Shown piece by piece: positions 1 to 64,000 of a stretch of 64,000 nt of DNA (within the stretch, counting starts at the first letter, position 1; every line of letters starts with the position of its first letter). A program made the position numbers and the translations under genes. The notes under the pieces are model-generated. The model made no database searches. It saw nothing but the letters and a program-made list of their open reading frames with translations, and was not told the origin of the DNA. The DNA is taken from the NCBI GenBank assembly GCA_965217895.1, contig CBDCJV010000002.1, positions 1,248,001 through 1,312,000 on the forward strand, written 5' to 3'. The stretch is from Waterburya sp. (GTDB lineage Bacteria > Cyanobacteriota > Cyanobacteriia > Cyanobacteriales > Xenococcaceae).

Positions 1-297
1 CAAAATTTAGTATAATTAACGATATACGTGAATATAGTGATTACTTCAAAAACCTTAAGAGGAACAATATGCTTTTAGCTGTTAAATTAAACACTGACCT
101 GAGCGGATCATTTTAGGGAACAAAGAGTTAAAGATGATTTTTACAGAAAGTATGCACAAATACTAATACATTCAAGCACTGTGTTAGCTACCATAAGCAA
201 CTTTCGTAATTTTAAAGTTTGAGTACTCATAAAGCTACAAACATACATAAGTTTTTAACAGCAAAATTCCGATAATTTAACCTAGAGGTGCAAATTA

Positions 298-762
298 GTG
301 ATTGCCATTCCTATTCCCTGGAATCGAAGCAAGTGGAGTACGTTGAGCTTCACTTCAACACTTTATCTCTGTCCTGTTCTCGATTTACTATTAGCGAGCG
401 TACCTCCAGAATGGCGAGCAGAAGTAAGGTTAGGACTACAAGAAGCGTTAGTTAATGCGGCTAAACATGGTAATAAACTCGATCCTAGTAAGACTATTAT
501 TGTCAAGTTTGTAGTTACCAATCAAGAATATTCGTGGGTAATTGCAGATGAAGGAAGGGGATTTGCTAAAGGTCATGAATGTCCTAACAGTTACCACAGT
601 ATCGCTACACAATTACCAACAGAAGAAGCTGAAAATGGTCGAGGCTTTTCAATTCTGCACGAGGTTTTTGACTGCGTACACTGGAATAGAGATGGCACAA
701 AGCTAACCCTTTCTAAAGCAGTATCTAAAATTAAAAATGAACAATCTTCTGTGATGAGCTAA
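298..762 (+). CDS. pmgA: Anti-sigma-factor-like Ser/Thr kinase (HATPase_c_2), PmgA type
   Basis: LSFTSTLYLCPVLDLLL N-terminus, LQEALVNAAKHGN N-box and ENGRG G-box, typical of cyanobacterial PmgA. Confidence 0.85.
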   Translation: MIAIPIPWNRSKWSTLSFTSTLYLCPVLDLLLASVPPEWRAEVRLGLQEALVNAAKHGNKLDPSKTIIVKFVVTNQEYSWVIADEGRGFAKGHECPNSYHSIATQLPTEEAENGRGFSILHEVFDCVHWNRDGTKLTLSKAVSKIKNEQSSVMS

Positions 763-903
763 TTTAAGGCTGACAAGGCTTCTAATGTCAAATAATTCTA
801 AATCATAAAGCTTAATTAGGTTTTTTACACCTTTAGCAGTAGGTCTATTATGATGTTTTTTGAAGATAGATTATTGGCTTAGACTCTGTCAAATACCGAC
901 AAT

Positions 904-1971
904 ATGATCGATACAATTGCTAAATTACCGAAATGGTTGACTAGAGGGTTAGTTTTACCCCTATTAGTTTTAAATGGCTGGCTGCTGATATTGGTGTTTG
1001 AATATTTTCAATCTTTGATTACTATCCTTGCCACCGCAACTTTACTATCATTTATTTTAGATTACCCTGTTCGCTGGTTAGAACAACGCCATCTTCCTAG
1101 AGCGATCGCAATTTTAGTTGTTTTACTATCGGGTATATTATTATTGACCGTAATTGGAGTTACAGTCATTCCCGTCCTGATCGATCAGATAAATGGACTA
1201 TTAGAGCGTTTACCTAGCTGGGTAGCATCGGGTAGTGAGCAAGCACAGGTATTTGAAACCTGGGCTGATGAGCGCAATTTTCCAATTAGCATCAGTACCT
1301 TAATTACCAATTCTTTAGGTCGCATTTCTTCCCAATTGCAGCAGTTAAGCGGGCAAATTTTAGGCAGCTTCTTTTCGGTAGTTGGTAGTTTATTAGACTT
1401 ACTCTTAACTATCGTTTTAACTTTTTACCTGCTGCTACACGGCAGCGAACTTTGGCAAGATTTATTCCAAGTTTTTCCCGATCAATCAAGAGTTAGGATT
1501 CGTGAATCGCTTAAGCGAACCTTTAATAATTATTTTGTCGGACAGTTAACGGTTGCTTCTGTAATGTGGATTAGCATTACTGTGGCATTTTTTATTATTC
1601 AAGTTCCCTTTGGTTTCCTATTTGGTCTAGTTGTGGGAATTATGGCACTTTTTCCGTTTGGCGCAGCCTTCAGCATTAGCTTGGTTAGTTTACTGATGGC
1701 TTTAAAAAGTATTTGGCTAGGATTGCGTGTTCTAATAGTAGCCTTTGTAATTGAGCAAATAGTTGAAAGCGTAGTCGCTCCTCGTCTTTTAGGAGAGTTT
1801 ACTGGCTTAAATCCTGTCTTAATTTTACTTTCTTTGTTGGTTGGAGCGCAGTTAGGAGGCTTTTTGGGCTTAATTTTAGCAGTGCCTGCTGCTAGCTTTA
1901 TCAAAGCTTTGTTGCTAATTTTTAAGTCTGAACCCGAACCAAAGCCTGAGAAACTAACGGTCAATGTCTAA
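904..1971 (+). CDS. AI-2E family transporter
   Basis: Multi-TM 355 aa; PRLLGEFTGLNP and GFLGLILAVP motifs. Confidence 0.85.
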   Translation: MIDTIAKLPKWLTRGLVLPLLVLNGWLLILVFEYFQSLITILATATLLSFILDYPVRWLEQRHLPRAIAILVVLLSGILLLTVIGVTVIPVLIDQINGLLERLPSWVASGSEQAQVFETWADERNFPISISTLITNSLGRISSQLQQLSGQILGSFFSVVGSLLDLLLTIVLTFYLLLHGSELWQDLFQVFPDQSRVRIRESLKRTFNNYFVGQLTVASVMWISITVAFFIIQVPFGFLFGLVVGIMALFPFGAAFSISLVSLLMALKSIWLGLRVLIVAFVIEQIVESVVAPRLLGEFTGLNPVLILLSLLVGAQLGGFLGLILAVPAASFIKALLLIFKSEPEPKPEKLTVNV

Positions 1972-2001
1972 ATTTTGTGGAACAGAAAAAAATTTCAAAT
2001 T

Positions 2002-2481
2002 ATGATTGCAATTTATCCAGGCAGTTTTGATCCAGTTACTTTAGGTCACATTGATATTATTGAAAGAGGTGCAAAACTATTCGAGCGAGTGATTGTAGCA
2101 GTTCTTTCTAATCCTAGTAAACAGTCATTATTTACCACAGATGAAAGAATGGGGCAAATCAAAGAATGCACTCAACATATTAAAAATATCAAGGTTGATA
2201 GCTTTATTGGCTTGACGGTTGAATATGCAAAACTACATCAGGCTGGAGTATTGTTGAGAGGTTTGAGAGTTCTCTCGGACTTTGAAAAGGAGTTACAAAT
2301 GGCACATACCAATAAAACTTTAAATCGGGAAATTGAAACAGTTTTTCTAGCGACAGCTAAAGAATATAGTTTTTTAAGCAGTAGTATTGTTAAAGAAATC
2401 GCTCATTTTGGAGGGTCAATCGATCATTTAGTTTCGGCGAATGTTGCTCAAGATATGTATCGAAAGTACCAAAACCAGTAG
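2002..2481 (+). CDS. coaD: Phosphopantetheine adenylyltransferase
   Basis: [23 protein letters not shown] and SFLSSS motifs; ATG at 2002 preferred over the track start at 1975. Confidence 0.97.
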
Positions 2482-2592
2482 CAAATTGGGGGAAAAACAC
2501 TAAAAAGTAATTTTATGCTGCTAAATATCTAATTTTTACTGGCAATTGTTGGTAATTTAAGTTACAAATAAATCAAAGAAGCAGCTTAAATT

Positions 2593-3201
2593 ATGGTACA
2601 GGCAAATTATTATCAAGATAATCTAACTCAGTATAATGAGCTAGAGGGACAAGAAAATATAGCTAATAATTCCTCATCTAATTTTAAGATTGAAGCTGAA
2701 TTAGACGACTTGGAAGAAATAGTTATCAGTGGATCTCGTATTCCTTTAACAGATTTAACTGTTTTAAATCTAAATTTGTTGTTAGATCAGCTAAATCAAG
2801 TCAAAGTTAATTTACCGATAGAATTAGCCACGGCAGTTGAAATTGTAAATCGCCGACAAGAGATTATTAGTGAAGCTGAGGGTTATGCTTGCCTAATGAT
2901 TAAATCGGCTGAAGAAAAGGCTAGCAAAATTACGCGAAGTTCAGCCATTGTTCGTCAAGCAGAGCTAGATGGAGCAAAAATGCGTTTAAAAGCTGAACAA
3001 GAGTGTGAGCAGCTAAAAAACACCACAAGAGAGCAAATAGAGCAGTGGCGCAAAGATGCGATCGCCGAATGTCTAGCAGTTCAAACAGGTGCTGACAAAT
3101 ATGCTGATTCTACTTTAGAAGATATTGAACAACGGCTACAAGAAATGCTTAATATTGTGCAAAATGGTCGTCAGCAGCTAAATCAAACTTCTCCAGAATA
3201 A
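2593..3201 (+). CDS. DivIVA-like coiled-coil cell-division protein (Cdv3-like)
   Basis: LEEIVISGSRIPLT, coiled coil and GADKYAD; usual position downstream of coaD in cyanobacteria. Confidence 0.7.
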   Translation: MVQANYYQDNLTQYNELEGQENIANNSSSNFKIEAELDDLEEIVISGSRIPLTDLTVLNLNLLLDQLNQVKVNLPIELATAVEIVNRRQEIISEAEGYACLMIKSAEEKASKITRSSAIVRQAELDGAKMRLKAEQECEQLKNTTREQIEQWRKDAIAECLAVQTGADKYADSTLEDIEQRLQEMLNIVQNGRQQLNQTSPE

Positions 3202-3263
3202 GTAAGAAGTAGCAATTAACATTATATCTTATCATTATTTTGCTATTCAATCTTAATGTTAAG

Positions 3264-3430
3264 GCGATCGCTAATGATTCTAGATTAGCCGTAGATGCTC
3301 TCGATGGCGCGCCAGGACTTTATTCATCTGGGTGTGGCAAGACAAATGCAGACAGAATTAATCGTTTGCTAAGGGAATTGGAGAATACAAAAAACAGACA
3401 GGCAAAATTTATTTGTGCAATTGCGATCGC
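3264..3430 (+). pseudogene. rdgB: Internal fragment of an RdgB/HAM1 non-canonical purine NTP pyrophosphatase
   Basis: AIANDSRLAVDALDGAPGLYSS...RQAKFICAIAIA resembles the ADDSGL-VDAL-GAPG-YSAR core with degenerate residues; both termini missing. Confidence 0.75.
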
Positions 3431-3449
3431 CACTAGCTTAAATTGTATT

Positions 3450-3926
3450 CTAAAGTAGTTCAGTATTTCTTAGTTTCCGTATTGTTTGAGGCAATACCCC
3501 AACTAATAAGGCAAAAGCTTCATCAGGTAAACTAGCTACTGTTTCTAAATCAAACCAATGTTCAAACTGATTTAAAATAACCTGCGCTCTTTCTGTTGGT
3601 TCAGGATTATTAATAATTTGTTTGGTAAGTCTAACCCACTGTCTGCGCATTTTGTATGCTTGTTTTTTCTCTTGAGAATTTTTAGGAGAGACTAAAGATA
3701 ACTTACCGACAGCGATAATATTAATTACATTAAGATCAAATTGACCACCGACAATTGCTCCTGGACCAACAAATTCGGCATGATATTTTTTATAGACTAT
3801 TAGACCGTTTTTGCGACGGGGATTAACTATTAGTAATTCTTGCGCTTTTAATTTAGGTAAAAGTTGTTTAATTAAAAATTCATTGTCGATATTTTGTTCT
3901 TTCACTTTTTGAGTATTATTGCCCAA
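3450..3926 (-). CDS. Conserved cyanobacterial hypothetical protein with possible Crp-like C-terminal HTH
   Basis: FVGPGAIVGG and LLVGVLPQTIRKLR; TTG start uncertain. Confidence 0.6.
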   Translation of the reverse strand: MGNNTQKVKEQNIDNEFLIKQLLPKLKAQELLIVNPRRKNGLIVYKKYHAEFVGPGAIVGGQFDLNVINIIAVGKLSLVSPKNSQEKKQAYKMRRQWVRLTKQIINNPEPTERAQVILNQFEHWFDLETVASLPDEAFALLVGVLPQTIRKLRNTELL

Positions 3927-3991
3927 ATGGAAGACTTCAGGAGATAATTATAAACTTATCATCATATATTTTAAAATTAACACGAACTGCC

Positions 3992-4657
3992 CTAATTGTT
4001 GACTAAAATTTGCTTTTTTAAAAGTAAGCGTGGTGAATAATCAAACCATAAATTTCCCCAGTTGGCTTCTATTTGCGAGATTTGATAGCCATTGTGACAA
4101 TATAGTTGCTTGGCTGAATCATTGCTGTCTAAAACATGAAGGTGAGTCTCATGATAGCCCCATTCAAGAGCCACTTGTTCACATTCAGCTAAAAGCTGGC
4201 TACCAATACCTAGACGACGGTAGTTTTGGTGAACTGCTAGGTTAGATATGTAGGGATGTTGCGGACAAGTTGACCACAGGGAAGGAGAACGTAAAGCTAT
4301 TTCTATAGTACCTACAACTATCAAGCTTGAATCGTCTTGAGTTGTGTCGTTTTGCCCAAAAAGATTGTTTTGAGTCGCTATTTTGGCAACTAAGCAACGG
4401 TAGTATGGTGAACGAGAACGCAGACGATAGCGTAAATCTTCGCTAATAGTAAACTGTAAAAATGGATAAACCCAGCTAGCGAATTCAGGTAAACTATAAA
4501 AACTTTTAGCTAAGACTCGGCTAACCTCCTTGGTATCCTCTATGACAGCGGAGTTGATAGTTAGCTGCAAATTGTCATCAACACTATGATTATCAAGGGA
4601 TTTTAAAACCATTAAGTTACAAATAAGCTGAAGTTTCTTCAATAGCCATAACCGCAA
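3992..4657 (-). CDS. GNAT family N-acetyltransferase
   Basis: YISNLAVHQNYRRLGIGSQLL motif A and N..AKQLY...GY; start uncertain. Confidence 0.9.
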   Translation of the reverse strand: MRLWLLKKLQLICNLMVLKSLDNHSVDDNLQLTINSAVIEDTKEVSRVLAKSFYSLPEFASWVYPFLQFTISEDLRYRLRSRSPYYRCLVAKIATQNNLFGQNDTTQDDSSLIVVGTIEIALRSPSLWSTCPQHPYISNLAVHQNYRRLGIGSQLLAECEQVALEWGYHETHLHVLDSNDSAKQLYCHNGYQISQIEANWGNLWFDYSPRLLLKKQILVNN

Positions 4658-4836
4658 ACCAAGACTAATGTATTTTTCTTAGCCTGTTTGGGAACAATAC
4701 TATTATGCTTTTGGCTGTTAGATAATTACACCAAACTTTATTAAATAGCTAAAAAAGATTATTTTTATTTTTTTGAGTTCATTTATTGCTGGTGTTGTAA
4801 GCCAACTGTAGTTAACCGCTTACCATAGTCTAATTC

Positions 4837-7152
4837 ATGAGCCAGTATGAATATAATCAACTATTAAACAATTTGTCCTGGGAAAAAGCGGGTCAAAATA
4901 TTGTTGATACGGCTGGTAAATTACTCAATGTGGGAATTATTATCTTACATTTTAAGAAATTACAGCCTGATAGTGAACAACATTTCTTTCATCGTCACCT
5001 TAGTTTAAGTAATTTTAATCTTAGTCAAGACTTACTCAAGTTAACAGTAGCATCTGATTCAGAACTATGTATTAACAATAATTTAATTATTCAAAAATAC
5101 AAAGTGGAGGAATCCACCTCCAAATCTGTTAGTTACCAGGCTTGTTTAAAAGCAAAAATAAGCTCCAGCATATTTATTCGTATATTTTCTCACCCAAATC
5201 TGACCGCTTCTCTAACGGTTCATCGTTGCCAAGAGTTTGACGATTGGCACGAAGAAGAAATAAAAGCAGTAGAAATAGTGGCTCAACAGGCGACTTTGAT
5301 TATTACTCAGATGCTAGCCGGAGAAAAATTGCAGGAATTAGCACAAAGAGAAACCACTATCAACCGTATTACTGCTACTATTCGCTCTAGTTTAGAACCA
5401 CCAGTCATGTTTGCCACCATTGCCAAAGAATTAGGTGAAGCTTTGAAGGTGGATGGCTGTACTCTCTCTCTGTGGACAAAAAGCGATCGCTTTGTTAAAT
5501 GTGTTGGTTTATACAATCCTCACGAACCACAAAAAATTATCCAAGATTATTCTGATGTATCTTCTTCTGTACCAATTGCCCAAAACCCCATACTCCAGGC
5601 TCTTTTATATACTAAAAAAACCGTAAGTTCAGCCGATTTAGAAAAACAACAAAGCATAGCTCGCTATGAGCTTCCTTGGCACGCCAAAGCCAGAGCTTTA
5701 TTAATTGTACCTTTGATTGTTGAGGAAGAGATTATTGGCAGTATTACCCTCAGACAGAGTGGTGCTTCTCGGCAATGGAAGCAAGCCGAAATTGAATTAG
5801 CTGAAGCCGTAGCGTCAACCGCAGCGAGCGCTATTTCTCAAGTATTGATTCACCAGCAGGTAAAAGAACTAGCTCAAAGAGAAACTACCATTAACCGTAT
5901 TACCAGAGCAATTCGCTCAAGCTTAGAAGCACCAGTCATGTTTGCCACTATTGCCAAAGAATTAGGTGAAGCTTTAAAGGTGGATGGCTGTACTCTTTCT
6001 CTATGGACAAAAAGCGATCGCTTTGTTAAATGTGTTGGTTTGTATAACCCCCATGAACCACAAAAAATTATCCAGGATTATTCTGATGTATCTTCCTTAG
6101 TGCCGATTGCCCAAAATCCCATACTCCAGGCACTTTTATATAGCAAAAAAACCGTTAGTTCAACCGATCTAGAAAAACAAAAGAATTTAGCCCGTTATGA
6201 GCTTCCTTGGCACGCCAAAGCCAGAGCTTTATTAATTGTACCTTTGATTGTTGATGAAGAGATTATTGGCAGTATTACCCTCAGACAATCAGATATATCC
6301 CGCCAGTGGAGTCAAGCAGAAATCGATCTAGCCGAAGCCGTGGCTTCTCCTGCTGCGATCGCCGTGCAACAGGCAAAGCTATACCAAACTACTAAAAAAC
6401 AAGCAGAATTGCTGCGAATTAAAGAGCAAAAAGTCAGAGATTTAAATCTCTATCTGACTGAATCAGTTTTAAAACGATTTTTACCCGCAGCTATAGTTAA
6501 TAAAGCAGCTACAGGCAAACTTTCCCTCGACCTAACTCCCGAACCTCGTCGCGTAACGGTTTTATTTTGCGACTTAGTAAGTTTTACTAATTTATCTAGT
6601 CAGCTAGAAGTACTTCTTTTAGCAGAAATCCTGAATGAATATCTCGAAGCCATGAGTAAAGCAGTGTTCGATCATGGCGGTACGGTGGATAAGTTTATGG
6701 GAGATGGAGTTATGGCGATGTTTGGCGCACCAGAAGATTTATCCTGTCCAGAACAAGCCAAAAGAGCTATTTTAACTGCCAAAACCATGTATTATTATTT
6801 ACAAAAATTAAATGAGCGATGGCAAGCTAAAGTATGGAAAACAAATAGCAAAATTCCTTCTCTGGCAATGCGCTGTGGCATTCATCAGGGTGCAGCAGTA
6901 GTGGGAATGTTTGGCGGGGGACAAAGAAAAGACTATACGGCAGTCGGGAAAGTGGTCAATATTGCTTCTCGTTTACAAAGCGTTGCCCAACCCAATACCA
7001 TTCTCATTTCCCAAGCTGTTGCCAATTCTTTGGGAACTAAGATCGACTGGGGGCAAGGGTGTAATCTTAAGTTAAAGGGTATTGATAAAGATTTTTATGC
7101 CTTTGCGATCGGTATTGATTCGATGAGTAATGAAATGACCGTTAGCTCTTAA
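4837..7152 (+). CDS. GAF-domain class III adenylate cyclase
   Basis: Degenerate GAF plus two duplicated GAFs; catalytic LFCDLVSFT, VDKFMGDG and YTAVG..VNIASRLQ. Confidence 0.9.
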   Translation: MSQYEYNQLLNNLSWEKAGQNIVDTAGKLLNVGIIILHFKKLQPDSEQHFFHRHLSLSNFNLSQDLLKLTVASDSELCINNNLIIQKYKVEESTSKSVSYQACLKAKISSSIFIRIFSHPNLTASLTVHRCQEFDDWHEEEIKAVEIVAQQATLIITQMLAGEKLQELAQRETTINRITATIRSSLEPPVMFATIAKELGEALKVDGCTLSLWTKSDRFVKCVGLYNPHEPQKIIQDYSDVSSSVPIAQNPILQALLYTKKTVSSADLEKQQSIARYELPWHAKARALLIVPLIVEEEIIGSITLRQSGASRQWKQAEIELAEAVASTAASAISQVLIHQQVKELAQRETTINRITRAIRSSLEAPVMFATIAKELGEALKVDGCTLSLWTKSDRFVKCVGLYNPHEPQKIIQDYSDVSSLVPIAQNPILQALLYSKKTVSSTDLEKQKNLARYELPWHAKARALLIVPLIVDEEIIGSITLRQSDISRQWSQAEIDLAEAVASPAAIAVQQAKLYQTTKKQAELLRIKEQKVRDLNLYLTESVLKRFLPAAIVNKAATGKLSLDLTPEPRRVTVLFCDLVSFTNLSSQLEVLLLAEILNEYLEAMSKAVFDHGGTVDKFMGDGVMAMFGAPEDLSCPEQAKRAILTAKTMYYYLQKLNERWQAKVWKTNSKIPSLAMRCGIHQGAAVVGMFGGGQRKDYTAVGKVVNIASRLQSVAQPNTILISQAVANSLGTKIDWGQGCNLKLKGIDKDFYAFAIGIDSMSNEMTVSS
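5335..6350 (+). repeat. Intragenic tandem duplication of a GAF module (period 531 bp)
   Basis: ELAQRETTINRIT begins at 5335 and 5866; long identical DNA stretches between the copies. Confidence 0.95.
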
Positions 7153-7188
7153 AATAACTTTTAGAGATAGATATCGTGCTTTTTGGTT

Positions 7189-9312
7189 ATGTCAACTTTT
7201 GCCTCGTTAGAGTTAGCTTTGAAATATTTTTTTGGTCACGATAGCTTTCGTCCTGGGCAAAAGAAAATTATTGAAGCAGCTTTGCGCAATCAAGATTTAC
7301 TAACAATTATGCCTACAGGAGGAGGTAAATCTCTTTGTTTTCAATTGCCAGCTTTGCTTAAAGATGGCATAACTATTGTGGTTTCGCCTCTGATCGCCTT
7401 GATGCAGGATCAGGTAGATTCTTTACAGGACAACGGCATCAATGCTACCTATCTCAATAGTACCATCGAGTATGAAGAAAGGCGATCGCGCCAAATAGCT
7501 ATTCTCAAAAATCAGGTTAAGCTACTTTATGTTGCTCCAGAACGACTGCTAAACGAAAGATTTAGTGTATTCCTCGAACAAGTAGCTACTCAAGTGGGCA
7601 TATCCACCATCGCTATTGATGAAGCTCACTGCGTCTCGGAGTGGGGACACGATTTTCGTCCTGAGTACAGCAAGCTAAAAATATTACGCCAACGCTATCC
7701 CCAGATTCCTCTTCAGGCACTTACCGCCACCGCTACCAAAAGAGTTCAGCAGGATATAATTCAACAGCTTAATTTGCGATCGCCTGATATTCATGTCGCC
7801 AGCTTCGATCGCCCTAATCTTCATTATGAAGTACAGCCTAAAGACCGCAATATCTATCATAGGCTGCTGCGGACTATTCGCTCGGAATTGGGTGCGGGGA
7901 TAGTTTATTGTCTGAGTCGTCGTCGCGTCGAAGAAGTAGCGACTAAGCTCAAGCATGATGGTATAAATGCCCTGCCCTATCATGCAGGATTATCAGACAA
8001 AGAAAGAAGTAGTAATCAGACTAGTTTTTTGCGGGATGATATTCAGGTAATTGTTGCCACTATTGCTTTTGGTATGGGTATTGATAAGCCTGATGTGCGC
8101 TTTGTTTTTCATTACGACTTACCCCGCAGTTTAGAAAGCTTTTATCAAGAGTCGGGGCGTGCGGGAAGAGACGGCGAACTATCAAAGTCTATCTTATTTT
8201 TTAGTTTGGGCGATCGCAAAAAGATTGAGTTCTTGATCGAACAAAAAGCCGATCAAGGTGAACAAAAGATTGCTCTACAACAGTTACGCCAGGTAATTAA
8301 CTACGCTGAGGGTAATGATTGTCGTCGTACCATTATCCTGCGCTATTTTGGCGAAAGATATCCTGGAAATTGCGGTAAATGTGATAACTGTCTCAATCCT
8401 AAACCCATCGAGGACTGGACTGTAGAAGCGCAAAAGTTTCTTTCTTGTGTTGCTCGCTGTGAAGAAAAATTTGGTGTCAATCACATTGTTGATGTCTTAA
8501 TTGGCTCACGCAAACAGAAAATCTATCAGTATGGACATCATCTATTATCTACCTACGGTATCGGCAAGGGTAGAACCGCCGATGAATGGCGAATGCTAGG
8601 GCGAAGTCTAGTGCATCAAGGTTTGGTAGGGCAAACAACTGACGGTTATTCCGTACTCAAACTCAATAAACGCAGTTGGTCAGTTTTTCGTAGTCAACTA
8701 GCGGTAAAAATTGCCATTGACAAACATCAAACTAAAACTACTACTGCTTACAATCCTCGCAAAGAAGAAGCAGAATTACTGTTTGAAAAACTCAGAAAAC
8801 TACGCAAGCAAATTGGCGATCGCAATTCTCTTGCACCCTATATGATTTTTGCCGATTCTAGTCTCAAGCTAATGGCGCAAGTGCGTCCCAAAACTTTAGT
8901 AGATTTTGCTAATTTATCGGGAGTTAACGAATATAAAGCCCAACAGTATGGCGATAGTTTTATTTCGGCAATTTTAGAGTTTAATGAGTTGCACAAACTA
9001 CCCGTCAGCATTCCTTCAAAAAGCCAAATGGCCACCCTAGAGCTACATCAGCAGGGTTTGAGCGTAGCCGAAATTGCCCAAAAACGCGGTTTTGCAGTCT
9101 CAACAATTTACAATCATTTAAGTGAGCTATTGGAAATGAATCAGCCAGTAGCTCTCAATAAATTAGTTACAGCAGATAAGCAACAAGCGATTATCAAGGC
9201 GATCGAGCAAGTTGGAGATGCTAGTCTTAAAACTATCAAAGATAGCCTCACAGACGACTATAGTTATGAAGAAATAAAGCTAGTCCGAAGCTGGAAGCGA
9301 AATCAAAAATAA
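7189..9312 (+). CDS. recQ: ATP-dependent DNA helicase RecQ
   Basis: MPTGGGKS, DEAHCVSEWGHDFRP, QESGRAGRDG, Zn-binding Cys cluster, RQC, HRDC and C-terminal HTH. Confidence 0.97.
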   Translation: MSTFASLELALKYFFGHDSFRPGQKKIIEAALRNQDLLTIMPTGGGKSLCFQLPALLKDGITIVVSPLIALMQDQVDSLQDNGINATYLNSTIEYEERRSRQIAILKNQVKLLYVAPERLLNERFSVFLEQVATQVGISTIAIDEAHCVSEWGHDFRPEYSKLKILRQRYPQIPLQALTATATKRVQQDIIQQLNLRSPDIHVASFDRPNLHYEVQPKDRNIYHRLLRTIRSELGAGIVYCLSRRRVEEVATKLKHDGINALPYHAGLSDKERSSNQTSFLRDDIQVIVATIAFGMGIDKPDVRFVFHYDLPRSLESFYQESGRAGRDGELSKSILFFSLGDRKKIEFLIEQKADQGEQKIALQQLRQVINYAEGNDCRRTIILRYFGERYPGNCGKCDNCLNPKPIEDWTVEAQKFLSCVARCEEKFGVNHIVDVLIGSRKQKIYQYGHHLLSTYGIGKGRTADEWRMLGRSLVHQGLVGQTTDGYSVLKLNKRSWSVFRSQLAVKIAIDKHQTKTTTAYNPRKEEAELLFEKLRKLRKQIGDRNSLAPYMIFADSSLKLMAQVRPKTLVDFANLSGVNEYKAQQYGDSFISAILEFNELHKLPVSIPSKSQMATLELHQQGLSVAEIAQKRGFAVSTIYNHLSELLEMNQPVALNKLVTADKQQAIIKAIEQVGDASLKTIKDSLTDDYSYEEIKLVRSWKRNQK

Positions 9313-9383
9313 TTATGTATGTCTATGTAGTAAGTAAATTTCTGTAATTACAAACTACCTACTACAAACCACAAACTTAGTTT

Positions 9384-9500
9384 TTAATCAATGCCCAACT
9401 GATTACCACGCTTGTACTGCATATAGGCAGCAAAGAACAATCCTGCCAAAGTAATAAAAACTAGACCTAAGACAATTCCCAAAAGTAAAGGTTCGATCAA
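9384..9500 (-). CDS. petG: Cytochrome b6f subunit V (not in the ORF track)
   Basis: Manual translation [41 protein letters not shown] start with AAGGAG RBS. Confidence 0.96.
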
Positions 9501-9762
9501 GAGCGTATCTCCTTAAAAGTAAATTATTTAACTAACTAAAATATATCCTACGCTAATTCAGCCATAGCTGTCACAGAGACTAGGTAGCAAATATAATTTC
9601 AACTTATGTTTGTTTTTAGTTTGCTATCTATATTATATTTAACTCCTAAGAAATTAAATGATGAATTTGCTTAGCTTATCTATAAGATTTTAAAATATTT
9701 GTTAAATCATAGTTAATATAAGTAAACATTCATCAATTCTTTAATATACATAAATATACATA

Positions 9763-10137
9763 GTGGATAATCAGTTAGTCCAATCTCAGGCTTGGCTAAA
9801 CCGCCTATTTTTAATCATAGTGGCAGTAATGCTGATGATCGGCATCAGCATTCTAGGAATCCATTGGCAAAATGTTTCAGATCCCTATGCCCATGAGGTG
9901 TTGTCTTTAGAAGGTGATGCTTCTAAAGGCTTGGCAATGTTTCAAATTAATTGTGCAGGATGTCATAGTCTACAGGCAGATAGAAATGTAGGACCAAGAT
10001 TAGAAAATATTTCTAAACACAAATCTCAGCGAGACTTAATCAGGCAAGTCACTAGTGGGCAAACTCCTCCCATGCCTAAATTTCAACCTAGTCGGCAAGA
10101 AATGGCAGATTTACTTAGCTATTTAGATCAGCTATAA
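9763..10137 (+). CDS. cytM: Cytochrome cM
   Basis: N-terminal TM, CAGCH haem motif, VGP.L and TPPMPKFQP; divergent from petG. Confidence 0.9.
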   Translation: MDNQLVQSQAWLNRLFLIIVAVMLMIGISILGIHWQNVSDPYAHEVLSLEGDASKGLAMFQINCAGCHSLQADRNVGPRLENISKHKSQRDLIRQVTSGQTPPMPKFQPSRQEMADLLSYLDQL

Positions 10138-10186
10138 TTTGAGCCTAGAACTTGCGCAAAATAAACTTTTAAACTCTGCATATATC

Positions 10187-10275
10187 GTAAGGTGGGCATT
10201 GCCCACGCTACTTACTTATGGTGTTCTTCCGTAAGTCCTGAAGTTTAAACAGGACGAATAGCCATTTGCCCCTAC
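10187..10275. repeat. Two REP-like palindromes
   Basis: GTAAGGTGGGCATTGCCCACGCTAC (10187-10211) and AGGACGAATAGCCATTTGCCCCTAC (10251-10275); relatives at 39561-39587 and 55994-56018. Confidence 0.7.
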
Positions 10276-10285
10276 TTAGAAAAAT

Positions 10286-10537
10286 TTAAAATCGCTCTAC
10301 ACTACCAAGGAAGACTGGTTCAACTCGAATAGCTAGTACGCTCTTTGGTCGAATAACCATATATTCTCCCTGAACGTTCTTAATTGGTACATTAACAAAA
10401 TCTTCGGAATCTGATTTTGACATTAATTCCGTGCTGTACCATTTTTGGAAATCTTGGACAGAAGTAAAGCGAACTTCTTCTTTATGACCACCAGAAATTA
10501 ATAGGTTAACTGCGTATTCGTCAGGCTTTCTTGGCAT
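10286..10537 (-). CDS. Conserved cyanobacterial hypothetical protein
   Basis: 83-aa ORF with GGHKEEVRF and QGEYMVIRP. Confidence 0.75.
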   Translation of the reverse strand: MPRKPDEYAVNLLISGGHKEEVRFTSVQDFQKWYSTELMSKSDSEDFVNVPIKNVQGEYMVIRPKSVLAIRVEPVFLGSVERF

Positions 10538-10614
10538 AGGAACTAGTTGAAAACTGCAATATCTATAGTTCCCAAAAAACCTAATTTAAACGCCATCTGC
10601 TTAAAAATTTAGCT

Positions 10615-10799
10615 GACGCGGTGAAGCAGTCCGTTGCGAGGCGAAGCGTTGTGGGGGTTTCCCCCATTGTAGCTATTGCCGTGGGTGCGGAGGTTTCCAA
10701 GGCGGAGACGATCGGGTCAGTTACGGACAAGTCCTTACTCGACCAGATTCCACGCCGCTCGTTATAGAAACTACTGAACCCTTTAGGGGGTCGCTCGTC
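10615..10799. repeat. Composite small dispersed repeat
   Basis: GC-rich island sharing GCGGTGAAGCAGTCCGTTGC and GAACCCTTTAGGGGGTC with 42518-42582. Confidence 0.85.
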
Positions 10800-10819
10800 T
10801 AACTGTCCTAACTGCTAAA

Positions 10820-11125
10820 CTAATCTTCAGGCTCAACGGTTTTGCTAGGTGAAGCTTCGTATAAAGCATCTAGCTTTGAGCGAGCATCATCTACAGATAC
10901 CGATCGCATTACGAGCAATGGTTCTTCAATCACTTTACCTTGCTCATCTAATAGTTCTGGATGAACTTCTTTTTGCTGGCGAAAATAATTGTTATTTGAA
11001 CGATTGTAGTTGGGTGGATAGAACTTTTGAGTATCGGCACTCAAAGTAATTAAGCTACGTATAAGGTTACTAACTGCCAAAAGAGCAATGGCAGTAAATA
11101 CCAGAATGTAAACTAAATGCAACAT
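10820..11125 (-). CDS. DUF2973-like protein
   Basis: MLHLVYIL TM start, HPELLD and EPLLVMRS; usual neighbour of thrS. Confidence 0.75.
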   Translation of the reverse strand: MLHLVYILVFTAIALLAVSNLIRSLITLSADTQKFYPPNYNRSNNNYFRQQKEVHPELLDEQGKVIEEPLLVMRSVSVDDARSKLDALYEASPSKTVEPED

Positions 11126-11228
11126 AAGTCTTTTGTTCCTAATAAACTCTTCAAGATGATCTATAAAGTTATATCAATGAGTTTTTTACTGTTGTTTGAG
11201 ATTTGTCAGATATTTTAGATATTTAAGC

Positions 11229-11543
11229 TTAATTTTTAGACTGTCGTCTTTTTTGGGCTACATTCCAACACTCAGCCACTAACTGATGCCAGGGAAGCAG
11301 CATTCTTGAGTCAATACCTGCTGCACCATCTGTAGCCTGAAATAGCATTTGCGCCGTTGTAACTTCTTTTTGACTCTCAACAATTCTTGCTAATAATTGA
11401 GCTTGCTCTTGAGTAGAAAAAAAAGACATTTGCTCTGATTCCAATAAAGAGCGCGATCGCCCAAACCAATATTGAAAATCTTCCAGAAGTGGCTCTAAAA
11501 CCGTCTTGAGTAACTCTTTCTCAGTAGGCTGTTGTCTAGACAT
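11229..11543 (-). CDS. DUF2605-like protein
   Basis: LLKTVLEPLLEDFQYWF and PWHQLVAECW. Confidence 0.8.
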   Translation of the reverse strand: MSRQQPTEKELLKTVLEPLLEDFQYWFGRSRSLLESEQMSFFSTQEQAQLLARIVESQKEVTTAQMLFQATDGAAGIDSRMLLPWHQLVAECWNVAQKRRQSKN

Positions 11544-11704
11544 TAAATTTAAATTAGCTTGTAATCTTAATATTTATCTTAGCGGTTTTCATAAAATTTA
11601 ATATAATTTCATTGTTTTATCATATATTGATCTAAAAAGTTGAAGCAGTTGAAAAGTGTAAGAGCAGTTAAATTCAGATTAGACTTAAAATATAACGAGA
11701 TTAC

Positions 11705-13537
11705 TTGCGTCCTTTACAACAGCCGATGCCTGAAGCAGAACAAGCACAACAACCAATAAAATTACTCCGTACTAGTGAATCCGAATCCTTACAGAAAATT
11801 CGCCACACCGCATCTCACATCATGGCAATGGCGGTGCAAAAGCTTTTTCCTAAAGCCCAGGTTACCATAGGACCCTGGACAGAAAATGGCTTTTATTACG
11901 ATTTTGATAGTCCCGATCCTTTTACCGAAAAAGATTTGAAAAAAATCCGTAAGGAAATGATCAAAATTATTAATCGTAACCTACCTGTAGAGCGAGAAGA
12001 AGTTAGCCGAGAAGAAGCTAAACAACGCATTGAAGCTCAAGGTGAACCCTACAAGCTAGAAATTTTAGACAGTATTCACGAACCGATTACCATTTATCAC
12101 TTAGGCGAACAGTGGTGGGATCTCTGTGCAGGTCCTCATGTAGCCCACACTGCTGATATCGATCCTAAGGCGATCGCCCTCGAAAGCGTGGCAGGGGCAT
12201 ACTGGCGCGGAGATGAAACTAAGGCACAGCTACAGCGTATTTATGGTACTGCTTGGGAAACACCCGAACAGTTAGCAGAATATCAGCGTCGTAAAGAAGA
12301 AGCTTTAAAACGCGATCATCGTAAACTGGGCAAAGAACTAGGCTTATTTATCTTCTCTGATTTAGTTGGGGCAGGTTTACCTTTGTGGACTCCTAAAGGA
12401 ACTATCTTGCGATCACAACTGGAAGATTATCTTAAGCAAGAACAAATAAAGCGGGGTTATCTGCCTGTAGTTACGCCTCATCTGGGTAAAGTCGATTTAT
12501 TTAAAATTTCAGGACACTGGCAAAACTACAAAGAAGATTCGTTTCCGATGATGGCAGAAGACGAAGCAGCAGCAGCAGCAGAACAAGGTTTTGTGCTTAA
12601 GCCCATGAACTGTCCGTTCCATATTCAGATTTATCAAAGTGAATTGCGCTCTTATAAAGAGTTGCCGATAAGACTGGCGGAATTTGGTACAGTCTATCGT
12701 TATGAACAGTCAGGTGAATTAGGTGGACTTACACGAGTTAGAGGTTTTACTCAAGACGATGCTCATTTGTTCGTTACACCAGAACAATTAGATGAGGAAT
12801 TCTTGAAAGTAGTTGATTTAATTCAAATTGTCTTTAAAAATTTGCAGTTAACTAACTTCAAAGCCCGTTTGAGTTTCCGCGATCCAGAATCGGATAAATA
12901 TATCGGTTCAGATGAAGCATGGTCAAAGGCTCAAAATGCAATTCGTCGTGCTGTAGAAAAAATGGGCATGGAACATTTTGAAGGAATTGGCGAAGCTGCT
13001 TTTTATGGACCAAAGCTAGACTTTATCTTTGAAGATGCCTTGGGTAGAGAATGGCAGCTAGGTACAGTGCAGGTAGACTATAATTTGCCCGATCGCTTTG
13101 GACTAGAGTATGTTGCCGAGGATGGCTCCCGCCAGCGTCCAATTATGATCCACCGCGCGCCTTTTGGTTCATTAGAAAGGCTAATTGGCATCTTGATTGA
13201 AGAATATGCAGGCGACTTTCCTCTGTGGCTTGCCCCTGTACAGGTGCGCTTGTTACCCGTGCGAGATGCTCATTTCGACTATGTAAAAGCAGTAGCTGCC
13301 AAAATGCGGGAGGCAGGAATTCGCGCCGAAGCTGATACTAGCGGCGAACGTCTGGGTAAAATGATTCGTAATGCCGAGAAGCAAAAGATCCCTGTCATGT
13401 CAGTGGTTGGTGACAAAGAAGTAGAAGATAATACCTTGAGCATTCGTACTCGTGCTTCGGGAGAATTAGGCGCGATCGCTCTTGTCGAAGTTATTAAGAA
13501 ACTGACTCAGGCAATTTCCGAACACACTAACTTTTAG
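11705..13537 (+). CDS. thrS: Threonine--tRNA ligase
   Basis: RHTASH, DLCAGPH, KPMNCP, RVRGFTQDDAH and IHRAPFGS; start may be ATG 11726. Confidence 0.98.
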   Translation: MRPLQQPMPEAEQAQQPIKLLRTSESESLQKIRHTASHIMAMAVQKLFPKAQVTIGPWTENGFYYDFDSPDPFTEKDLKKIRKEMIKIINRNLPVEREEVSREEAKQRIEAQGEPYKLEILDSIHEPITIYHLGEQWWDLCAGPHVAHTADIDPKAIALESVAGAYWRGDETKAQLQRIYGTAWETPEQLAEYQRRKEEALKRDHRKLGKELGLFIFSDLVGAGLPLWTPKGTILRSQLEDYLKQEQIKRGYLPVVTPHLGKVDLFKISGHWQNYKEDSFPMMAEDEAAAAAEQGFVLKPMNCPFHIQIYQSELRSYKELPIRLAEFGTVYRYEQSGELGGLTRVRGFTQDDAHLFVTPEQLDEEFLKVVDLIQIVFKNLQLTNFKARLSFRDPESDKYIGSDEAWSKAQNAIRRAVEKMGMEHFEGIGEAAFYGPKLDFIFEDALGREWQLGTVQVDYNLPDRFGLEYVAEDGSRQRPIMIHRAPFGSLERLIGILIEEYAGDFPLWLAPVQVRLLPVRDAHFDYVKAVAAKMREAGIRAEADTSGERLGKMIRNAEKQKIPVMSVVGDKEVEDNTLSIRTRASGELGAIALVEVIKKLTQAISEHTNF

Positions 13538-13818
13538 CAGGCGCGAAATATTGATGTTTAATTAAGGGAAAAACTTAAATCTACTACTTTCAAATATTTG
13601 TAAAGTAAAGTAATCTATTTTACCAAAAGCTTATATTGAGTTGTTTAGTAGTTTAGTAGATGTACATTAGCAGACAGACTGAATTAAGCTAGATCATATA
13701 AAAATATAATAAATCACTAAAAGCTTTCTGACTGCATGGGAAAGTGCGCCTTGGCAAATTCTGACTTCTGACTAAAAGTATCTCTATTTTTCCTACTTAA
13801 TTTATATATACAATATCG

Positions 13819-16644
13819 ATGTCATATAGTTTTCCATTGCTAACAAATGCAGTAACCATATTTAGCTATTGGTCTAAAAAGTCTGGCAATATAGTTGTAT
13901 GTAGCTTACTTTGGTTTAATTTTGGCATTATAAAAGCTCATGCCAAAGATAATATTTTGGTAATTCATTCTTATAATCCCGAATTATCTCAAACAAAGCA
14001 GCAGCAAGAAGCTATCGCCCAGGGGTTTGCGGAAACAAACGATAAAATCAACGTTTTTCACGAGTATTTAGACGGGAAACGTTATTCAAATCCAAAACAA
14101 AAACAGGAATTTATCAATTACATAGATAAAAAATACGCTACGGCTTCCCTTAATTTATTAATGGTGGTAGATGAGCCTAGCTTGCAACTAATGTTAGAGC
14201 AACATGACCGCCTTTTTGCCAATCTTCCAGTCGTATTTTTAGGTATAGATCATTTGCGACAGGAGTTACTAGACACTCCCTGGCTTACAGGAGTATTTGA
14301 GAACTACGCCACAATCGATACTATTTTAGAAGCTGCACGACAAACCTGGACAAATACTGTAGTTGTTGTTAACGACACTACTGAAGCGGGAGAAGTAAAT
14401 CTAGAGCAAATCAATCAACTAAAAGAGATTTCTAATAAACATCTTCGGGTTGAGATGATTAACGATCTAAGTGTTCGGGACATTAAAAATCGCTTAGGAA
14501 AATATCCTGATAATTTGCCGATTATATTACTAGGACAGCTACGCCGAAATAATTCTGGTGGTGATTTGATCGACCCTGAAGAAGATACTCAAATTATCAA
14601 GTCAAAAATTCCTAATCCTATTTACACTGACAATGCAGTTCGTTTGGGAAAAGGAGTGGTAGGAGGAAAAGTTTTTGATACGGACTATCATGCCCGACAA
14701 GCTGTGGAACTTGCTGAACAAATTTTGCAGGGAGTAAAGCCTAATGAGGTAGGTCCCATTTTTACAGGGAAAAACCGCTGGATTTTTGATTATCGACAGT
14801 TGCAGAATTATGATATCAAGCTTGATTCATTACCAGACGACAGTGAGTTGCTGTATGTTGAACCACCATTTTATGTCAAGTATAGAACCATAGTTGCCAT
14901 TATTGCTCTTGGCTTTCTTTCGAGTGTACTCACAATTATTTTGTTAAGCGAAAAAATGAGAAAGCGCGATATTGCTAACAAAATTCTTCAGGAACATAAA
15001 CAAAGGTACAAAGATTTGGCTGAGGCAGGAGCAAATGTTTTTTGGGAACTAGATGACCAACTAAAATATTGTTATATATCTGGGGATATTCAAGATCTTT
15101 GTGGCTTAAAGCCTTCAGATCTATTGGGTCATTCTCCTCAAGATTTACATCGTCGCAATTCTAAATTGGATGTAGATTGGGAACTTTTGCGACAACTTAC
15201 TCAACTGCGAGAGCCAATCAAAAACTTTACTTTTAGTCTAAAAGATGAAGAGAATAAGGTAAGGATCTTTAAAATCAACGGTAATCCTTTATTTGATCGC
15301 GATTATCGCTTCTTGGGATATCGCGGTGTAAAGCAAGAAATCACCGCCGAAAGAAATCTATCTCAAAAAATTGCTTATCAAGCAACCTATGACGATTTGA
15401 CGGGTCTATTAAATCGCCGTGAATTTAATGAAAAACTGAAATATTCTGTGCAAAAAGCGCATAAATACCATACTGAATCAGTTTTGTGCTATCTAGATTT
15501 AGATCGCTTCAAAATTGTCAACGATACCGCTGGACATTTAGTTGGCGATCGCCTGTTGTCAGAATTGGCACAGCTACTACAAAAAATGATCCGCAAGGGA
15601 GACACCCTGGGTAGATTAGGGGGAGATGAATTTGGATTATTGCTAGAAGGATGCTCTATCGCTGAAGCAGAGCAAATTTGTGAACACTTAATCAGTTCGA
15701 TTAATAACTATCGTCTCAAGTGGAACAATGTTGAATTTGATGTGGGAGTCAGCATTGGCATTGTTGGTATTTCCTATGCTTCTACTGATGCAGCCGAAGT
15801 TTTGAGTCGGGCAGATGTGGCTTGCTATCAGGCAAAAAATTCAGGTCGAGGTCGAGTTTACATTTTCGAGAATAACCATCAAAAAGTTAATCTAGAGCAA
15901 ACTCAAATGGGACACATTGCTAATGTTTCTCAGGCAATTAAAGAAAATCGTTTTTATTTAGTTAAACAATTAATCAAACCTTTAGTCGATGATGGTCAGC
16001 AACGTCAACATTATGAAATTTTGCTAAGGCTTAAAGACCCTTCTGGCAAGTCTATTCGCCCAGATCAGTTTATTCCTGTAGCCGAACGCTATGGGGTAAT
16101 TACCATTGTCGATCGCTGGGTTTTAGAAGCAACTTTAAACTCCTATGCAGAATGCTTTGGCGACACACAAACCTTAGTTTCGATCAATTTATCTGGTGCT
16201 AGCATCAATGACGAAAGATTTACTAATTATGCGATCGATCTAATCAAGCAATCTAAAGTGCCTGGGGATTGTCTTTGTTTTGAAATCACTGAAACCGCAG
16301 CTATTGAACAAATTATCCATGCTCAAAAATTTATGTCTTCGATGAAAGATTTGGGAGTCAAATTTGCTTTGGATGATTTTGGCAGTGGTGTTTCTTCCTT
16401 TTCTTATCTCAAAAATTTACCCGTAGACTATTTAAAAATTGATGGCAGTTTAGTCAAAAATATTCTCAAGGAAGAGTACAATCTCGCTATTGTCAATTCA
16501 ATCAATGAAGTTGCTCATCTAATGGGCATTAAAACCATTGCTGAGTTTGTAGACAACGACCAGATATTAGAACGTTTGGCAAAAATTAGTATTGACTACG
16601 CTCAAGGTTATTATCTCGGCAAACCAGTGGCGATCGCGTCTTAG
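13819..16644 (+). CDS. Periplasmic sensor-TM-PAS-GGDEF-EAL c-di-GMP enzyme
   Basis: ILVIHSY substrate-binding-like sensor, TM, PAS, RKGD I-site plus RLGGDEF, YEILLR, DDFGSG and QGY. Confidence 0.92.
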   Translation: MSYSFPLLTNAVTIFSYWSKKSGNIVVCSLLWFNFGIIKAHAKDNILVIHSYNPELSQTKQQQEAIAQGFAETNDKINVFHEYLDGKRYSNPKQKQEFINYIDKKYATASLNLLMVVDEPSLQLMLEQHDRLFANLPVVFLGIDHLRQELLDTPWLTGVFENYATIDTILEAARQTWTNTVVVVNDTTEAGEVNLEQINQLKEISNKHLRVEMINDLSVRDIKNRLGKYPDNLPIILLGQLRRNNSGGDLIDPEEDTQIIKSKIPNPIYTDNAVRLGKGVVGGKVFDTDYHARQAVELAEQILQGVKPNEVGPIFTGKNRWIFDYRQLQNYDIKLDSLPDDSELLYVEPPFYVKYRTIVAIIALGFLSSVLTIILLSEKMRKRDIANKILQEHKQRYKDLAEAGANVFWELDDQLKYCYISGDIQDLCGLKPSDLLGHSPQDLHRRNSKLDVDWELLRQLTQLREPIKNFTFSLKDEENKVRIFKINGNPLFDRDYRFLGYRGVKQEITAERNLSQKIAYQATYDDLTGLLNRREFNEKLKYSVQKAHKYHTESVLCYLDLDRFKIVNDTAGHLVGDRLLSELAQLLQKMIRKGDTLGRLGGDEFGLLLEGCSIAEAEQICEHLISSINNYRLKWNNVEFDVGVSIGIVGISYASTDAAEVLSRADVACYQAKNSGRGRVYIFENNHQKVNLEQTQMGHIANVSQAIKENRFYLVKQLIKPLVDDGQQRQHYEILLRLKDPSGKSIRPDQFIPVAERYGVITIVDRWVLEATLNSYAECFGDTQTLVSINLSGASINDERFTNYAIDLIKQSKVPGDCLCFEITETAAIEQIIHAQKFMSSMKDLGVKFALDDFGSGVSSFSYLKNLPVDYLKIDGSLVKNILKEEYNLAIVNSINEVAHLMGIKTIAEFVDNDQILERLAKISIDYAQGYYLGKPVAIAS

Positions 16645-16689
16645 GAAGCAAGAAGTATTCGATTTTATAGCATTACGTTTTTAGATATT

Positions 16690-18366
16690 TTAAGAATCGA
16701 TAATAGGCTTAATTTTGGTTAGATAAGCTTGCCAAGCATTCATGGCTTCAGGGTTAGAGTTTACGCCCTTCTGTAATAAAACTACTCCTTGATTAAAGCC
16801 AATGACACCATATTCTTGGTTTTGGAGAACCTGTTTGATTACCTGAGTGATAACTTTTAGGTCAGTGCCATAGTTACTGAAAACTACCTGATAGCGTTCC
16901 ATTATTCCCAGATCGGCAATAAGATAGTCTACCTGATGAATTTTTTGGTTATCTCCTCTAATTTCTAATCCAGGTAAGCGGATGACTTCCCTTCTACTTG
17001 AAACATGGGGAATGATAAAACTGGTTGCTGAAACACTAGCACTGGCAGGAATTTTGGCTAAAAGATGGTAGATATTCTGGCTGCGCTGCCATTGTTCGGG
17101 TGCAGAAATATAAACTAAGGGTTTAATTGAATCGGGTATTAAAAAATAAAAAGTCTGACTGGGGTTGGAAGTGACTGTAAAAAATAAAGATAGACAAATA
17201 CAAAAGATCCAGAAACGACGAAACTGAGGACGAAGCTGGCGCGGTTTGCATTGAGTAATTGCTCTGTTAACATTACCAAAACCCTGTCCAGCCCACCACA
17301 AAATTGAACCATAAAATAAACCAGGAGTAACGCTGATGGCGTAGCGAATGGAAATGCTTAAAACTAAATCTCCCTGACTGAGAAACAATTGTAAAAGAGG
17401 AAAAATGGCGATCGCCCAAGCAGCAGGAGCAACAACGGGTATAAAAGCTAAGGGCAACCATTGCCCCAGCAAATATTTTAGGGTGCTAAAAAAAGGTGTA
17501 AACAACTCCACCAGCAACTTTCCAGGATGAGTAACCATATTGAGAATAATCTCTAGGGTTGAAGCCTGATTTCCTTGGGCGTACTGTCCAAAGTTTTCAA
17601 GCATAAATCTTTGGGAAATATCGCTACTAAACAAAGGCATGACCAAATTAGTTACACCCAGCACATACAAAAAACTACCCAGACACACCGCCAAGCCAAT
17701 TCGCGGATATCGCCGACTAAGAATTAAATAAACTCCAACACCAAATAAGGTAATCCCGCTATCTTCTCGCACTGCCAAAGTACAGATGGCAAAAATCGTA
17801 ACCAGCCACCAGCAGCGTTTCTCCATCGCCAAGAGTAAACTAAACATAAACAGAGGAATTTGGGAAAGATCGTGAAAATTTCCCATAGTTGGACCGACTA
17901 CGGCATTAGCACCATAAAAACTAGCGGTAATCAGAGTTGCGATCGCAGGTTTTAAGTATATTCTTGCCAGAGGATATAAAACCAATCCTGCTGCGGTGAC
18001 AAAAATTACCTGTAAAATCGTCAGGGTAGCTGGATAAGGAAACAAATAGTAAATTGGCAACCAGAGCAATAAAGCGGGGGTAAAATGCTGTCCTAAGCGG
18101 TGATAGCCCACATAGGGAACTTCTCCACTATGAATCACGTTAGTAGAGAGTTGAGAAGAAAGGGTGCTTTGAAAAAAGTTGCCGTGAGTACCGTTCCAAA
18201 AAACCTGATTAAAAATTCCCTGATCGTAAGAAGAATAAAATGAGAAATGACGATGTAGAGTTAAAGTCAGGGTAATTAGAAAAAAAGCGATCGCGAAGCT
18301 AACCGTAGGCATCGCCCAGTAAGTAACAGCTTTTTTATCAGAATCGGTACTCAATTTAGATGTCAT
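16690..18366 (-). CDS. DUF2079-family membrane protein (GT-C-like)
   Basis: YDQGIFNQ, LGQHFTP, NFHD and REDSG; multi-TM. Confidence 0.75.
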   Translation of the reverse strand: MTSKLSTDSDKKAVTYWAMPTVSFAIAFFLITLTLTLHRHFSFYSSYDQGIFNQVFWNGTHGNFFQSTLSSQLSTNVIHSGEVPYVGYHRLGQHFTPALLLWLPIYYLFPYPATLTILQVIFVTAAGLVLYPLARIYLKPAIATLITASFYGANAVVGPTMGNFHDLSQIPLFMFSLLLAMEKRCWWLVTIFAICTLAVREDSGITLFGVGVYLILSRRYPRIGLAVCLGSFLYVLGVTNLVMPLFSSDISQRFMLENFGQYAQGNQASTLEIILNMVTHPGKLLVELFTPFFSTLKYLLGQWLPLAFIPVVAPAAWAIAIFPLLQLFLSQGDLVLSISIRYAISVTPGLFYGSILWWAGQGFGNVNRAITQCKPRQLRPQFRRFWIFCICLSLFFTVTSNPSQTFYFLIPDSIKPLVYISAPEQWQRSQNIYHLLAKIPASASVSATSFIIPHVSSRREVIRLPGLEIRGDNQKIHQVDYLIADLGIMERYQVVFSNYGTDLKVITQVIKQVLQNQEYGVIGFNQGVVLLQKGVNSNPEAMNAWQAYLTKIKPIIDS

Positions 18367-18512
18367 TGTTTACTGTCTTATTGTTTACTGATTAGCGATC
18401 GCTGATTGAATTTGTAGCAAATCTTCCCCATAAATCAAAACAATCTTAACTTTTGATCTACTTAATCTATAAAATTCTGGCATTTTTAAAGTTCTATTTT
18501 AGAATAGAGAGG

Positions 18513-18578
18513 GCGGAGACAAAAGTTTCCGTTCACTCCTCACACCACAATCCGCTCGATAATTATCGGGCGGTTTTC
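18513..18578 (+). ncRNA. yfr1: Yfr1 small RNA
   Basis: Undecamer ACTCCTCACAC (18535-18545) between 5' hairpin GCGGAGAC..GTTTCCGT and terminator CCGCTCGAT..ATCGGGCGG-TTTT; TAGAAT -10 at 18500; upstream of trxA as is typical. Confidence 0.93.
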
Positions 18579-18606
18579 TATTTTCAACGTATAAGTTAAA
18601 TATTTT

Positions 18607-18660
18607 ACTGCCCTAACTGCCCTAACTGCCCCAACTGTCCCCACTGCCCTAACTGTTACT
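18607..18660 (+). repeat. 9-bp tandem repeat (ACTGCCCTA), about 6 copies
   Basis: Read directly from the sequence; related units at 10801-10816. Confidence 0.9.
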
Positions 18661-18770
18661 TCTACTACTTTCGATATAAAGTCTTGTTGTTTTAGAATCT
18701 ATTAACCGTTGGCTATGGTAGAATTTTGTATTATTGAAAAGGATTTTTGTGGTAAATCAGGACTTAAATA

Positions 18771-19097
18771 ATGTCATCATCAGCTGCGCCAGTAACAGAT
18801 GCAAGTTTTGCAGAAGAAGTTTTAGAAAGTTCCGTTCCCGTACTAGTAGATTTTTGGGCTCCTTGGTGTGGTCCTTGCCGTATGGTTGCGCCAGTAGTAG
18901 ACGAAATTGCCGAGCAATATGACGATCAAATTAAAGTAGTTAAATTAAATACAGACGAAAACCCTCAAGTTGCTAGTCAATATGGTATTCGCAGTATTCC
19001 CACCTTGATGATCTTCAAGGATGGTCAAAGAGTAGATATGGTAGTTGGAGCAGTCCCTAAAACTACTTTGGCAAACACACTAGAAAAATATCTATAA
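18771..19097 (+). CDS. trxA: Thioredoxin (m-type)
   Basis: WCGPC active site and SIPTL. Confidence 0.97.
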
Positions 19098-19304
19098 TTT
19101 TTCTATTAAACATTATGTATGTAGCTTCAGCAGATCTTATTCAAAGATTAAGCTGGGGCTAATTTTATGTTTGCTCATATTTTTACAGCAGCGGACAGAC
19201 CCCTCGCGTCCGCGTTTATATCGGACGCAGCAGAGTAATCTGTAACTGTAGAGCCATTTTTATCGCTACAATAACTGAGGAAAAAAGTCTATTAGAATAA
19301 ATTT

Positions 19305-20372
19305 ATGACTTTATCTTCACCTAACGACTCAGAATTATTAAATCAGCAGCTAAAGGATTTGCTGGCAATTCTCTCTAATCATCCTCATCGTCAATTAATC
19401 CAGCGAGCTTTGGGTGTGCTAACCAGAATTGCTAAGGAGGACACAGAACGACCCAACTGGAAGATTTTAACTGCTTCTATTGAAGATTTAGAACAGGGAT
19501 TTAAAAAGTTTTACCCCTATAGACACACCAGAAAAATTGCTATTTTTGGTTCAGCTCGAACTTTAAAAGAGCAGGCAGAATACAAAATGGCAATGGAGTT
19601 TGCTCGCTGTATGATCCAGTCTGGATTTATGGTGATAACTGGGGCTGGGGGCGGAATTATGCAGGCAGGAAACGAGGGGGCTGGCAAAGATAATTCTTTT
19701 GGGCTTAATATTAGATTGCCTTTTGAACAGGGTGCCAACTCTGCTATTAAAGGGGATGATAAGTTAATCGACTTTAAATACTTTTTTACTCGCAAATTAT
19801 TTTTCTTAAGAGAAAGTGATGCGATCGCTCTTTTTCCTGGCGGTTTTGGTACTCAAGATGAAGCTTTTGAAACTCTAACCCTTTGTCAAACTGGTAAATA
19901 TGGCCCTGTACCTTTAGTTTTGGTCGATAAACCAGGAGGGGATTACTGGCATTCTTGGAATAATTATATTTGTAAACAGCTAAAAGCTAAAGGGTTAATT
20001 AGTCCAGAAGATACTAGTCTGTATACGATTACCGATGAATTAGACGTAGCTTGTCAAACTATTAAAGACTTTTACCGCGTATATCACTCTAGTCGTTACG
20101 TAGGTAGCCTATTTGTAATGCGTCTTAAGCTGGAATTAGCCGATGAAAAAGTTGAGGAGCTAAATCAAGATTTTGCCGATATACTTAGTCAAGGAAAAAT
20201 TACTAAGACTGCTGCCCTCCCAGAAGAGCAAAAAGACCAACAGACAATTAATTTACCGCGCTTGTGTTTTTACTTTAATCAAAAAAGCCTAGGTCGTTTA
20301 CATCAGCTAATCGCTAAAATTAATCAGTTTGACATGGTTTGTGATGCCACGGAACATCCAGAACTCAAATAA
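19305..20372 (+). CDS. LOG family nucleotide phosphoribohydrolase-like protein
   Basis: IFGSAR, TGAGGGIM, YFFTRK and PGGFGTQDE. Confidence 0.9.
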   Translation: MTLSSPNDSELLNQQLKDLLAILSNHPHRQLIQRALGVLTRIAKEDTERPNWKILTASIEDLEQGFKKFYPYRHTRKIAIFGSARTLKEQAEYKMAMEFARCMIQSGFMVITGAGGGIMQAGNEGAGKDNSFGLNIRLPFEQGANSAIKGDDKLIDFKYFFTRKLFFLRESDAIALFPGGFGTQDEAFETLTLCQTGKYGPVPLVLVDKPGGDYWHSWNNYICKQLKAKGLISPEDTSLYTITDELDVACQTIKDFYRVYHSSRYVGSLFVMRLKLELADEKVEELNQDFADILSQGKITKTAALPEEQKDQQTINLPRLCFYFNQKSLGRLHQLIAKINQFDMVCDATEHPELK

Positions 20373-20493
20373 AGCAGTTATGTTTCTTAAACATAAAGTA
20401 AATAATAAAAACATATTATTAAGCTTTGTATAAATATAGTATTTAAATCTAAATATTTTCTTTATATTTCTTGGAAGTGAACTAGAATTTATA

Positions 20494-20775
20494 TTGTGGT
20501 CAGAAGTAACTACTGACTTACGACAATATAACGAGCTATTGGGTGAATTTGAATTGAATATTACACTATTGCGCCAAACCTGGAATTTAATTGAAACGAC
20601 TAATGCTTCAGAAATTTTAGAAATAGGCGAAACAGAATTGGTACAAAAATTATTAAGCCGTCTTGATGCTCAAAAACCTTTAGCCGATCAAGAACGTATT
20701 ACCTTGGTTGAATACCTTCACTCCAAAGTTGGCTTGATCAAGGATACTGCCGAGTCTCGCTTGGTGTCTGTCTAA
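20494..20775 (+). CDS. Hypothetical protein
   Basis: ORF with LRQTWNLIE...YLHSKVGLIKD pattern; start uncertain. Confidence 0.6.
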   Translation: MWSEVTTDLRQYNELLGEFELNITLLRQTWNLIETTNASEILEIGETELVQKLLSRLDAQKPLADQERITLVEYLHSKVGLIKDTAESRLVSV

Positions 20776-20795
20776 ATAATAATTGACGAATGCCT

Positions 20796-21086
20796 TCAAG
20801 TTCTAAGCCAAACTCGGTAACTCCAATTCAGTAGCCAAATAAGCTGCCTAACTTTTGCTAATTGTAACTGTATGAGTTGATAGCGTTTGCGGGCTAAGTA
20901 TATGTTTTGTTGTCCTTGATAAATTACCTTGGGAGTAAATTTAAGCACAACACGAAAATAAATCTCATAATTTATCAAAATGGCAGTGATTCTAGCTAAA
21001 AGCAGCCTTAATTGCCAGATTTTAATGGCTATATAAATATTAAGCAGTGTAATTGAGAAATTAACCGCAACAATTAGAAATATCAT
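20796..21086 (-). CDS. Hypothetical membrane-anchored protein
   Basis: N-terminal TM helix, 96 aa. Confidence 0.55.
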   Translation of the reverse strand: MIFLIVAVNFSITLLNIYIAIKIWQLRLLLARITAILINYEIYFRVVLKFTPKVIYQGQQNIYLARKRYQLIQLQLAKVRQLIWLLNWSYRVWLRT

Positions 21087-21131
21087 TAATGCTTAAAATA
21101 GAGCCAGATTAATTTAATCAGTTAAACCCGA

Positions 21132-22343
21132 ATGAAACTGCTGGTTCTGAGTAATGGTCATGGAGAAGATGTAATAGCTGTTCGCATTATAGAACAATTA
21201 CAAATTGTTACCAATAATTTAGAAATAGCGGCTTTACCGATTGTCGGACAAGGTTACGCTTACAACAAATTAAATATTCCCATTGCTGGAAGAGTGCAGC
21301 AAATGCCTTCTGGGGGATTTATATATATGGGAGGCGATCCGCTTTGGCAAGATGTGCGGAGTGGGTTAATTAAGTTAACAACTGAACAGCTCAAGCTAGT
21401 GCGTCAATGGGGTAGAGAGAATGCGGCAATATTAGCAGTAGGAGATATTGTTCCCTTGCTATACGCCTGGTTGAGCAAAGCTAATTTTGCTTTTGTAGGT
21501 ACGGCTAAATCCGAATATTATCTGCGTAGCGAAACCGATTGGCTGGCTAAAACTTCCAGCTTAGAGAAAAAACTTGGTTCGGTTTATTTACCTTGGGAGC
21601 GTTGGTTGATGAGTCGTAATACCTGTAAAGCAGTATTTCCTAGGGATAGTTTGACTACAGAGATTTTACAAAAGTGGTCAATTCCTGCTTACGATCTGGG
21701 AAATCCGATGATGGATGGAATTACCTCAGAAATAAAATCCCTAGAATTAAAAAAACTCAGAGTATTATTATTAGCGGGTTCGAGAATGCCAGAGGCATTA
21801 AATAATTGGCAACAGATTTTGACCGCCTTGCTGTGGATAATTAATGAGTTTCCAGCCGAAAAATTAGAGTTTTTAGGCGCGATCGCACCAATATTGAATC
21901 TTAGAGTATTTGTTGAAGATGCAGTCACCTACGGCTGGGAAATAGCCGAAGAGAAAGCTCAAACTATAACCTTGACTAAAACCAACTGTGACCTAATTTT
22001 GAGCCAAGAAAATTATCAACAGTTTCTACAACAGTCAAATATTGCGATCGCCATGGCAGGTACAGCAACCGAACAATTTGTCGGCTTAGGCAAACCTGCG
22101 GTTATCATGCCAGGATCTGGACCTCAATTTACCTCTGCTTTTGCTGAAGCTCAATCGCGTTTACTTGGTTGCTCAATCATTATGGTAGACAATCCTCAGC
22201 AGGTGGGTAAAGCGATCGCTCAAGCAATCAATGATCCGCAACAGCTAATTAATATTGCTCTCAATGGTAAACGACGGATGGGAAAAGCAGGTGCCGCTAA
22301 AAGAATTGCTCAATGTCTACAAGAAAAGCTCTTAAAAATCTAA
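21132..22343 (+). CDS. Lipid-A-disaccharide-synthase-related GT-B protein
   Basis: LSNGHGED, MPSGGF, GTAKS and MAGTATEQ. Confidence 0.85.
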   Translation: MKLLVLSNGHGEDVIAVRIIEQLQIVTNNLEIAALPIVGQGYAYNKLNIPIAGRVQQMPSGGFIYMGGDPLWQDVRSGLIKLTTEQLKLVRQWGRENAAILAVGDIVPLLYAWLSKANFAFVGTAKSEYYLRSETDWLAKTSSLEKKLGSVYLPWERWLMSRNTCKAVFPRDSLTTEILQKWSIPAYDLGNPMMDGITSEIKSLELKKLRVLLLAGSRMPEALNNWQQILTALLWIINEFPAEKLEFLGAIAPILNLRVFVEDAVTYGWEIAEEKAQTITLTKTNCDLILSQENYQQFLQQSNIAIAMAGTATEQFVGLGKPAVIMPGSGPQFTSAFAEAQSRLLGCSIIMVDNPQQVGKAIAQAINDPQQLINIALNGKRRMGKAGAAKRIAQCLQEKLLKI

Positions 22344-22350
22344 AATAAAG

Positions 22351-23124
22351 ATGACAAATCAATTACGGGGTTTAATCTTTGATGTAGACGGTACTTTGGC
22401 TAACACAGAAAGAGACGGACATCGAGTGGCTTTTAATCAGGCGTTTGCAGAGGCTGGTTTGGATTGGCATTGGTCAGTAGAATTGTATGGTCAGCTACTA
22501 GCAGTTGCAGGGGGAAAAGAAAGAATTAAGTTTTATCTAAGTCAGTGTTTACCAGACTTCAAACCTAGTCAGGACATTACTGATTTTGTTACTCATCTCC
22601 ATCAGCTTAAGACCAAATACTATTTAGCATTACTTCGCCGAGGAGCAATCAAACTTCGACCAGGAACAAAGAGAATCATTGAATCAGCTAGACAAAATGA
22701 TGTTAGTCTGGCGATCGCAACTACATCTTCTTTACCTAACGTAATTGCTTTATTGGAGAAATATTTAGACTTAGATTGGTTTGAAACTATTGCCGCAGGA
22801 GATATTGTCGCTGCCAAAAAACCTGCTCCCGATATTTATAATTACGTTATCGATAAAATTTCCCTTCCGGCTCAAAACCTGCTGGTTTTTGAAGATTCTA
22901 ATAACGGTTTAGAAGCAGCAACTAAAGCAAGATTAAAAACCGTAGTGACTGTTAACAATTACACAAAACAACAAGATTTTAGCCAAGCAGCTTTGGTAGT
23001 CAGTGATTTGGGCGAACCAAATTTACCATGTCAAGTTATTCAAGGTGATTTTCAAGCTAGCTATTTAGATATAGCAAATTTAGGCACAATTTTAGCAACC
23101 CAAATATCCAACAAACCACTATGA
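22351..23124 (+). CDS. cbbY: CbbY-like HAD hydrolase
   Basis: FDVDGTLANTERDGHRVAFN, GGKERI, KKPAPDIY and EDS. Confidence 0.85.
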   Translation: MTNQLRGLIFDVDGTLANTERDGHRVAFNQAFAEAGLDWHWSVELYGQLLAVAGGKERIKFYLSQCLPDFKPSQDITDFVTHLHQLKTKYYLALLRRGAIKLRPGTKRIIESARQNDVSLAIATTSSLPNVIALLEKYLDLDWFETIAAGDIVAAKKPAPDIYNYVIDKISLPAQNLLVFEDSNNGLEAATKARLKTVVTVNNYTKQQDFSQAALVVSDLGEPNLPCQVIQGDFQASYLDIANLGTILATQISNKPL

Positions 23125-23275
23125 AATAAGGATTTAATTCCCATAGAAAATGGCGATCGCTATCGCTGTTGCTGATTCGGAAGTCTAATTGATTAAAAAT
23201 GCTAGCTGTTAGACAAATACAAAAAAAGGATGTTTTAGTAAACATCCTTCTAGTAATTAAATTTCAATTAGCTGA

Positions 23276-23656
23276 TTACTTAACAGTAACTTTTGCGCCA
23301 GCTTCTTCCAATTTCTTCTTGGTTTCTTCTGCATCCTCTTTAGGAACACCTTCTTTTAAGGCTTTGGGTGTAGATTCTACCATTTCTTTGGCTTCTTTTA
23401 GACCCAAGCCAGTGATGGTACGAACCACTTTGAGAATGGCAATTTTCTTGTCTTTGGGTACATCTTCTAAGATTACGTCAAATTCAGTTTTCTCTTCTTC
23501 AGCCTCAGCAGCAGCAGCAGGAGCAGCCATAGCTACACCAGCAGAAGCAGCAGCACTTACGCCGAAAGTTTCTTCAATTTGGGAAACCAGTTCAGAAGCC
23601 TCTAAAAGACTTAGAGTTTTCAACTTTTCGAGAATTTCATCAGTTGCAGTAGACAT
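23276..23656 (-). CDS. rplL: 50S ribosomal protein L7/L12
   Basis: [10 protein letters not shown] and GLGLKEAK. Confidence 0.98.
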
Positions 23657-23713
23657 AAATTTACTCCGTATTTTAGATAGTGATTAATTACGTAAATAAT
23701 TGGCGAAAAACGT

Positions 23714-24238
23714 TTATTCTTCTTTCTCGGAAACAGCCTTGATAGCTCTTGCCAGTCCACTGGGAACTTCTTTAACACCTACAGCAAGTTTGGTTGCCAA
23801 AGCGTTAATTGAGCCAGCAATTTGAGCATATAGCTCATCTTTGGTAGGCAAGTCACCTAATGCTTCAACCTGCTCTTTACTTAAAGCCTGACCTTCCATT
23901 ACGCCACCGCGCAATTCAGTCTTCTTGGTATCCTTCTGGAATCCCTTATAAGCTTTAACGGCTGCGCCTATCTCTTCTCCAGTAAAAAGAAATGCCGTGG
24001 CATCGTTAAGCAATTCAGCCATTGGCTGCCAGTTTTCATCACCATCAATGGCGATGTTCATTAGGGTGTTTTTGGTAATCTTACAGCTAGCACCGCTAGG
24101 GCGTAGACGATTACGCAGATCGGTAATTTCTGCTACCGATAATCCTTCATAGTTAATTACAAATCCTAGCTGTGCCTCACTCAAGGCTTCTTTAAGATCG
24201 GCTACTATTTCTTTTTTGTTGGCGAGGGTTCTCCCCAT
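23714..24238 (-). CDS. rplJ: 50S ribosomal protein L10
   Basis: MGRTLANK, KNTL and LPTKDEL. Confidence 0.98.
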   Translation of the reverse strand: MGRTLANKKEIVADLKEALSEAQLGFVINYEGLSVAEITDLRNRLRPSGASCKITKNTLMNIAIDGDENWQPMAELLNDATAFLFTGEEIGAAVKAYKGFQKDTKKTELRGGVMEGQALSKEQVEALGDLPTKDELYAQIAGSINALATKLAVGVKEVPSGLARAIKAVSEKEE

Positions 24239-24294
24239 CTTCTATCACCTCCTTTTTGATTGTTATCTTTTGGGTCAAAGTTACACCGTCATAA

Positions 24295-24432
24295 AACGAA
24301 AAAACCTCCAGCTTCTTGCCAGAGGTTGCCCAGTCATTTATCTCAATTTCTAATCAGAGAAATTGCTCGATAAGACTGATGGACATTGACCTCGGCAGGA
24401 AATTAAGCAGACGCGCCTGCTGTCTTTGGTGT
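24295..24432 (-). promoter_or_regulatory. L10 leader (autogenous ribosomal protein leader)
   Basis: AAGACAGCAGG...TTAA.TTCCTGCCGAGG upstream of rplJ, followed by hairpin AACCTCTGGC..GCTGGAGGTT-TTTT. Confidence 0.8.
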
Positions 24433-24482
24433 TAGTCGTCTAATCTTGGATGTTTATTTGTGGTGTTTGTCAAAAATTTCGT

Positions 24483-25202
24483 TTAGGCTGCCTCAGTCAA
24501 ACTTAAATCTCGTAAAGCACTCGCATCAACCTGAATTGATGGACCCATGGAAGCGGAAATATAGACAGTACGCCAGTAACGACCCTTTGCTCCCGAAGGG
24601 CGATTGCGGTCAACGGTTTCCTGTAGAGCTTTTAAATTAGCTAGCAAATCTTCCGCCGAAAAAGATGCCTTACCAAACATAACATGAACGATACCACTTT
24701 TGTCAGCCCGAAACTCTAATTTACCAGCTTTGAATGCCTGAACGGCTGGTTCTAAATCGGCGGTAACAGTTCCTCCTTTAGGAGATGGCATTAGACCTTT
24801 TGGCCCTAAAACACGACCTAATTTAGCTACCTTGGGCATCATATCAGGAGTCGCAATTAGAATATCAAAATCCATCATGCCTTTGGAGATGTCTTCGATT
24901 AGCTCTTCTGAACCATAGATTTCCGCTCCAGCATCTTGGGCTTCTTTGACCTTTTCGCCGCGAGCAATTACTGCAACTCTAACGGTTTGTCCTGTACCTT
25001 TAGGTAAACTGACGGTGGTTCTAAGCTGTTGGTCAGTGTACTTGGGATCGATACCCAGCTTCAGGTGAGCTTCTGCTGTCTCATCAAATTTAGCTGTAGC
25101 AGTCTCTTTAAGCAAGTTTAAGGCTTCTAGAGGCTCGTATGCTTTATCTTCGTCAACTTTTTTAATTAGCTCTCGCATTCGGCGAGACATTTTCTTGGTC
25201 AT
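24483..25202 (-). CDS. rplA: 50S ribosomal protein L1
   Basis: [11 protein letters not shown] and EFRADK. Confidence 0.98.
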
Positions 25203-25312
25203 GGTTGAATCTCTCCTTGGGTAATTAGCGAAGTGGTTTGCTTCTCCCCGTAAAATTTGTAAGTAATAAGTTTTTGACTGTGGAAAATATGCTTAATCAG
25301 CGATGCCTACGG

Positions 25313-25741
25313 CTAAGCTTCGCTAATCGCCACACCCATATTTTTTGCTGTTCCCGCCACAATTTTCATTGCTGCTTCGATATCATTGGCATTGAGATCG
25401 GGCATTTTGGTTTGAGCAATTTCTTTAAGCTGATCTTTGCTGATCGTTGCCACTTTTTGCTTATTTGGCTCGTTTGCTCCTTTTTCTATGCCTGCTGCCT
25501 TTTTAATTAGAACAGATGCAGGAGGAGTTTTGAGGATAAAAGTAAAGCTTCGATCTTCAAATACAGAGATTTCTACAGGAATTACTAGTCCTACTTTCTC
25601 TGCTGTTTTGGCATTGTATTCTTTACAGAATGCCATGATATTGACACCGTGTTGACCCAAAGCAGGACCAACTGGAGGTGCAGGGTTAGCTTTACCCGCA
25701 GGCAAAGCTAATTTAATTAACGCTACAACTTTTCTAGGCAT
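25313..25741 (-). CDS. rplK: 50S ribosomal protein L11
   Basis: [18 protein letters not shown]. Confidence 0.98.
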
Positions 25742-25744
25742 TTT

Positions 25745-26383
25745 TTAGTTTTGTTTCTCGACTTGATTAAACTCCAATTCTACTGGAGTATCTCGCCCAA
25801 AAATAGATAGTAAGGCTTTTAGCTTACTTCTTTCTGGGCTAACTTCAATTACCTCCCCTTCAAACTCTTTAAATGGACCAGAAAGGACGGCAATCTTATC
25901 GCCAATTTCCATGTCAATTTTCATGACAGGCTCTTGTTCTTCAGCTTGCTTAAAGATGCGCTCTACTTCAGCGCGGGATAAAGGAAGTGGCTTAACATGA
26001 CCCCTACCTCTACCATAACGACGCTTTTGTTCTGCACCTACAAAGTTAATCACATTCGGGGTGTTTTTGACTATCTGCCAGGCATCATCATCCATCAGCA
26101 TTTTCACCAGAACATATCCAGGGAAAACTTTTTCGTCGCTGGTATAGCGTGAACCGTCTTTACGGATTTTGACGCTGGGGGTTTGGGGAATCTGCACCTG
26201 CATAACGCGATCGCCTATGTCTAGGGTTTGAATCCGCATTTCCATATCAGTTTTAACACGCTTTTCACATCCTGAAGCTACCTGTATAGCGTACCAGCGA
26301 GGACTACCTTTGGCTTTTAGATTAACCTGCACCTCCTCTGTCTGCTGATTATCATCTTCTGGTATGTCTGCGGCATTAGTCAT
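25745..26383 (-). CDS. nusG: Transcription elongation factor NusG
   Basis: WYAIQVASG, FPGYVL, KOW domain and IFGRDTPVEL; ATG at 26383 lies just after the secE stop. Confidence 0.97.
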   Translation of the reverse strand: MTNAADIPEDDNQQTEEVQVNLKAKGSPRWYAIQVASGCEKRVKTDMEMRIQTLDIGDRVMQVQIPQTPSVKIRKDGSRYTSDEKVFPGYVLVKMLMDDDAWQIVKNTPNVINFVGAEQKRRYGRGRGHVKPLPLSRAEVERIFKQAEEQEPVMKIDMEIGDKIAVLSGPFKEFEGEVIEVSPERSKLKALLSIFGRDTPVELEFNQVEKQN

Positions 26384-26385
26384 AA

Positions 26386-26622
26386 TTAAAATACTTTTCC
26401 TGCTCCCCAAGTAAAAAATTTATCAATTAGATAAATTATTGTGGACACTAAAATAACCATCAGAATTACGGCTGCTGACTCACTGATTAACTGTTGACGA
26501 GAAGGCCAAACAACTTTTCCCAATTCTTCTTTGGTTTGAATGGCAAATTCGGCAACACCACCGCCACTTGCTGCTTCTTTAGCTGCTGGCGTTTCTTTTT
26601 TTACTATATCTTTTTTGGTCAA
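26386..26622 (-). CDS. secE: Preprotein translocase SecE
   Basis: EELGKVVWPSRQQL plus TM. Confidence 0.95.
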   Translation of the reverse strand: MTKKDIVKKETPAAKEAASGGGVAEFAIQTKEELGKVVWPSRQQLISESAAVILMVILVSTIIYLIDKFFTWGAGKVF

Positions 26623-26885
26623 AACTGTTACCTCGCGAGGGTATTCGCTGAAAATAATTTATATGCTACTATCTTTAAAATATTAGCTTCAAAGTAAAAT
26701 AGTACTGCTGACTATCCAATCACTGCTTGATAACTTCATTTTTTACTCACCAGAAATTTGCCGATAGCTATTATATTATTAAGCTTAATCAATTATTGAG
26801 TAAATAGCTTGTGGGGATTAATAAGTTTTTGAACCTTTCTGACGCTTGTTTTTAAGCTTCTTCTTAGCAACCAACTTGGGAAATA

Positions 26886-26958
26886 CGCGCCTTGGAGGAC
26901 TTGAACCCCCGACATCCGGTTTTGGAGACCGACGTTCTACCAACTGAACTAAAGACGC
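26886..26958 (-). tRNA. trnW: tRNA-Trp(CCA)
   Basis: GCGTCTTTAGTTCAGTTGGTAGAACGTCGGTCTCCAAAACCGGATGTCGGGGGTTCAAGTCCTCCAAGGCGCG folds as a cloverleaf with anticodon CCA; 3' CCA not encoded. Confidence 0.97.
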
Positions 26959-27061
26959 ATCTATTTAACTGACTTTGACCAACGGTCAATCGTTTCCAAT
27001 TATATCCCATTGGTGCATTTTTCAATTAAAAAAGTAGGTCTTAAATATTTGCGAGAAAACT

Positions 27062-27424
27062 TCAGATAGGGCGATCAAAACGCTGTTTGATTCTAGTAGC
27101 TTTACCGACGCGATCGCGCAAATAATATAGCTTAGCGCGACGAACCTTACCGCGACGCTCTACTTTTATCTTAGAGATCATAGGCGAGTGTAAGAGAAAT
27201 ATTCTTTCTACCCCTACTCCTTGAAACACTTTACGCACGGTAATAGTTTCGTTAATACCGCCATTCTGCATGGCGATTACGGTGCCTTTATAAGGCTGTA
27301 CCCGCTCTTTGTTTCCTTCTGTAATTCTGACACCTACTTCTACAGTGTCACCAACATAGATATTAGGCAAATCTGATTTAAGATGTTCGGCTTCTATTGA
27401 ACGTATTATGGCTTCAGCATTCAT
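27062..27424 (-). CDS. rplS: 50S ribosomal protein L19
   Basis: GVGVER and [14 protein letters not shown]. Confidence 0.98.
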
Positions 27425-27574
27425 GGCTATTATAAAAACTCACGATTTACCATCATAGCTTTTTTTCAGCCAATGGGAAAGAGGAAATCACAGTAGTTCA
27501 CATCAAAGTATTAAAGTATTAATTAAATTTCGTCAAATTTAAGTCTCCCTGATTTGTTACTTTATTCTTGACTC

Positions 27575-29035
27575 CTAAACTTGATTCCCAATTGGTAGAG
27601 AAACGGTGAACTTGGTTTTTCCAGGAAGTGTAGCTTTGTCTGATAAAACATTTACTGTGATACTACCTTCATGATGTTCAATGATTTGTTTGGCAATTGT
27701 TAATCCTAAGCCGGTGTTGTCACCAGAAGATTTGGTAGTGAAAAAAGGATCGCACATTTTTTGCACTACTTCTGGCTCTATGCCTTCTCCTGTATCGATG
27801 ATATCCACCGTAAGATTGTCTTGTTGCTGGTAGAGATTAATAGTTAATATCCCCTGTGAACCTATAGCGTCCAGGGCATTTTGAATTAGATGAAACCAAA
27901 GCTTTTGTAATTCTTCTGGGTAGCAATAGACAGCAGGAACATTGCCGTAATTCCTCATGATTTGAATACCTTTAGGCATCTGTTTTGCAAGCAAGCTTAA
28001 AGCAATTTCGATCGTGTTTTTAAGATGAGCCTGGCGTTTTTGAATATTGTTTTTTTGACTATTGGCATAGTTATCAAGAGCTTCGATAATCTTGGTGAAT
28101 TTATCAGTTGAATCAGCAATGTGTTCTACACTTTCATGCAAATTATTAATTAGGTAAGCATTTTCTAAAATTGCTAAATAGTCTTTGCCTGTTAATAGGG
28201 GTAAAAACTCTTCTATTTCTTCATCAGAACCCAAGTTAAAGAGAATATTGGCAGTTTTTTCGGCTGCTGCGATTTTAAATTTTTCCAGTTTGGCAATAAT
28301 TTTAGCTTTTAGCTCTTGTTTTTCTGCCGTTGACAACAACAAGTTAACGTTTCTACTTCTAGCTTGTTTTAATAATGCTATGAAATATTTTTGTTGCTCA
28401 GGTGAGAGCTGCTGCAAGAAAATAGGCAAATCTTTTAGGCTAGATTCTTTAAATTGATTTAACTCTGCTAAAGAGCTTTTAATTTCTGACAGAGGATTAT
28501 TAACCTGTTGGCTAATACCCGCAGTTATTTTTTCTAAGGTCAAATATTTATTTGATTTAATTATTTGCTTTTGGTTTTTTTTAAGCTGATTTACTGCTCT
28601 ACTTAGCTGCTCATTTCTAGCTTGTAACTGATGTTTTAGATTGACTAAAGAAAGCTGATTTTTGACTCTAATTAAAACCTCGTGCATCTGGAATGGTTTT
28701 TGAATATAGTCAGCACCACCGATGGCAAAAGCTTTGACTTTATCTACCGATTCATTAATAGCACTGATAAAGATTACGGGAATATGTTTAGTTCTAGGAT
28801 TACTTTTTAACTGTTTACATACCTGATAACCATCTAAATCTGGCATCATAATATCTAATAATATTAAGTCTGGAGGATTTATTTCTGCTGCTGAAAGTGC
28901 AAGTTTGCCATTAGGAACAGGTCTAACCTTATATTCATATTTAGTTAAAATATCTACTAACAAATGCAGATTTTGGGGAGTATCATCCACCACCAAAATA
29001 TTATTTAATTCCTGTGCCACCATTAAACTTCTCAT
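27575..29035 (-). CDS. Receiver-histidine-kinase-like protein with degenerate H-box
   Basis: Intact REC (VVDD, LLDIMMP, KPF); H-box reads AGISQQVNNPL; HATPase DTGEGI, PFFTTK and NTGLGL. Confidence 0.88.
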   Translation of the reverse strand: MRSLMVAQELNNILVVDDTPQNLHLLVDILTKYEYKVRPVPNGKLALSAAEINPPDLILLDIMMPDLDGYQVCKQLKSNPRTKHIPVIFISAINESVDKVKAFAIGGADYIQKPFQMHEVLIRVKNQLSLVNLKHQLQARNEQLSRAVNQLKKNQKQIIKSNKYLTLEKITAGISQQVNNPLSEIKSSLAELNQFKESSLKDLPIFLQQLSPEQQKYFIALLKQARSRNVNLLLSTAEKQELKAKIIAKLEKFKIAAAEKTANILFNLGSDEEIEEFLPLLTGKDYLAILENAYLINNLHESVEHIADSTDKFTKIIEALDNYANSQKNNIQKRQAHLKNTIEIALSLLAKQMPKGIQIMRNYGNVPAVYCYPEELQKLWFHLIQNALDAIGSQGILTINLYQQQDNLTVDIIDTGEGIEPEVVQKMCDPFFTTKSSGDNTGLGLTIAKQIIEHHEGSITVNVLSDKATLPGKTKFTVSLPIGNQV

Positions 29036-29057
29036 TACTTTCTTCCCTTTTATAAAA

Positions 29058-31907
29058 CTAGTTTTGGAGTAATAAATTTAAAATATGTTCGTATTCAAAA
29101 TTGTCAATATGTTGATTTATTGTCTGTGCTAGCAACTGATTTTCATAAGCAATTTTCTCAATAGTTTGATTGATTTTTTCTAAATCTATTGCCATGATTG
29201 ATTGCTGAAGCTCTAAAATCAATTCAGCCGATAAAGTATCAAAAGAATCTGAATTAAGTTGCGATAAGCCTAGCGGCATTGCTTCGCTATGCAATTCTTT
29301 TGTTGTCATACTATCTGTCTCCGCATAGGTATAACACACACCTAAATGCTTCGTCATCATTGCCAAAAGTTCCTCGGCTTGAAATGGCTTGCGCATAAAG
29401 TCATCACAGCCCGTATCCATAATCACTGCTTTTTCTGACTGCATTGCACTAGCAGTAAGGGCAATAATTTTGGTTTTAGACAACTTGTCTGTCTTGATCC
29501 TGCGTACAGCTTCATAACCATTCATGTTAGGCATCCTAATATCCATAAAGATTAAGTCTGGCTGCCATTCTTGCGCCCAAGCGATCGCTTGTTCTCCGTC
29601 CGCTGCTTTTTTGACAGCAAAACCCAAAGGCTTAATTAACTCTACTAGCAACTCACGATTATCAGATTTATCATCCACTACTAAGATGCGGTATTGAGGT
29701 TGATTTGCCTCTAAACCAATAACTTTTCTTTGAGGCTGTTTGGCGGGTATTTGTTCTGAGGTGCTTATCTGCACTAACACCTCAAATTTAAAGACGCTGC
29801 ATACATTTTCTATTGAGCGAACCTGAATCTCTCCTCCTAAAAGCTGAACAAATTTACGGCTAATAGCTAAACCTAATCCCGTTCCTTCCTTAGCTTCTCT
29901 TCCAGACTGAGTTTGAACAAACGGTTCAAATAATGAATCAATTTCTGTTGCTGCAATACCCTTACCCGTATCTTCTACGGTAAAAACAAGCTTGATATCT
30001 GTATTGGGTTCAAGCTGATTAGCATTATCCGTAATCGGCATAACTCTCAGCACCACGCTACCTTGGCTGGTAAACTTGAGCGCGTTATTGAGTAAATTAA
30101 TCAGAATCTGGCGTAATTTGCCTTGATCTGTCTTAATGTATGGCGGTGTCTGTTCAGCAACTTCAAAATTAAGCTGTAAACCCTTATTGCGAGCTTTGAG
30201 AGCAAACATTTGCTTTAAATCGTTCAAAAACTCGTAGAGATCGAAGTTAGTTTGTTCGAGGGTGAAACGTTCTGCCTCTATTTTAGATAAATCTAAAACA
30301 TTGTTAATCAGTCCTAATAAATGCTCTCCACTACGGCTAATAATTTCTAAATGCTTTTGTTCTGCTTTGGGTAAAGCCTGATTGCGATTTATAAGTTGAG
30401 CAAAGCCCAAGATGGCATTCAAGGGTGTTCTGAGTTCATGACTCATGTTGGCTATGAAGGCACTTTTAGCTTGATTAGCTACTTCCGCTTTTTCTTTGGC
30501 AGTAGATAACTCGGCGGTGCGTTGTTCGACTTTCTGTTCTAAATCGGCATTGAATTGTTTTAACTCTAAGGTTGAGGCTTCTAAACTATCAATTACGTGA
30601 TTGTAATGCTTCGCTACGTGACCAATTTCGGTAAAGGGTTCTACAGGGACTCGTAAACTCAAATCTTGGTTAGCCGCTTGCAAATTCATCACCTGCAACA
30701 TTTGGTAAACAGTGCTTTGGGCATAGTGTTCTGAGATATTTAGTCCTCTCTCCTCGTCTATAGCTGAGACTCGTAAGGGTGTAAAGCGATTAATAATCTT
30801 TAATAAAATCCAAGTTATGGCAAATGCCCAAACACCACATATTGCTATACCCAGCAGCTGAATCAAAAGTTGATTTAAGCGATCGCCCGCAGGTAAAAGT
30901 TCTAAGTTGCCAAATAAAGCAACAGAGAGAGTTCCCCAAATACCTCCACCTAAATGAACGGGAATTCTATCGATCGCATCATCTATTTGCCAGTACTGTA
31001 GTAGATAACTACACCAAATACAGATAATTCCGCCAATAAAGCCAATAATAATGGCGATTTGGGGGTTAACTATATTGCAAGCAGCAGAAATTGACACTAA
31101 ACCCGCTAGAGAACCATTAATTAAAAATTCGACTTTAATGGTTTTTAATCTTTGCCAACTAATAAATCCCGCACCAAACATTCCTGATGCACTAGCTAGC
31201 ATCGTATTGAGAATGATTAAAGCAACTTTGCTAGTTAAAGCCAGAACGCTACCACCATTGAAACCCAGCCATCCTAGCCAAATCAACATCGCTCCTAAAA
31301 CAGAAAAAGGTAGATTTGAACCATGAATTTGAACCGCTTTACCTGATGATGTAAAACGCCCTGTTCTTGCACCGATAATTAAAACCACTGCCAGAGAAAC
31401 CCAACCACCTACGCTGTGAACCACCGTTGAACCTGCAAAGTCAACAAAACCTATCCGTGCTAAAAAACCAGTTACATTATCTGTATGCAGACCATTCCAC
31501 GCCCAGTGACAAAAAATAGGATAGATTAACCCTGAAACCAGAACGGTAATAATTACATAGGCTCTAAATCTTAAACGTTCTGCGGTAGCACCAGCAACAA
31601 TAGTAGCGCAGGTGCTACAAAACATCATCTGGAAAATAAAATAGACAATCTCTCTAGCAGAGAAAGATTCTGGGTTAAAAAAGAAATTATTTGTACCAAT
31701 TAACCCCATGGCTGAAATGCCAAATGCCAAGGCATAACCAAATGCCCAGAAAAGTATAATGGAGATGCCTAAATCGATCAGATTTTTGATGGCTACGTTG
31801 ATACTATTTTTGGTTCTGGTAAGCCCAGACTCTAAGCACATATAGCCTGGCTGCATTAGTAAAACCAGAAACGTGCAAAATAGCAACCATAAGTAGTTAG
31901 AATTCAT
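29058..31907 (-). CDS. Ammonium transporter (Amt)-HAMP-like-HisKA-HATPase-REC fusion
   Basis: Amt motifs [36 protein letters not shown] and IDD...VH; then [11 protein letters not shown] boxes and REC DIRMP. Confidence 0.95.
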
Positions 31908-32166
31908 GGGTATTTAAAGCTAGTAGGGATGATAATATTAATCCTCGATTCAATTATTCCCTCTTTTTTGGGAATTGGCACTAGTGTCGCTGCGCTTAAG
32001 TAATAGGTAGTGGGTAGTGGGTAAGCTATCGATGCACTTAAATTGCACATTATTTTTATTTAATTAGGAAATAAACCATTAAACCCTCTCCCTATTTCCC
32101 TATCTTCCTCAACAGGTAAACTAAATGCTTAACAGCTTATTATTAGGTAGCAGGTAGTTGGTATAA

Positions 32167-33324
32167 ATGACTTTAATTTTTTTGGTTTCTTTATCTTTGG
32201 TAATCTGGCTATTTTTATTATTGTTTTGGGGTGGGTTTTGGTTATCTAATCAACGTCTTGAAGATAGTGATTACAAATTAGAAAAATATCCCACTGTCTG
32301 GGCAATTGTTCCTGCTAGAGATGAGGCAGAGGTATTGCCTATAAGTTTGCCTTCCTTGTTAAATCAAAATTATGAAGGTGAATTTAAAGTAGTTTTAGTT
32401 GATGACAATAGTTGCGATCGCACTTCTGATGTATCCCAGGAAACTGCCGCTAAACTTAATAAAACAGAGAAATTAAAAGTAGTTAAAGGTAAACCTCTAA
32501 ATAAAAGCTGGAAAGGTAAATTATGGGCAATGGAGCAGGGAATTAGCTCTGCTCAACCAGCTCCTGACTATTTTTTGTTTACTGATGCAGACATTAAACA
32601 CGATCTTAATAATTTGAGCCAGTTGATTTATAAAGCAGAAACCGAAGATTTAGACTTGGTTTCTTTAATGGTCTTGTTGCGCTGCAAAAGTTTTTGGGAA
32701 AAGTTATTGATTCCTGCTTTCGTCTTTTTCTTCCAGAAGCTTTATCCTTTTGCCTGGGTTAATAATCCTCATAAATCCATGGCTGCTGCTGCGGGAGGCT
32801 GTATCTTGATTAGCAATCAAGCTTTATTGGACATTGGCGGTATTACAGCTATTAAAGATGCTCTGATCGATGATTGTGCTTTGGCAACGGCAGTTAAGTC
32901 TCAAGACAAAAATATTTGGCTAGGGTTAAGCAAAACAACTACTAGCCTGCGCCAGTATGATAATTTAAAAGTAATTTGGGATACTATTGCCCGCACCGCC
33001 TTCGATCAGCTGCACTATTCTTTCTTGTTATTAGTTGGCACAGTTATCGCCATGAATATTATTTATTTAGCTGCACCTATATGTTTGGTTATAGGAATAA
33101 TAACTACTAACTGGCTATTAACAGGAATGGCATTATTCACTTGGTTATTGATGGCTTGTGCTTATATACCGACCCTAAAACTATATAACTTATCGCTTCT
33201 TTGGGCATTTAGTCTTAGTGCGATCGCTTTTTTATACGTTTTGATGACTATGGACTCGGCGATCAAATACTATCAAGGCAAAGGCGGTAGCTGGAAAGGA
33301 AGGACTTATACTAAATCCTGTTGA
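32167..33324 (+). CDS. hpnB: Hopene-associated glycosyltransferase (GT2), HpnB-like
   Basis: PARDEA, WKGKLWA, TDADI, AAAGGC, LIDDC and GGSWKGR. Confidence 0.85.
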   Translation: MTLIFLVSLSLVIWLFLLLFWGGFWLSNQRLEDSDYKLEKYPTVWAIVPARDEAEVLPISLPSLLNQNYEGEFKVVLVDDNSCDRTSDVSQETAAKLNKTEKLKVVKGKPLNKSWKGKLWAMEQGISSAQPAPDYFLFTDADIKHDLNNLSQLIYKAETEDLDLVSLMVLLRCKSFWEKLLIPAFVFFFQKLYPFAWVNNPHKSMAAAAGGCILISNQALLDIGGITAIKDALIDDCALATAVKSQDKNIWLGLSKTTTSLRQYDNLKVIWDTIARTAFDQLHYSFLLLVGTVIAMNIIYLAAPICLVIGIITTNWLLTGMALFTWLLMACAYIPTLKLYNLSLLWAFSLSAIAFLYVLMTMDSAIKYYQGKGGSWKGRTYTKSC

Positions 33325-33370
33325 CATACATTATTTAAAGATCTAGAAAATAATCAAGAAATATAGCATT

Positions 33371-33404
33371 CTAGCAGGAGCGTATCAGTATACGCTCCTG
33401 CTAG
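33371..33404. terminator. Perfect 15-bp stem-loop between convergent genes
   Basis: CTAGCAGGAGCGTAT-CAGT-ATACGCTCCTGCTAG; no U-tract. Confidence 0.55.
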
Positions 33405-33475
33405 TGCGTCCAAAATTAAAGTACAGAGTTGATATCCGAAATCAAGAGGGTCACTTCATAAAATTGGTAACGTCC

Positions 33476-34645
33476 TTATGGCTTAAGTACAACCTTAATA
33501 CAGTTATCTTGTTTTTTCTTAAAGATGTCGTAGCCTTTAACTGCATCCTCTAAATTCATACGGTGGGTAATTATATAAGATGGATCGATGTCACCATTTT
33601 GAATGCGTTCTAAAAGCGGCTGCAAATACTTTTGGACGTGAGTTTGACCAGAGCGCAAAGTCAAGGCTTTATTAACGATCGCTCCTAATGGTACGTGATC
33701 TACATAACCACCATAAACCCCAGGAATTGAAACCGTACCGCCTTTACGACAGGCGATTATTGCTTCGCGTAGAGCGATTGGTCTACCACTTTCTATGCCG
33801 ATAGTTTGTTTTGCCTTGTCAACCAGATTCATGACATCTGTACCGTGAGCTTCCATACCTACGGCTTCAATACAGCGATCAGGACCTCTGCCATTGGTCA
33901 TTTCATCCAAGGCTTCTAAAATATCGACTTCTTCATAGTTGAGAACTTCGGCTTTGCTCTGTTCTTTTGCCATTTTTAACCGTTCTTGAATGCGATCGAT
34001 CGCAATTACTCTTTCTGCACCCAACATATAGGCACTTCTAATAGCAAACTGTCCCACTGGACCACAACCCCAAATGGCTACGGTATCTCCTGGTTCGATA
34101 TCGGCATTTTCTGCTGCCATATAGCCAGTCGGGAAGATATCGGTTAAAAATAAAACCTGATCGTCTTTCATGCCGTCGGGAATTTTAAGCGGGCCGACAT
34201 CGGCATAGGGGACGCGGGCATATTCTGCCTGACCTCCTGCAAAGCCACCAAAGGTATGAGAATAACCAAATATTCCCGAAGATGAGTGACCAAAGTTCTC
34301 TTTTGCCATCTCTTTGTTAGGATTGGAATTATCGCACAGCGACCATAAATCCCTATTGCAAAAGAAGCAGCTACCGCAAGCAATCGTAAATGGTACGACA
34401 ACGCGATCGCCTTTTTGTAAATTATTAACTCCCTTGCCTGTCTCAACGACTTCACCCATAAATTCATGACCCATAATATCTCCCTCTTTCATAGTGGGAA
34501 TATAGCCGTCGTATAGGTGCAAATCAGAACCGCAAATTGCTGTTGAGGTAATTTTAATTACTGCATCGCGGTCGTCTTCTATTTTTGGATCGGGTACGTT
34601 GTCTACTCGTAAGTCATTGGCACTATGCCAGCATACGGCTTTCAT
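33476..34645 (-). CDS. Zinc-dependent alcohol/formaldehyde dehydrogenase-like (YbdR/FDH-like MDR)
   Basis: ICGSDLH, GHEFMG, CGSCFFC...C, DIFPTG and GCGPVG. Confidence 0.92.
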
Positions 34646-34678
34646 AATATTTGATTTCTCCGAATTTCATACAACTAG

Positions 34679-34693
34679 TAGACCAGTCGTCTA
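34679..34693. promoter_or_regulatory. Putative TetR (NemR-like) operator upstream of the dehydrogenase
   Basis: Palindrome TAGACCAGTCGTCTA, nearly repeated at 35444-35458. Confidence 0.75.
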
Positions 34694-34833
34694 GTCATAA
34701 ATAAATACTAGCGATTTAAACGATAACGATTAATCTAACTAAAGGCAGAGATATTTAAAAACCTGATTAAACGAACGCCTGATTATCTACTAGCAATAAG
34801 CCAATGTTAACAGGCTAGACGGCGATAATAAAT

Positions 34834-35430
34834 TTAGCTAAAGATAGAGATATTCAAAACCCGCTCAAATAAAATTTTGACAAAGGTTTGCATCGGCAAG
34901 ACTGATTTAGTGACTTTAGCTTGCAGAATAGCTCCTTCCCAACCAGACAAGATAAACTTGGCCAGAGCCTCAAAATTGCGACTGTTCTCAATTTCTCCAG
35001 CTTCATAAGCTGCTTTCAAACATTGAATAAAATGCTGTTCCCATTCAGCAAATATCTGATTGAGGCGATCGCGAAACAACTCATTTTGCGTTGATAACTC
35101 TTGAGCCAGATTGCCAATTAAGCAACCATCATTACATTGATGAGCTTCCATCTCAGCAATTTTATATTCAAAATAGTTATATAATCGTGTCAATGGAGAA
35201 TGCTGTTCGTCTTTCAAAAAAGTTTTCAACCTGTGACGATATTCCTGGGCAAAATCATCAACAATCGCTAGTCCAAAATCTTCTTTGCTGGAAAAATAAT
35301 AATAAAATGAACCTTTGGGAACGCCAGCTTTGGTTAATACATCATTAAGGCTTGTTCCCTTGAATCCTTGCTGGACGACAATTTCCTTGCCAACTTGGAT
35401 TAGCTCATTGCGTTTATTAGCACGTTTCAT
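34834..35430 (-). CDS. TetR family regulator, NemR-like
   Basis: HTH AGVPKGSFYYYFSSKE, GCLIGNL and WEGAIL. Confidence 0.92.
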   Translation of the reverse strand: MKRANKRNELIQVGKEIVVQQGFKGTSLNDVLTKAGVPKGSFYYYFSSKEDFGLAIVDDFAQEYRHRLKTFLKDEQHSPLTRLYNYFEYKIAEMEAHQCNDGCLIGNLAQELSTQNELFRDRLNQIFAEWEQHFIQCLKAAYEAGEIENSRNFEALAKFILSGWEGAILQAKVTKSVLPMQTFVKILFERVLNISIFS

Positions 35431-35443
35431 ACTTTAATTATAG

Positions 35444-35458
35444 TTGACCAGTCATCTA
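35444..35458. promoter_or_regulatory. Putative autoregulatory TetR operator
   Basis: TTGACCAGTCATCTA, 13 bp upstream of the tetR ATG. Confidence 0.7.
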
Positions 35459-35686
35459 TAAAAATTAAACAACCATAATTAACGTCAATTGATTTTGAAC
35501 AGCAATCAGTTGACGTTGATCGACGGGCGAAGCCTGCTCTGACCTATGTTATTTATAAACATTAGCAAAAGTGGCTACCTATAAAAGTAGGTAACCATAT
35601 AGCTTGCTTATATAGAAAAAGCTTTGATATTAAATTCTGCCCAACGCCGTTATTAAAAAGAACCTGTAGCGTGGTGATAATTCTTT

Positions 35687-35887
35687 TTATTCCATTGGGT
35701 TTACAGCACTTTTTTGCTGATGAATTTTTTCTGGTACGGGCTGTGCATTACTACTAAAGGGCGAATAGGATGCAATCATGACAATAGGTAGAGTCAAAGT
35801 TACTATCGCAACTCCAGTACCTAAAACACCTGCCCACCTATGACCAGGAGGATCTTCGACTTTTCCTGGGCGTTGGCTAACTTCCAT
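35687..35887 (-). CDS. Small single-TM hypothetical protein
   Basis: GVLGTGVAIVTLTLP TM segment. Confidence 0.6.
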   Translation of the reverse strand: MEVSQRPGKVEDPPGHRWAGVLGTGVAIVTLTLPIVMIASYSPFSSNAQPVPEKIHQQKSAVNPME

Positions 35888-36056
35888 ACGTAAATATGAT
35901 AAATCTAGCTTTATCTTAGTGAATGGTTAGGGAAAGTAGAATTTAAAGACAATCTTTATATCTACTCTATTATTATAGCCATAAATCTCAATTATGTTGG
36001 TATCTTACTTGATTTAAGTTATAAAATTTTAATTAAGCTATTTTGGAGATCGATTA

Positions 36057-36947
36057 ATGGAAGCACAGATAAACACGTTTAGTCATCATTCTGTGCTGAG
36101 TCGAGAATTAATAGCAGGCTTAAACATCAATCCACAAGGGCATTACCTAGATGCCACTGCTGGTGGTGGCGGACACAGTGAACTAATTTTAGATCGCGGA
36201 GAAAATATTAGGCTGTTGGCAATAGATCGCGACGAGACTGCGATCGCTGCTGCTAAAGTTAGATTAGCACGTTACTATCCTCAACAACTAAAATTTTGGC
36301 AGGGAAATTTTGCTGATTACCAGCCAGACAATTTATTATTTGAGGGGATTATTGCCGATTTGGGCGTTAGTTCTCCCCAGCTAGACGTTCCAGAACGAGG
36401 ATTTAGCTTTCGTAATGCTGCTCCTTTGGATATGCGTATGGATCGTTCAGACGGCATTACCGCAGCAGAGATTGTTAACCACTGGAAAGAGGTTTCTTTA
36501 GCTGATTTGATTTATGAATATGGAGAAGAAAGATTTTCCCGTCGGATTGCTAAGAAAATTGTGCAGCAACGTCCTTTTCAAACCACTACGGATTTAGCTT
36601 CGGCGATCGCCTCTACCGTACCAGGAAAATATCGTCATGGCAGAATTCACCCTGCTACCCGTACTTTTCAAGCTCTACGTATTGAGGTTAATCAAGAACT
36701 AAAGTCATTAGAAAAATTTATTGATCGCGCTCCCAACTGGCTCAAGCCTGGGGGAATTATTGGTATTATAAGCTTTCATAGTCTAGAGGATCGCATTGTT
36801 AAACATCGCTTTCGAGGTAACGAGCTATTAGAAGTTATTACCAAAAAGCCAATTACGGCTCAACCAGACGAACAACGAACCAACCCGCGATCGCGCTCGG
36901 CTAAGTTAAGATTTGCCCAAAAAACAAGCACAGAAGCCAAATTTTAG
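36057..36947 (+). CDS. rsmH: 16S rRNA m4C1402 methyltransferase
   Basis: [32 protein letters not shown] and [10 protein letters not shown]. Confidence 0.98.
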
Positions 36948-37195
36948 TTGCCTTCTGTCATTGGTTCGATACAAAGAGCGTTAGCTTCTGGTTTAGATAA
37001 AGTCAAAATTTTATCTTTTAAGATAATTTGCACGCCTCCTTGAGCCACAGAAAAATCTAAGACTACAAAAGCCGTACCAGGAACTAGCCCTTTAGAAATC
37101 AATTTGCCTACATAACCACCATAAACTTTGTTATAGCCAATAACAATCGCTGCCGAACCCAAAGATAATTCAAAGATATTAATAGTTATTCTCAT
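36944..37195 (-). CDS. feoA: FeoA family protein
   Basis: [11 protein letters not shown] and LTLSKPEA, FeoA SH3-like pattern. Confidence 0.75.
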
Positions 37196-37204
37196 AAACC
37201 CTAC

Positions 37205-37564
37205 TTAGCTGGCGAAAGTAACAATGATTTTTTGAGCAATTTCTGAGCCAATACCGATCAGCTTGTCGTCAAAGCTGAGAATTACTGAACCATTATTAGT
37301 TTTGCTGACTAACTGTACTACTTGCCCTGGTTTTAACTGTAAATTTCGTAATTGGCGAGTGACTTTGCCTGGAGTATAGAGTTTAGTAATTAACCAGGAG
37401 TTTTCTGTAGGTATCTGATGCAAAAAATGGCAGTCAGGATTAGAATCTAGCTGTTTTGCTGACTCTAAAGTCGATTTGGAAGATATGTTGCCAATAAAGG
37501 TAAATTCCTGAAATCCTTTAGAGTTCTTAGCATTTAAAGATTGAATATCTACAGAATTAGTCAT
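37205..37564 (-). CDS. feoA: FeoA family protein with N-terminal extension
   Basis: LRNLQLKPGQVV, GSVIL and IGIGSEIAQKIIV. Confidence 0.75.
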   Translation of the reverse strand: MTNSVDIQSLNAKNSKGFQEFTFIGNISSKSTLESAKQLDSNPDCHFLHQIPTENSWLITKLYTPGKVTRQLRNLQLKPGQVVQLVSKTNNGSVILSFDDKLIGIGSEIAQKIIVTFAS

Positions 37565-37812
37565 GACAAAGTTTATTGAGAGAAATTGCTATTTATTTTC
37601 TATAAATACATATAGCGCGATTTGGTCTTGTTGACAATTATTTTTAAGTAGTATTTTTAAGTAGATTTATTTTATTCATGGCTATCAAAAACTTTAAGCT
37701 CCAGATTATTTATAGCTAGATTGCTGCGAATTGGCTGTAGAGAAGCGATCGTGTCAATAAAGGATAGGTGTATTTACCAGATCCAAATCCACCAGAAAAA
37801 GAGTTTCCAAGA

Positions 37813-38385
37813 TTATCGTCTTTTGGGATAAAGCCATTTTGAAAACAACCTAGTCATTCTGGGCATAGCTACATAGGTCATTAACAATACGAGTATGGCG
37901 GTAGAAATTAGACTTCGTAGCAATAAAGGTAAAGAAAATGATGCCAATAAAGGTACAAGGGTTAGATTTGCCAGTTGGATCAAGGGAAAAAGAGCAAGTA
38001 AAGTTACCGTTGCCATTTTGTAGCGTGGCGGGGGAATGATTCTTCTGGGAGAAGGTAAGGTAAACCAAGTCTCTAAGCCTGTAATCATCCTAATTCTGGC
38101 TGGTTCTAGGCGCAAACTTTCTGCACGAGCTAACCACTGATGGCGACATTCTGATTCCTGCCAAATCTGCAAATTACTGGCGCGATCAAATTTAAAAATA
38201 ATTTGATATTCGTTATTTTCAGGACTACCTGGACGAAAAACATTAGCACCTAAATGCCCTTCAAAAGTCATAGCCGACGCGGTAATACCAGAGATAAATT
38301 TCTCAAATGCTTCTTCACATCCTGGTTTAACTTGTCGTGAGATAACAACGGTGACTGGCGGATCGACTGAGTGATGGTGACTCAT
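37813..38385 (-). CDS. ABM-domain membrane protein
   Basis: VKPGCEEAFE, GHLG, TGLETWF, PPRYKMA and two TMs. Confidence 0.85.
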   Translation of the reverse strand: MSHHHSVDPPVTVVISRQVKPGCEEAFEKFISGITASAMTFEGHLGANVFRPGSPENNEYQIIFKFDRASNLQIWQESECRHQWLARAESLRLEPARIRMITGLETWFTLPSPRRIIPPPRYKMATVTLLALFPLIQLANLTLVPLLASFSLPLLLRSLISTAILVLLMTYVAMPRMTRLFSKWLYPKRR

Positions 38386-38475
38386 TCCCTTGTTTTTAAA
38401 CTTTTAGATTAGCTGAAATCGGAGTCGAAACCTTAGTTTTATGACCAATGATTAATTAGTAAATTAAGTAAATTA

Positions 38476-38517
38476 GTAGCTGAGGATACATCTTTATTGA
38501 TTTTAACTGTATACAGT
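38476..38517 (+). promoter_or_regulatory. NtcA-activated promoter
   Basis: GTA-GCTGAGGA-TAC (38476-38489), 22 nt, then TACAGT (TAN3T, 38512-38517). Confidence 0.85.
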
Positions 38518-38563
38518 ATGCAATATTAAGCAAATAATTATTAATGACTAGGTTTTTAGCTTT

Positions 38564-39556
38564 ATGCTAGTCACAAAAGAAGAAATATTCAAAAGGTTTT
38601 GGTATCCTGTGATGCCAACCTCACAAATGTCAGAGCAACCTCAAGGATTTGAGTTATTAGGTCAAAAAATTGTCTTGTGGTTAGATGATTTAGGTCAACC
38701 AGCAGTGGCAAGCGATCGCTGTTGTCATCGTTCGGCACAACTATCAAAGGGCAAAGTTATCGACGGCAATATTGTCTGTCCATATCATGGCTGGCGGTTT
38801 GACGGATCGGGAGTCTGCGTCAAAGTCCCTCAGCTAGAAGACAGTAGCCAGATACCTAAAACATATCAAATAAATACCTATCTGGCTCAAGAACGTTACG
38901 GATATGTGTGGGTATGCCTGGGTGAACCTTTGAAGGGAATTCCTGAAATAGCCGAAGCCAACGATCCCAGTTTTCGTTTGATTCCCGAATTTTATGAAAC
39001 TTGGCACTGTGCCGGCTTGAGAGTGATGGAAAACGAATTCGATCTAGCTCATCCTACCTTTGTCCACACTACGACTTTTGGTAGTGAAGCTCATCCTATT
39101 CCTGATGCAATAGAAGTGAAGGAAACTGAATACGGCATTACTGGTACAGCTACTTTGGGAGTAGTTAACCCCGAACAGCAGCAGAAAAATCTCAAAATGG
39201 ATGAAGGAATAACTACCAGAGTTTTAGATTTAGACTGGTATTTACCTTTTACCTGCAAGCTGAGGATCAATTATCCCAACGGCTTAGTCCATATCATAGT
39301 TAATACCACGACACCAATTAACGATTCATCTTCGCAGATAGTGCAGTTTTGTTTGCGAAATGATACCGAAGCTGACACGAAAGCAGAAGACGTGGTGGCA
39401 TTCGATCGCGCAGTAACCTTAGAAGACAAAGCTGTATTAGAGACTACTGATTATGATGTGCCTCTGGATATAAAACTAGAACAACACATGATGACAGATA
39501 AGCCAGGAATTTTGATACGGCGAAAGTTGAGCAAGCTTTTGGCAAGTAATAAGTAA
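38564..39556 (+). CDS. Rieske non-haem iron oxygenase alpha subunit (HpxD-like candidate)
   Basis: CCH...CPYHGW Rieske motif, ENEFDLAHPTFVH Fe site and ED; purine context. Confidence 0.88.
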   Translation: MLVTKEEIFKRFWYPVMPTSQMSEQPQGFELLGQKIVLWLDDLGQPAVASDRCCHRSAQLSKGKVIDGNIVCPYHGWRFDGSGVCVKVPQLEDSSQIPKTYQINTYLAQERYGYVWVCLGEPLKGIPEIAEANDPSFRLIPEFYETWHCAGLRVMENEFDLAHPTFVHTTTFGSEAHPIPDAIEVKETEYGITGTATLGVVNPEQQQKNLKMDEGITTRVLDLDWYLPFTCKLRINYPNGLVHIIVNTTTPINDSSSQIVQFCLRNDTEADTKAEDVVAFDRAVTLEDKAVLETTDYDVPLDIKLEQHMMTDKPGILIRRKLSKLLASNK

Positions 39557-39612
39557 AAGATAGGGGTAGAACGGTCGTTCGCCCTTAACAACTAATAACT
39601 AATAACTAAATT

Positions 39613-41013
39613 ATGGTACAACCAACAAATCAAGAACTAACTTTAGAAGAAGATATTGCCAGAGAAACACCTGCTTCGATTGAATCCGACTTAATTTATG
39701 GCTTAGAAGCTCGTCCGCCGTTTGTCGAATCAATATTTGTGGCATTACAGCACGTATTTGCCTGTTTTGTTGGTATTATTACCCCTGGGCTGATTATCTG
39801 CGGGGCGTTAGAAGTGCCTCCTGCCGATACTACTTTTATTCTTAGTATGTCTTTAGTAGTCTCAGGTATTGCCACTTTTATTCAAGCTAAAAGGTTTGGA
39901 CCAGTGGGTTCTGGTTTATTAAGCATACAAGGAACAAGCTTTGCATTTTTGGCACCAATTATTGCTGCTGGTTTGGCAGTAAAAGGGACTGGAGGTTCTG
40001 CCACAGATGCACTAGGTTTGATTTTTGGACTGTGTTTTTTTGGAGCTTTAATTGAAATTATTATTAGTCGTTTTCTACACTTGGCGAATCAAGTAATTAC
40101 ACCGTTAGTTACTGGGGTAGTAGTTACTTTGATTGGTTTGACCTTAATCAAAGTTGGTATCACTTCTATGGGTGGAGGAGTGGCAGCCCAAAAAGACGGT
40201 ACTTTTGGCAGTTGGACTTATTTAGGCGTTTCTCTGTTGGTGTTGGCAGTAATTGTTATTCTCAATAGTCTTAGCAGTAACTTTTTACGGATGTCATCAG
40301 TAGTTATTGGTTTGGCTGTAGGTTACTTAGTTTCGATTCCTTTAGGATTAGTCGATTTTAGTAATTTGTCCCAATTGCCCCCAATTGCCTTGCCGATACC
40401 GTTTAGATATGGCTTGAAATTTGATTTTGGGGCGTTTATTCCCTTTGCTTTTTTATATGTAATTACTTCCATTGAATCAATTGGCGATTTAACTGCCACC
40501 TCAGCCATTTCTGGCGAACCAATTGATGGTCCAATATATTTTCGTCGTCTTCAAGGCGGGATTTTGGGAGATGGAATCAATTCAATGATTGCTGCTTCTT
40601 TAAATACTTTTCCCAACACTACCTTTAGTCAAAACAACGGCGTAATTCAGCTTACAGGAGTAGGCAGTCGCTATGTAGGTTACTTTATTTCGGTAATCTT
40701 TGTTATTCTCGGTCTTTTTCCCATCATCGCGGGAATTTTTCAGGCTTTACCTCAACCAGTTTTAGGTGGCGCGACAATTATTATGTTTGGAACTGTGGCA
40801 GTAGCAGGAATTAAAATTCTGTCGATGGTCAATTTAACCAAACGTAATTCAATTATTTTGGCAGTTGCTTTCAGCATGGGTTTGGGAGTAACTTTTGTTC
40901 CTGAAATTCTCGACGCTTCACCCGATCTAATTAAAAGTGTTTTTTCTTCAGGTATTTCTACGGGAGGTCTTACCGCTTTAATTCTCAATATGCTTCTGCC
41001 AGGTAGAGAATAA
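39613..41013 (+). CDS. NCS2 xanthine/uracil permease
   Basis: LQH, GTSF, ESIGD and TTFSQNNGVIQLTG NAT signature. Confidence 0.93.
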   Translation: MVQPTNQELTLEEDIARETPASIESDLIYGLEARPPFVESIFVALQHVFACFVGIITPGLIICGALEVPPADTTFILSMSLVVSGIATFIQAKRFGPVGSGLLSIQGTSFAFLAPIIAAGLAVKGTGGSATDALGLIFGLCFFGALIEIIISRFLHLANQVITPLVTGVVVTLIGLTLIKVGITSMGGGVAAQKDGTFGSWTYLGVSLLVLAVIVILNSLSSNFLRMSSVVIGLAVGYLVSIPLGLVDFSNLSQLPPIALPIPFRYGLKFDFGAFIPFAFLYVITSIESIGDLTATSAISGEPIDGPIYFRRLQGGILGDGINSMIAASLNTFPNTTFSQNNGVIQLTGVGSRYVGYFISVIFVILGLFPIIAGIFQALPQPVLGGATIIMFGTVAVAGIKILSMVNLTKRNSIILAVAFSMGLGVTFVPEILDASPDLIKSVFSSGISTGGLTALILNMLLPGRE

Positions 41014-41124
41014 TTTTGAGGGATTTTTTACTATTTTTTTTTGATTTGTAATCTTTTTTCTTAAAGCTAATAGCTGATAGCTAATAGCTTAAAACCAATA
41101 ACTGACTACTGTTAGCGAAAAATT

Positions 41125-42288
41125 ATGTATAACTTAAAAGCAATTGTGATTGGCGCGGGTATGGCTGGATTAGGAGCGGGTATTGCTTTGCGCCAGGCGG
41201 GATACGAGGTGGAAATCTATGAGAAGACTAGAAAGCTTCGTCCTGCGGGGGCAGGTATTTCTCTATGGTCAAATGGAATTAAGGTTCTGAATAAATTAGG
41301 ATTGGGCAAGGAAGTTGCTGCCATTGGCGGACAGATGAACCGCATGGAGTACCGTAATCTTCAAGGAGAGGTTTTAAACGATGTCAACTTGATTCCTTTA
41401 ATGGAACAGGTAGGACAAAGACCTTATCCTGTATCCCGAACAGATCTACAGCAGATGATGCTGAACGCCTTTGGTGAATCAGACGTAAACATGGGAATGC
41501 GCTGTGTGGAAGTTAAACAAGATGTAGATAGTGCCACAGCTATTTTTGAAGATGGTACTACTACCACAGGGGATGTAGTTATTGGTGCAGATGGGATTCA
41601 CTCAGTAGTGCGTAGTTATCTTGCTGGTGGCAAAATAGAATCTCGCTATGCGGGCTATGTTAACTGGAATGGTATAGTCGAAGCTAGTCCCGATTTGGCA
41701 GAAAATGATGTTTGGGTAATTTATGTCGGGGAAGGAAAGCGCGCCTCGATGATGCCTATAGGGGGCGGACGTTTTTACTATTTTATGGGCTGTCCCAAAC
41801 CTAAAGGAACAAAAGTTGCACCCCAAGATATTCGCGCTGAACTAAAAGAAACCTTTACAGGTTGGGCGCAACCAGTCCAAAACCTGATTGAAAAACTCGA
41901 TCCCGAACAGGTTAACCGCCTGGAAATTAGCGATATCGATCCTCTTCCTAGTTTGGTTGAAGGTAGAATTGCCCTAGTAGGAGATTCTGCCCATGCTACT
42001 ACTCCAACTTTGGGGCAGGGAGGCTGTCAGGCGATGGAGGATGCAGAAGTTTTATGTCGTTATTTGATAACAACTAACATTAGCGTCGAAGATGCCCTTA
42101 AGCGTTACGAGGCAGAACGCAAAGAAAGGGTAGCGCAGCTAGTATTAAAAGCCCGTAAGCGTACTGATACTATCTATAATAAAGAACCAGATTTGACCAA
42201 GCAATGGTACGAGCAGTTAAAACAAGAACAAGCCGAGGATGTTACAGGTGCGATCGCCAAAATAATTCTTGGTGGACCATTGCATTAA
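41125..42288 (+). CDS. hpxO: FAD-dependent urate hydroxylase
   Basis: GAGMAG, ISLWSNG, RYAGYVNWNG, GEGKRASMMP and GDSAH..TP.LGQGGC. Confidence 0.88.
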   Translation: MYNLKAIVIGAGMAGLGAGIALRQAGYEVEIYEKTRKLRPAGAGISLWSNGIKVLNKLGLGKEVAAIGGQMNRMEYRNLQGEVLNDVNLIPLMEQVGQRPYPVSRTDLQQMMLNAFGESDVNMGMRCVEVKQDVDSATAIFEDGTTTTGDVVIGADGIHSVVRSYLAGGKIESRYAGYVNWNGIVEASPDLAENDVWVIYVGEGKRASMMPIGGGRFYYFMGCPKPKGTKVAPQDIRAELKETFTGWAQPVQNLIEKLDPEQVNRLEISDIDPLPSLVEGRIALVGDSAHATTPTLGQGGCQAMEDAEVLCRYLITTNISVEDALKRYEAERKERVAQLVLKARKRTDTIYNKEPDLTKQWYEQLKQEQAEDVTGAIAKIILGGPLH

Positions 42289-42680
42289 CGAACGACCCCC
42301 TAAAAGGTTCAACAGTTTGATGGGCGGTATAAACGTCGCAGCAAAGCTAAAGCGCGTTTTGCGAGAAAGGACTTGTCCGCATCTCAGTTCGTTGGCGGAG
42401 TTTCCCTGCATAAAGAAACTGTCGAGGTTGAGTAAGAGTATTCTTTCTCAACAGGCGAGTGGAATATGCTCTCTAACCGAGAGCATCGAGAAGCATTCCC
42501 TTGCGCCTGACGGCGATGCGGTGAAGCAGTCCGTTGCTGAGATTCCCTTCGTTGAAGGAACTGCTGAACCCTTTAGGGGGTCTTCTCTCATTTCCTCGCC
42601 TCAAAAGCCGCTGTACGACGACACGCCCTCCTCAACGGGAGAAAGGCTTTAGCCGCATCTAACCCCCCTTTGGGTTCAGC
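42289..42680. repeat. Mosaic of nested small dispersed repeats
   Basis: GC-rich multi-hairpin segment sharing modules with 10615-10799, 50054-50105, 53185-53295 and 55109-55173. Confidence 0.88.
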
Positions 42681-42766
42681 AATCAGGTGGGCAAAGAAAA
42701 TAGCTTTGTTTGCCATCTTATCAATAATCTTTATATTGCCCACTAAAAGTAAGCAGCAATCAAATT

Positions 42767-43126
42767 ATGTCAAGCAAATTAACAACTCACGTTTTAGATA
42801 CGGCAAATGGTTGTCCTGGTGCGGAAATTGCGATCGCACTTTGGAAACTAGATCTAAAAATAGATTCCAAAACCTTATTGAAAACTGTTAAAACCAATCA
42901 TGATGGACGTACCGACGAACCGCTATTAGCAGGGTCGGAATTGTCAGAGGGAGTATATGAGCTAATTTTCACTGTTGGCAATTATTTTGCTCGCTATGGA
43001 GACTATCCCGCTCCCTCTTTTTTAGATCAAATTCCAATTCGTTTTGGCGTTAGCGATATTGAGGCTCACTACCACGTTCCCTTGCTAGTTTCGCCTTGGT
43101 CTTATAGTACCTATCGAGGAAGCTGA
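42767..43126 (+). CDS. uraH: 5-hydroxyisourate hydrolase
   Basis: LTTHVLD, DGR and YHVPLL.SPWSYSTYRGS. Confidence 0.96.
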   Translation: MSSKLTTHVLDTANGCPGAEIAIALWKLDLKIDSKTLLKTVKTNHDGRTDEPLLAGSELSEGVYELIFTVGNYFARYGDYPAPSFLDQIPIRFGVSDIEAHYHVPLLVSPWSYSTYRGS

Positions 43127-43289
43127 GTATCGATATGTAGATTTATCAAAAAGCTTTAAGCTTTAAGCTCTAGGCTCTAGGCCTTTCAATTGACTGCTTG
43201 CGTAGTCCTAAAGGATACCGCTTCGCATATAGCTTTAAACTGATAGCTTGTGGGTTTAAGACCCCTCCTAACTGGCTTATAGCTTATAA

Positions 43290-43530
43290 GAGAAAGATTA
43301 CAGGCTTTGTATTTGCTCAAGAGTGGACAATGCCAACAGATTAGAGAAATAGCAGAGATCTTGGGAAGAAGCAGAAGTACAATACATCGGTGGCTTCAGA
43401 CCTATAAAGGAGGATTACCTCAATTGATTGGGCGGGCGAGAAAAACCAGGAAGAAAAAGATTGATTCCTAATTCGGCGATCGCCAAGCTTGAAAAACGTT
43501 TACAACAACCAAGAGGCTTTAACAGTTACC
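43290..43530 (+). mobile_element. IS630-like transposase N-terminal remnant (frameshifted)
   Basis: ERLQALYLLKSG..IAEILGRSRSTIHRWLQTYKGG HTH, then PGRKRLIP...LQQPRGFNSY in another frame; no DDE domain. Confidence 0.75.
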
Positions 43531-43650
43531 GTTTTTCGACCGCCAAACATGATTATTATCGAAAAGGTATGAGAGCTAAAACGTTAATCCAGCAATTCTT
43601 TTGATTCTTTCTGTCGCCCCGACAGCTCGCTTGATGAGCTTCAACTGCTG

Positions 43651-44802
43651 TTAGTTATTAGCAGTCAACAACCAAATCCCCATACCCAAGCCTAATAAAT
43701 TAGGTGTCCATGCTGCCCAAAAAGGTGATAAAACACCTGTTATTCCCAATGAACCGAATAAAAATCCCAATGAATAATAAACAAAAACAATAGCAACACA
43801 GATACCAAAACCTTTAGAACGATTAATATACGAATACTTTGCTCCTAAAGTTGAACCAATTAAAGCAAAAACAAAACAAATAAAAGGAAAGGCATATTTT
43901 TGCTGAATAATTACTTTTAATTTGGATATATTTACAATTGTCCCACTATCTTTAATTAGAGCTAAATATTCTTTTGCTTGCTGAATATTCATGTCTTCAA
44001 AGTTACGTTTTTTTTGAGCAATCTCAAAAAAATTGACGGAAAAGGGCAATTGCTTATGAGTAAAACGCTCTGTCCTCATCTCCTCAGCACTATAGCCAAC
44101 TTGATTTATTTCGCCATCAAACAAATCCCAAACTTGCCCAGGCTGATTCCATTGAGCTAATTTAGCTGTAGTAATCTTGCTTATTTTTCCCCGATCAAAG
44201 CTAATTATTGTTACTTTTTTAAAGCTTTGATTGATGTATTGTTCGGCAAAGTAAATGTTTTGTAGCTTTTTAGAGGCGGAATTACGTAGATTTGATTTAT
44301 ATTCTGGATAAAAAACGTCTCTTTTTTGTCGATTTAATTCTGTTTCGGTAATATAAGCAGTCTGTAATAAATTGGCTTGATAGTTAGCAGCAGGAACAAT
44401 CAATTCGTTGAGTAAAAAAGTGACTCCAGTGACTATCAAACTAAATAATAATGCAGGTATGGTGAGGCGATAAAAATTAATGCCAAAGCTAAACAGTGCC
44501 ACCAATTCACTATTGCTACTTAAACGACCATAGATTACTAAGCAAGAGAGCAAGATAGAAATAGGCAAGGCATAGGCAACATACTCAGGTATTTTATCTA
44601 TAAAGATGAGAATAGCGACAGGAATCGGTAAGCCGTATTCAGTAATTTTAGATGCTAAATCGGAAACTGTACCAATCGATACTCCCAAGCAGGATAATAA
44701 GCCAACGCTGAATAAAAAGAATAAGCTCAATTGATTGATGATATAGCAATCTACTAAGGGAAAACGCCACCTAAATATCTTTTTAATGCTGTTAAAATCC
44801 AA
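43651..44802 (-). CDS. LptF/LptG family permease
   Basis: YGRLSSNSELVAL and AAWTPNL; 3 TM + soluble + 3 TM layout. Confidence 0.9.
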   Translation of the reverse strand: MDFNSIKKIFRWRFPLVDCYIINQLSLFFLFSVGLLSCLGVSIGTVSDLASKITEYGLPIPVAILIFIDKIPEYVAYALPISILLSCLVIYGRLSSNSELVALFSFGINFYRLTIPALLFSLIVTGVTFLLNELIVPAANYQANLLQTAYITETELNRQKRDVFYPEYKSNLRNSASKKLQNIYFAEQYINQSFKKVTIISFDRGKISKITTAKLAQWNQPGQVWDLFDGEINQVGYSAEEMRTERFTHKQLPFSVNFFEIAQKKRNFEDMNIQQAKEYLALIKDSGTIVNISKLKVIIQQKYAFPFICFVFALIGSTLGAKYSYINRSKGFGICVAIVFVYYSLGFLFGSLGITGVLSPFWAAWTPNLLGLGMGIWLLTANN

Positions 44803-44926
44803 TTTTATTTACGCATCAATAAATTATTTACCCTAAGTTACATTAAGATAAATGATTTTTAGTCTTATCGCCAATTTCAACCAAAAGTTTATGACAAATT
44901 AATCAAATTCATGTTCGCTATTTTTA

Positions 44927-47900
44927 TCATTTGTCTTGTAATATCAAGCGCATTTTTTCTGCTAATGTTTGAACATTAGGTTCTTGAAGTATTCCTAGAT
45001 GATTACCTGGGACATCAATGATATTTAATCCTCCTTTGGCAAAGTCTTGCCACTCTAGCTTGAGATCCCTATCTTCTGCTGCTCGAAATAATACTGCAGA
45101 ACCTGGATAGGGCTGCATGGTATAGCCTTGATTTACTTTTTGATGCTCTTTTGTCTGTTGAATATATTCAGTCAGAGCAAAATTGCGACTGGTTTTGTCA
45201 ACAAAATTTTCGCGCACCCAATCAATTTTGTATAAGCCGTACCTAATATGATCTGCGGTTGAGTTTATCCGCCATTTTATCCTGTCTAAAATATAGCTTG
45301 CACCTATGGTGCGTATTTTGTTAGCGTGACGATAAATACGAGTTTTTAACGGAAGATTTTGATGAGCCGAGTCGCTGTTAAGACAATGAGAGTCTAACAG
45401 ACCTAAAAACCTGACTTCATGCCCTTGAGATACAAGATGTTGAGCAATTTCAAAAGCAACAACACCACCAAAGGATACGCCCATTAAATAATAAGGACCT
45501 TGAGGCTGAACTTTCTGCATATTATCAGCATAATAGGGTGCTAAATTAGCAATATCTCTAAAATGAGGTTTGTCAGGTTCATCGCTAAAAGATGATGATA
45601 AACCATAAATAGTGATATCTGCATCTAGGTATTTAGCCATAGGACGATAAAACTCTAAGCCATAACCCAAATTATGAATAGCAAATAAAGTTGGCTGAGA
45701 ATTGCCTTGTTTAATTGGCACTAGGCATTTTGGATCTGCATTAGAAACTGGTTCTGGTTGACGAATAATATTCGCTAAAGCTTCAGGAGTTGATGCTTGG
45801 AACATCATAGATATAGGAATCTTCTGTTCATATCTCTGTTCTATTTCCGTGACTAGACGCGCTGCCAGTAAAGAGTTACCGCCTAATTCAATAAAATTGT
45901 CTTCAATACTGATTGATTCAATACCTAAAATTTCTTCTAGCATCTCGATTATTTCTGATTCTAGGCGATCGCGAGGGGCAATAGTTGCCTCAGATAATTT
46001 TCCTACATTAAGCTCAGATAAAGCACGACGATCTACTTTTCCGCTGGTAGTCAAAGGAAAACTATCAACGATGATAAAAGTTCCAGGAATCATGTAGCTT
46101 GGCAACTTTTGCTGTAGATAGTTCCGCAGCATTTCTTCTGTTGGTGGGTTAATTTTGCTGGGTACAATATAAGCAGCTAAGGTTTCTCCTAGTTTATTTT
46201 CGCGCACTACTACCGCAGCTTCTACTACTAATTCAGATTGGGATAGTACTGCTTCAATTTCTCCTAATTCAATGCGTAATCCTTGAATGTTAACTTGACG
46301 ATCTACCCGACCTAAAAACTGTAGCGTACCGTCAGACAAATAACGTCCCAAATCTCCCGTTTTATATAAACGTTCCCCTTTTACATAAGGATTATCGACA
46401 AATTTTTCTGCCGTTAATTCGGGTCGATTAAGATAGCCCATAGCAACTCCATCTCCACTAATGTGAATTTCTGCTGCTACTCCAATCTGGACTGGCTGTA
46501 AATCTTCATCTAATAAATACACTCTCATGTTGGGAATTGGACTACCTACAGGCAGCGACTTAAAATGATGATCTATTTGCTCAGGAATTTTATATAAGGT
46601 TACAACCCCAGTCCCTTCTGTCTGACCATAGATATTAGCTAATTGAACATCGGGTTTAAAAGTCTCCCGCCAGCACTGATATATTTCTGGAGTTACCTGT
46701 TCTCCTCCTGCTGCTACAAGACGTACCTGATTATCTAATAAGTTCTGACGATAATCTCGATCTTGCTGATTGAGAATGCCCCAAAAATTCCGCCAGAAAG
46801 AGGGAACATGATCGACAATAGTTACACCGTGACGCTTAATTATTTCAAAAAATTCGAGGGGGTTTCTTGTTTCTTCGGTTGTAACAATCAATGCAGTCGC
46901 TCCCTGTGCCAAAGGCATTAATAACTGTCTAGCTGAAACTATCAAAGCAATTGAACCACGATGGAGATAAGTATCTGCCGAGGTTACATCTAAAGCTAAC
47001 TGCATTGATTGGGCATAATGACTCAAGTTGCCGTGACTCAGCATTACCCCTTTGGGTTTGCCTGTCGAACCAGAAGTGTAGACAATATGCGCCAAATCCG
47101 AAAGATTTACTTTTTGCTCTAAATTGTCTGGGGGCTGCTGAGTAATCGAATGCCAATCTGTATCTATACAAATAGTCTGCTCAATTTCGGTAGGAATTTT
47201 CTTTAGTAAGCTTGCTTGAGTCAGTAATGTTTTGATCTCGGCATCTTCTAAGATAAAGGCTATTCGGGCAGGAGGATTATTAATATCTAAGGGAACATAA
47301 GCTGCCCCTGCTTTGAGAATGGCTAATACAGCAACTACCATAGATAGAGAACGTTCTATACATAACCCAACCAAAGAACCTTTACTAACTCCCAAAGATT
47401 GCAGATAATGAGCTAGCTGATTGGCTTGAGTATTTAATTCGCTATAGGTTAACTGTTGTCCTTGGCAAATTATGGCTACTACACCAGGGCGGTTCTGAAC
47501 TTGAGCCTCAAACAACTTATGAATACACTCTGGTAGAGACTGTGTTTGCGTCTGATTCCATTCATCTAAAACCTGTTTTGTTTCAGTAGCTGATAGTAAA
47601 GTTAGAGAATCAACTGAACTATAAGAATTATGAGCAATTGACTTGAGTAATACCTCATAGTTATCACAGATACGCCGAATAGTTGATTCATCAAACAAAC
47701 GACGATTGTATTCAAACCTACAGAGCAAATGATTTGGTTTTTCAATAATGTCCAAAAGTAATTCTTGCTCTGGTATTGCCTTGGTTAATTTAGTTTCTGG
47801 GGTTCTAAATACGCTGTTAAATCTAAACAACATCTGAAATAAAGAAGACACAGAAAATTCTGATAAGTCTTGATTTAACGCTGAAGCTATGGCTGCTGTG

Positions 47901-48367
47901 CTTGTGTTTGAATAGTTACTCCCTTCTGTAACTTGAGTCTGAATAATTTTTAGTAATGCGCTGAACTGTTGTTTGGCTGCAATTGTTACTCGAATTGGCA
48001 ATATTTCCAGCTTTGCTGTAGAGTCTTCTAGATTCGAGTTAGGATATCCAACTAAAACGTCCGATTGATTTGTATAGCGGTAGAGTAAAACTTGGAAAGC
48101 GGCCAGCAAAACAATTGGCAAAGAAACATTTTCTTGTTGAGCAATTTTTGTTAAGTCTCGATTTAATCCTTGGTCAACCGTTAACAAATTTTGCCCGATA
48201 GCACTTGGTCGAAGATTAATTTGAGCTTCTGGGCTAGACGATACTGACCTTACTCTGTCTGTCGGAAAATCTAGTATAGGAGCAATGTTTTTAAGTTGCT
48301 TGCGCCAATAGTCAATGTCTGAGGATCGTTCGTTGGCGGAAAAACTTTTTTGGTACTTCATGAGCAA
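44927..48367 (-). CDS. Stand-alone NRPS-like protein (partial C-A-PCP-TE)
   Basis: YWRKQL..FPTD and FQVLLYRY partial C; YTSGSTGKPKG, YGQTE, YKTGD and GKVDR A domain; LGGNSL PCP; GVSFGG..PGNH TE. Confidence 0.93.
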   Translation of the reverse strand: MLMKYQKSFSANERSSDIDYWRKQLKNIAPILDFPTDRVRSVSSSPEAQINLRPSAIGQNLLTVDQGLNRDLTKIAQQENVSLPIVLLAAFQVLLYRYTNQSDVLVGYPNSNLEDSTAKLEILPIRVTIAAKQQFSALLKIIQTQVTEGSNYSNTSTAAIASALNQDLSEFSVSSLFQMLFRFNSVFRTPETKLTKAIPEQELLLDIIEKPNHLLCRFEYNRRLFDESTIRRICDNYEVLLKSIAHNSYSSVDSLTLLSATETKQVLDEWNQTQTQSLPECIHKLFEAQVQNRPGVVAIICQGQQLTYSELNTQANQLAHYLQSLGVSKGSLVGLCIERSLSMVVAVLAILKAGAAYVPLDINNPPARIAFILEDAEIKTLLTQASLLKKIPTEIEQTICIDTDWHSITQQPPDNLEQKVNLSDLAHIVYTSGSTGKPKGVMLSHGNLSHYAQSMQLALDVTSADTYLHRGSIALIVSARQLLMPLAQGATALIVTTEETRNPLEFFEIIKRHGVTIVDHVPSFWRNFWGILNQQDRDYRQNLLDNQVRLVAAGGEQVTPEIYQCWRETFKPDVQLANIYGQTEGTGVVTLYKIPEQIDHHFKSLPVGSPIPNMRVYLLDEDLQPVQIGVAAEIHISGDGVAMGYLNRPELTAEKFVDNPYVKGERLYKTGDLGRYLSDGTLQFLGRVDRQVNIQGLRIELGEIEAVLSQSELVVEAAVVVRENKLGETLAAYIVPSKINPPTEEMLRNYLQQKLPSYMIPGTFIIVDSFPLTTSGKVDRRALSELNVGKLSEATIAPRDRLESEIIEMLEEILGIESISIEDNFIELGGNSLLAARLVTEIEQRYEQKIPISMMFQASTPEALANIIRQPEPVSNADPKCLVPIKQGNSQPTLFAIHNLGYGLEFYRPMAKYLDADITIYGLSSSFSDEPDKPHFRDIANLAPYYADNMQKVQPQGPYYLMGVSFGGVVAFEIAQHLVSQGHEVRFLGLLDSHCLNSDSAHQNLPLKTRIYRHANKIRTIGASYILDRIKWRINSTADHIRYGLYKIDWVRENFVDKTSRNFALTEYIQQTKEHQKVNQGYTMQPYPGSAVLFRAAEDRDLKLEWQDFAKGGLNIIDVPGNHLGILQEPNVQTLAEKMRLILQDK

Positions 48368-48792
48368 TATAGCTGCTTTTAATTAGCCTAGTAACAGTTG
48401 TTTGGTATTATTACTTAATGTTATCGTCTTGCTAAGTAATTCAATTTTTGATTATTTTAACTACTTCTGATTAATAGCTAATTTAAAAATAAACCATAAC
48501 CTTGCCGAAAGTTAGAAATAAAACACAGATTTACTTTAAAACTGCTTGCTAATTTTAACTATTGATGAATTTTTGCACGCTTTGGAAAAATATTAGAAAA
48601 TATAGAAACTTATATATCCGAAAAAGAATATTTGAAATGAATTGACTATTAATTGTTGTTTCAATTTCGCGTTGGCGATCGCATTTCTCTAGGTAAAATA
48701 TTGATAATGGCGATCGTTATTCTTTTCTAAACTGCCTTTGATAAAAGTTATTGAAATATACCTATCTCATAACAATTTCTGGATGTTAAAAT

Positions 48793-50022
48793 ATGATCTT
48801 CACGGTAAAAGAAGCTGAATCCGTTGATTTAAGCCAAATTCGTTCTGAAATACGCAACTTGCAGCTAAATTTAGTTGAGTGGCGACGTAGCCTACACCAA
48901 AAACCAGAATTAGCTTTCCAAGAACAGATTACGGCAAAATTCATTCAAGAAAAACTTCAGTCGTGGAATATTCCCCATGAAATAGGTATTGCCAAAACTG
49001 GTATTGTCGCCACTATTATCAGTAATTTTCCTGGCAAAGTCTTGGCTATTCGTGCTGATATGGATGCTTTACCAATTCAAGAAGCAAACGAGGTTTCTTA
49101 TAGATCGCAACATGAAGGCAAGATGCACGCTTGCGGACATGATGGACATACGGCGATCGCTCTTGGTACAGCTTACTATCTCTCGAACCATAAAGATAGC
49201 TGGCAGGGGACGGTGAAAATTATCTTCCAACCCGCCGAAGAAGGTCCAGGGGGGGCAAAACCGATGATTGAAGCGGGAGTGTTACACAATCCTGAAGTGG
49301 ATGCAATTATCGGCTTACATCTGTGGAATAATTTACCTTTAGGCACTATAGGAGTTCGTAGCGGTGCATTAATGGCAGCCGTAGAGTGTTTTCGGGTGTC
49401 GATTTTAGGTAAAGGTGGTCATGGGGCAATGCCCGATCAAACCGTAGACTCAATTGTGGTTGCTAGTCAAATTGTTAATGCTTTGCAAACCATTGTTTCC
49501 CGTAACGTCAAGCCTTTAGACGCTGCGGTAGTAACCGTAGGCGAGTTACACGCAGGTACGGCATTGAACGTGATTGCAGATACCGCAAGAATGAGTGGCA
49601 CGATTCGCTATTTTAATCCTGAATTAGAAGCTCTGATTAGTAAAAGACTAGAAGCTATCATTGCTGGTATTTGTCAAATGCACGGCGCAAACTATGAACT
49701 AAACCACTGGCAGCTATATCCACCTACAGTTAACGATAGTGCGATCGCCGAATTAGTACGCTCAGTGGCGGCAGAAGTAGTAGAAACCCCGATGGGAGTT
49801 GTGCCAGAGTGCCAAACTATGGGAGGAGAAGATATGTCTTTCTTTTTACAGGAAGTGCCTGGATGCTATTTCTTTTTGGGTTCAGCCAATCCCGATAAGG
49901 GTTTAGCCTATCCCCATCATCATCCTCGCTTTGACTTTGATGAAACAGCTTTGGGAATGGGTGTGGAGATATTTGTCCGCTGTGTAGAGAAGTTTTTAAA
50001 CGGTGATTATTGCAATTCGTAA
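48793..50022 (+). CDS. M20D family amidohydrolase
   Basis: RADMDALP, MHACGHDGH, FQPAEEG, GGEDM and HHHPRF. Confidence 0.93.
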   Translation: MIFTVKEAESVDLSQIRSEIRNLQLNLVEWRRSLHQKPELAFQEQITAKFIQEKLQSWNIPHEIGIAKTGIVATIISNFPGKVLAIRADMDALPIQEANEVSYRSQHEGKMHACGHDGHTAIALGTAYYLSNHKDSWQGTVKIIFQPAEEGPGGAKPMIEAGVLHNPEVDAIIGLHLWNNLPLGTIGVRSGALMAAVECFRVSILGKGGHGAMPDQTVDSIVVASQIVNALQTIVSRNVKPLDAAVVTVGELHAGTALNVIADTARMSGTIRYFNPELEALISKRLEAIIAGICQMHGANYELNHWQLYPPTVNDSAIAELVRSVAAEVVETPMGVVPECQTMGGEDMSFFLQEVPGCYFFLGSANPDKGLAYPHHHPRFDFDETALGMGVEIFVRCVEKFLNGDYCNS

Positions 50023-50053
50023 AAGTAATTAGAAACTTGGTTGTAAGTAAAAA

Positions 50054-50105
50054 GCGGTGCGACCCCGCGTCGCCGTCAGGCGCAAGGGAACGCGCACCAA
50101 GACAG
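50054..50105. repeat. Small dispersed repeat copy
   Basis: Reverse complement TTCCCTTGCGCCTGACGGCGACGCGGGGTC matches 42496-42521. Confidence 0.85.
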
Positions 50106-50327
50106 TAAAAAATAAACAATAATAAGGTTTTTGCCAGACTATTTATATTATCGCAGTACGTTAATCGGTTAGGACAGAAAATTTAATTGCTCGTAAGTAG
50201 TAAGTAATACTAAATCCTGTTGGCGTAGATTACTTATACTGTTTGGTAGTAGGTAGTATAATTCTGACTACAAACCACAGACTACGAACTACAAACTTTA
50301 AAGAACTACAGACTACGAACTACAAAC

Positions 50328-51326
50328 TTAATTTTTTGGCAATTCATTTGATTCAAATCCTGGAAGCGTTTGATTTGCTTTACAGTATTGCCCCAACCAA
50401 GTTATACCGTTTAGGGAACGAAAGGGAACTATAAACAAATCTGTTTTTGGTATTTCCAAATTTACTTTAACTCCAGAAACTCCAATGCCAAAAAGCTGAA
50501 GCAATGGCGATAAATTCTTTGCTTCTACACCGAGTTGACAAAAACCATCAAGCAATGCTTGCTGATTTTTCAAAGGTTCAATAGCTTCTGCCTGGACTGC
50601 TCTAATAGTGGTCTGAACCTCTGGCGGTTCTTTAGCAATTGTTGCTTCGGTTTCCTGGGGATTCAATCCTAATCCCGCAGCTAATTCTACAGTTTCATAG
50701 AACATAGGCAGAACAAATTGCTCTACCAAACCAACTACTCCCTGAATTATAGAAACAAACTGACCAGCCTGTAACCGAATAGTAATTTTTCCATTAGCAT
50801 TAGACACTTCCACTAAACCCGCAGGACTATCAGTCAAAACTCCGATCAAAGAAGCATTGACCTGAGAATCATGCTGGACAAATAAGGCTGTTCCCTGGGA
50901 AACTACTTTAGCTTGAGGAGTATTAATAGTGCTTTGTCCCTGTTCTGGACGGATCATGACCAGCGCAGCACCACTAGTCAATTCAAAATTACGTTTACCT
51001 TGAGGAAAGCGAAAGGTAGTTCCTGCACCTGTCCTTACTAACGTACCTTCGTTAAATAAGATATCAGCACGGGAGTTGGCACCAGTACGTACAGAATCTC
51101 TGGGTACAATTAGATCACCAATTTTAGCCTGATTCCAGTTTGGTTTATCTTGATAATTTACGTCTACTTGATTACGTATTTTATAAATTTCCGCTTGCTT
51201 GACTACTGTGCTTGCAGAAGTTGTACTAGAAAAAAAATAAGCTATACACAAGCTGAAGATTAGAGTGAAGCATAAGCTAACCAGGAATTTTGATTTTTTG
51301 CTAAAAAACTGCTGCATAAAAAACAA
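50328..51326 (-). CDS. FecR-domain secreted protein
   Basis: Signal/TM, VRTGANSRADILFNEGT and INTPQA..GT. Confidence 0.8.
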   Translation of the reverse strand: MFFMQQFFSKKSKFLVSLCFTLIFSLCIAYFFSSTTSASTVVKQAEIYKIRNQVDVNYQDKPNWNQAKIGDLIVPRDSVRTGANSRADILFNEGTLVRTGAGTTFRFPQGKRNFELTSGAALVMIRPEQGQSTINTPQAKVVSQGTALFVQHDSQVNASLIGVLTDSPAGLVEVSNANGKITIRLQAGQFVSIIQGVVGLVEQFVLPMFYETVELAAGLGLNPQETEATIAKEPPEVQTTIRAVQAEAIEPLKNQQALLDGFCQLGVEAKNLSPLLQLFGIGVSGVKVNLEIPKTDLFIVPFRSLNGITWLGQYCKANQTLPGFESNELPKN

Positions 51327-51423
51327 AAGCAGACGTATTCAAAAAATGAGGTGACGCAAACTCAATACTGATTTATCTGAAAGGATGAAGGATGAGGAAA
51401 AATTCTTAGTCCTCAATTTACTT

Positions 51424-51792
51424 TTAATTAGCTAACTTAGAAATGGTTTGAGCCATGTCAAAATCTTTTTGGGTTAGTCCTCCTGCATCATGGGAAGTAA
51501 GAGAAACTGTTACTTTGTTATAGGAAATTTCTAAGTCGGGATGATGTTGTGCTGCTTCTGCTGGTTTGACTAGTTTATTGACAAAATCGATCGCCTGGAC
51601 AAAGTTTTTAAATTTAAAGGTGCGAGTGATGGTTTGGTCTTGTTGCTGCCATTGGGGTAAGGTTTGAATTTTCTGGTCAATTTCAGTTTGATTTAAAGGC
51701 ATAGTCTTGGCGGTAAGAGATTGAGGAGAAATTAAGGCGATCGCCATTACCAAAAAGATTCTCGGTAACGATCGTTTTAAGGTTATAAACAT
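51424..51792 (-). CDS. Pterin-4-alpha-carbinolamine dehydratase
   Basis: FKNF, AE..QHHPDL and SHDAGGLT.KD. Confidence 0.92.
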   Translation of the reverse strand: MFITLKRSLPRIFLVMAIALISPQSLTAKTMPLNQTEIDQKIQTLPQWQQQDQTITRTFKFKNFVQAIDFVNKLVKPAEAAQHHPDLEISYNKVTVSLTSHDAGGLTQKDFDMAQTISKLAN

Positions 51793-51812
51793 TACTTTAC
51801 TTTGATTGCTAT

Positions 51813-52739
51813 TTAAACGGTTTGACTCACTTCTGAATGATGGTTTTGGTTTTGGTCTATAGGAGACATTAGAGCATGGAAAGGCTGATGCAGACTAATC
51901 AACTGCGCTAAAGTCTTTTTTATTTGAGTGCGAGGCACAATTGAATCAACAAAACCATGTTCTAATAAATATTCAGAAGTCTGAAACCCATCGGGAAGCT
52001 TTTCTCTTAAAGTTTGTTCAATGACTCGTTTTCCTGCAAAACCAATTCGTGCTTTAGGCTCGGCGAGAATAATATCCCCTAACATGGCAAAGCTAGCGGT
52101 TACACCACCGTAAGTAGGATCGCTTAGTATGGGAATGTAGAGTAATTTCGCCGTTTGATGGCGTTGTAAAGCTCCAGAAATCTTTGCCATTTGCATTAGG
52201 CTAAACATCCCTTCCTGCATTCTTGCTCCCCCAGAAGCGCAAATAATTACTACGGGAAATCCTTCGGCAGTAGCGTGTTCGATCAGACGACATAGCTTTT
52301 CTCCTACCACTGAACCTAAAGTGCCAGCCATGAAGCGAAAATCCATCACTCCCAAAGCTAAAGGCAAACCATCAATTAGTCCTGTTCCCGTCTTTACAGC
52401 CTCTGTTAGACCTGTTTTGGATTGATCGTCTTTCAATCTGGTGGAATAATCTTTGCGATCGCGAAATATTAGAGGATCGATTGGTCTAATATTTTCGTTT
52501 AAAGGTTTCCAGGTATTAGCATCGATCAATTGCTTGATCCTTTCGTCACTATCAACTCGATTGTGATAATCGCATTCAGGACAAACTAATTGATTAGCCT
52601 GTAAATCTTTTGTATATGCTACAGAACTACAAGCAGCACATTTTGTCCACAATCCATCAGCAATTTCTCTCTCTTGCTGCTTTTGCATCGGGGGGTCGAT
52701 TTTTCTGAGGTTGGCAAACCAATCAAATAAAGAAGACAT
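51813..52739 (-). CDS. accD: Acetyl-CoA carboxylase carboxyltransferase beta
   Basis: GLWTKC Zn finger, SGGARMQEG and [11 protein letters not shown]. Confidence 0.98.
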
Positions 52740-52762
52740 AATTTAAGTTTTTTTATAAAGTT

Positions 52763-52978
52763 TCAGCTTTCTGGATTATCTTCTGGAGGACTTAAAAGCA
52801 ATAAAGCTGTCCACTGATCTTTAGATCTTACCTGTAATGCTGCTTGACTTCCCTCTCCAAAATAAATACCCGCGCCAATATTAAGGACGCGACTAGGAAT
52901 ATCATAAGCAGTCAATATTTGCTGCATCAACTCTGCCTCCCAGCGAGCTTTAGTCGTCTTTAGTGTAATCCAAGACAC
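52763..52978 (-). CDS. Small conserved protein (DUF2007-like)
   Basis: RWEAELMQQIL and ALLLLSP. Confidence 0.7.
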   Translation of the reverse strand: MSWITLKTTKARWEAELMQQILTAYDIPSRVLNIGAGIYFGEGSQAALQVRSKDQWTALLLLSPPEDNPES

Positions 52979-53184
52979 CGATCTATACTATTTTTTTTGA
53001 CTACTATTACTATAGTGTCTATTTATATACATTTTGTTTCGCGAGGTGACAAGAAACTCCAAGAGTAGACAAGCAGTTGGATGTAGCAGCGAAATGCTAA
53101 GAAAAAAAGGGTCAAGCTAATTCCTGCTGCGATCGCCATTCAGACAATTTTGATAATTAAAGGTTAAAGGTAATTATACAAAAA

Positions 53185-53295
53185 GCGATGTCTAAAGCGC
53201 GGGTGTGAAATATGCCTTTTAATTCAGAACATCGAGAAGCATTCCCTTCGGGGTCTTCTCTCATATCCGTGCAGCAAAGACCGCGCTGAATCGCT
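53185..53295. repeat. Small dispersed repeat copy (empty form)
   Basis: CATCGAGAAGCATTCCCTT-CGGGGTCTTCTCTCAT (53230-53264) equals the flanks of 42484-42591 without the inserts. Confidence 0.85.
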
Positions 53296-53301
53296 TAGCA
53301 G

Positions 53302-54306
53302 CTATCTTACAAACTGAGGCATAATTTCGGCAGCGGTAAATAAGCCAGCAATACCACGACGATTTAAGGCTATACCAGCTTTGAGATAACCAAAAGCTGG
53401 GCCACACACATTAGCTGCCATGCTAGTTTCATCTCCCAAGGTAAAAGTATGAGTAGATATTTTTCCTTCAAAAGTACGTCCTGTAACTTTGACATTAGTA
53501 CTTAGGGGTTTTTTGGGGTTACGAGTGTCTACCACCCCACCAACGGTAACCCGACTGCGATCGCATATTCCTGCTAACTCCAGCATGATATCGTCGGCGT
53601 GTTCCATATTTTCTAGGGAAATAATACCGTCAGTTTTATCTAATAACTGGGCAACTTCGCGATCGCTCATTGCTCTGGCTGTTTCGACATTGTATTCTGG
53701 CATATGAGCAATATCTTCCCTGATAGTTGCCCGATAAGCCTCCCAGTTAGCAATGCCGACCCCAAAGGTAATTTTAACGCTATGAACCTCAGCATAGCTT
53801 TGTGCTGCTACTGCTGCTGCTGCTGTTAATAATCCAGGAGTTGCACCACAGCCTGTTAAATACGTGATTCCCGCCTGTTGTAAATCAGATTGCAATTCTA
53901 ATAATTGTTCAACCGCGCTAGTGCGTTTAAGGGCATCTACCAAAACTCCTTGCCATCCTGAATTAATAAACTTCCTGGCAACATCTGCCATAAAAGTATT
54001 AGGTAGATTGGGCAAAGTTAAAAAGTAGCCGTCTACTCCCCTATTATGGGTGATTAGATCTTCAATACTATTGTTGCTTAGAGTCCCCCAATCATCTAGG
54101 TAACCCACAGAATGTCGGTTGTTATAGGTACAGATTGCTGTATTCAAATTTAATCCTTTAGGGTTGTAGGCATAGCCTTTTTGATCTGCTGCTGCTACTA
54201 GGGTCATCTCTCCTTTGGGGTCTAAGATCTTGGCTGCTGCCTGTCCTAAACCTCCGAAACCCATAACGCCAACTTTGATTGGATTAACTATTTTGTCGAT
54301 CATCAT
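53302..54306 (-). CDS. bioU: BioU biotin biosynthesis enzyme
   Basis: [34 protein letters not shown] and [10 protein letters not shown]. Confidence 0.88.
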
Positions 54307-54437
54307 TTCTAGCTCTAAGGTCTACACATAATAGATTTTATTATCCGAGCTTATTGCTCAAATTGCTCAAATTAAATAAATAAATTAAAAGATATTAGCC
54401 ACATTTAATTTTAATTGAGTAAGTACCAAACTTTTTA

Positions 54438-54480
54438 GTCACAGCAGGCTCCGCCCTAAACGAACGAAGCCTGCTGTGAC
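54438..54480. terminator. 13-bp inverted repeat downstream of the ter operon
   Basis: GTCACAGCAGGCT...AGCCTGCTGTGAC. Confidence 0.5.
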
Positions 54481-54508
54481 CGTTGGTCAAATTACTGACC
54501 GCTTAAGT

Positions 54509-55286
54509 CTAAGTTTTATATTTTCTAATAGCATGATTCATTAAGGTAATCTGTTCTCCATGAAATGATGGAGGCATCAAACTATGAACCCTATGATCGA
54601 GTCCATCGTGCATCACATCTGTATTTAAATCTGAGTGGTCTAATCCCAGAGTATGACCAATCTCATGAACAATGGTATTGGCAATCAAATTGGACAACTG
54701 ATTGATATTTAAATCTGCTACATAAGAAGCATTACAAATTTGGTCAATGCGTACTACTGCTAAATCTGTAACCTTTCCTAAACTAAAGCTGGCAAACCCC
54801 AGGTAATCAACCTCTAAATGATCGACTAAAACATAGACGTGGGTAAAATCTTCTTGCCATTCTCTAGCATCTGGAGGTTCAGTCGTTAGAAATACATTAA
54901 TGCTTCTAAAAGCACTAAACACCTTAGAAAAAGCATCTGCGAAAATTTTCATCCACACATCTTCCTCTTCACCCACAACATCTAAATTACAAACCTGTAC
55001 CCAAATACAATGACGCTTAGTTAGACTACTTTTGAGTTGACCGCCACAATGGGGGCAGATATTCCAGCTAGCTTGAACTAGACTACGACAAACCTGACAT
55101 TTAGGTTTGACGAGCGACCCCGCGTCGGCGCAAGACGCAAGACAAAGGCTTTAGCCGCATGTACGCGCTCGTCGTGACAGGACGAGTCAAATCAATTCTT
55201 GACCAAATAGGATGCTTAGATTCTGGTACAGATTTGAGTTTACGGCGATTGGGTCTAGTAAAATCTAGACGTTCATACAAGGACAT
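54509..55286 (-). pseudogene. Zinc-ribbon plus zincin (matrixin-like) metalloprotease, interrupted by an insertion
   Basis: The frame of 54509-54976 stays open upstream through KPKCQVC..NICPHCG; HEIGHTLGLDH plus Met-turn; the N-terminal part is out of frame because of the element at 55109-55173. Confidence 0.8.
55109..55173. mobile_element. 65-bp small repeat element with 8-bp terminal inverted repeats
   Basis: GACGAGCG...CGCTCGTC; internal AAAGGCTTTAGCCGCAT also at 42642-42658 and GACCCCGCGTCG also at 50061. Confidence 0.82.
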
Positions 55287-55288
55287 AT

Positions 55289-55894
55289 TTATTTAGACCC
55301 TGCTTGCCATTGAAAGCCGAATTTATAGTATTTATCAGCAGGTTGATGTCCTTGAAAATATCTTTCCTCTTTAATGATGCTGACTTGTGAGCCAATATTG
55401 CTAATCATTGCAGCAGCACATAAAGGACAATTGCGATCGGGATTATTTAGTTTAATGTGAACTTGTTCACCGTTACTAATTTGGAAAGTCATCCGACCAT
55501 CAACAGACTGAAAATCTTTGGCACCTTGATAAATTAGAGCAAAGAACATTATCCGTTTGATCATTTCTGGACGATAAATAGTCATATTTTCGCCATCTTG
55601 AGCTGCACCAGTGCGATCGTCTTTATCTAAAAAGATATAGGGAGATTTATTTTTTGCTCCAAAGTTACCACCCAAAGGCTGAATCACGCCTTTTTGACCA
55701 TCAACTGTTTCATACATACAGCCTAAATCGAGATCGGGAGCATTATTTCCCATTAGCTTGGAGAAAAAACCTGCATTTTGCTGAGGTTTCTGACTCCAGT
55801 TGAGGTTAACCTTGACAGTTAGCTGTTGAGAAGCATCATTTTTGCTCAGGTTAATTTTATGGGAATCGCCTTTTTTTTCTAGAGTAATTGACAT
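55289..55894 (-). CDS. TerA-C-terminal-like / TerD-fold protein
   Basis: VNLNW, DLDLGCMYE, KGVIQPLG, DDRTG, GEN and FQWQAGSK. Confidence 0.85.
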   Translation of the reverse strand: MSITLEKKGDSHKINLSKNDASQQLTVKVNLNWSQKPQQNAGFFSKLMGNNAPDLDLGCMYETVDGQKGVIQPLGGNFGAKNKSPYIFLDKDDRTGAAQDGENMTIYRPEMIKRIMFFALIYQGAKDFQSVDGRMTFQISNGEQVHIKLNNPDRNCPLCAAAMISNIGSQVSIIKEERYFQGHQPADKYYKFGFQWQAGSK

Positions 55895-56026
55895 AATAGA
55901 TCTCTTGAGATTTTTAAATGAGTAAAGTTAATAAGATCAGAAAGAGGTAATAAGTATAGTTACCATCAAAAGTATCAGGACATGATTTTAGATGTAGGGG
56001 CGAATGGTATTCGCCCTCAAAATATT

Positions 56027-56629
56027 TTAAGAATAAGTAGCAGCAATATCTTTTAGACCTTCGACTTTCAAGCCATTACCAATAGCTGCCATTTTCCATT
56101 CATCATCATGGCGGTAAATCTCAGCTAAGGTCATACCTGTCATTCCTGCATAACTGTTACCAGATAGCTCGTAACGGGCTAACTCTCTATTATTGGCGCG
56201 ATTAACTAAACGCACAAAAGCATTTTCTATTTGACTAAAATCTTGCTTTCGTTGAATGCAGTCATAGATATTGACTACAAAAACCAATCGAGAAATTCTT
56301 TGAGGAATTTTTGGTAGATCGACAATAATCACTTCATCATCGCCATCTCCTGCACCAGTTAAGTTATCTCCCTGGTGAATAATTGACCCTGATTGATGCT
56401 CAAGATTACCAAAGTAAACAATGTCTTTGATATCGGTGATTCTTTTATCGCTATCAAGACATAATACCGATGCGTCTAAGTCAAAATCTTGACTGCCACC
56501 AAAAGCACCAAAGAATCCGCCACCAGATTTTTTAGCTACGTCCCAACCTAAACCACAGGTAATTTGGGTTAAGCCTGGGGCTTCTTTTGATAAAGAAATA
56601 CGTTGTCCTTTTTGGAGTGTAATAGTCAT
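56027..56629 (-). CDS. TerD/TerZ family protein
   Basis: LQKGQRISL, GLGWD, DLDAS and GDNLTGAGDGDDE. Confidence 0.93.
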   Translation of the reverse strand: MTITLQKGQRISLSKEAPGLTQITCGLGWDVAKKSGGGFFGAFGGSQDFDLDASVLCLDSDKRITDIKDIVYFGNLEHQSGSIIHQGDNLTGAGDGDDEVIIVDLPKIPQRISRLVFVVNIYDCIQRKQDFSQIENAFVRLVNRANNRELARYELSGNSYAGMTGMTLAEIYRHDDEWKMAAIGNGLKVEGLKDIAATYS

Positions 56630-56642
56630 CTTTTTATTCTCC

Positions 56643-57221
56643 TCAACCTTGGTAACGGTTTAATAATGCCTGTAAACCACCTTGATATCCTGCACCTACG
56701 GCGTTAACACGCCATTCACCATCTTTACGGTAAAGTTCTGCCATGACCATTGCAGTTTCAACCGAACAGTCTTCAGTTAGGTCATATCGAGCAGCTTCTT
56801 GATTAGTCTGAGCGTTTACAATACGGACAAAAGCATTGTCCACTTGACCAAAATTTTGACTACGTTGTTCAGCTTCATGGATAGTTACTACCACCACAAT
56901 TTTTTGTACATCACTGGGTACTTTTTTGAGGTTGACCTTAACAACCTCGTCATCACCATCACCGTCTCCAGTTAAGTTGTCTCCAGTATGTTCTACGGAT
57001 TTATCAGGATCGGGACTAGTTAGATTGTTATAGAAAATAAAGTGATTATCAGAAATCAATTTTTCATTACTTCCTAAAAGAAATAGTGAGGCATCAAGGT
57101 CAAAATCAAAACCTCCATCAGTGGCTTTAGTATCCCAACCCAAACCAATAAATATTTCAGTCAATCCTGGGGCTACTTTTTCAAGAGATACACGTTGTCC
57201 TTTAGCTAGAGAAACTACCAT
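56643..57221 (-). CDS. terD: TerD family protein
   Basis: GLGWD, FDLDAS, FIFYNN, GDNLTGDGDGDDE and QNFGQV. Confidence 0.93.
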   Translation of the reverse strand: MVVSLAKGQRVSLEKVAPGLTEIFIGLGWDTKATDGGFDFDLDASLFLLGSNEKLISDNHFIFYNNLTSPDPDKSVEHTGDNLTGDGDGDDEVVKVNLKKVPSDVQKIVVVVTIHEAEQRSQNFGQVDNAFVRIVNAQTNQEAARYDLTEDCSVETAMVMAELYRKDGEWRVNAVGAGYQGGLQALLNRYQG

Positions 57222-57305
57222 TTTTCAAAACTCCTTTGATAATTAAAAATGTTCTAGGTTTATTAGTTGTAACGAAGTAAAATCGATTGTCTTTAAAACT
57301 CAGTA

Positions 57306-57959
57306 TTAAGGATTGACCTGAGATTTTAACTCATGTTGCTTAGTAAACCCGAAAGCAAAAATGCCAAAGATCATTGCCACTTCTACAAGTTCGGGAACGA
57401 CTAATGCGGGATTAATGATTTCTGCTAATAGCTTGGTTGCAACTAGACAAATTGCCAAATATCCAGAAAGTTCTAAATAAACAAATTTTTCCATCCAAAC
57501 TTGAAATAAATCAGCTAGAAAACGTAGAGCAAAAACGCCAATACCGCAGCCGATAATGATAACTATAAAGCGATCGCTAATTGCTACTGCTGCCGAAATA
57601 CTATCCAATGAAAATGCTAAATCGGTAAAAACTACTGCTGCGATCGCTGACATTAAACTAGTCTTTGGTTTTAATTCTTCCTCTGAAGACAAATTTAAAA
57701 AGTAAGTAAAGACTAAATAAAATAAATAGGCTGCTGCAACAAGTTTAAGTTGCCAATAACGAATAATCCAAGTAGCGCAAAATAGCAATCCAATTCTAAA
57801 TATATAGGACAATATCATTCCTATATCTAGGGCAATCTTTCTATCTTTACTATTTAATCCTTCGGTAATTGATGTTAATGCTACTGCATTGTCTAAAGAT
57901 AGTGTGATTTCAAAAAAAGAAAGCGTAACGATCAACAGTATTGTATTTAATATTTCCAT
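57306..57959 (-). CDS. terC: TerC family membrane protein
   Basis: EITLSLDNA and DLAFSLDSISAA. Confidence 0.92.
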   Translation of the reverse strand: MEILNTILLIVTLSFFEITLSLDNAVALTSITEGLNSKDRKIALDIGMILSYIFRIGLLFCATWIIRYWQLKLVAAAYLFYLVFTYFLNLSSEEELKPKTSLMSAIAAVVFTDLAFSLDSISAAVAISDRFIVIIIGCGIGVFALRFLADLFQVWMEKFVYLELSGYLAICLVATKLLAEIINPALVVPELVEVAMIFGIFAFGFTKQHELKSQVNP

Positions 57960-58293
57960 GTTAGTAATCTTTGTAATTTATTTACGTTTTAATATATCTG
58001 TAGTTAATTTAGTTTGTGTGTGATCTAATCCAGATGTAAAAGGTGACAGTATCTCTTGATTATATTTTTTTGATAATTTAGATAAATATTTATAATCCAA
58101 AGAATAGTGAGATAGAACGATAGCCTTTAGATATTTATACATATATTATATTTTTATTAATATATGTATAAATACGCATAAGGTACTGCTTGGATTTATA
58201 TTTACGTGTTTTTTCGGTTAGCTTTTCTCATGTATAAAGTTAGTTTTTATTAGCCTATTTTTAATTTACAAAAGCGCAAAAGCTATTATATGT

Positions 58294-58899
58294 ATGATTA
58301 ATCTAGAAGATCATATTTATCATCTGAATCGCCGAAATAATCCACACCGAAAAACTGCTGTCAGCTTCTCTTTCTTGGGTAAAATAAATCCAATTAATCA
58401 GCAAGAATTACAGATAGGCAAACAATATTTAAAGAAGTTGCTAATTGAATCTCAAAAACAAATTCCTATCTCAGAAGCTCCTCTTATTATTGGTTTAGCT
58501 GAATCAGGAATTGTTCCCTCAGCTTTAATGCACCAAGTTGCTAGAGAATGGGATATTCAAGCTCGCTGGCTTTGTTCGACTCGCAGAGAGGTTGCTGGCG
58601 TTCATTTTAGCGAAAGTCATTCTCATCAACCCGACCATGTTCTGCCGTTATATCAACATCAGCCGACTGAAATTTGGTTTGTAGAAGACGAAATTACCAC
58701 GGGAAAAACTATCCTCAACCTGATCTTAAAACTCTGTCCGCTTTTAAAAGTAAACTCGATTCGGTTATTTGCTTTTCTAGACAGCCGCACTCCAGAAGAA
58801 ACCGCTCATTTTCAGAGTACTTTGACTCAACATCATATCCGCTTTTGTACTCAATCTTTGCTTCAAAGTGAAAAAAAAGTAGGGACACATTTGAATTAA
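58294..58899 (+). CDS. Ter-associated phosphoribosyltransferase domain (N-part of a split gene)
   Basis: RRNNPHR..LGK, GLAESG, STRR, FSESHSH and EDEITTGKT. Confidence 0.85.
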   Translation: MINLEDHIYHLNRRNNPHRKTAVSFSFLGKINPINQQELQIGKQYLKKLLIESQKQIPISEAPLIIGLAESGIVPSALMHQVAREWDIQARWLCSTRREVAGVHFSESHSHQPDHVLPLYQHQPTEIWFVEDEITTGKTILNLILKLCPLLKVNSIRLFAFLDSRTPEETAHFQSTLTQHHIRFCTQSLLQSEKKVGTHLN

Positions 58900-59378
58900 A
58901 GACTACAGATACTAAGTCTTATTTGTGCCAAGAGCAAGGCATCAGTAAAACTGTCAACTCGCAAATTAATTACCACAGTTGTGACTGGCATTGTCCAGAA
59001 CAAAGAGCAGCTTTGAATGCCCAACTAAATTTAATTTCAAACTTGCCAACTCACTTAACAGGATGCTTGTTAGCAGTTGGCGAAGTTATGGATCTTGCTC
59101 TTAGATTGCTCCAGGTTAATCCAGGCTTATTAATGCAGCACGTTACTTTAAGTCCTTGGAAAATAGATCGAGTCAAAATTTTTAATTATTTGGAGGCGAA
59201 CAAGTATCACATTTACAACTATAAACAACTGCGATCGCATATATATATTCTCAGCGATCCTTTAGATCGAGATGTTGAATGGAAAATCACAGAGCTTTTA
59301 GAGCAACAAGGTTTAACAGTTAAAAGTCTATCCTTAGATCCAGTCCATACCGAAAATCAATATGCTGCTATCAAATAA
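58872..59378 (+). CDS. TRSP-like domain (C-part of the split gene)
   Basis: LLAVGEVM, HVTLSPW (TRSP-like) and HIYNY; frame open from 58872. Confidence 0.65.
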   Translation, partial: KKSRDTFELKTTDTKSYLCQEQGISKTVNSQINYHSCDWHCPEQRAALNAQLNLISNLPTHLTGCLLAVGEVMDLALRLLQVNPGLLMQHVTLSPWKIDRVKIFNYLEANKYHIYNYKQLRSHIYILSDPLDRDVEWKITELLEQQGLTVKSLSLDPVHTENQYAAIK

Positions 59379-60348
59379 ACTTGAACGCAAAAATTTATGG
59401 AATCAGCCAGTTTATGCCAAGTTTCTTCCTGAAGTCGATCCCTATAAAGATCTACATCTTTTTCGTCCCCTCAATCGAGCCTATGATGGCAACAATACTT
59501 TTTGGCAGCTTCCTTCCCCAGAACCAAAACTTAACTGCGACTTTTGGCGGTTAGTCAAAGCAGAATTAAATAATGCTGCTATTAGGCAGGCAGCTTCTCG
59601 GCTAGCAGGTGCTATTTCCCGTTGGCAGAAAGACAATAATAAGCTCTTATTTGTAGCTATTCTTCGGGCTGGAGTTCCTATTGCTGATTGGCTTAGTCAA
59701 CTGCTTCCAGGTTCAGTGTCTGTATCTATTTCTTTATTTGCAGGATTGGGAATTGACAAGATGGCATTACAGAGTTTGCAGTCAGCTTATCCAGAGCGCA
59801 AAATAGTCTTTGTCGATGGTTGGACTGGAAGGGGTGGAGTCGCTAGCGAACTAGCTAAACTACAGCTTGCTCCATCAGCCGTTTTAATAGATCCTTGGGG
59901 TTGGGCTGATTTCTCTGGTAGCTCAGAAGATCTTTTTTGTCCTACTGCTTGTTTTACTGGCGTAGCTACGCTGGGTTTTTCCCGAACTTTTTATATAGAC
60001 GATCGCAGTTGTTTTGCAGCTTATTTGTTTCCGACTCAATATTTACGTCCTGAGTTAGTTCAAGCTTGGCGGAATGTTTGTCCTAATAAGCTTTTAAACC
60101 CTGTTATTCCTCGACCGAGGTTTTTTGTCTCTACTGATTTAAGAGTTCATAGTAATGAAGTTTGCCGTGCCTTGATCAATGCTAACCCTGACACAATTTA
60201 CTTTGCTAAAAGCTTAGAATACGTTCGAGAACACTACAGCCTTTTATTGACGTTAGCTCAACTGCGTCAAATTAAGATAGTTTTTGATTTTAGCAGTTTA
60301 AAAGATTATCAAACTCAAGTTGCTTGCTCATTAACATCTCTTTCCTAA
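59362..60348 (+). CDS. StiP-like PRTase-fold plus PELOTA-like protein
   Basis: LRAGVPI, VFVDGWTG.G and DP....EDL.CPTAC...SRT. Confidence 0.8.
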   Translation: MLLSNKLERKNLWNQPVYAKFLPEVDPYKDLHLFRPLNRAYDGNNTFWQLPSPEPKLNCDFWRLVKAELNNAAIRQAASRLAGAISRWQKDNNKLLFVAILRAGVPIADWLSQLLPGSVSVSISLFAGLGIDKMALQSLQSAYPERKIVFVDGWTGRGGVASELAKLQLAPSAVLIDPWGWADFSGSSEDLFCPTACFTGVATLGFSRTFYIDDRSCFAAYLFPTQYLRPELVQAWRNVCPNKLLNPVIPRPRFFVSTDLRVHSNEVCRALINANPDTIYFAKSLEYVREHYSLLLTLAQLRQIKIVFDFSSLKDYQTQVACSLTSLS

Positions 60349-60349
60349 T

Positions 60350-61081
60350 ATGATTCAAGAAGTTTTAGCAGTCGATTTAGATGGTACGCTGCTACATCCA
60401 GAACCAGAAGCGATCGCCGTATGGGGTCGAACTCGTTATCAATACCTTAGTCAAACCGCAGCCAATAAGCTAGCTGAGATTAGCCAAGTTTTACCTGTGG
60501 TTATTGCTACTGCTCGTCATGCTCAAACTGTTAAAAGCTTAGTCGATCAATTACCTATAACTCATTTCTTCGGTTTTGTCTTAGAAAATGGACTGGTTGT
60601 CAAAAAAAATCTTAATCAACCATCAGTTGTTAATTATAGCTTCGAGACAATAGCACAATTGTTGCCAGAATGGTCGAGAATTGAAGGCTATGAGAATTGC
60701 CTTGGTTTAATCCCTCCTTCTTCAATTGAAAATCCAAAAGAGGAGGTTGAGCAAATAATCTCTAATTTGCAAATTCAAGCTTATGTTTATTTAGATGGAC
60801 ACAAGTTATTTGTCTATCCAGCAATGCCAAGTAAGCTAGCAGGATTAAGGGCTTTAGATTGCTTTCCTATATTGGCGATGGGAAATGATTGGAACGATTT
60901 GGATATGTTGAGAGCAAGTTCTTGTCCTCTAACAGTTAGTAATGCTCATGTAAAAGTTCAGGCTTTGATAAACGACAATCGAGGATATTGTTCGCCACTT
61001 GTTTCCCATGCTGCAGCTGAAGACATACTTAAGCAAGCAATATTCAGGTTAAATAATTCTGAAAAATGTCTTAGGTTGTAG
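60350..61081 (+). CDS. HAD (Cof-like) phosphatase
   Basis: DLDGTL, ATAR, ENG, K and GNDWNDLDML. Confidence 0.88.
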   Translation: MIQEVLAVDLDGTLLHPEPEAIAVWGRTRYQYLSQTAANKLAEISQVLPVVIATARHAQTVKSLVDQLPITHFFGFVLENGLVVKKNLNQPSVVNYSFETIAQLLPEWSRIEGYENCLGLIPPSSIENPKEEVEQIISNLQIQAYVYLDGHKLFVYPAMPSKLAGLRALDCFPILAMGNDWNDLDMLRASSCPLTVSNAHVKVQALINDNRGYCSPLVSHAAAEDILKQAIFRLNNSEKCLRL

Positions 61082-61481
61082 ACTAGGGCGTTTGCGTAGT
61101 AAGTGGGTTTTCAGGAGTTTTAGATGAACTATAAGTTTAAATTATCCCACACCGAATCTACTGCTTTGAATCCTAGCTATTATTTAGTTCGCTCTACTGA
61201 GATTAGTTTGTTGATTCTAGGGGATTATTGTATCTTTTTGTTAATAAAATATTTTTTTTCCATCTCTTGCTCTTGACTCAGGACTTGGTTTGCGGAAAAC
61301 TTAAAATATGCAATAGTAGTTAAACTAGTTATTATTAAGTTTTGATAAGATTCCCATAGTATTTAGGTAATTGCTCAAAATATCTATATAAAGAGCGATA
61401 TAACAAAAAATAGTGGCTCTGTAAACTATTTATTAGTTTTTAACAGTTGTAGCTTGATGCTAAGTAGGCGATCGCAAATAC

Positions 61482-61691
61482 ATGGAAACACTTGAATTCA
61501 TTATTTATCCCGATGGTCGGGTTAAAGAAACGGTAACAGGCATTGTTGGCTCATCTTGCCAAGAGGTGACAGCAGCAATTGAAGAACAGTTAGGAGTGGT
61601 TATTGATCAAAAACCTTCTTCTGATTACTATGCTCAGAATGTTACTCAAACAGCTACTGTAGCTACCCAAAACAACTATAGCGATTGGTAA
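61482..61691 (+). CDS. DUF2997 family protein
   Basis: METLEFIIYPDGRVKETVTGIVGSSC. Confidence 0.85.
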   Translation: METLEFIIYPDGRVKETVTGIVGSSCQEVTAAIEEQLGVVIDQKPSSDYYAQNVTQTATVATQNNYSDW

Positions 61692-61751
61692 TTTAACAGA
61701 ACTAGCCCAGTAGCTTGCTTAATATTTAATTCATTTTCACCGAGGAAATTT

Positions 61752-62138
61752 ATGTCACATTTCAGCAATATTAAAACTAAAATTCGCAATCTAGATTCTT
61801 TAAAAGCAGCACTTAAAGACTTAGATGTAGATTGGAAAAATGGTCCAGGAATTGTCAGAGGTTATCAAGGAAAAACCCACAAAGCTGATATTGTTGTCGA
61901 ACAGTTAAACAACTATGATTTTGGCTTTTGCTGGAATGGCAAGGAATACGAACTAGTGGCAGATTTACAATATTGGCAACAGCCATTGACTGTAAATGGT
62001 TTTCTGCGTCAGGTTACTCAACGCTATGCCTATCATACAGTTATTAACGAAACTAGCAATCAAGGTTTCACCGTTACAGAGCAAGCTAAAAACGAGGATG
62101 GTTCAATTCGTTTAGTCGTTCAACGTTGGAGTGCCTGA
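61752..62138 (+). CDS. ycf35: Ycf35 / DUF1257 protein
   Basis: MSHFSNIKT, VRGY, YELVADLQYW and QRYA. Confidence 0.9.
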   Translation: MSHFSNIKTKIRNLDSLKAALKDLDVDWKNGPGIVRGYQGKTHKADIVVEQLNNYDFGFCWNGKEYELVADLQYWQQPLTVNGFLRQVTQRYAYHTVINETSNQGFTVTEQAKNEDGSIRLVVQRWSA

Positions 62139-62560
62139 TGTCTAATTTTTCTCCTAGAGAAAAAAGCGGTTTTGAGCCAGAGTTAGGAGGTGTTATTCGT
62201 GATAGCTCTCAAAGAAGCGGTTTTGAACCAGAATTAGGAGGAGCATGGCGACAAAAAGGAGTTTATGTTGATGAAAACATTTGCATAGGCTGTAAAAACT
62301 GTACCCACGTCGCGGCTAATACTTTTTACATTGAACCAGACTATGGTAGAGCCAGAGTGTTCAACCAAAATGGCGACATAGAAGAGCTAATTAACGAAGC
62401 TATAGATACTTGTCCTGTAAATTGTATTCATTGGCTTGATTATACCGAACTTAGGCAGATGGAGCGCGAGAGAAAAAATCAGGTAATTCAAAACTTGGCT
62501 ATTCCGCCCAATATGAGGCGATCGCAATTAAAAATGGGTAACAGAAAGCATAACAACTAA
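62138..62560 (+). CDS. Single-cluster ferredoxin
   Basis: CIGCKNC...CPVNCIHW; duplicated SGFEPELGG; ATG overlaps the ycf35 stop. Confidence 0.9.
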   Translation: MSNFSPREKSGFEPELGGVIRDSSQRSGFEPELGGAWRQKGVYVDENICIGCKNCTHVAANTFYIEPDYGRARVFNQNGDIEELINEAIDTCPVNCIHWLDYTELRQMERERKNQVIQNLAIPPNMRRSQLKMGNRKHNN

Positions 62561-62592
62561 TTGATTTTCTGAGAAATAATCTACAGCCAATA

Positions 62593-62624
62593 AAAAACCC
62601 GATAATGGCTGAAATCGGGTTTTT
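62593..62624. terminator. Bidirectional intrinsic terminator
   Basis: AAAAACCCGAT...ATCGGGTTTTT between convergent genes. Confidence 0.7.
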
Positions 62625-62633
62625 GTTGGTTTC

Positions 62634-63776
62634 TTACTTAACCATGTCAACTGATATTTCATCAGATTTTTTCCAAAGCTGCAACTGATTGTTTTCAGCT
62701 AAGAAATCCCGTATTTTCTGGCGATAAATATTTCTATATTCATCAAAGTCATATTTATCTACTCTAATACCAAAATCTTTATTTTCTTCGCCTTGTAAAA
62801 TTTTGGCGACTTCGTTGTTTGTTATAACTGAATAATGACTACCATCAAAAGTATTATTAGGATTTTTGGTAATTTCTGATGGGGCAGAAAAATCATACAT
62901 TGCGTCATAATTTTGAGCTATTTTATGAAAACTCAACAACTCACAGTCTGTTAAATTTCTACCGTAAGTATCATTGACTATACTCCAAGCAGATCTGGGG
63001 GGTACATAACCAATAAACTTAGCTTTAGGGAAAATTGCCTTCAGTTGGACAAAAGCTTCTACTGGTGAAAGGTCACATCTTTGTGGAGAAGCAGGCTTAT
63101 AAAAATCTGGCTTATACTCAGGAGCGCTAGCAAAATCTACTGGTTCAAAGTTTCGATCGTAATAATTCCCAGGATCGGGACTAACCCCTAATAAAGTCAT
63201 AACCGAAAATAATAAAACATCAGCTGATAAATAAGCTTGCAAAGGCGATTTGGTAGTCAAATTTCGTAGAGATACAAACTCTTGTTTTGTTCTATCCTTT
63301 TCCACAAAATTTAGACCATCTACGCCGACATAGACTATTTTAGGCTTGATACCTTCTTCTTTTAAAGATTTAGCATAATTGATAAAATCAGGTATTTCGC
63401 CTCCTTTAATGGAATAGTTAAAACAGCGATCTTTGTGAAAATTATCTGGTCTTAAGGCAATAACTCTAGAACTACCAAGAATAATGCAATTGTAATTTTC
63501 TTTATTTTCGGTTCTAAAAAATAAATTTGTTTTGGTTATTCTTTCATTAAAAGCAAAATTTTTGCCAGTGATAATATTGCCATGATTGTACCATAAAGGA
63601 TCGATTAACCAATTAAGACCAGCCACAGAACCTAATATCACAAAAGTAATTAGTCCGTAAAGTCCAAAACTAAATTTTGAATCTTTATTCTTTTGGGCAA
63701 CGTTAGTTTTAGGCATTTCTGAAGTTCCGCGTTTACCTAACTTTAAAAACTCGCTGGCTGCACTTTTGAAATTCAT
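62634..63776 (-). CDS. Membrane-anchored SGNH-like protein (MBOAT partner)
   Basis: TM + IDP, ILGSSR and FDGSHY (GS..DxxH). Confidence 0.65.
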   Translation of the reverse strand: MNFKSAASEFLKLGKRGTSEMPKTNVAQKNKDSKFSFGLYGLITFVILGSVAGLNWLIDPLWYNHGNIITGKNFAFNERITKTNLFFRTENKENYNCIILGSSRVIALRPDNFHKDRCFNYSIKGGEIPDFINYAKSLKEEGIKPKIVYVGVDGLNFVEKDRTKQEFVSLRNLTTKSPLQAYLSADVLLFSVMTLLGVSPDPGNYYDRNFEPVDFASAPEYKPDFYKPASPQRCDLSPVEAFVQLKAIFPKAKFIGYVPPRSAWSIVNDTYGRNLTDCELLSFHKIAQNYDAMYDFSAPSEITKNPNNTFDGSHYSVITNNEVAKILQGEENKDFGIRVDKYDFDEYRNIYRQKIRDFLAENNQLQLWKKSDEISVDMVK

Positions 63777-63806
63777 TTTTAGTATCTTTAGTATATATTT
63801 TAAAAA

Positions 63807-64000
63807 TTAGAATTGGAAATATAAAAACTCACTGACTCTACTAAAACATAGCAAAGAGAGTGATGTTAATCCTGCTACAATAATTGTCCAAATTTTGTTT
63901 GGTCTCCAAGATAAAGATTGCCAAAATTTTTGTTGCCATTGAGATTGATTCTGTCTGATAGGCTCAGTAAGTGTTGGACTATAATTTCCCATCCATTGTT
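63807..64000 (-). CDS. C-terminus of an MBOAT O-acyltransferase (AlgI/DltB-like), cut by the window edge
   Basis: Ends in SEFLYFQF. Confidence 0.8.
   Translation of the reverse strand, partial: QWMGNYSPTLTEPIRQNQSQWQQKFWQSLSWRPNKIWTIIVAGLTSLSLLCFSRVSEFLYFQF

Follow-up and report, generated by a model that had tools for sequence, protein, structure and literature searches.

A predicted Amt-type ammonium-receptor hybrid kinase and an adjacent receiver-bearing histidine pseudokinase in Waterburya sp.

Two adjacent genes on the minus strand of a 64,000-nucleotide stretch of the Waterburya sp. genome (the window) are predicted to encode an Amt ammonium-receptor hybrid histidine kinase (ORF1, 29058..31907, 949 aa) and a Rec-controlled histidine pseudokinase new here (ORF2, 27575..29035, 486 aa). 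Sequence comparison gives good support for grouping ORF1 with Ks-Amt5 and Sd-Amt1, both ammonium receptors. On balance, we favor a model in which ORF1 would couple ammonium binding to autophosphorylation and ORF2 would serve as a regulator switched by phosphorylation, or as a sink for phosphate, within a network shared with sister kinases. The class of Amt-type receptor kinases is itself already published. A literature search that included passages of PMC10433425, PMC12189002, PMC10636201, and PMC10094980 found no description of the ORF1-ORF2 pair. It also found no studies of cyanobacterial sensor-type Amts, which turned up in 37 of the 401 genomes sampled from the phylum; the picture tables of the Sd-Amt1 supplement could list cyanobacterial members.

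As originally predicted, ORF1 joins an Amt domain in frame to a HAMP-like linker, an H-box, a HATPase, and a receiver, which was borne out by Pfam, alignment, and a structural model. The Amt domain (aa 6-396, 30720..31892; Pfam E 5.6e-114) has a complete fold and is followed by a helix-loop-helix with a signaling helix (aa 397-479, 30471..30719), assigned from the model and from the alignment to the Sd-Amt1 linker. Residues 6-456 align in a single piece to Sd-Amt1, running through its predicted HAMP, and the model contains a helix at 399-413, a loop, and a helix at 427-462 (pLDDT 54-72). Neither a Pfam HAMP match nor a BLAST match to one Pfam-positive HAMP was obtained for ORF1, and on sequence and model the linker is termed HAMP-like only. 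Its dN/dS is 0.04, within a range of 0.04-0.22 across all ORF1 domains (five close genomes).

The kinase core (29781..30470) consists of HisKA (aa 480-546, with H490 in MSHELRTPL) and HATPase (aa 594-709), and the receiver (aa 741-851, 29355..29687) carries D789. All residues of a hybrid histidine kinase are in place (H490, N607, D646, G677, D745, D789, T818, K840), with His at the H490 position in 18/18 and Asp at the D789 position in 17/18 aligned orthologues. The C-terminal helical tail (aa 880-949, 29061..29270) belongs to no named family and is of a type also carried by two sister hybrid kinases of the same genome. Among named Atlas clusters, the one nearest to the tail is Hpt (0.76), which is a lead only. 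Hpt identity was rejected for the tail, as it has no His and no Pfam or PDB match of weight. An assembly chimera, considered as a risk from the outset, was ruled out by 76 same-architecture homologues and by single contigs of two other samples (X3 record 17, X8 record 26) that span both genes.

Among solved structures, ORF1 is nearest to Sd-Amt1 (E 2e-118, aa 6-456) and Ks-Amt5 (E 1e-89), with AmtB far below, and its Amt model superposes on both receptors with a TM-score of 0.92. Sd-Amt1 from Shewanella denitrificans (PDB 8QJ3, 8QJ4, 8QPF; PMC11152129, in the sections consulted) likewise combines an Amt domain with a HAMP-like linker and shares 46-47% identity with ORF1 over the Amt domain, but its output is a GGDEF domain, where ORF1 has a hybrid kinase with receiver and tail. 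Ks-Amt5 from "Ca. Kuenenia stuttgartiensis" (PDB 6EU6; 40% identity over the Amt fold) is, like ORF1, fused to a HisKA-HATPase kinase with no glnK alongside; it lacks the HAMP and the receiver, and the consulted sections of PMC5764959 describe no partner, whereas ORF1 includes a receiver, a linker of HAMP-like form, and a tail, and has a pseudokinase encoded next to it.

The pore residues cited as evidence for a sensor are present in ORF1 (twin His H164/H318, Phe gate F96/F216, W135/S220) but are common to ordinary transporters; sensors and transporters are told apart by the N1/N2 ligands, one of which ORF1 lacks. Five of the six Sd-Amt1 side-chain ligands (Q22, E29, N45, D48, T104, S107) are kept as Q19, E26, N42, D45, and T102, E26 standing where transporters have Tyr, and the equivalent of S107 is Ala (A105). 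Also kept are the switch residues K41 and Y117 and the exit-blocking N264 (Sd-Amt1 K44, Y119, N269), while Phe-25 and Phe-49 of Sd-Amt1 are Tyr and Leu in ORF1. Among the 76 orthologues, the ligands are nearly invariant (E 76, N 76, S 76, T 75, D 72, and Q in 71/71 covered). The strict published receptor signature, QX6EX15NX2D[F/T]X54-60TX2[S/T], is missed by ORF1 at L46 (for F/T) and A105 (for S/T); it occurs in 8/76 orthologues, and most others miss only the F/T position, whose residue does not act as a ligand in Sd-Amt1 according to the consulted part of PMC11152129. The three plain Amts of the genome all lack the receptor Q and D. Because of its likeness to Sd-Amt1 and Ks-Amt5 and the N1/N2 ligands in its orthologues, ORF1 is read as an Amt-type ammonium receptor kinase, and this part of the predicted ammonium-sensing module stands.

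Codon 105 (31593..31595, minus strand) is GCT (Ala) in this strain and TCT (Ser) in 17/17 orthologous loci; the N1 ligand is Ser in 120/120 homologues. Short-read contigs match the Ala codon without difference, and a co-occurring strain has the Ser allele. Sequencing error was rejected as the cause as far as the short-read contigs of one sample show, a sample that may be the source of the assembly. Judged from sequence, S105A probably weakens or shifts how this strain responds to ammonium. The original prediction had mentioned neither S105A nor Y22 and R314, unusual residues at positions that are otherwise conserved.

It is rather unlikely, and yet deserves weighing first, that the sensor is fading or has changed its ligand in this lineage, so that the kinase signals while the Amt pocket no longer answers ammonium as in the rest of the family and the strain may be heading to the sensor loss seen in relatives. 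Besides the loss of the N1 ligand, ORF1 departs from 11 of 155 conserved Amt columns (other orthologues: median 2, maximum 10) versus 4 of 151 in its cytoplasmic part; the closest relatives also have Y22, C100, I312, and R314, and at least five losses of the sensor have occurred within the genus. Against fading, the frame is open, the kinase motifs are complete, neither the twin His nor E26, N42, D45, or T102 has changed, dN/dS of the Amt domain is 0.08 (five close genomes), and three other orthologues have 9-10 Amt departures each.

The second gene had been described as a His-less receiver-kinase 22 bp downstream, and both its position and its character were confirmed. ORF2 starts with a PleD-like receiver (aa 13-124, 28664..28999) that keeps D17, D18, D61, S91, and K113, from which one long helix (117-196 in the model) continues into a DHp domain with a helical insert, followed by a HATPase by Pfam (aa 373-482, 27590..27919). 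HisKA was matched only below the Pfam threshold. The degenerate H-box, AGISQQVNNPL (aa 172-182, 28490..28522), has Q176 for His and Q177 for Glu and reads SQQVNNPL where His-bearing relatives have AHEINTPL. No His-acid pair occurs in 120 homologues (His at 176 in 6, an acid at 177 in none), and the ATP motifs N386, D414, G416, F431, G442, and G444 are kept in 120/120; G418 is Ser in 66/120. dN/dS ranges from 0.03 to 0.23 over the domains (receiver 0.03; five close genomes) and is 0.025 for the His-less helix, which is thus strongly constrained. Homologue conservation, dN/dS, and genus-wide retention rule out a strain-specific broken gene, and a His lost from a fold kept under purifying selection is the mark of a histidine pseudokinase. 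HisKA-type phosphatases have a conserved E/D-x-x-T/N motif after the His position. ORF2 was rejected as a canonical phosphatase of this type, as the motif is not conserved (H+4 is N in 52/120, the rest being S, H, D, Y, and others) and there is no acid at H+1.

By fold, ORF2 is closest to the Rec-controlled kinase LvrB. In Leptospira, the hybrid kinase LvrA lies upstream of the Rec-DHp-CA protein LvrB, whose receiver runs as one long helix into the DHp (PDB 8VC9; PMC13269768, in the parts consulted), as in ORF1-ORF2. LvrB autophosphorylates on H161 and passes the phosphate to LvrC (same source), whereas ORF2 lacks both the phosphorylatable His and the acidic residue; it also carries a helical insert of ~100 residues and is 17% identical. 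Outside the genus, His-bearing ORF2 homologues sit behind other hybrid kinases. In the sections consulted, DivL (PMC4211667) and PsmA (PMC12963549) are likewise kinase cores without a phosphorylatable His that are kept by selection, and both act by binding; they have N-terminal PAS domains, whereas ORF2 carries an intact receiver at its N terminus and combines a DHp of the cyanobacterial insert type with ATP motifs that do not vary. A receiver-switched histidine pseudokinase of this layout was not found in the literature search.

In cyanobacteria, the sensing of nitrogen is usually attributed to intracellular factors, namely 2-oxoglutarate, PII, and NtcA. The original prediction suggested that the two genes could form a phosphorelay for ammonium running beside NtcA/PII; that they are a dedicated two-protein system of this kind governing nitrogen metabolism is improbable. 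In its favor, the synteny search found the genes adjacent in 22 of the 23 same-genus genomes with the sensor (gap 12-41 bp), their trees agree in 14/16 splits, and, as predicted, no GTA-N8-TAC box stands next to ORF1 (0/20 loci upstream of the sensor). Adjacency and congruent trees follow from vertical descent alone, however. ORF2 is present in 34/39 same-genus genomes and intact under purifying selection in 10 that have lost the sensor, 7 of which show sensor remnants upstream; two of the sensor-less genomes that keep ORF2 (G028, G010) have no sensor-type Amt at E 1e-100. Since ORF2 is retained after sensor loss, it is likely a shared regulator and no dedicated partner of ORF1, which weakens this half of the predicted module. 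An Amt kinase with a His-bearing partner in genome G186 was rejected as the direct ancestor, as a quick tree places its Amt with another family, leaving a parallel layout only.

The surroundings of the pair do not tie it to nitrogen control either. None of the conserved neighbors in the orthologous loci is a nitrogen gene; one is the divergent hpnB (32167..33324, plus strand), encoding a hopene-associated glycosyltransferase, which lies next to the sensor in 16/17 orthologous loci and for which no functional link to the pair was seen. A conserved upstream element (AAAARGGRAATAATT ... AATCTTATCA; 31920..31985, minus strand), a candidate promoter, is found across loci, is retained in relatives that deleted the sensor, and may also serve hpnB. 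The promoter and terminator scan remained at chance level (16 vs 15.2; 3 vs 3.7). The NtcA pattern matched 17 times in the window (11 expected), with no match upstream of ORF1. Exact NtcA boxes occur at two of the three plain Amts but not at the fusion, which thus differs from an NtcA-regulated assimilatory Amt (box upstream, no fused output). The five PII-family matches of the genome all lie elsewhere, in agreement with the predicted lack of an adjacent glnK or glnB. An adenylate cyclase at window positions 4837-7152 was rejected as an output, having no receiver and being 20 kb away. In other cyanobacteria, readable outputs of the same sensor are GGDEF, adenylate cyclase, AAA_35, or PP2C phosphatase, and the same Amt kinase layout in another family is followed by REC-GGDEF in 4/4 scanned partners.

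That ORF1 doubles as a transporter of ammonium into the cell (a transceptor) is highly doubtful: its pore residues are intact and some cluster-2 Amts transport, but N264 matches the exit-narrowing Asn-269 of Sd-Amt1 and is Asn in 74/76 orthologues, both characterized receptors bind without net transport (PMC11152129 and PMC5764959, in the parts consulted, the former also for cluster 2), and the genome already has three plain Amts. Least probable is that ORF2 joins a His-bearing kinase as a heterodimer subunit, either providing the ATP-binding domain or acting as a block; the kinase in question might be the third arm of the trimeric Amt sensor, which is left unpaired. The invariant ATP motifs of ORF2, the constraint on its His-less helix, the trimer-dimer mismatch described for Sd-Amt1 (PMC11152129, same parts), and the presence of two His-bearing kinases of its subfamily in the genome are set against cores from different subfamilies (HELRTP in ORF1 versus HEINTP with a long insert), the survival of ORF2 without the sensor, and Ser at G418 in over half of its homologues.

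The favored model, a receptor kinase feeding a shared pseudokinase, starts from features read in the sequence. Both proteins have the domains described above; ORF1 has its catalytic residues, and ORF2 lacks the His but has retained its receiver and ATP motifs. The two genes are neighbors that are inherited together, and ORF2 persists where the sensor was lost. By analogy to Sd-Amt1 and Ks-Amt5, NH4+ entering the trimer would pass the twin His to reach the N1/N2 pocket, the residues E26/K41/Y117 would switch, the HAMP helices of two protomers would pair, and phosphorylation of H490 would change. Gene order and LvrA-LvrB suggest that phosphate could then pass to D789 and to D61 of ORF2, where it would rearrange the long helix into the dead kinase core. 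The route to D61 is weakened because a hybrid kinase usually passes phosphate to its own receiver and requires an Hpt (PMC9981736, in part), and the eight Hpt matches in the genome are, in our reading, CheA-like or inside OmpR-type proteins. ORF2 has no His for passing phosphate on; therefore, its output would be binding or buffering, and this analysis found no target. The genome holds five further pairs of a hybrid kinase and a receiver-output protein, four with GGDEF or GGDEF-EAL motifs by eye, and four sister kinases match ORF1 at 13-15 of 16 H-box helix residues. The end point is likely second-messenger (c-di-GMP) signaling via the PleD-type receivers of the genome rather than nitrogen-gene transcription.

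In ORF1, the locus offers a receptor open to testing that differs naturally by one residue at the N1 site. In ORF2, it offers an unusual pseudokinase whose neighbor has been knocked out naturally by the repeated sensor losses that spared ORF2. Few histidine pseudokinases have been characterized, and those found in the literature, as far as the consulted sources go, carry PAS inputs and not an intact receiver. Tentatively, it is possible that ORF2 is a genus-wide receiver-switched pseudokinase that arose from a working Rec-kinase, kept its ATP site, and became a hub that binds receivers in their phosphorylated state or binds sister kinases; in that case, the Amt receptor may be one exchangeable input, which would route external ammonium into c-di-GMP lifestyle control without NtcA/PII in baeocyte-forming cyanobacteria.

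ORF1 (949 aa; 29058-31907, minus strand) carries Amt, HisKA, HATPase and REC domains according to Pfam, and ORF2 (486 aa; 27575-29035, minus strand), with REC and HATPase domains and a sub-threshold HisKA match only, follows after 22 bp. These domains and coordinates bear out the original prediction of an Amt-kinase-REC fusion with a signalling gene 22 bp downstream. The genome measures 5.29 Mb in two contigs and is 99.9% complete. An assembly chimera is excluded by the same ORF1 domain set in the first 76 of 120 homologues listed (908-977 aa) and by single contigs spanning both genes in two other samples. Homologues bearing names belong to Pleurocapsales (Chondrocystis, Waterburya, and Pleurocapsa). 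Among the relatives, only the four closest also have the rplL-rplJ-rplA-rplK-nusG, tRNA-Trp, and rplS region (23276-27424) downstream of the two genes.

The best solved structure matches to the sensor ORF1 were Sd-Amt1 (E 2e-118; residues 6-456, linker included) and Ks-Amt5 (E 1e-89), compared with E 1e-38 for E. coli AmtB, and its predicted model gave a TM-score of 0.92 with each of the two receptors. The original prediction had pointed to pore residues, which do not define the class; ammonium receptors are defined in PMC11152129 by the N1/N2 pocket. Among 76 orthologues, the N1/N2 ligands Glu, Asn, and Ser occur in all 76, Thr in 75, Asp in 72, and Gln in all 71 that cover the position. The three plain Amts of the genome lack the N1/N2 Gln and Asp. 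Two of these carry an exact NtcA box, while none was found upstream of the Amt fusion in 20 loci, which agrees with the missing GTA-N8-TAC box noted in the original prediction. Together, these ligands, the plain Amts, and the NtcA box contrast identify the ORF1 family, by sequence, as receptor-type Amts. The strict published signature fails in ORF1 and in 68 of the 76 orthologues, mostly at one position that is not a ligand in Sd-Amt1. ORF1 thus probably works like an ammonium receptor, though the Waterburya copy lies outside the strict signature.

This copy is itself unusual. Position 105 is Ala, while the N1 ligand Ser occupies it in all 120 listed homologues and codon 105 is TCT (Ser) in 17/17 orthologous loci. 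Short-read contigs carry the Ala105 codon with zero differences, and the sample they come from also contains a second strain with the Ser codon. Y22, C100, I312, and R/K314 are shared with the closest relatives. Eleven of 155 conserved Amt columns deviate; 74 other sequences (near-copies left out) show 2 deviations at the median and 10 at most. The dN/dS of the Amt domain is 0.08 across five close genomes.

Sensor-type Amts were found in 37 of 401 genomes sampled from the phylum. A second Amt of the sensor clade (~560-580 aa) consists of the Amt domain, a HAMP-like linker, and a short tail without Pfam output, directly downstream of a TrkA-type potassium-channel gene (loci L088:1535-4340, L089:1554-4365, L101:7011-9781, and L104:5558-8309). 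Synechocystis amt3 may be of this type: published papers identify it as sll0537 and describe sll0536 as a potassium channel. An Amt-HAMP-kinase-REC-AAA_35 paralogue of ~1340 aa (L054:7458-11471, L055:7958-11986) is also present in many genomes of the genus, sometimes alongside the 950-aa Amt kinase.

Elsewhere in the window are an adenylate cyclase gene with an internal, nearly duplicated GAF-like segment (4837-7152) and, read by eye, a stand-alone NRPS-like gene with adenylation, carrier, and thioesterase motifs (44927-48367) and a cluster of three TerD-like genes, one TerC-like membrane gene, and phosphoribosyltransferase-like and HAD-like genes (55289-61081). Consecutive Rieske oxygenase, nucleobase permease, and FAD monooxygenase genes (37813-42288, by eye) suggest purine use as a nitrogen source; this row is not conserved beside the sensor in the orthologous loci compared.

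ORF2 has Gln176 in the His position, where only 6 of 120 listed homologues have His; none of the 120 has an acidic residue at the following position. The receiver residues D17, D18, D61, and K113 are retained in every homologue covering them, and the ATP motif residues N386, D414, G416, F431, G442, and G444 in all 120. Since the H+4 position varies, ORF2 is unlikely to be a canonical phosphatase. In the predicted model, the receiver continues as a single helix (117-196) into the His-less DHp. By fold, this model comes closest to LvrB, the prototype of Rec-controlled kinases, which is activated by the hybrid kinase LvrA (PMC13269768). All closest out-of-genus homologues (~40% identity; 22 loci examined) have AHE[I/V]N[T/N]PL, and several His-bearing ones lie directly downstream of other hybrid kinases. 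Within the genus, the 30 copies group on a single branch that lacks the His-Glu pair. Judged by this motif distribution, ORF2 is a pseudokinase that arose a single time from a functional Rec-kinase.

The Amt kinase occurs in 23 of 39 genomes from the genus: it is whole in 20, truncated by a contig end in two, and frameshifted in one that is 75% complete. The pseudokinase occurs in 34. The pairing is conserved, with both genes adjacent in 22 of the 23 (gap 12-41 bp) and unlinked in genome G033; 14 of 16 splits agree between the two gene trees (19 genomes). Ten further genomes, G032 not counted, carry the pseudokinase but no sensor. Seven of them retain decayed receiver or tail remnants immediately upstream, and the left ends of these remnants differ. 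An in-frame deletion in G024 joined the first sensor codons to the receiver; a 216-aa ORF of this kind (L107:6465-7115), ending in the tail, directly precedes the pseudokinase. BLAST and pattern matching recover the conserved upstream element (31920-31985, minus strand), a candidate promoter, in orphan genomes G036, G021, G007, and G024, and alignment alone does so in G028; its retention may serve the divergent hpnB (32167-33324, plus strand). The orphan state requires five changes on the pseudokinase tree, forced by well-supported branches; this tree omits G011, G022, G033, and G035, whose copies are truncated or broken.

Orphan pseudokinases keep every receiver and ATP motif, with dN/dS of 0.05-0.16 in eight measurable copies, several close to saturation. 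No sensor-type Amt was detected in G028 (two contigs, 99% complete) or G010 at E 1e-100. These intact orphan copies with low dN/dS indicate that the pseudokinase has a role independent of the Amt sensor and is probably not its dedicated partner.

Five more instances of the "hybrid kinase, then receiver-output gene" layout occur in the genome; judging by their motifs, four have a GGDEF or GGDEF-EAL output. Four sister kinases are identical to ORF1 at 13-15 of 16 H-box helix residues, and there are about ten PleD-like receivers. In another family, REC-GGDEF directly follows an Amt kinase of the same layout (4/4 scanned); in others, adenylate cyclase or AAA_35 is fused or a PP2C phosphatase replaces the kinase. 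In genome G186, an Amt kinase of this layout precedes a His-bearing Rec-kinase, with a REC-PAS-adenylate cyclase two genes further along; the G186 Amt and that of the Waterburya genus are not sisters. Hybrid kinases normally use Hpt for phosphotransfer (PMC9981736); the eight Hpt matches in the genome are, by our reading, CheA-like or within OmpR-type proteins, and the ORF1 tail lacks His. This helical tail (29061-29270), of no named family, is also found at the C-terminus of many hybrid kinases from cyanobacteria and proteobacteria. Ammonium binding would alter phosphorylation of H490, phosphate would reach D789 of ORF1 and D61 of ORF2, and ORF2 would act by binding or buffering within a shared second-messenger network.

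Amt-kinase receptors have been published (PMC5764959, PMC11152129); our literature search found no paper on cyanobacterial ones or on a receiver-switched histidine pseudokinase. What is new is the pseudokinase, its single origin, its persistence through repeated sensor loss, and the natural N1-site variant.
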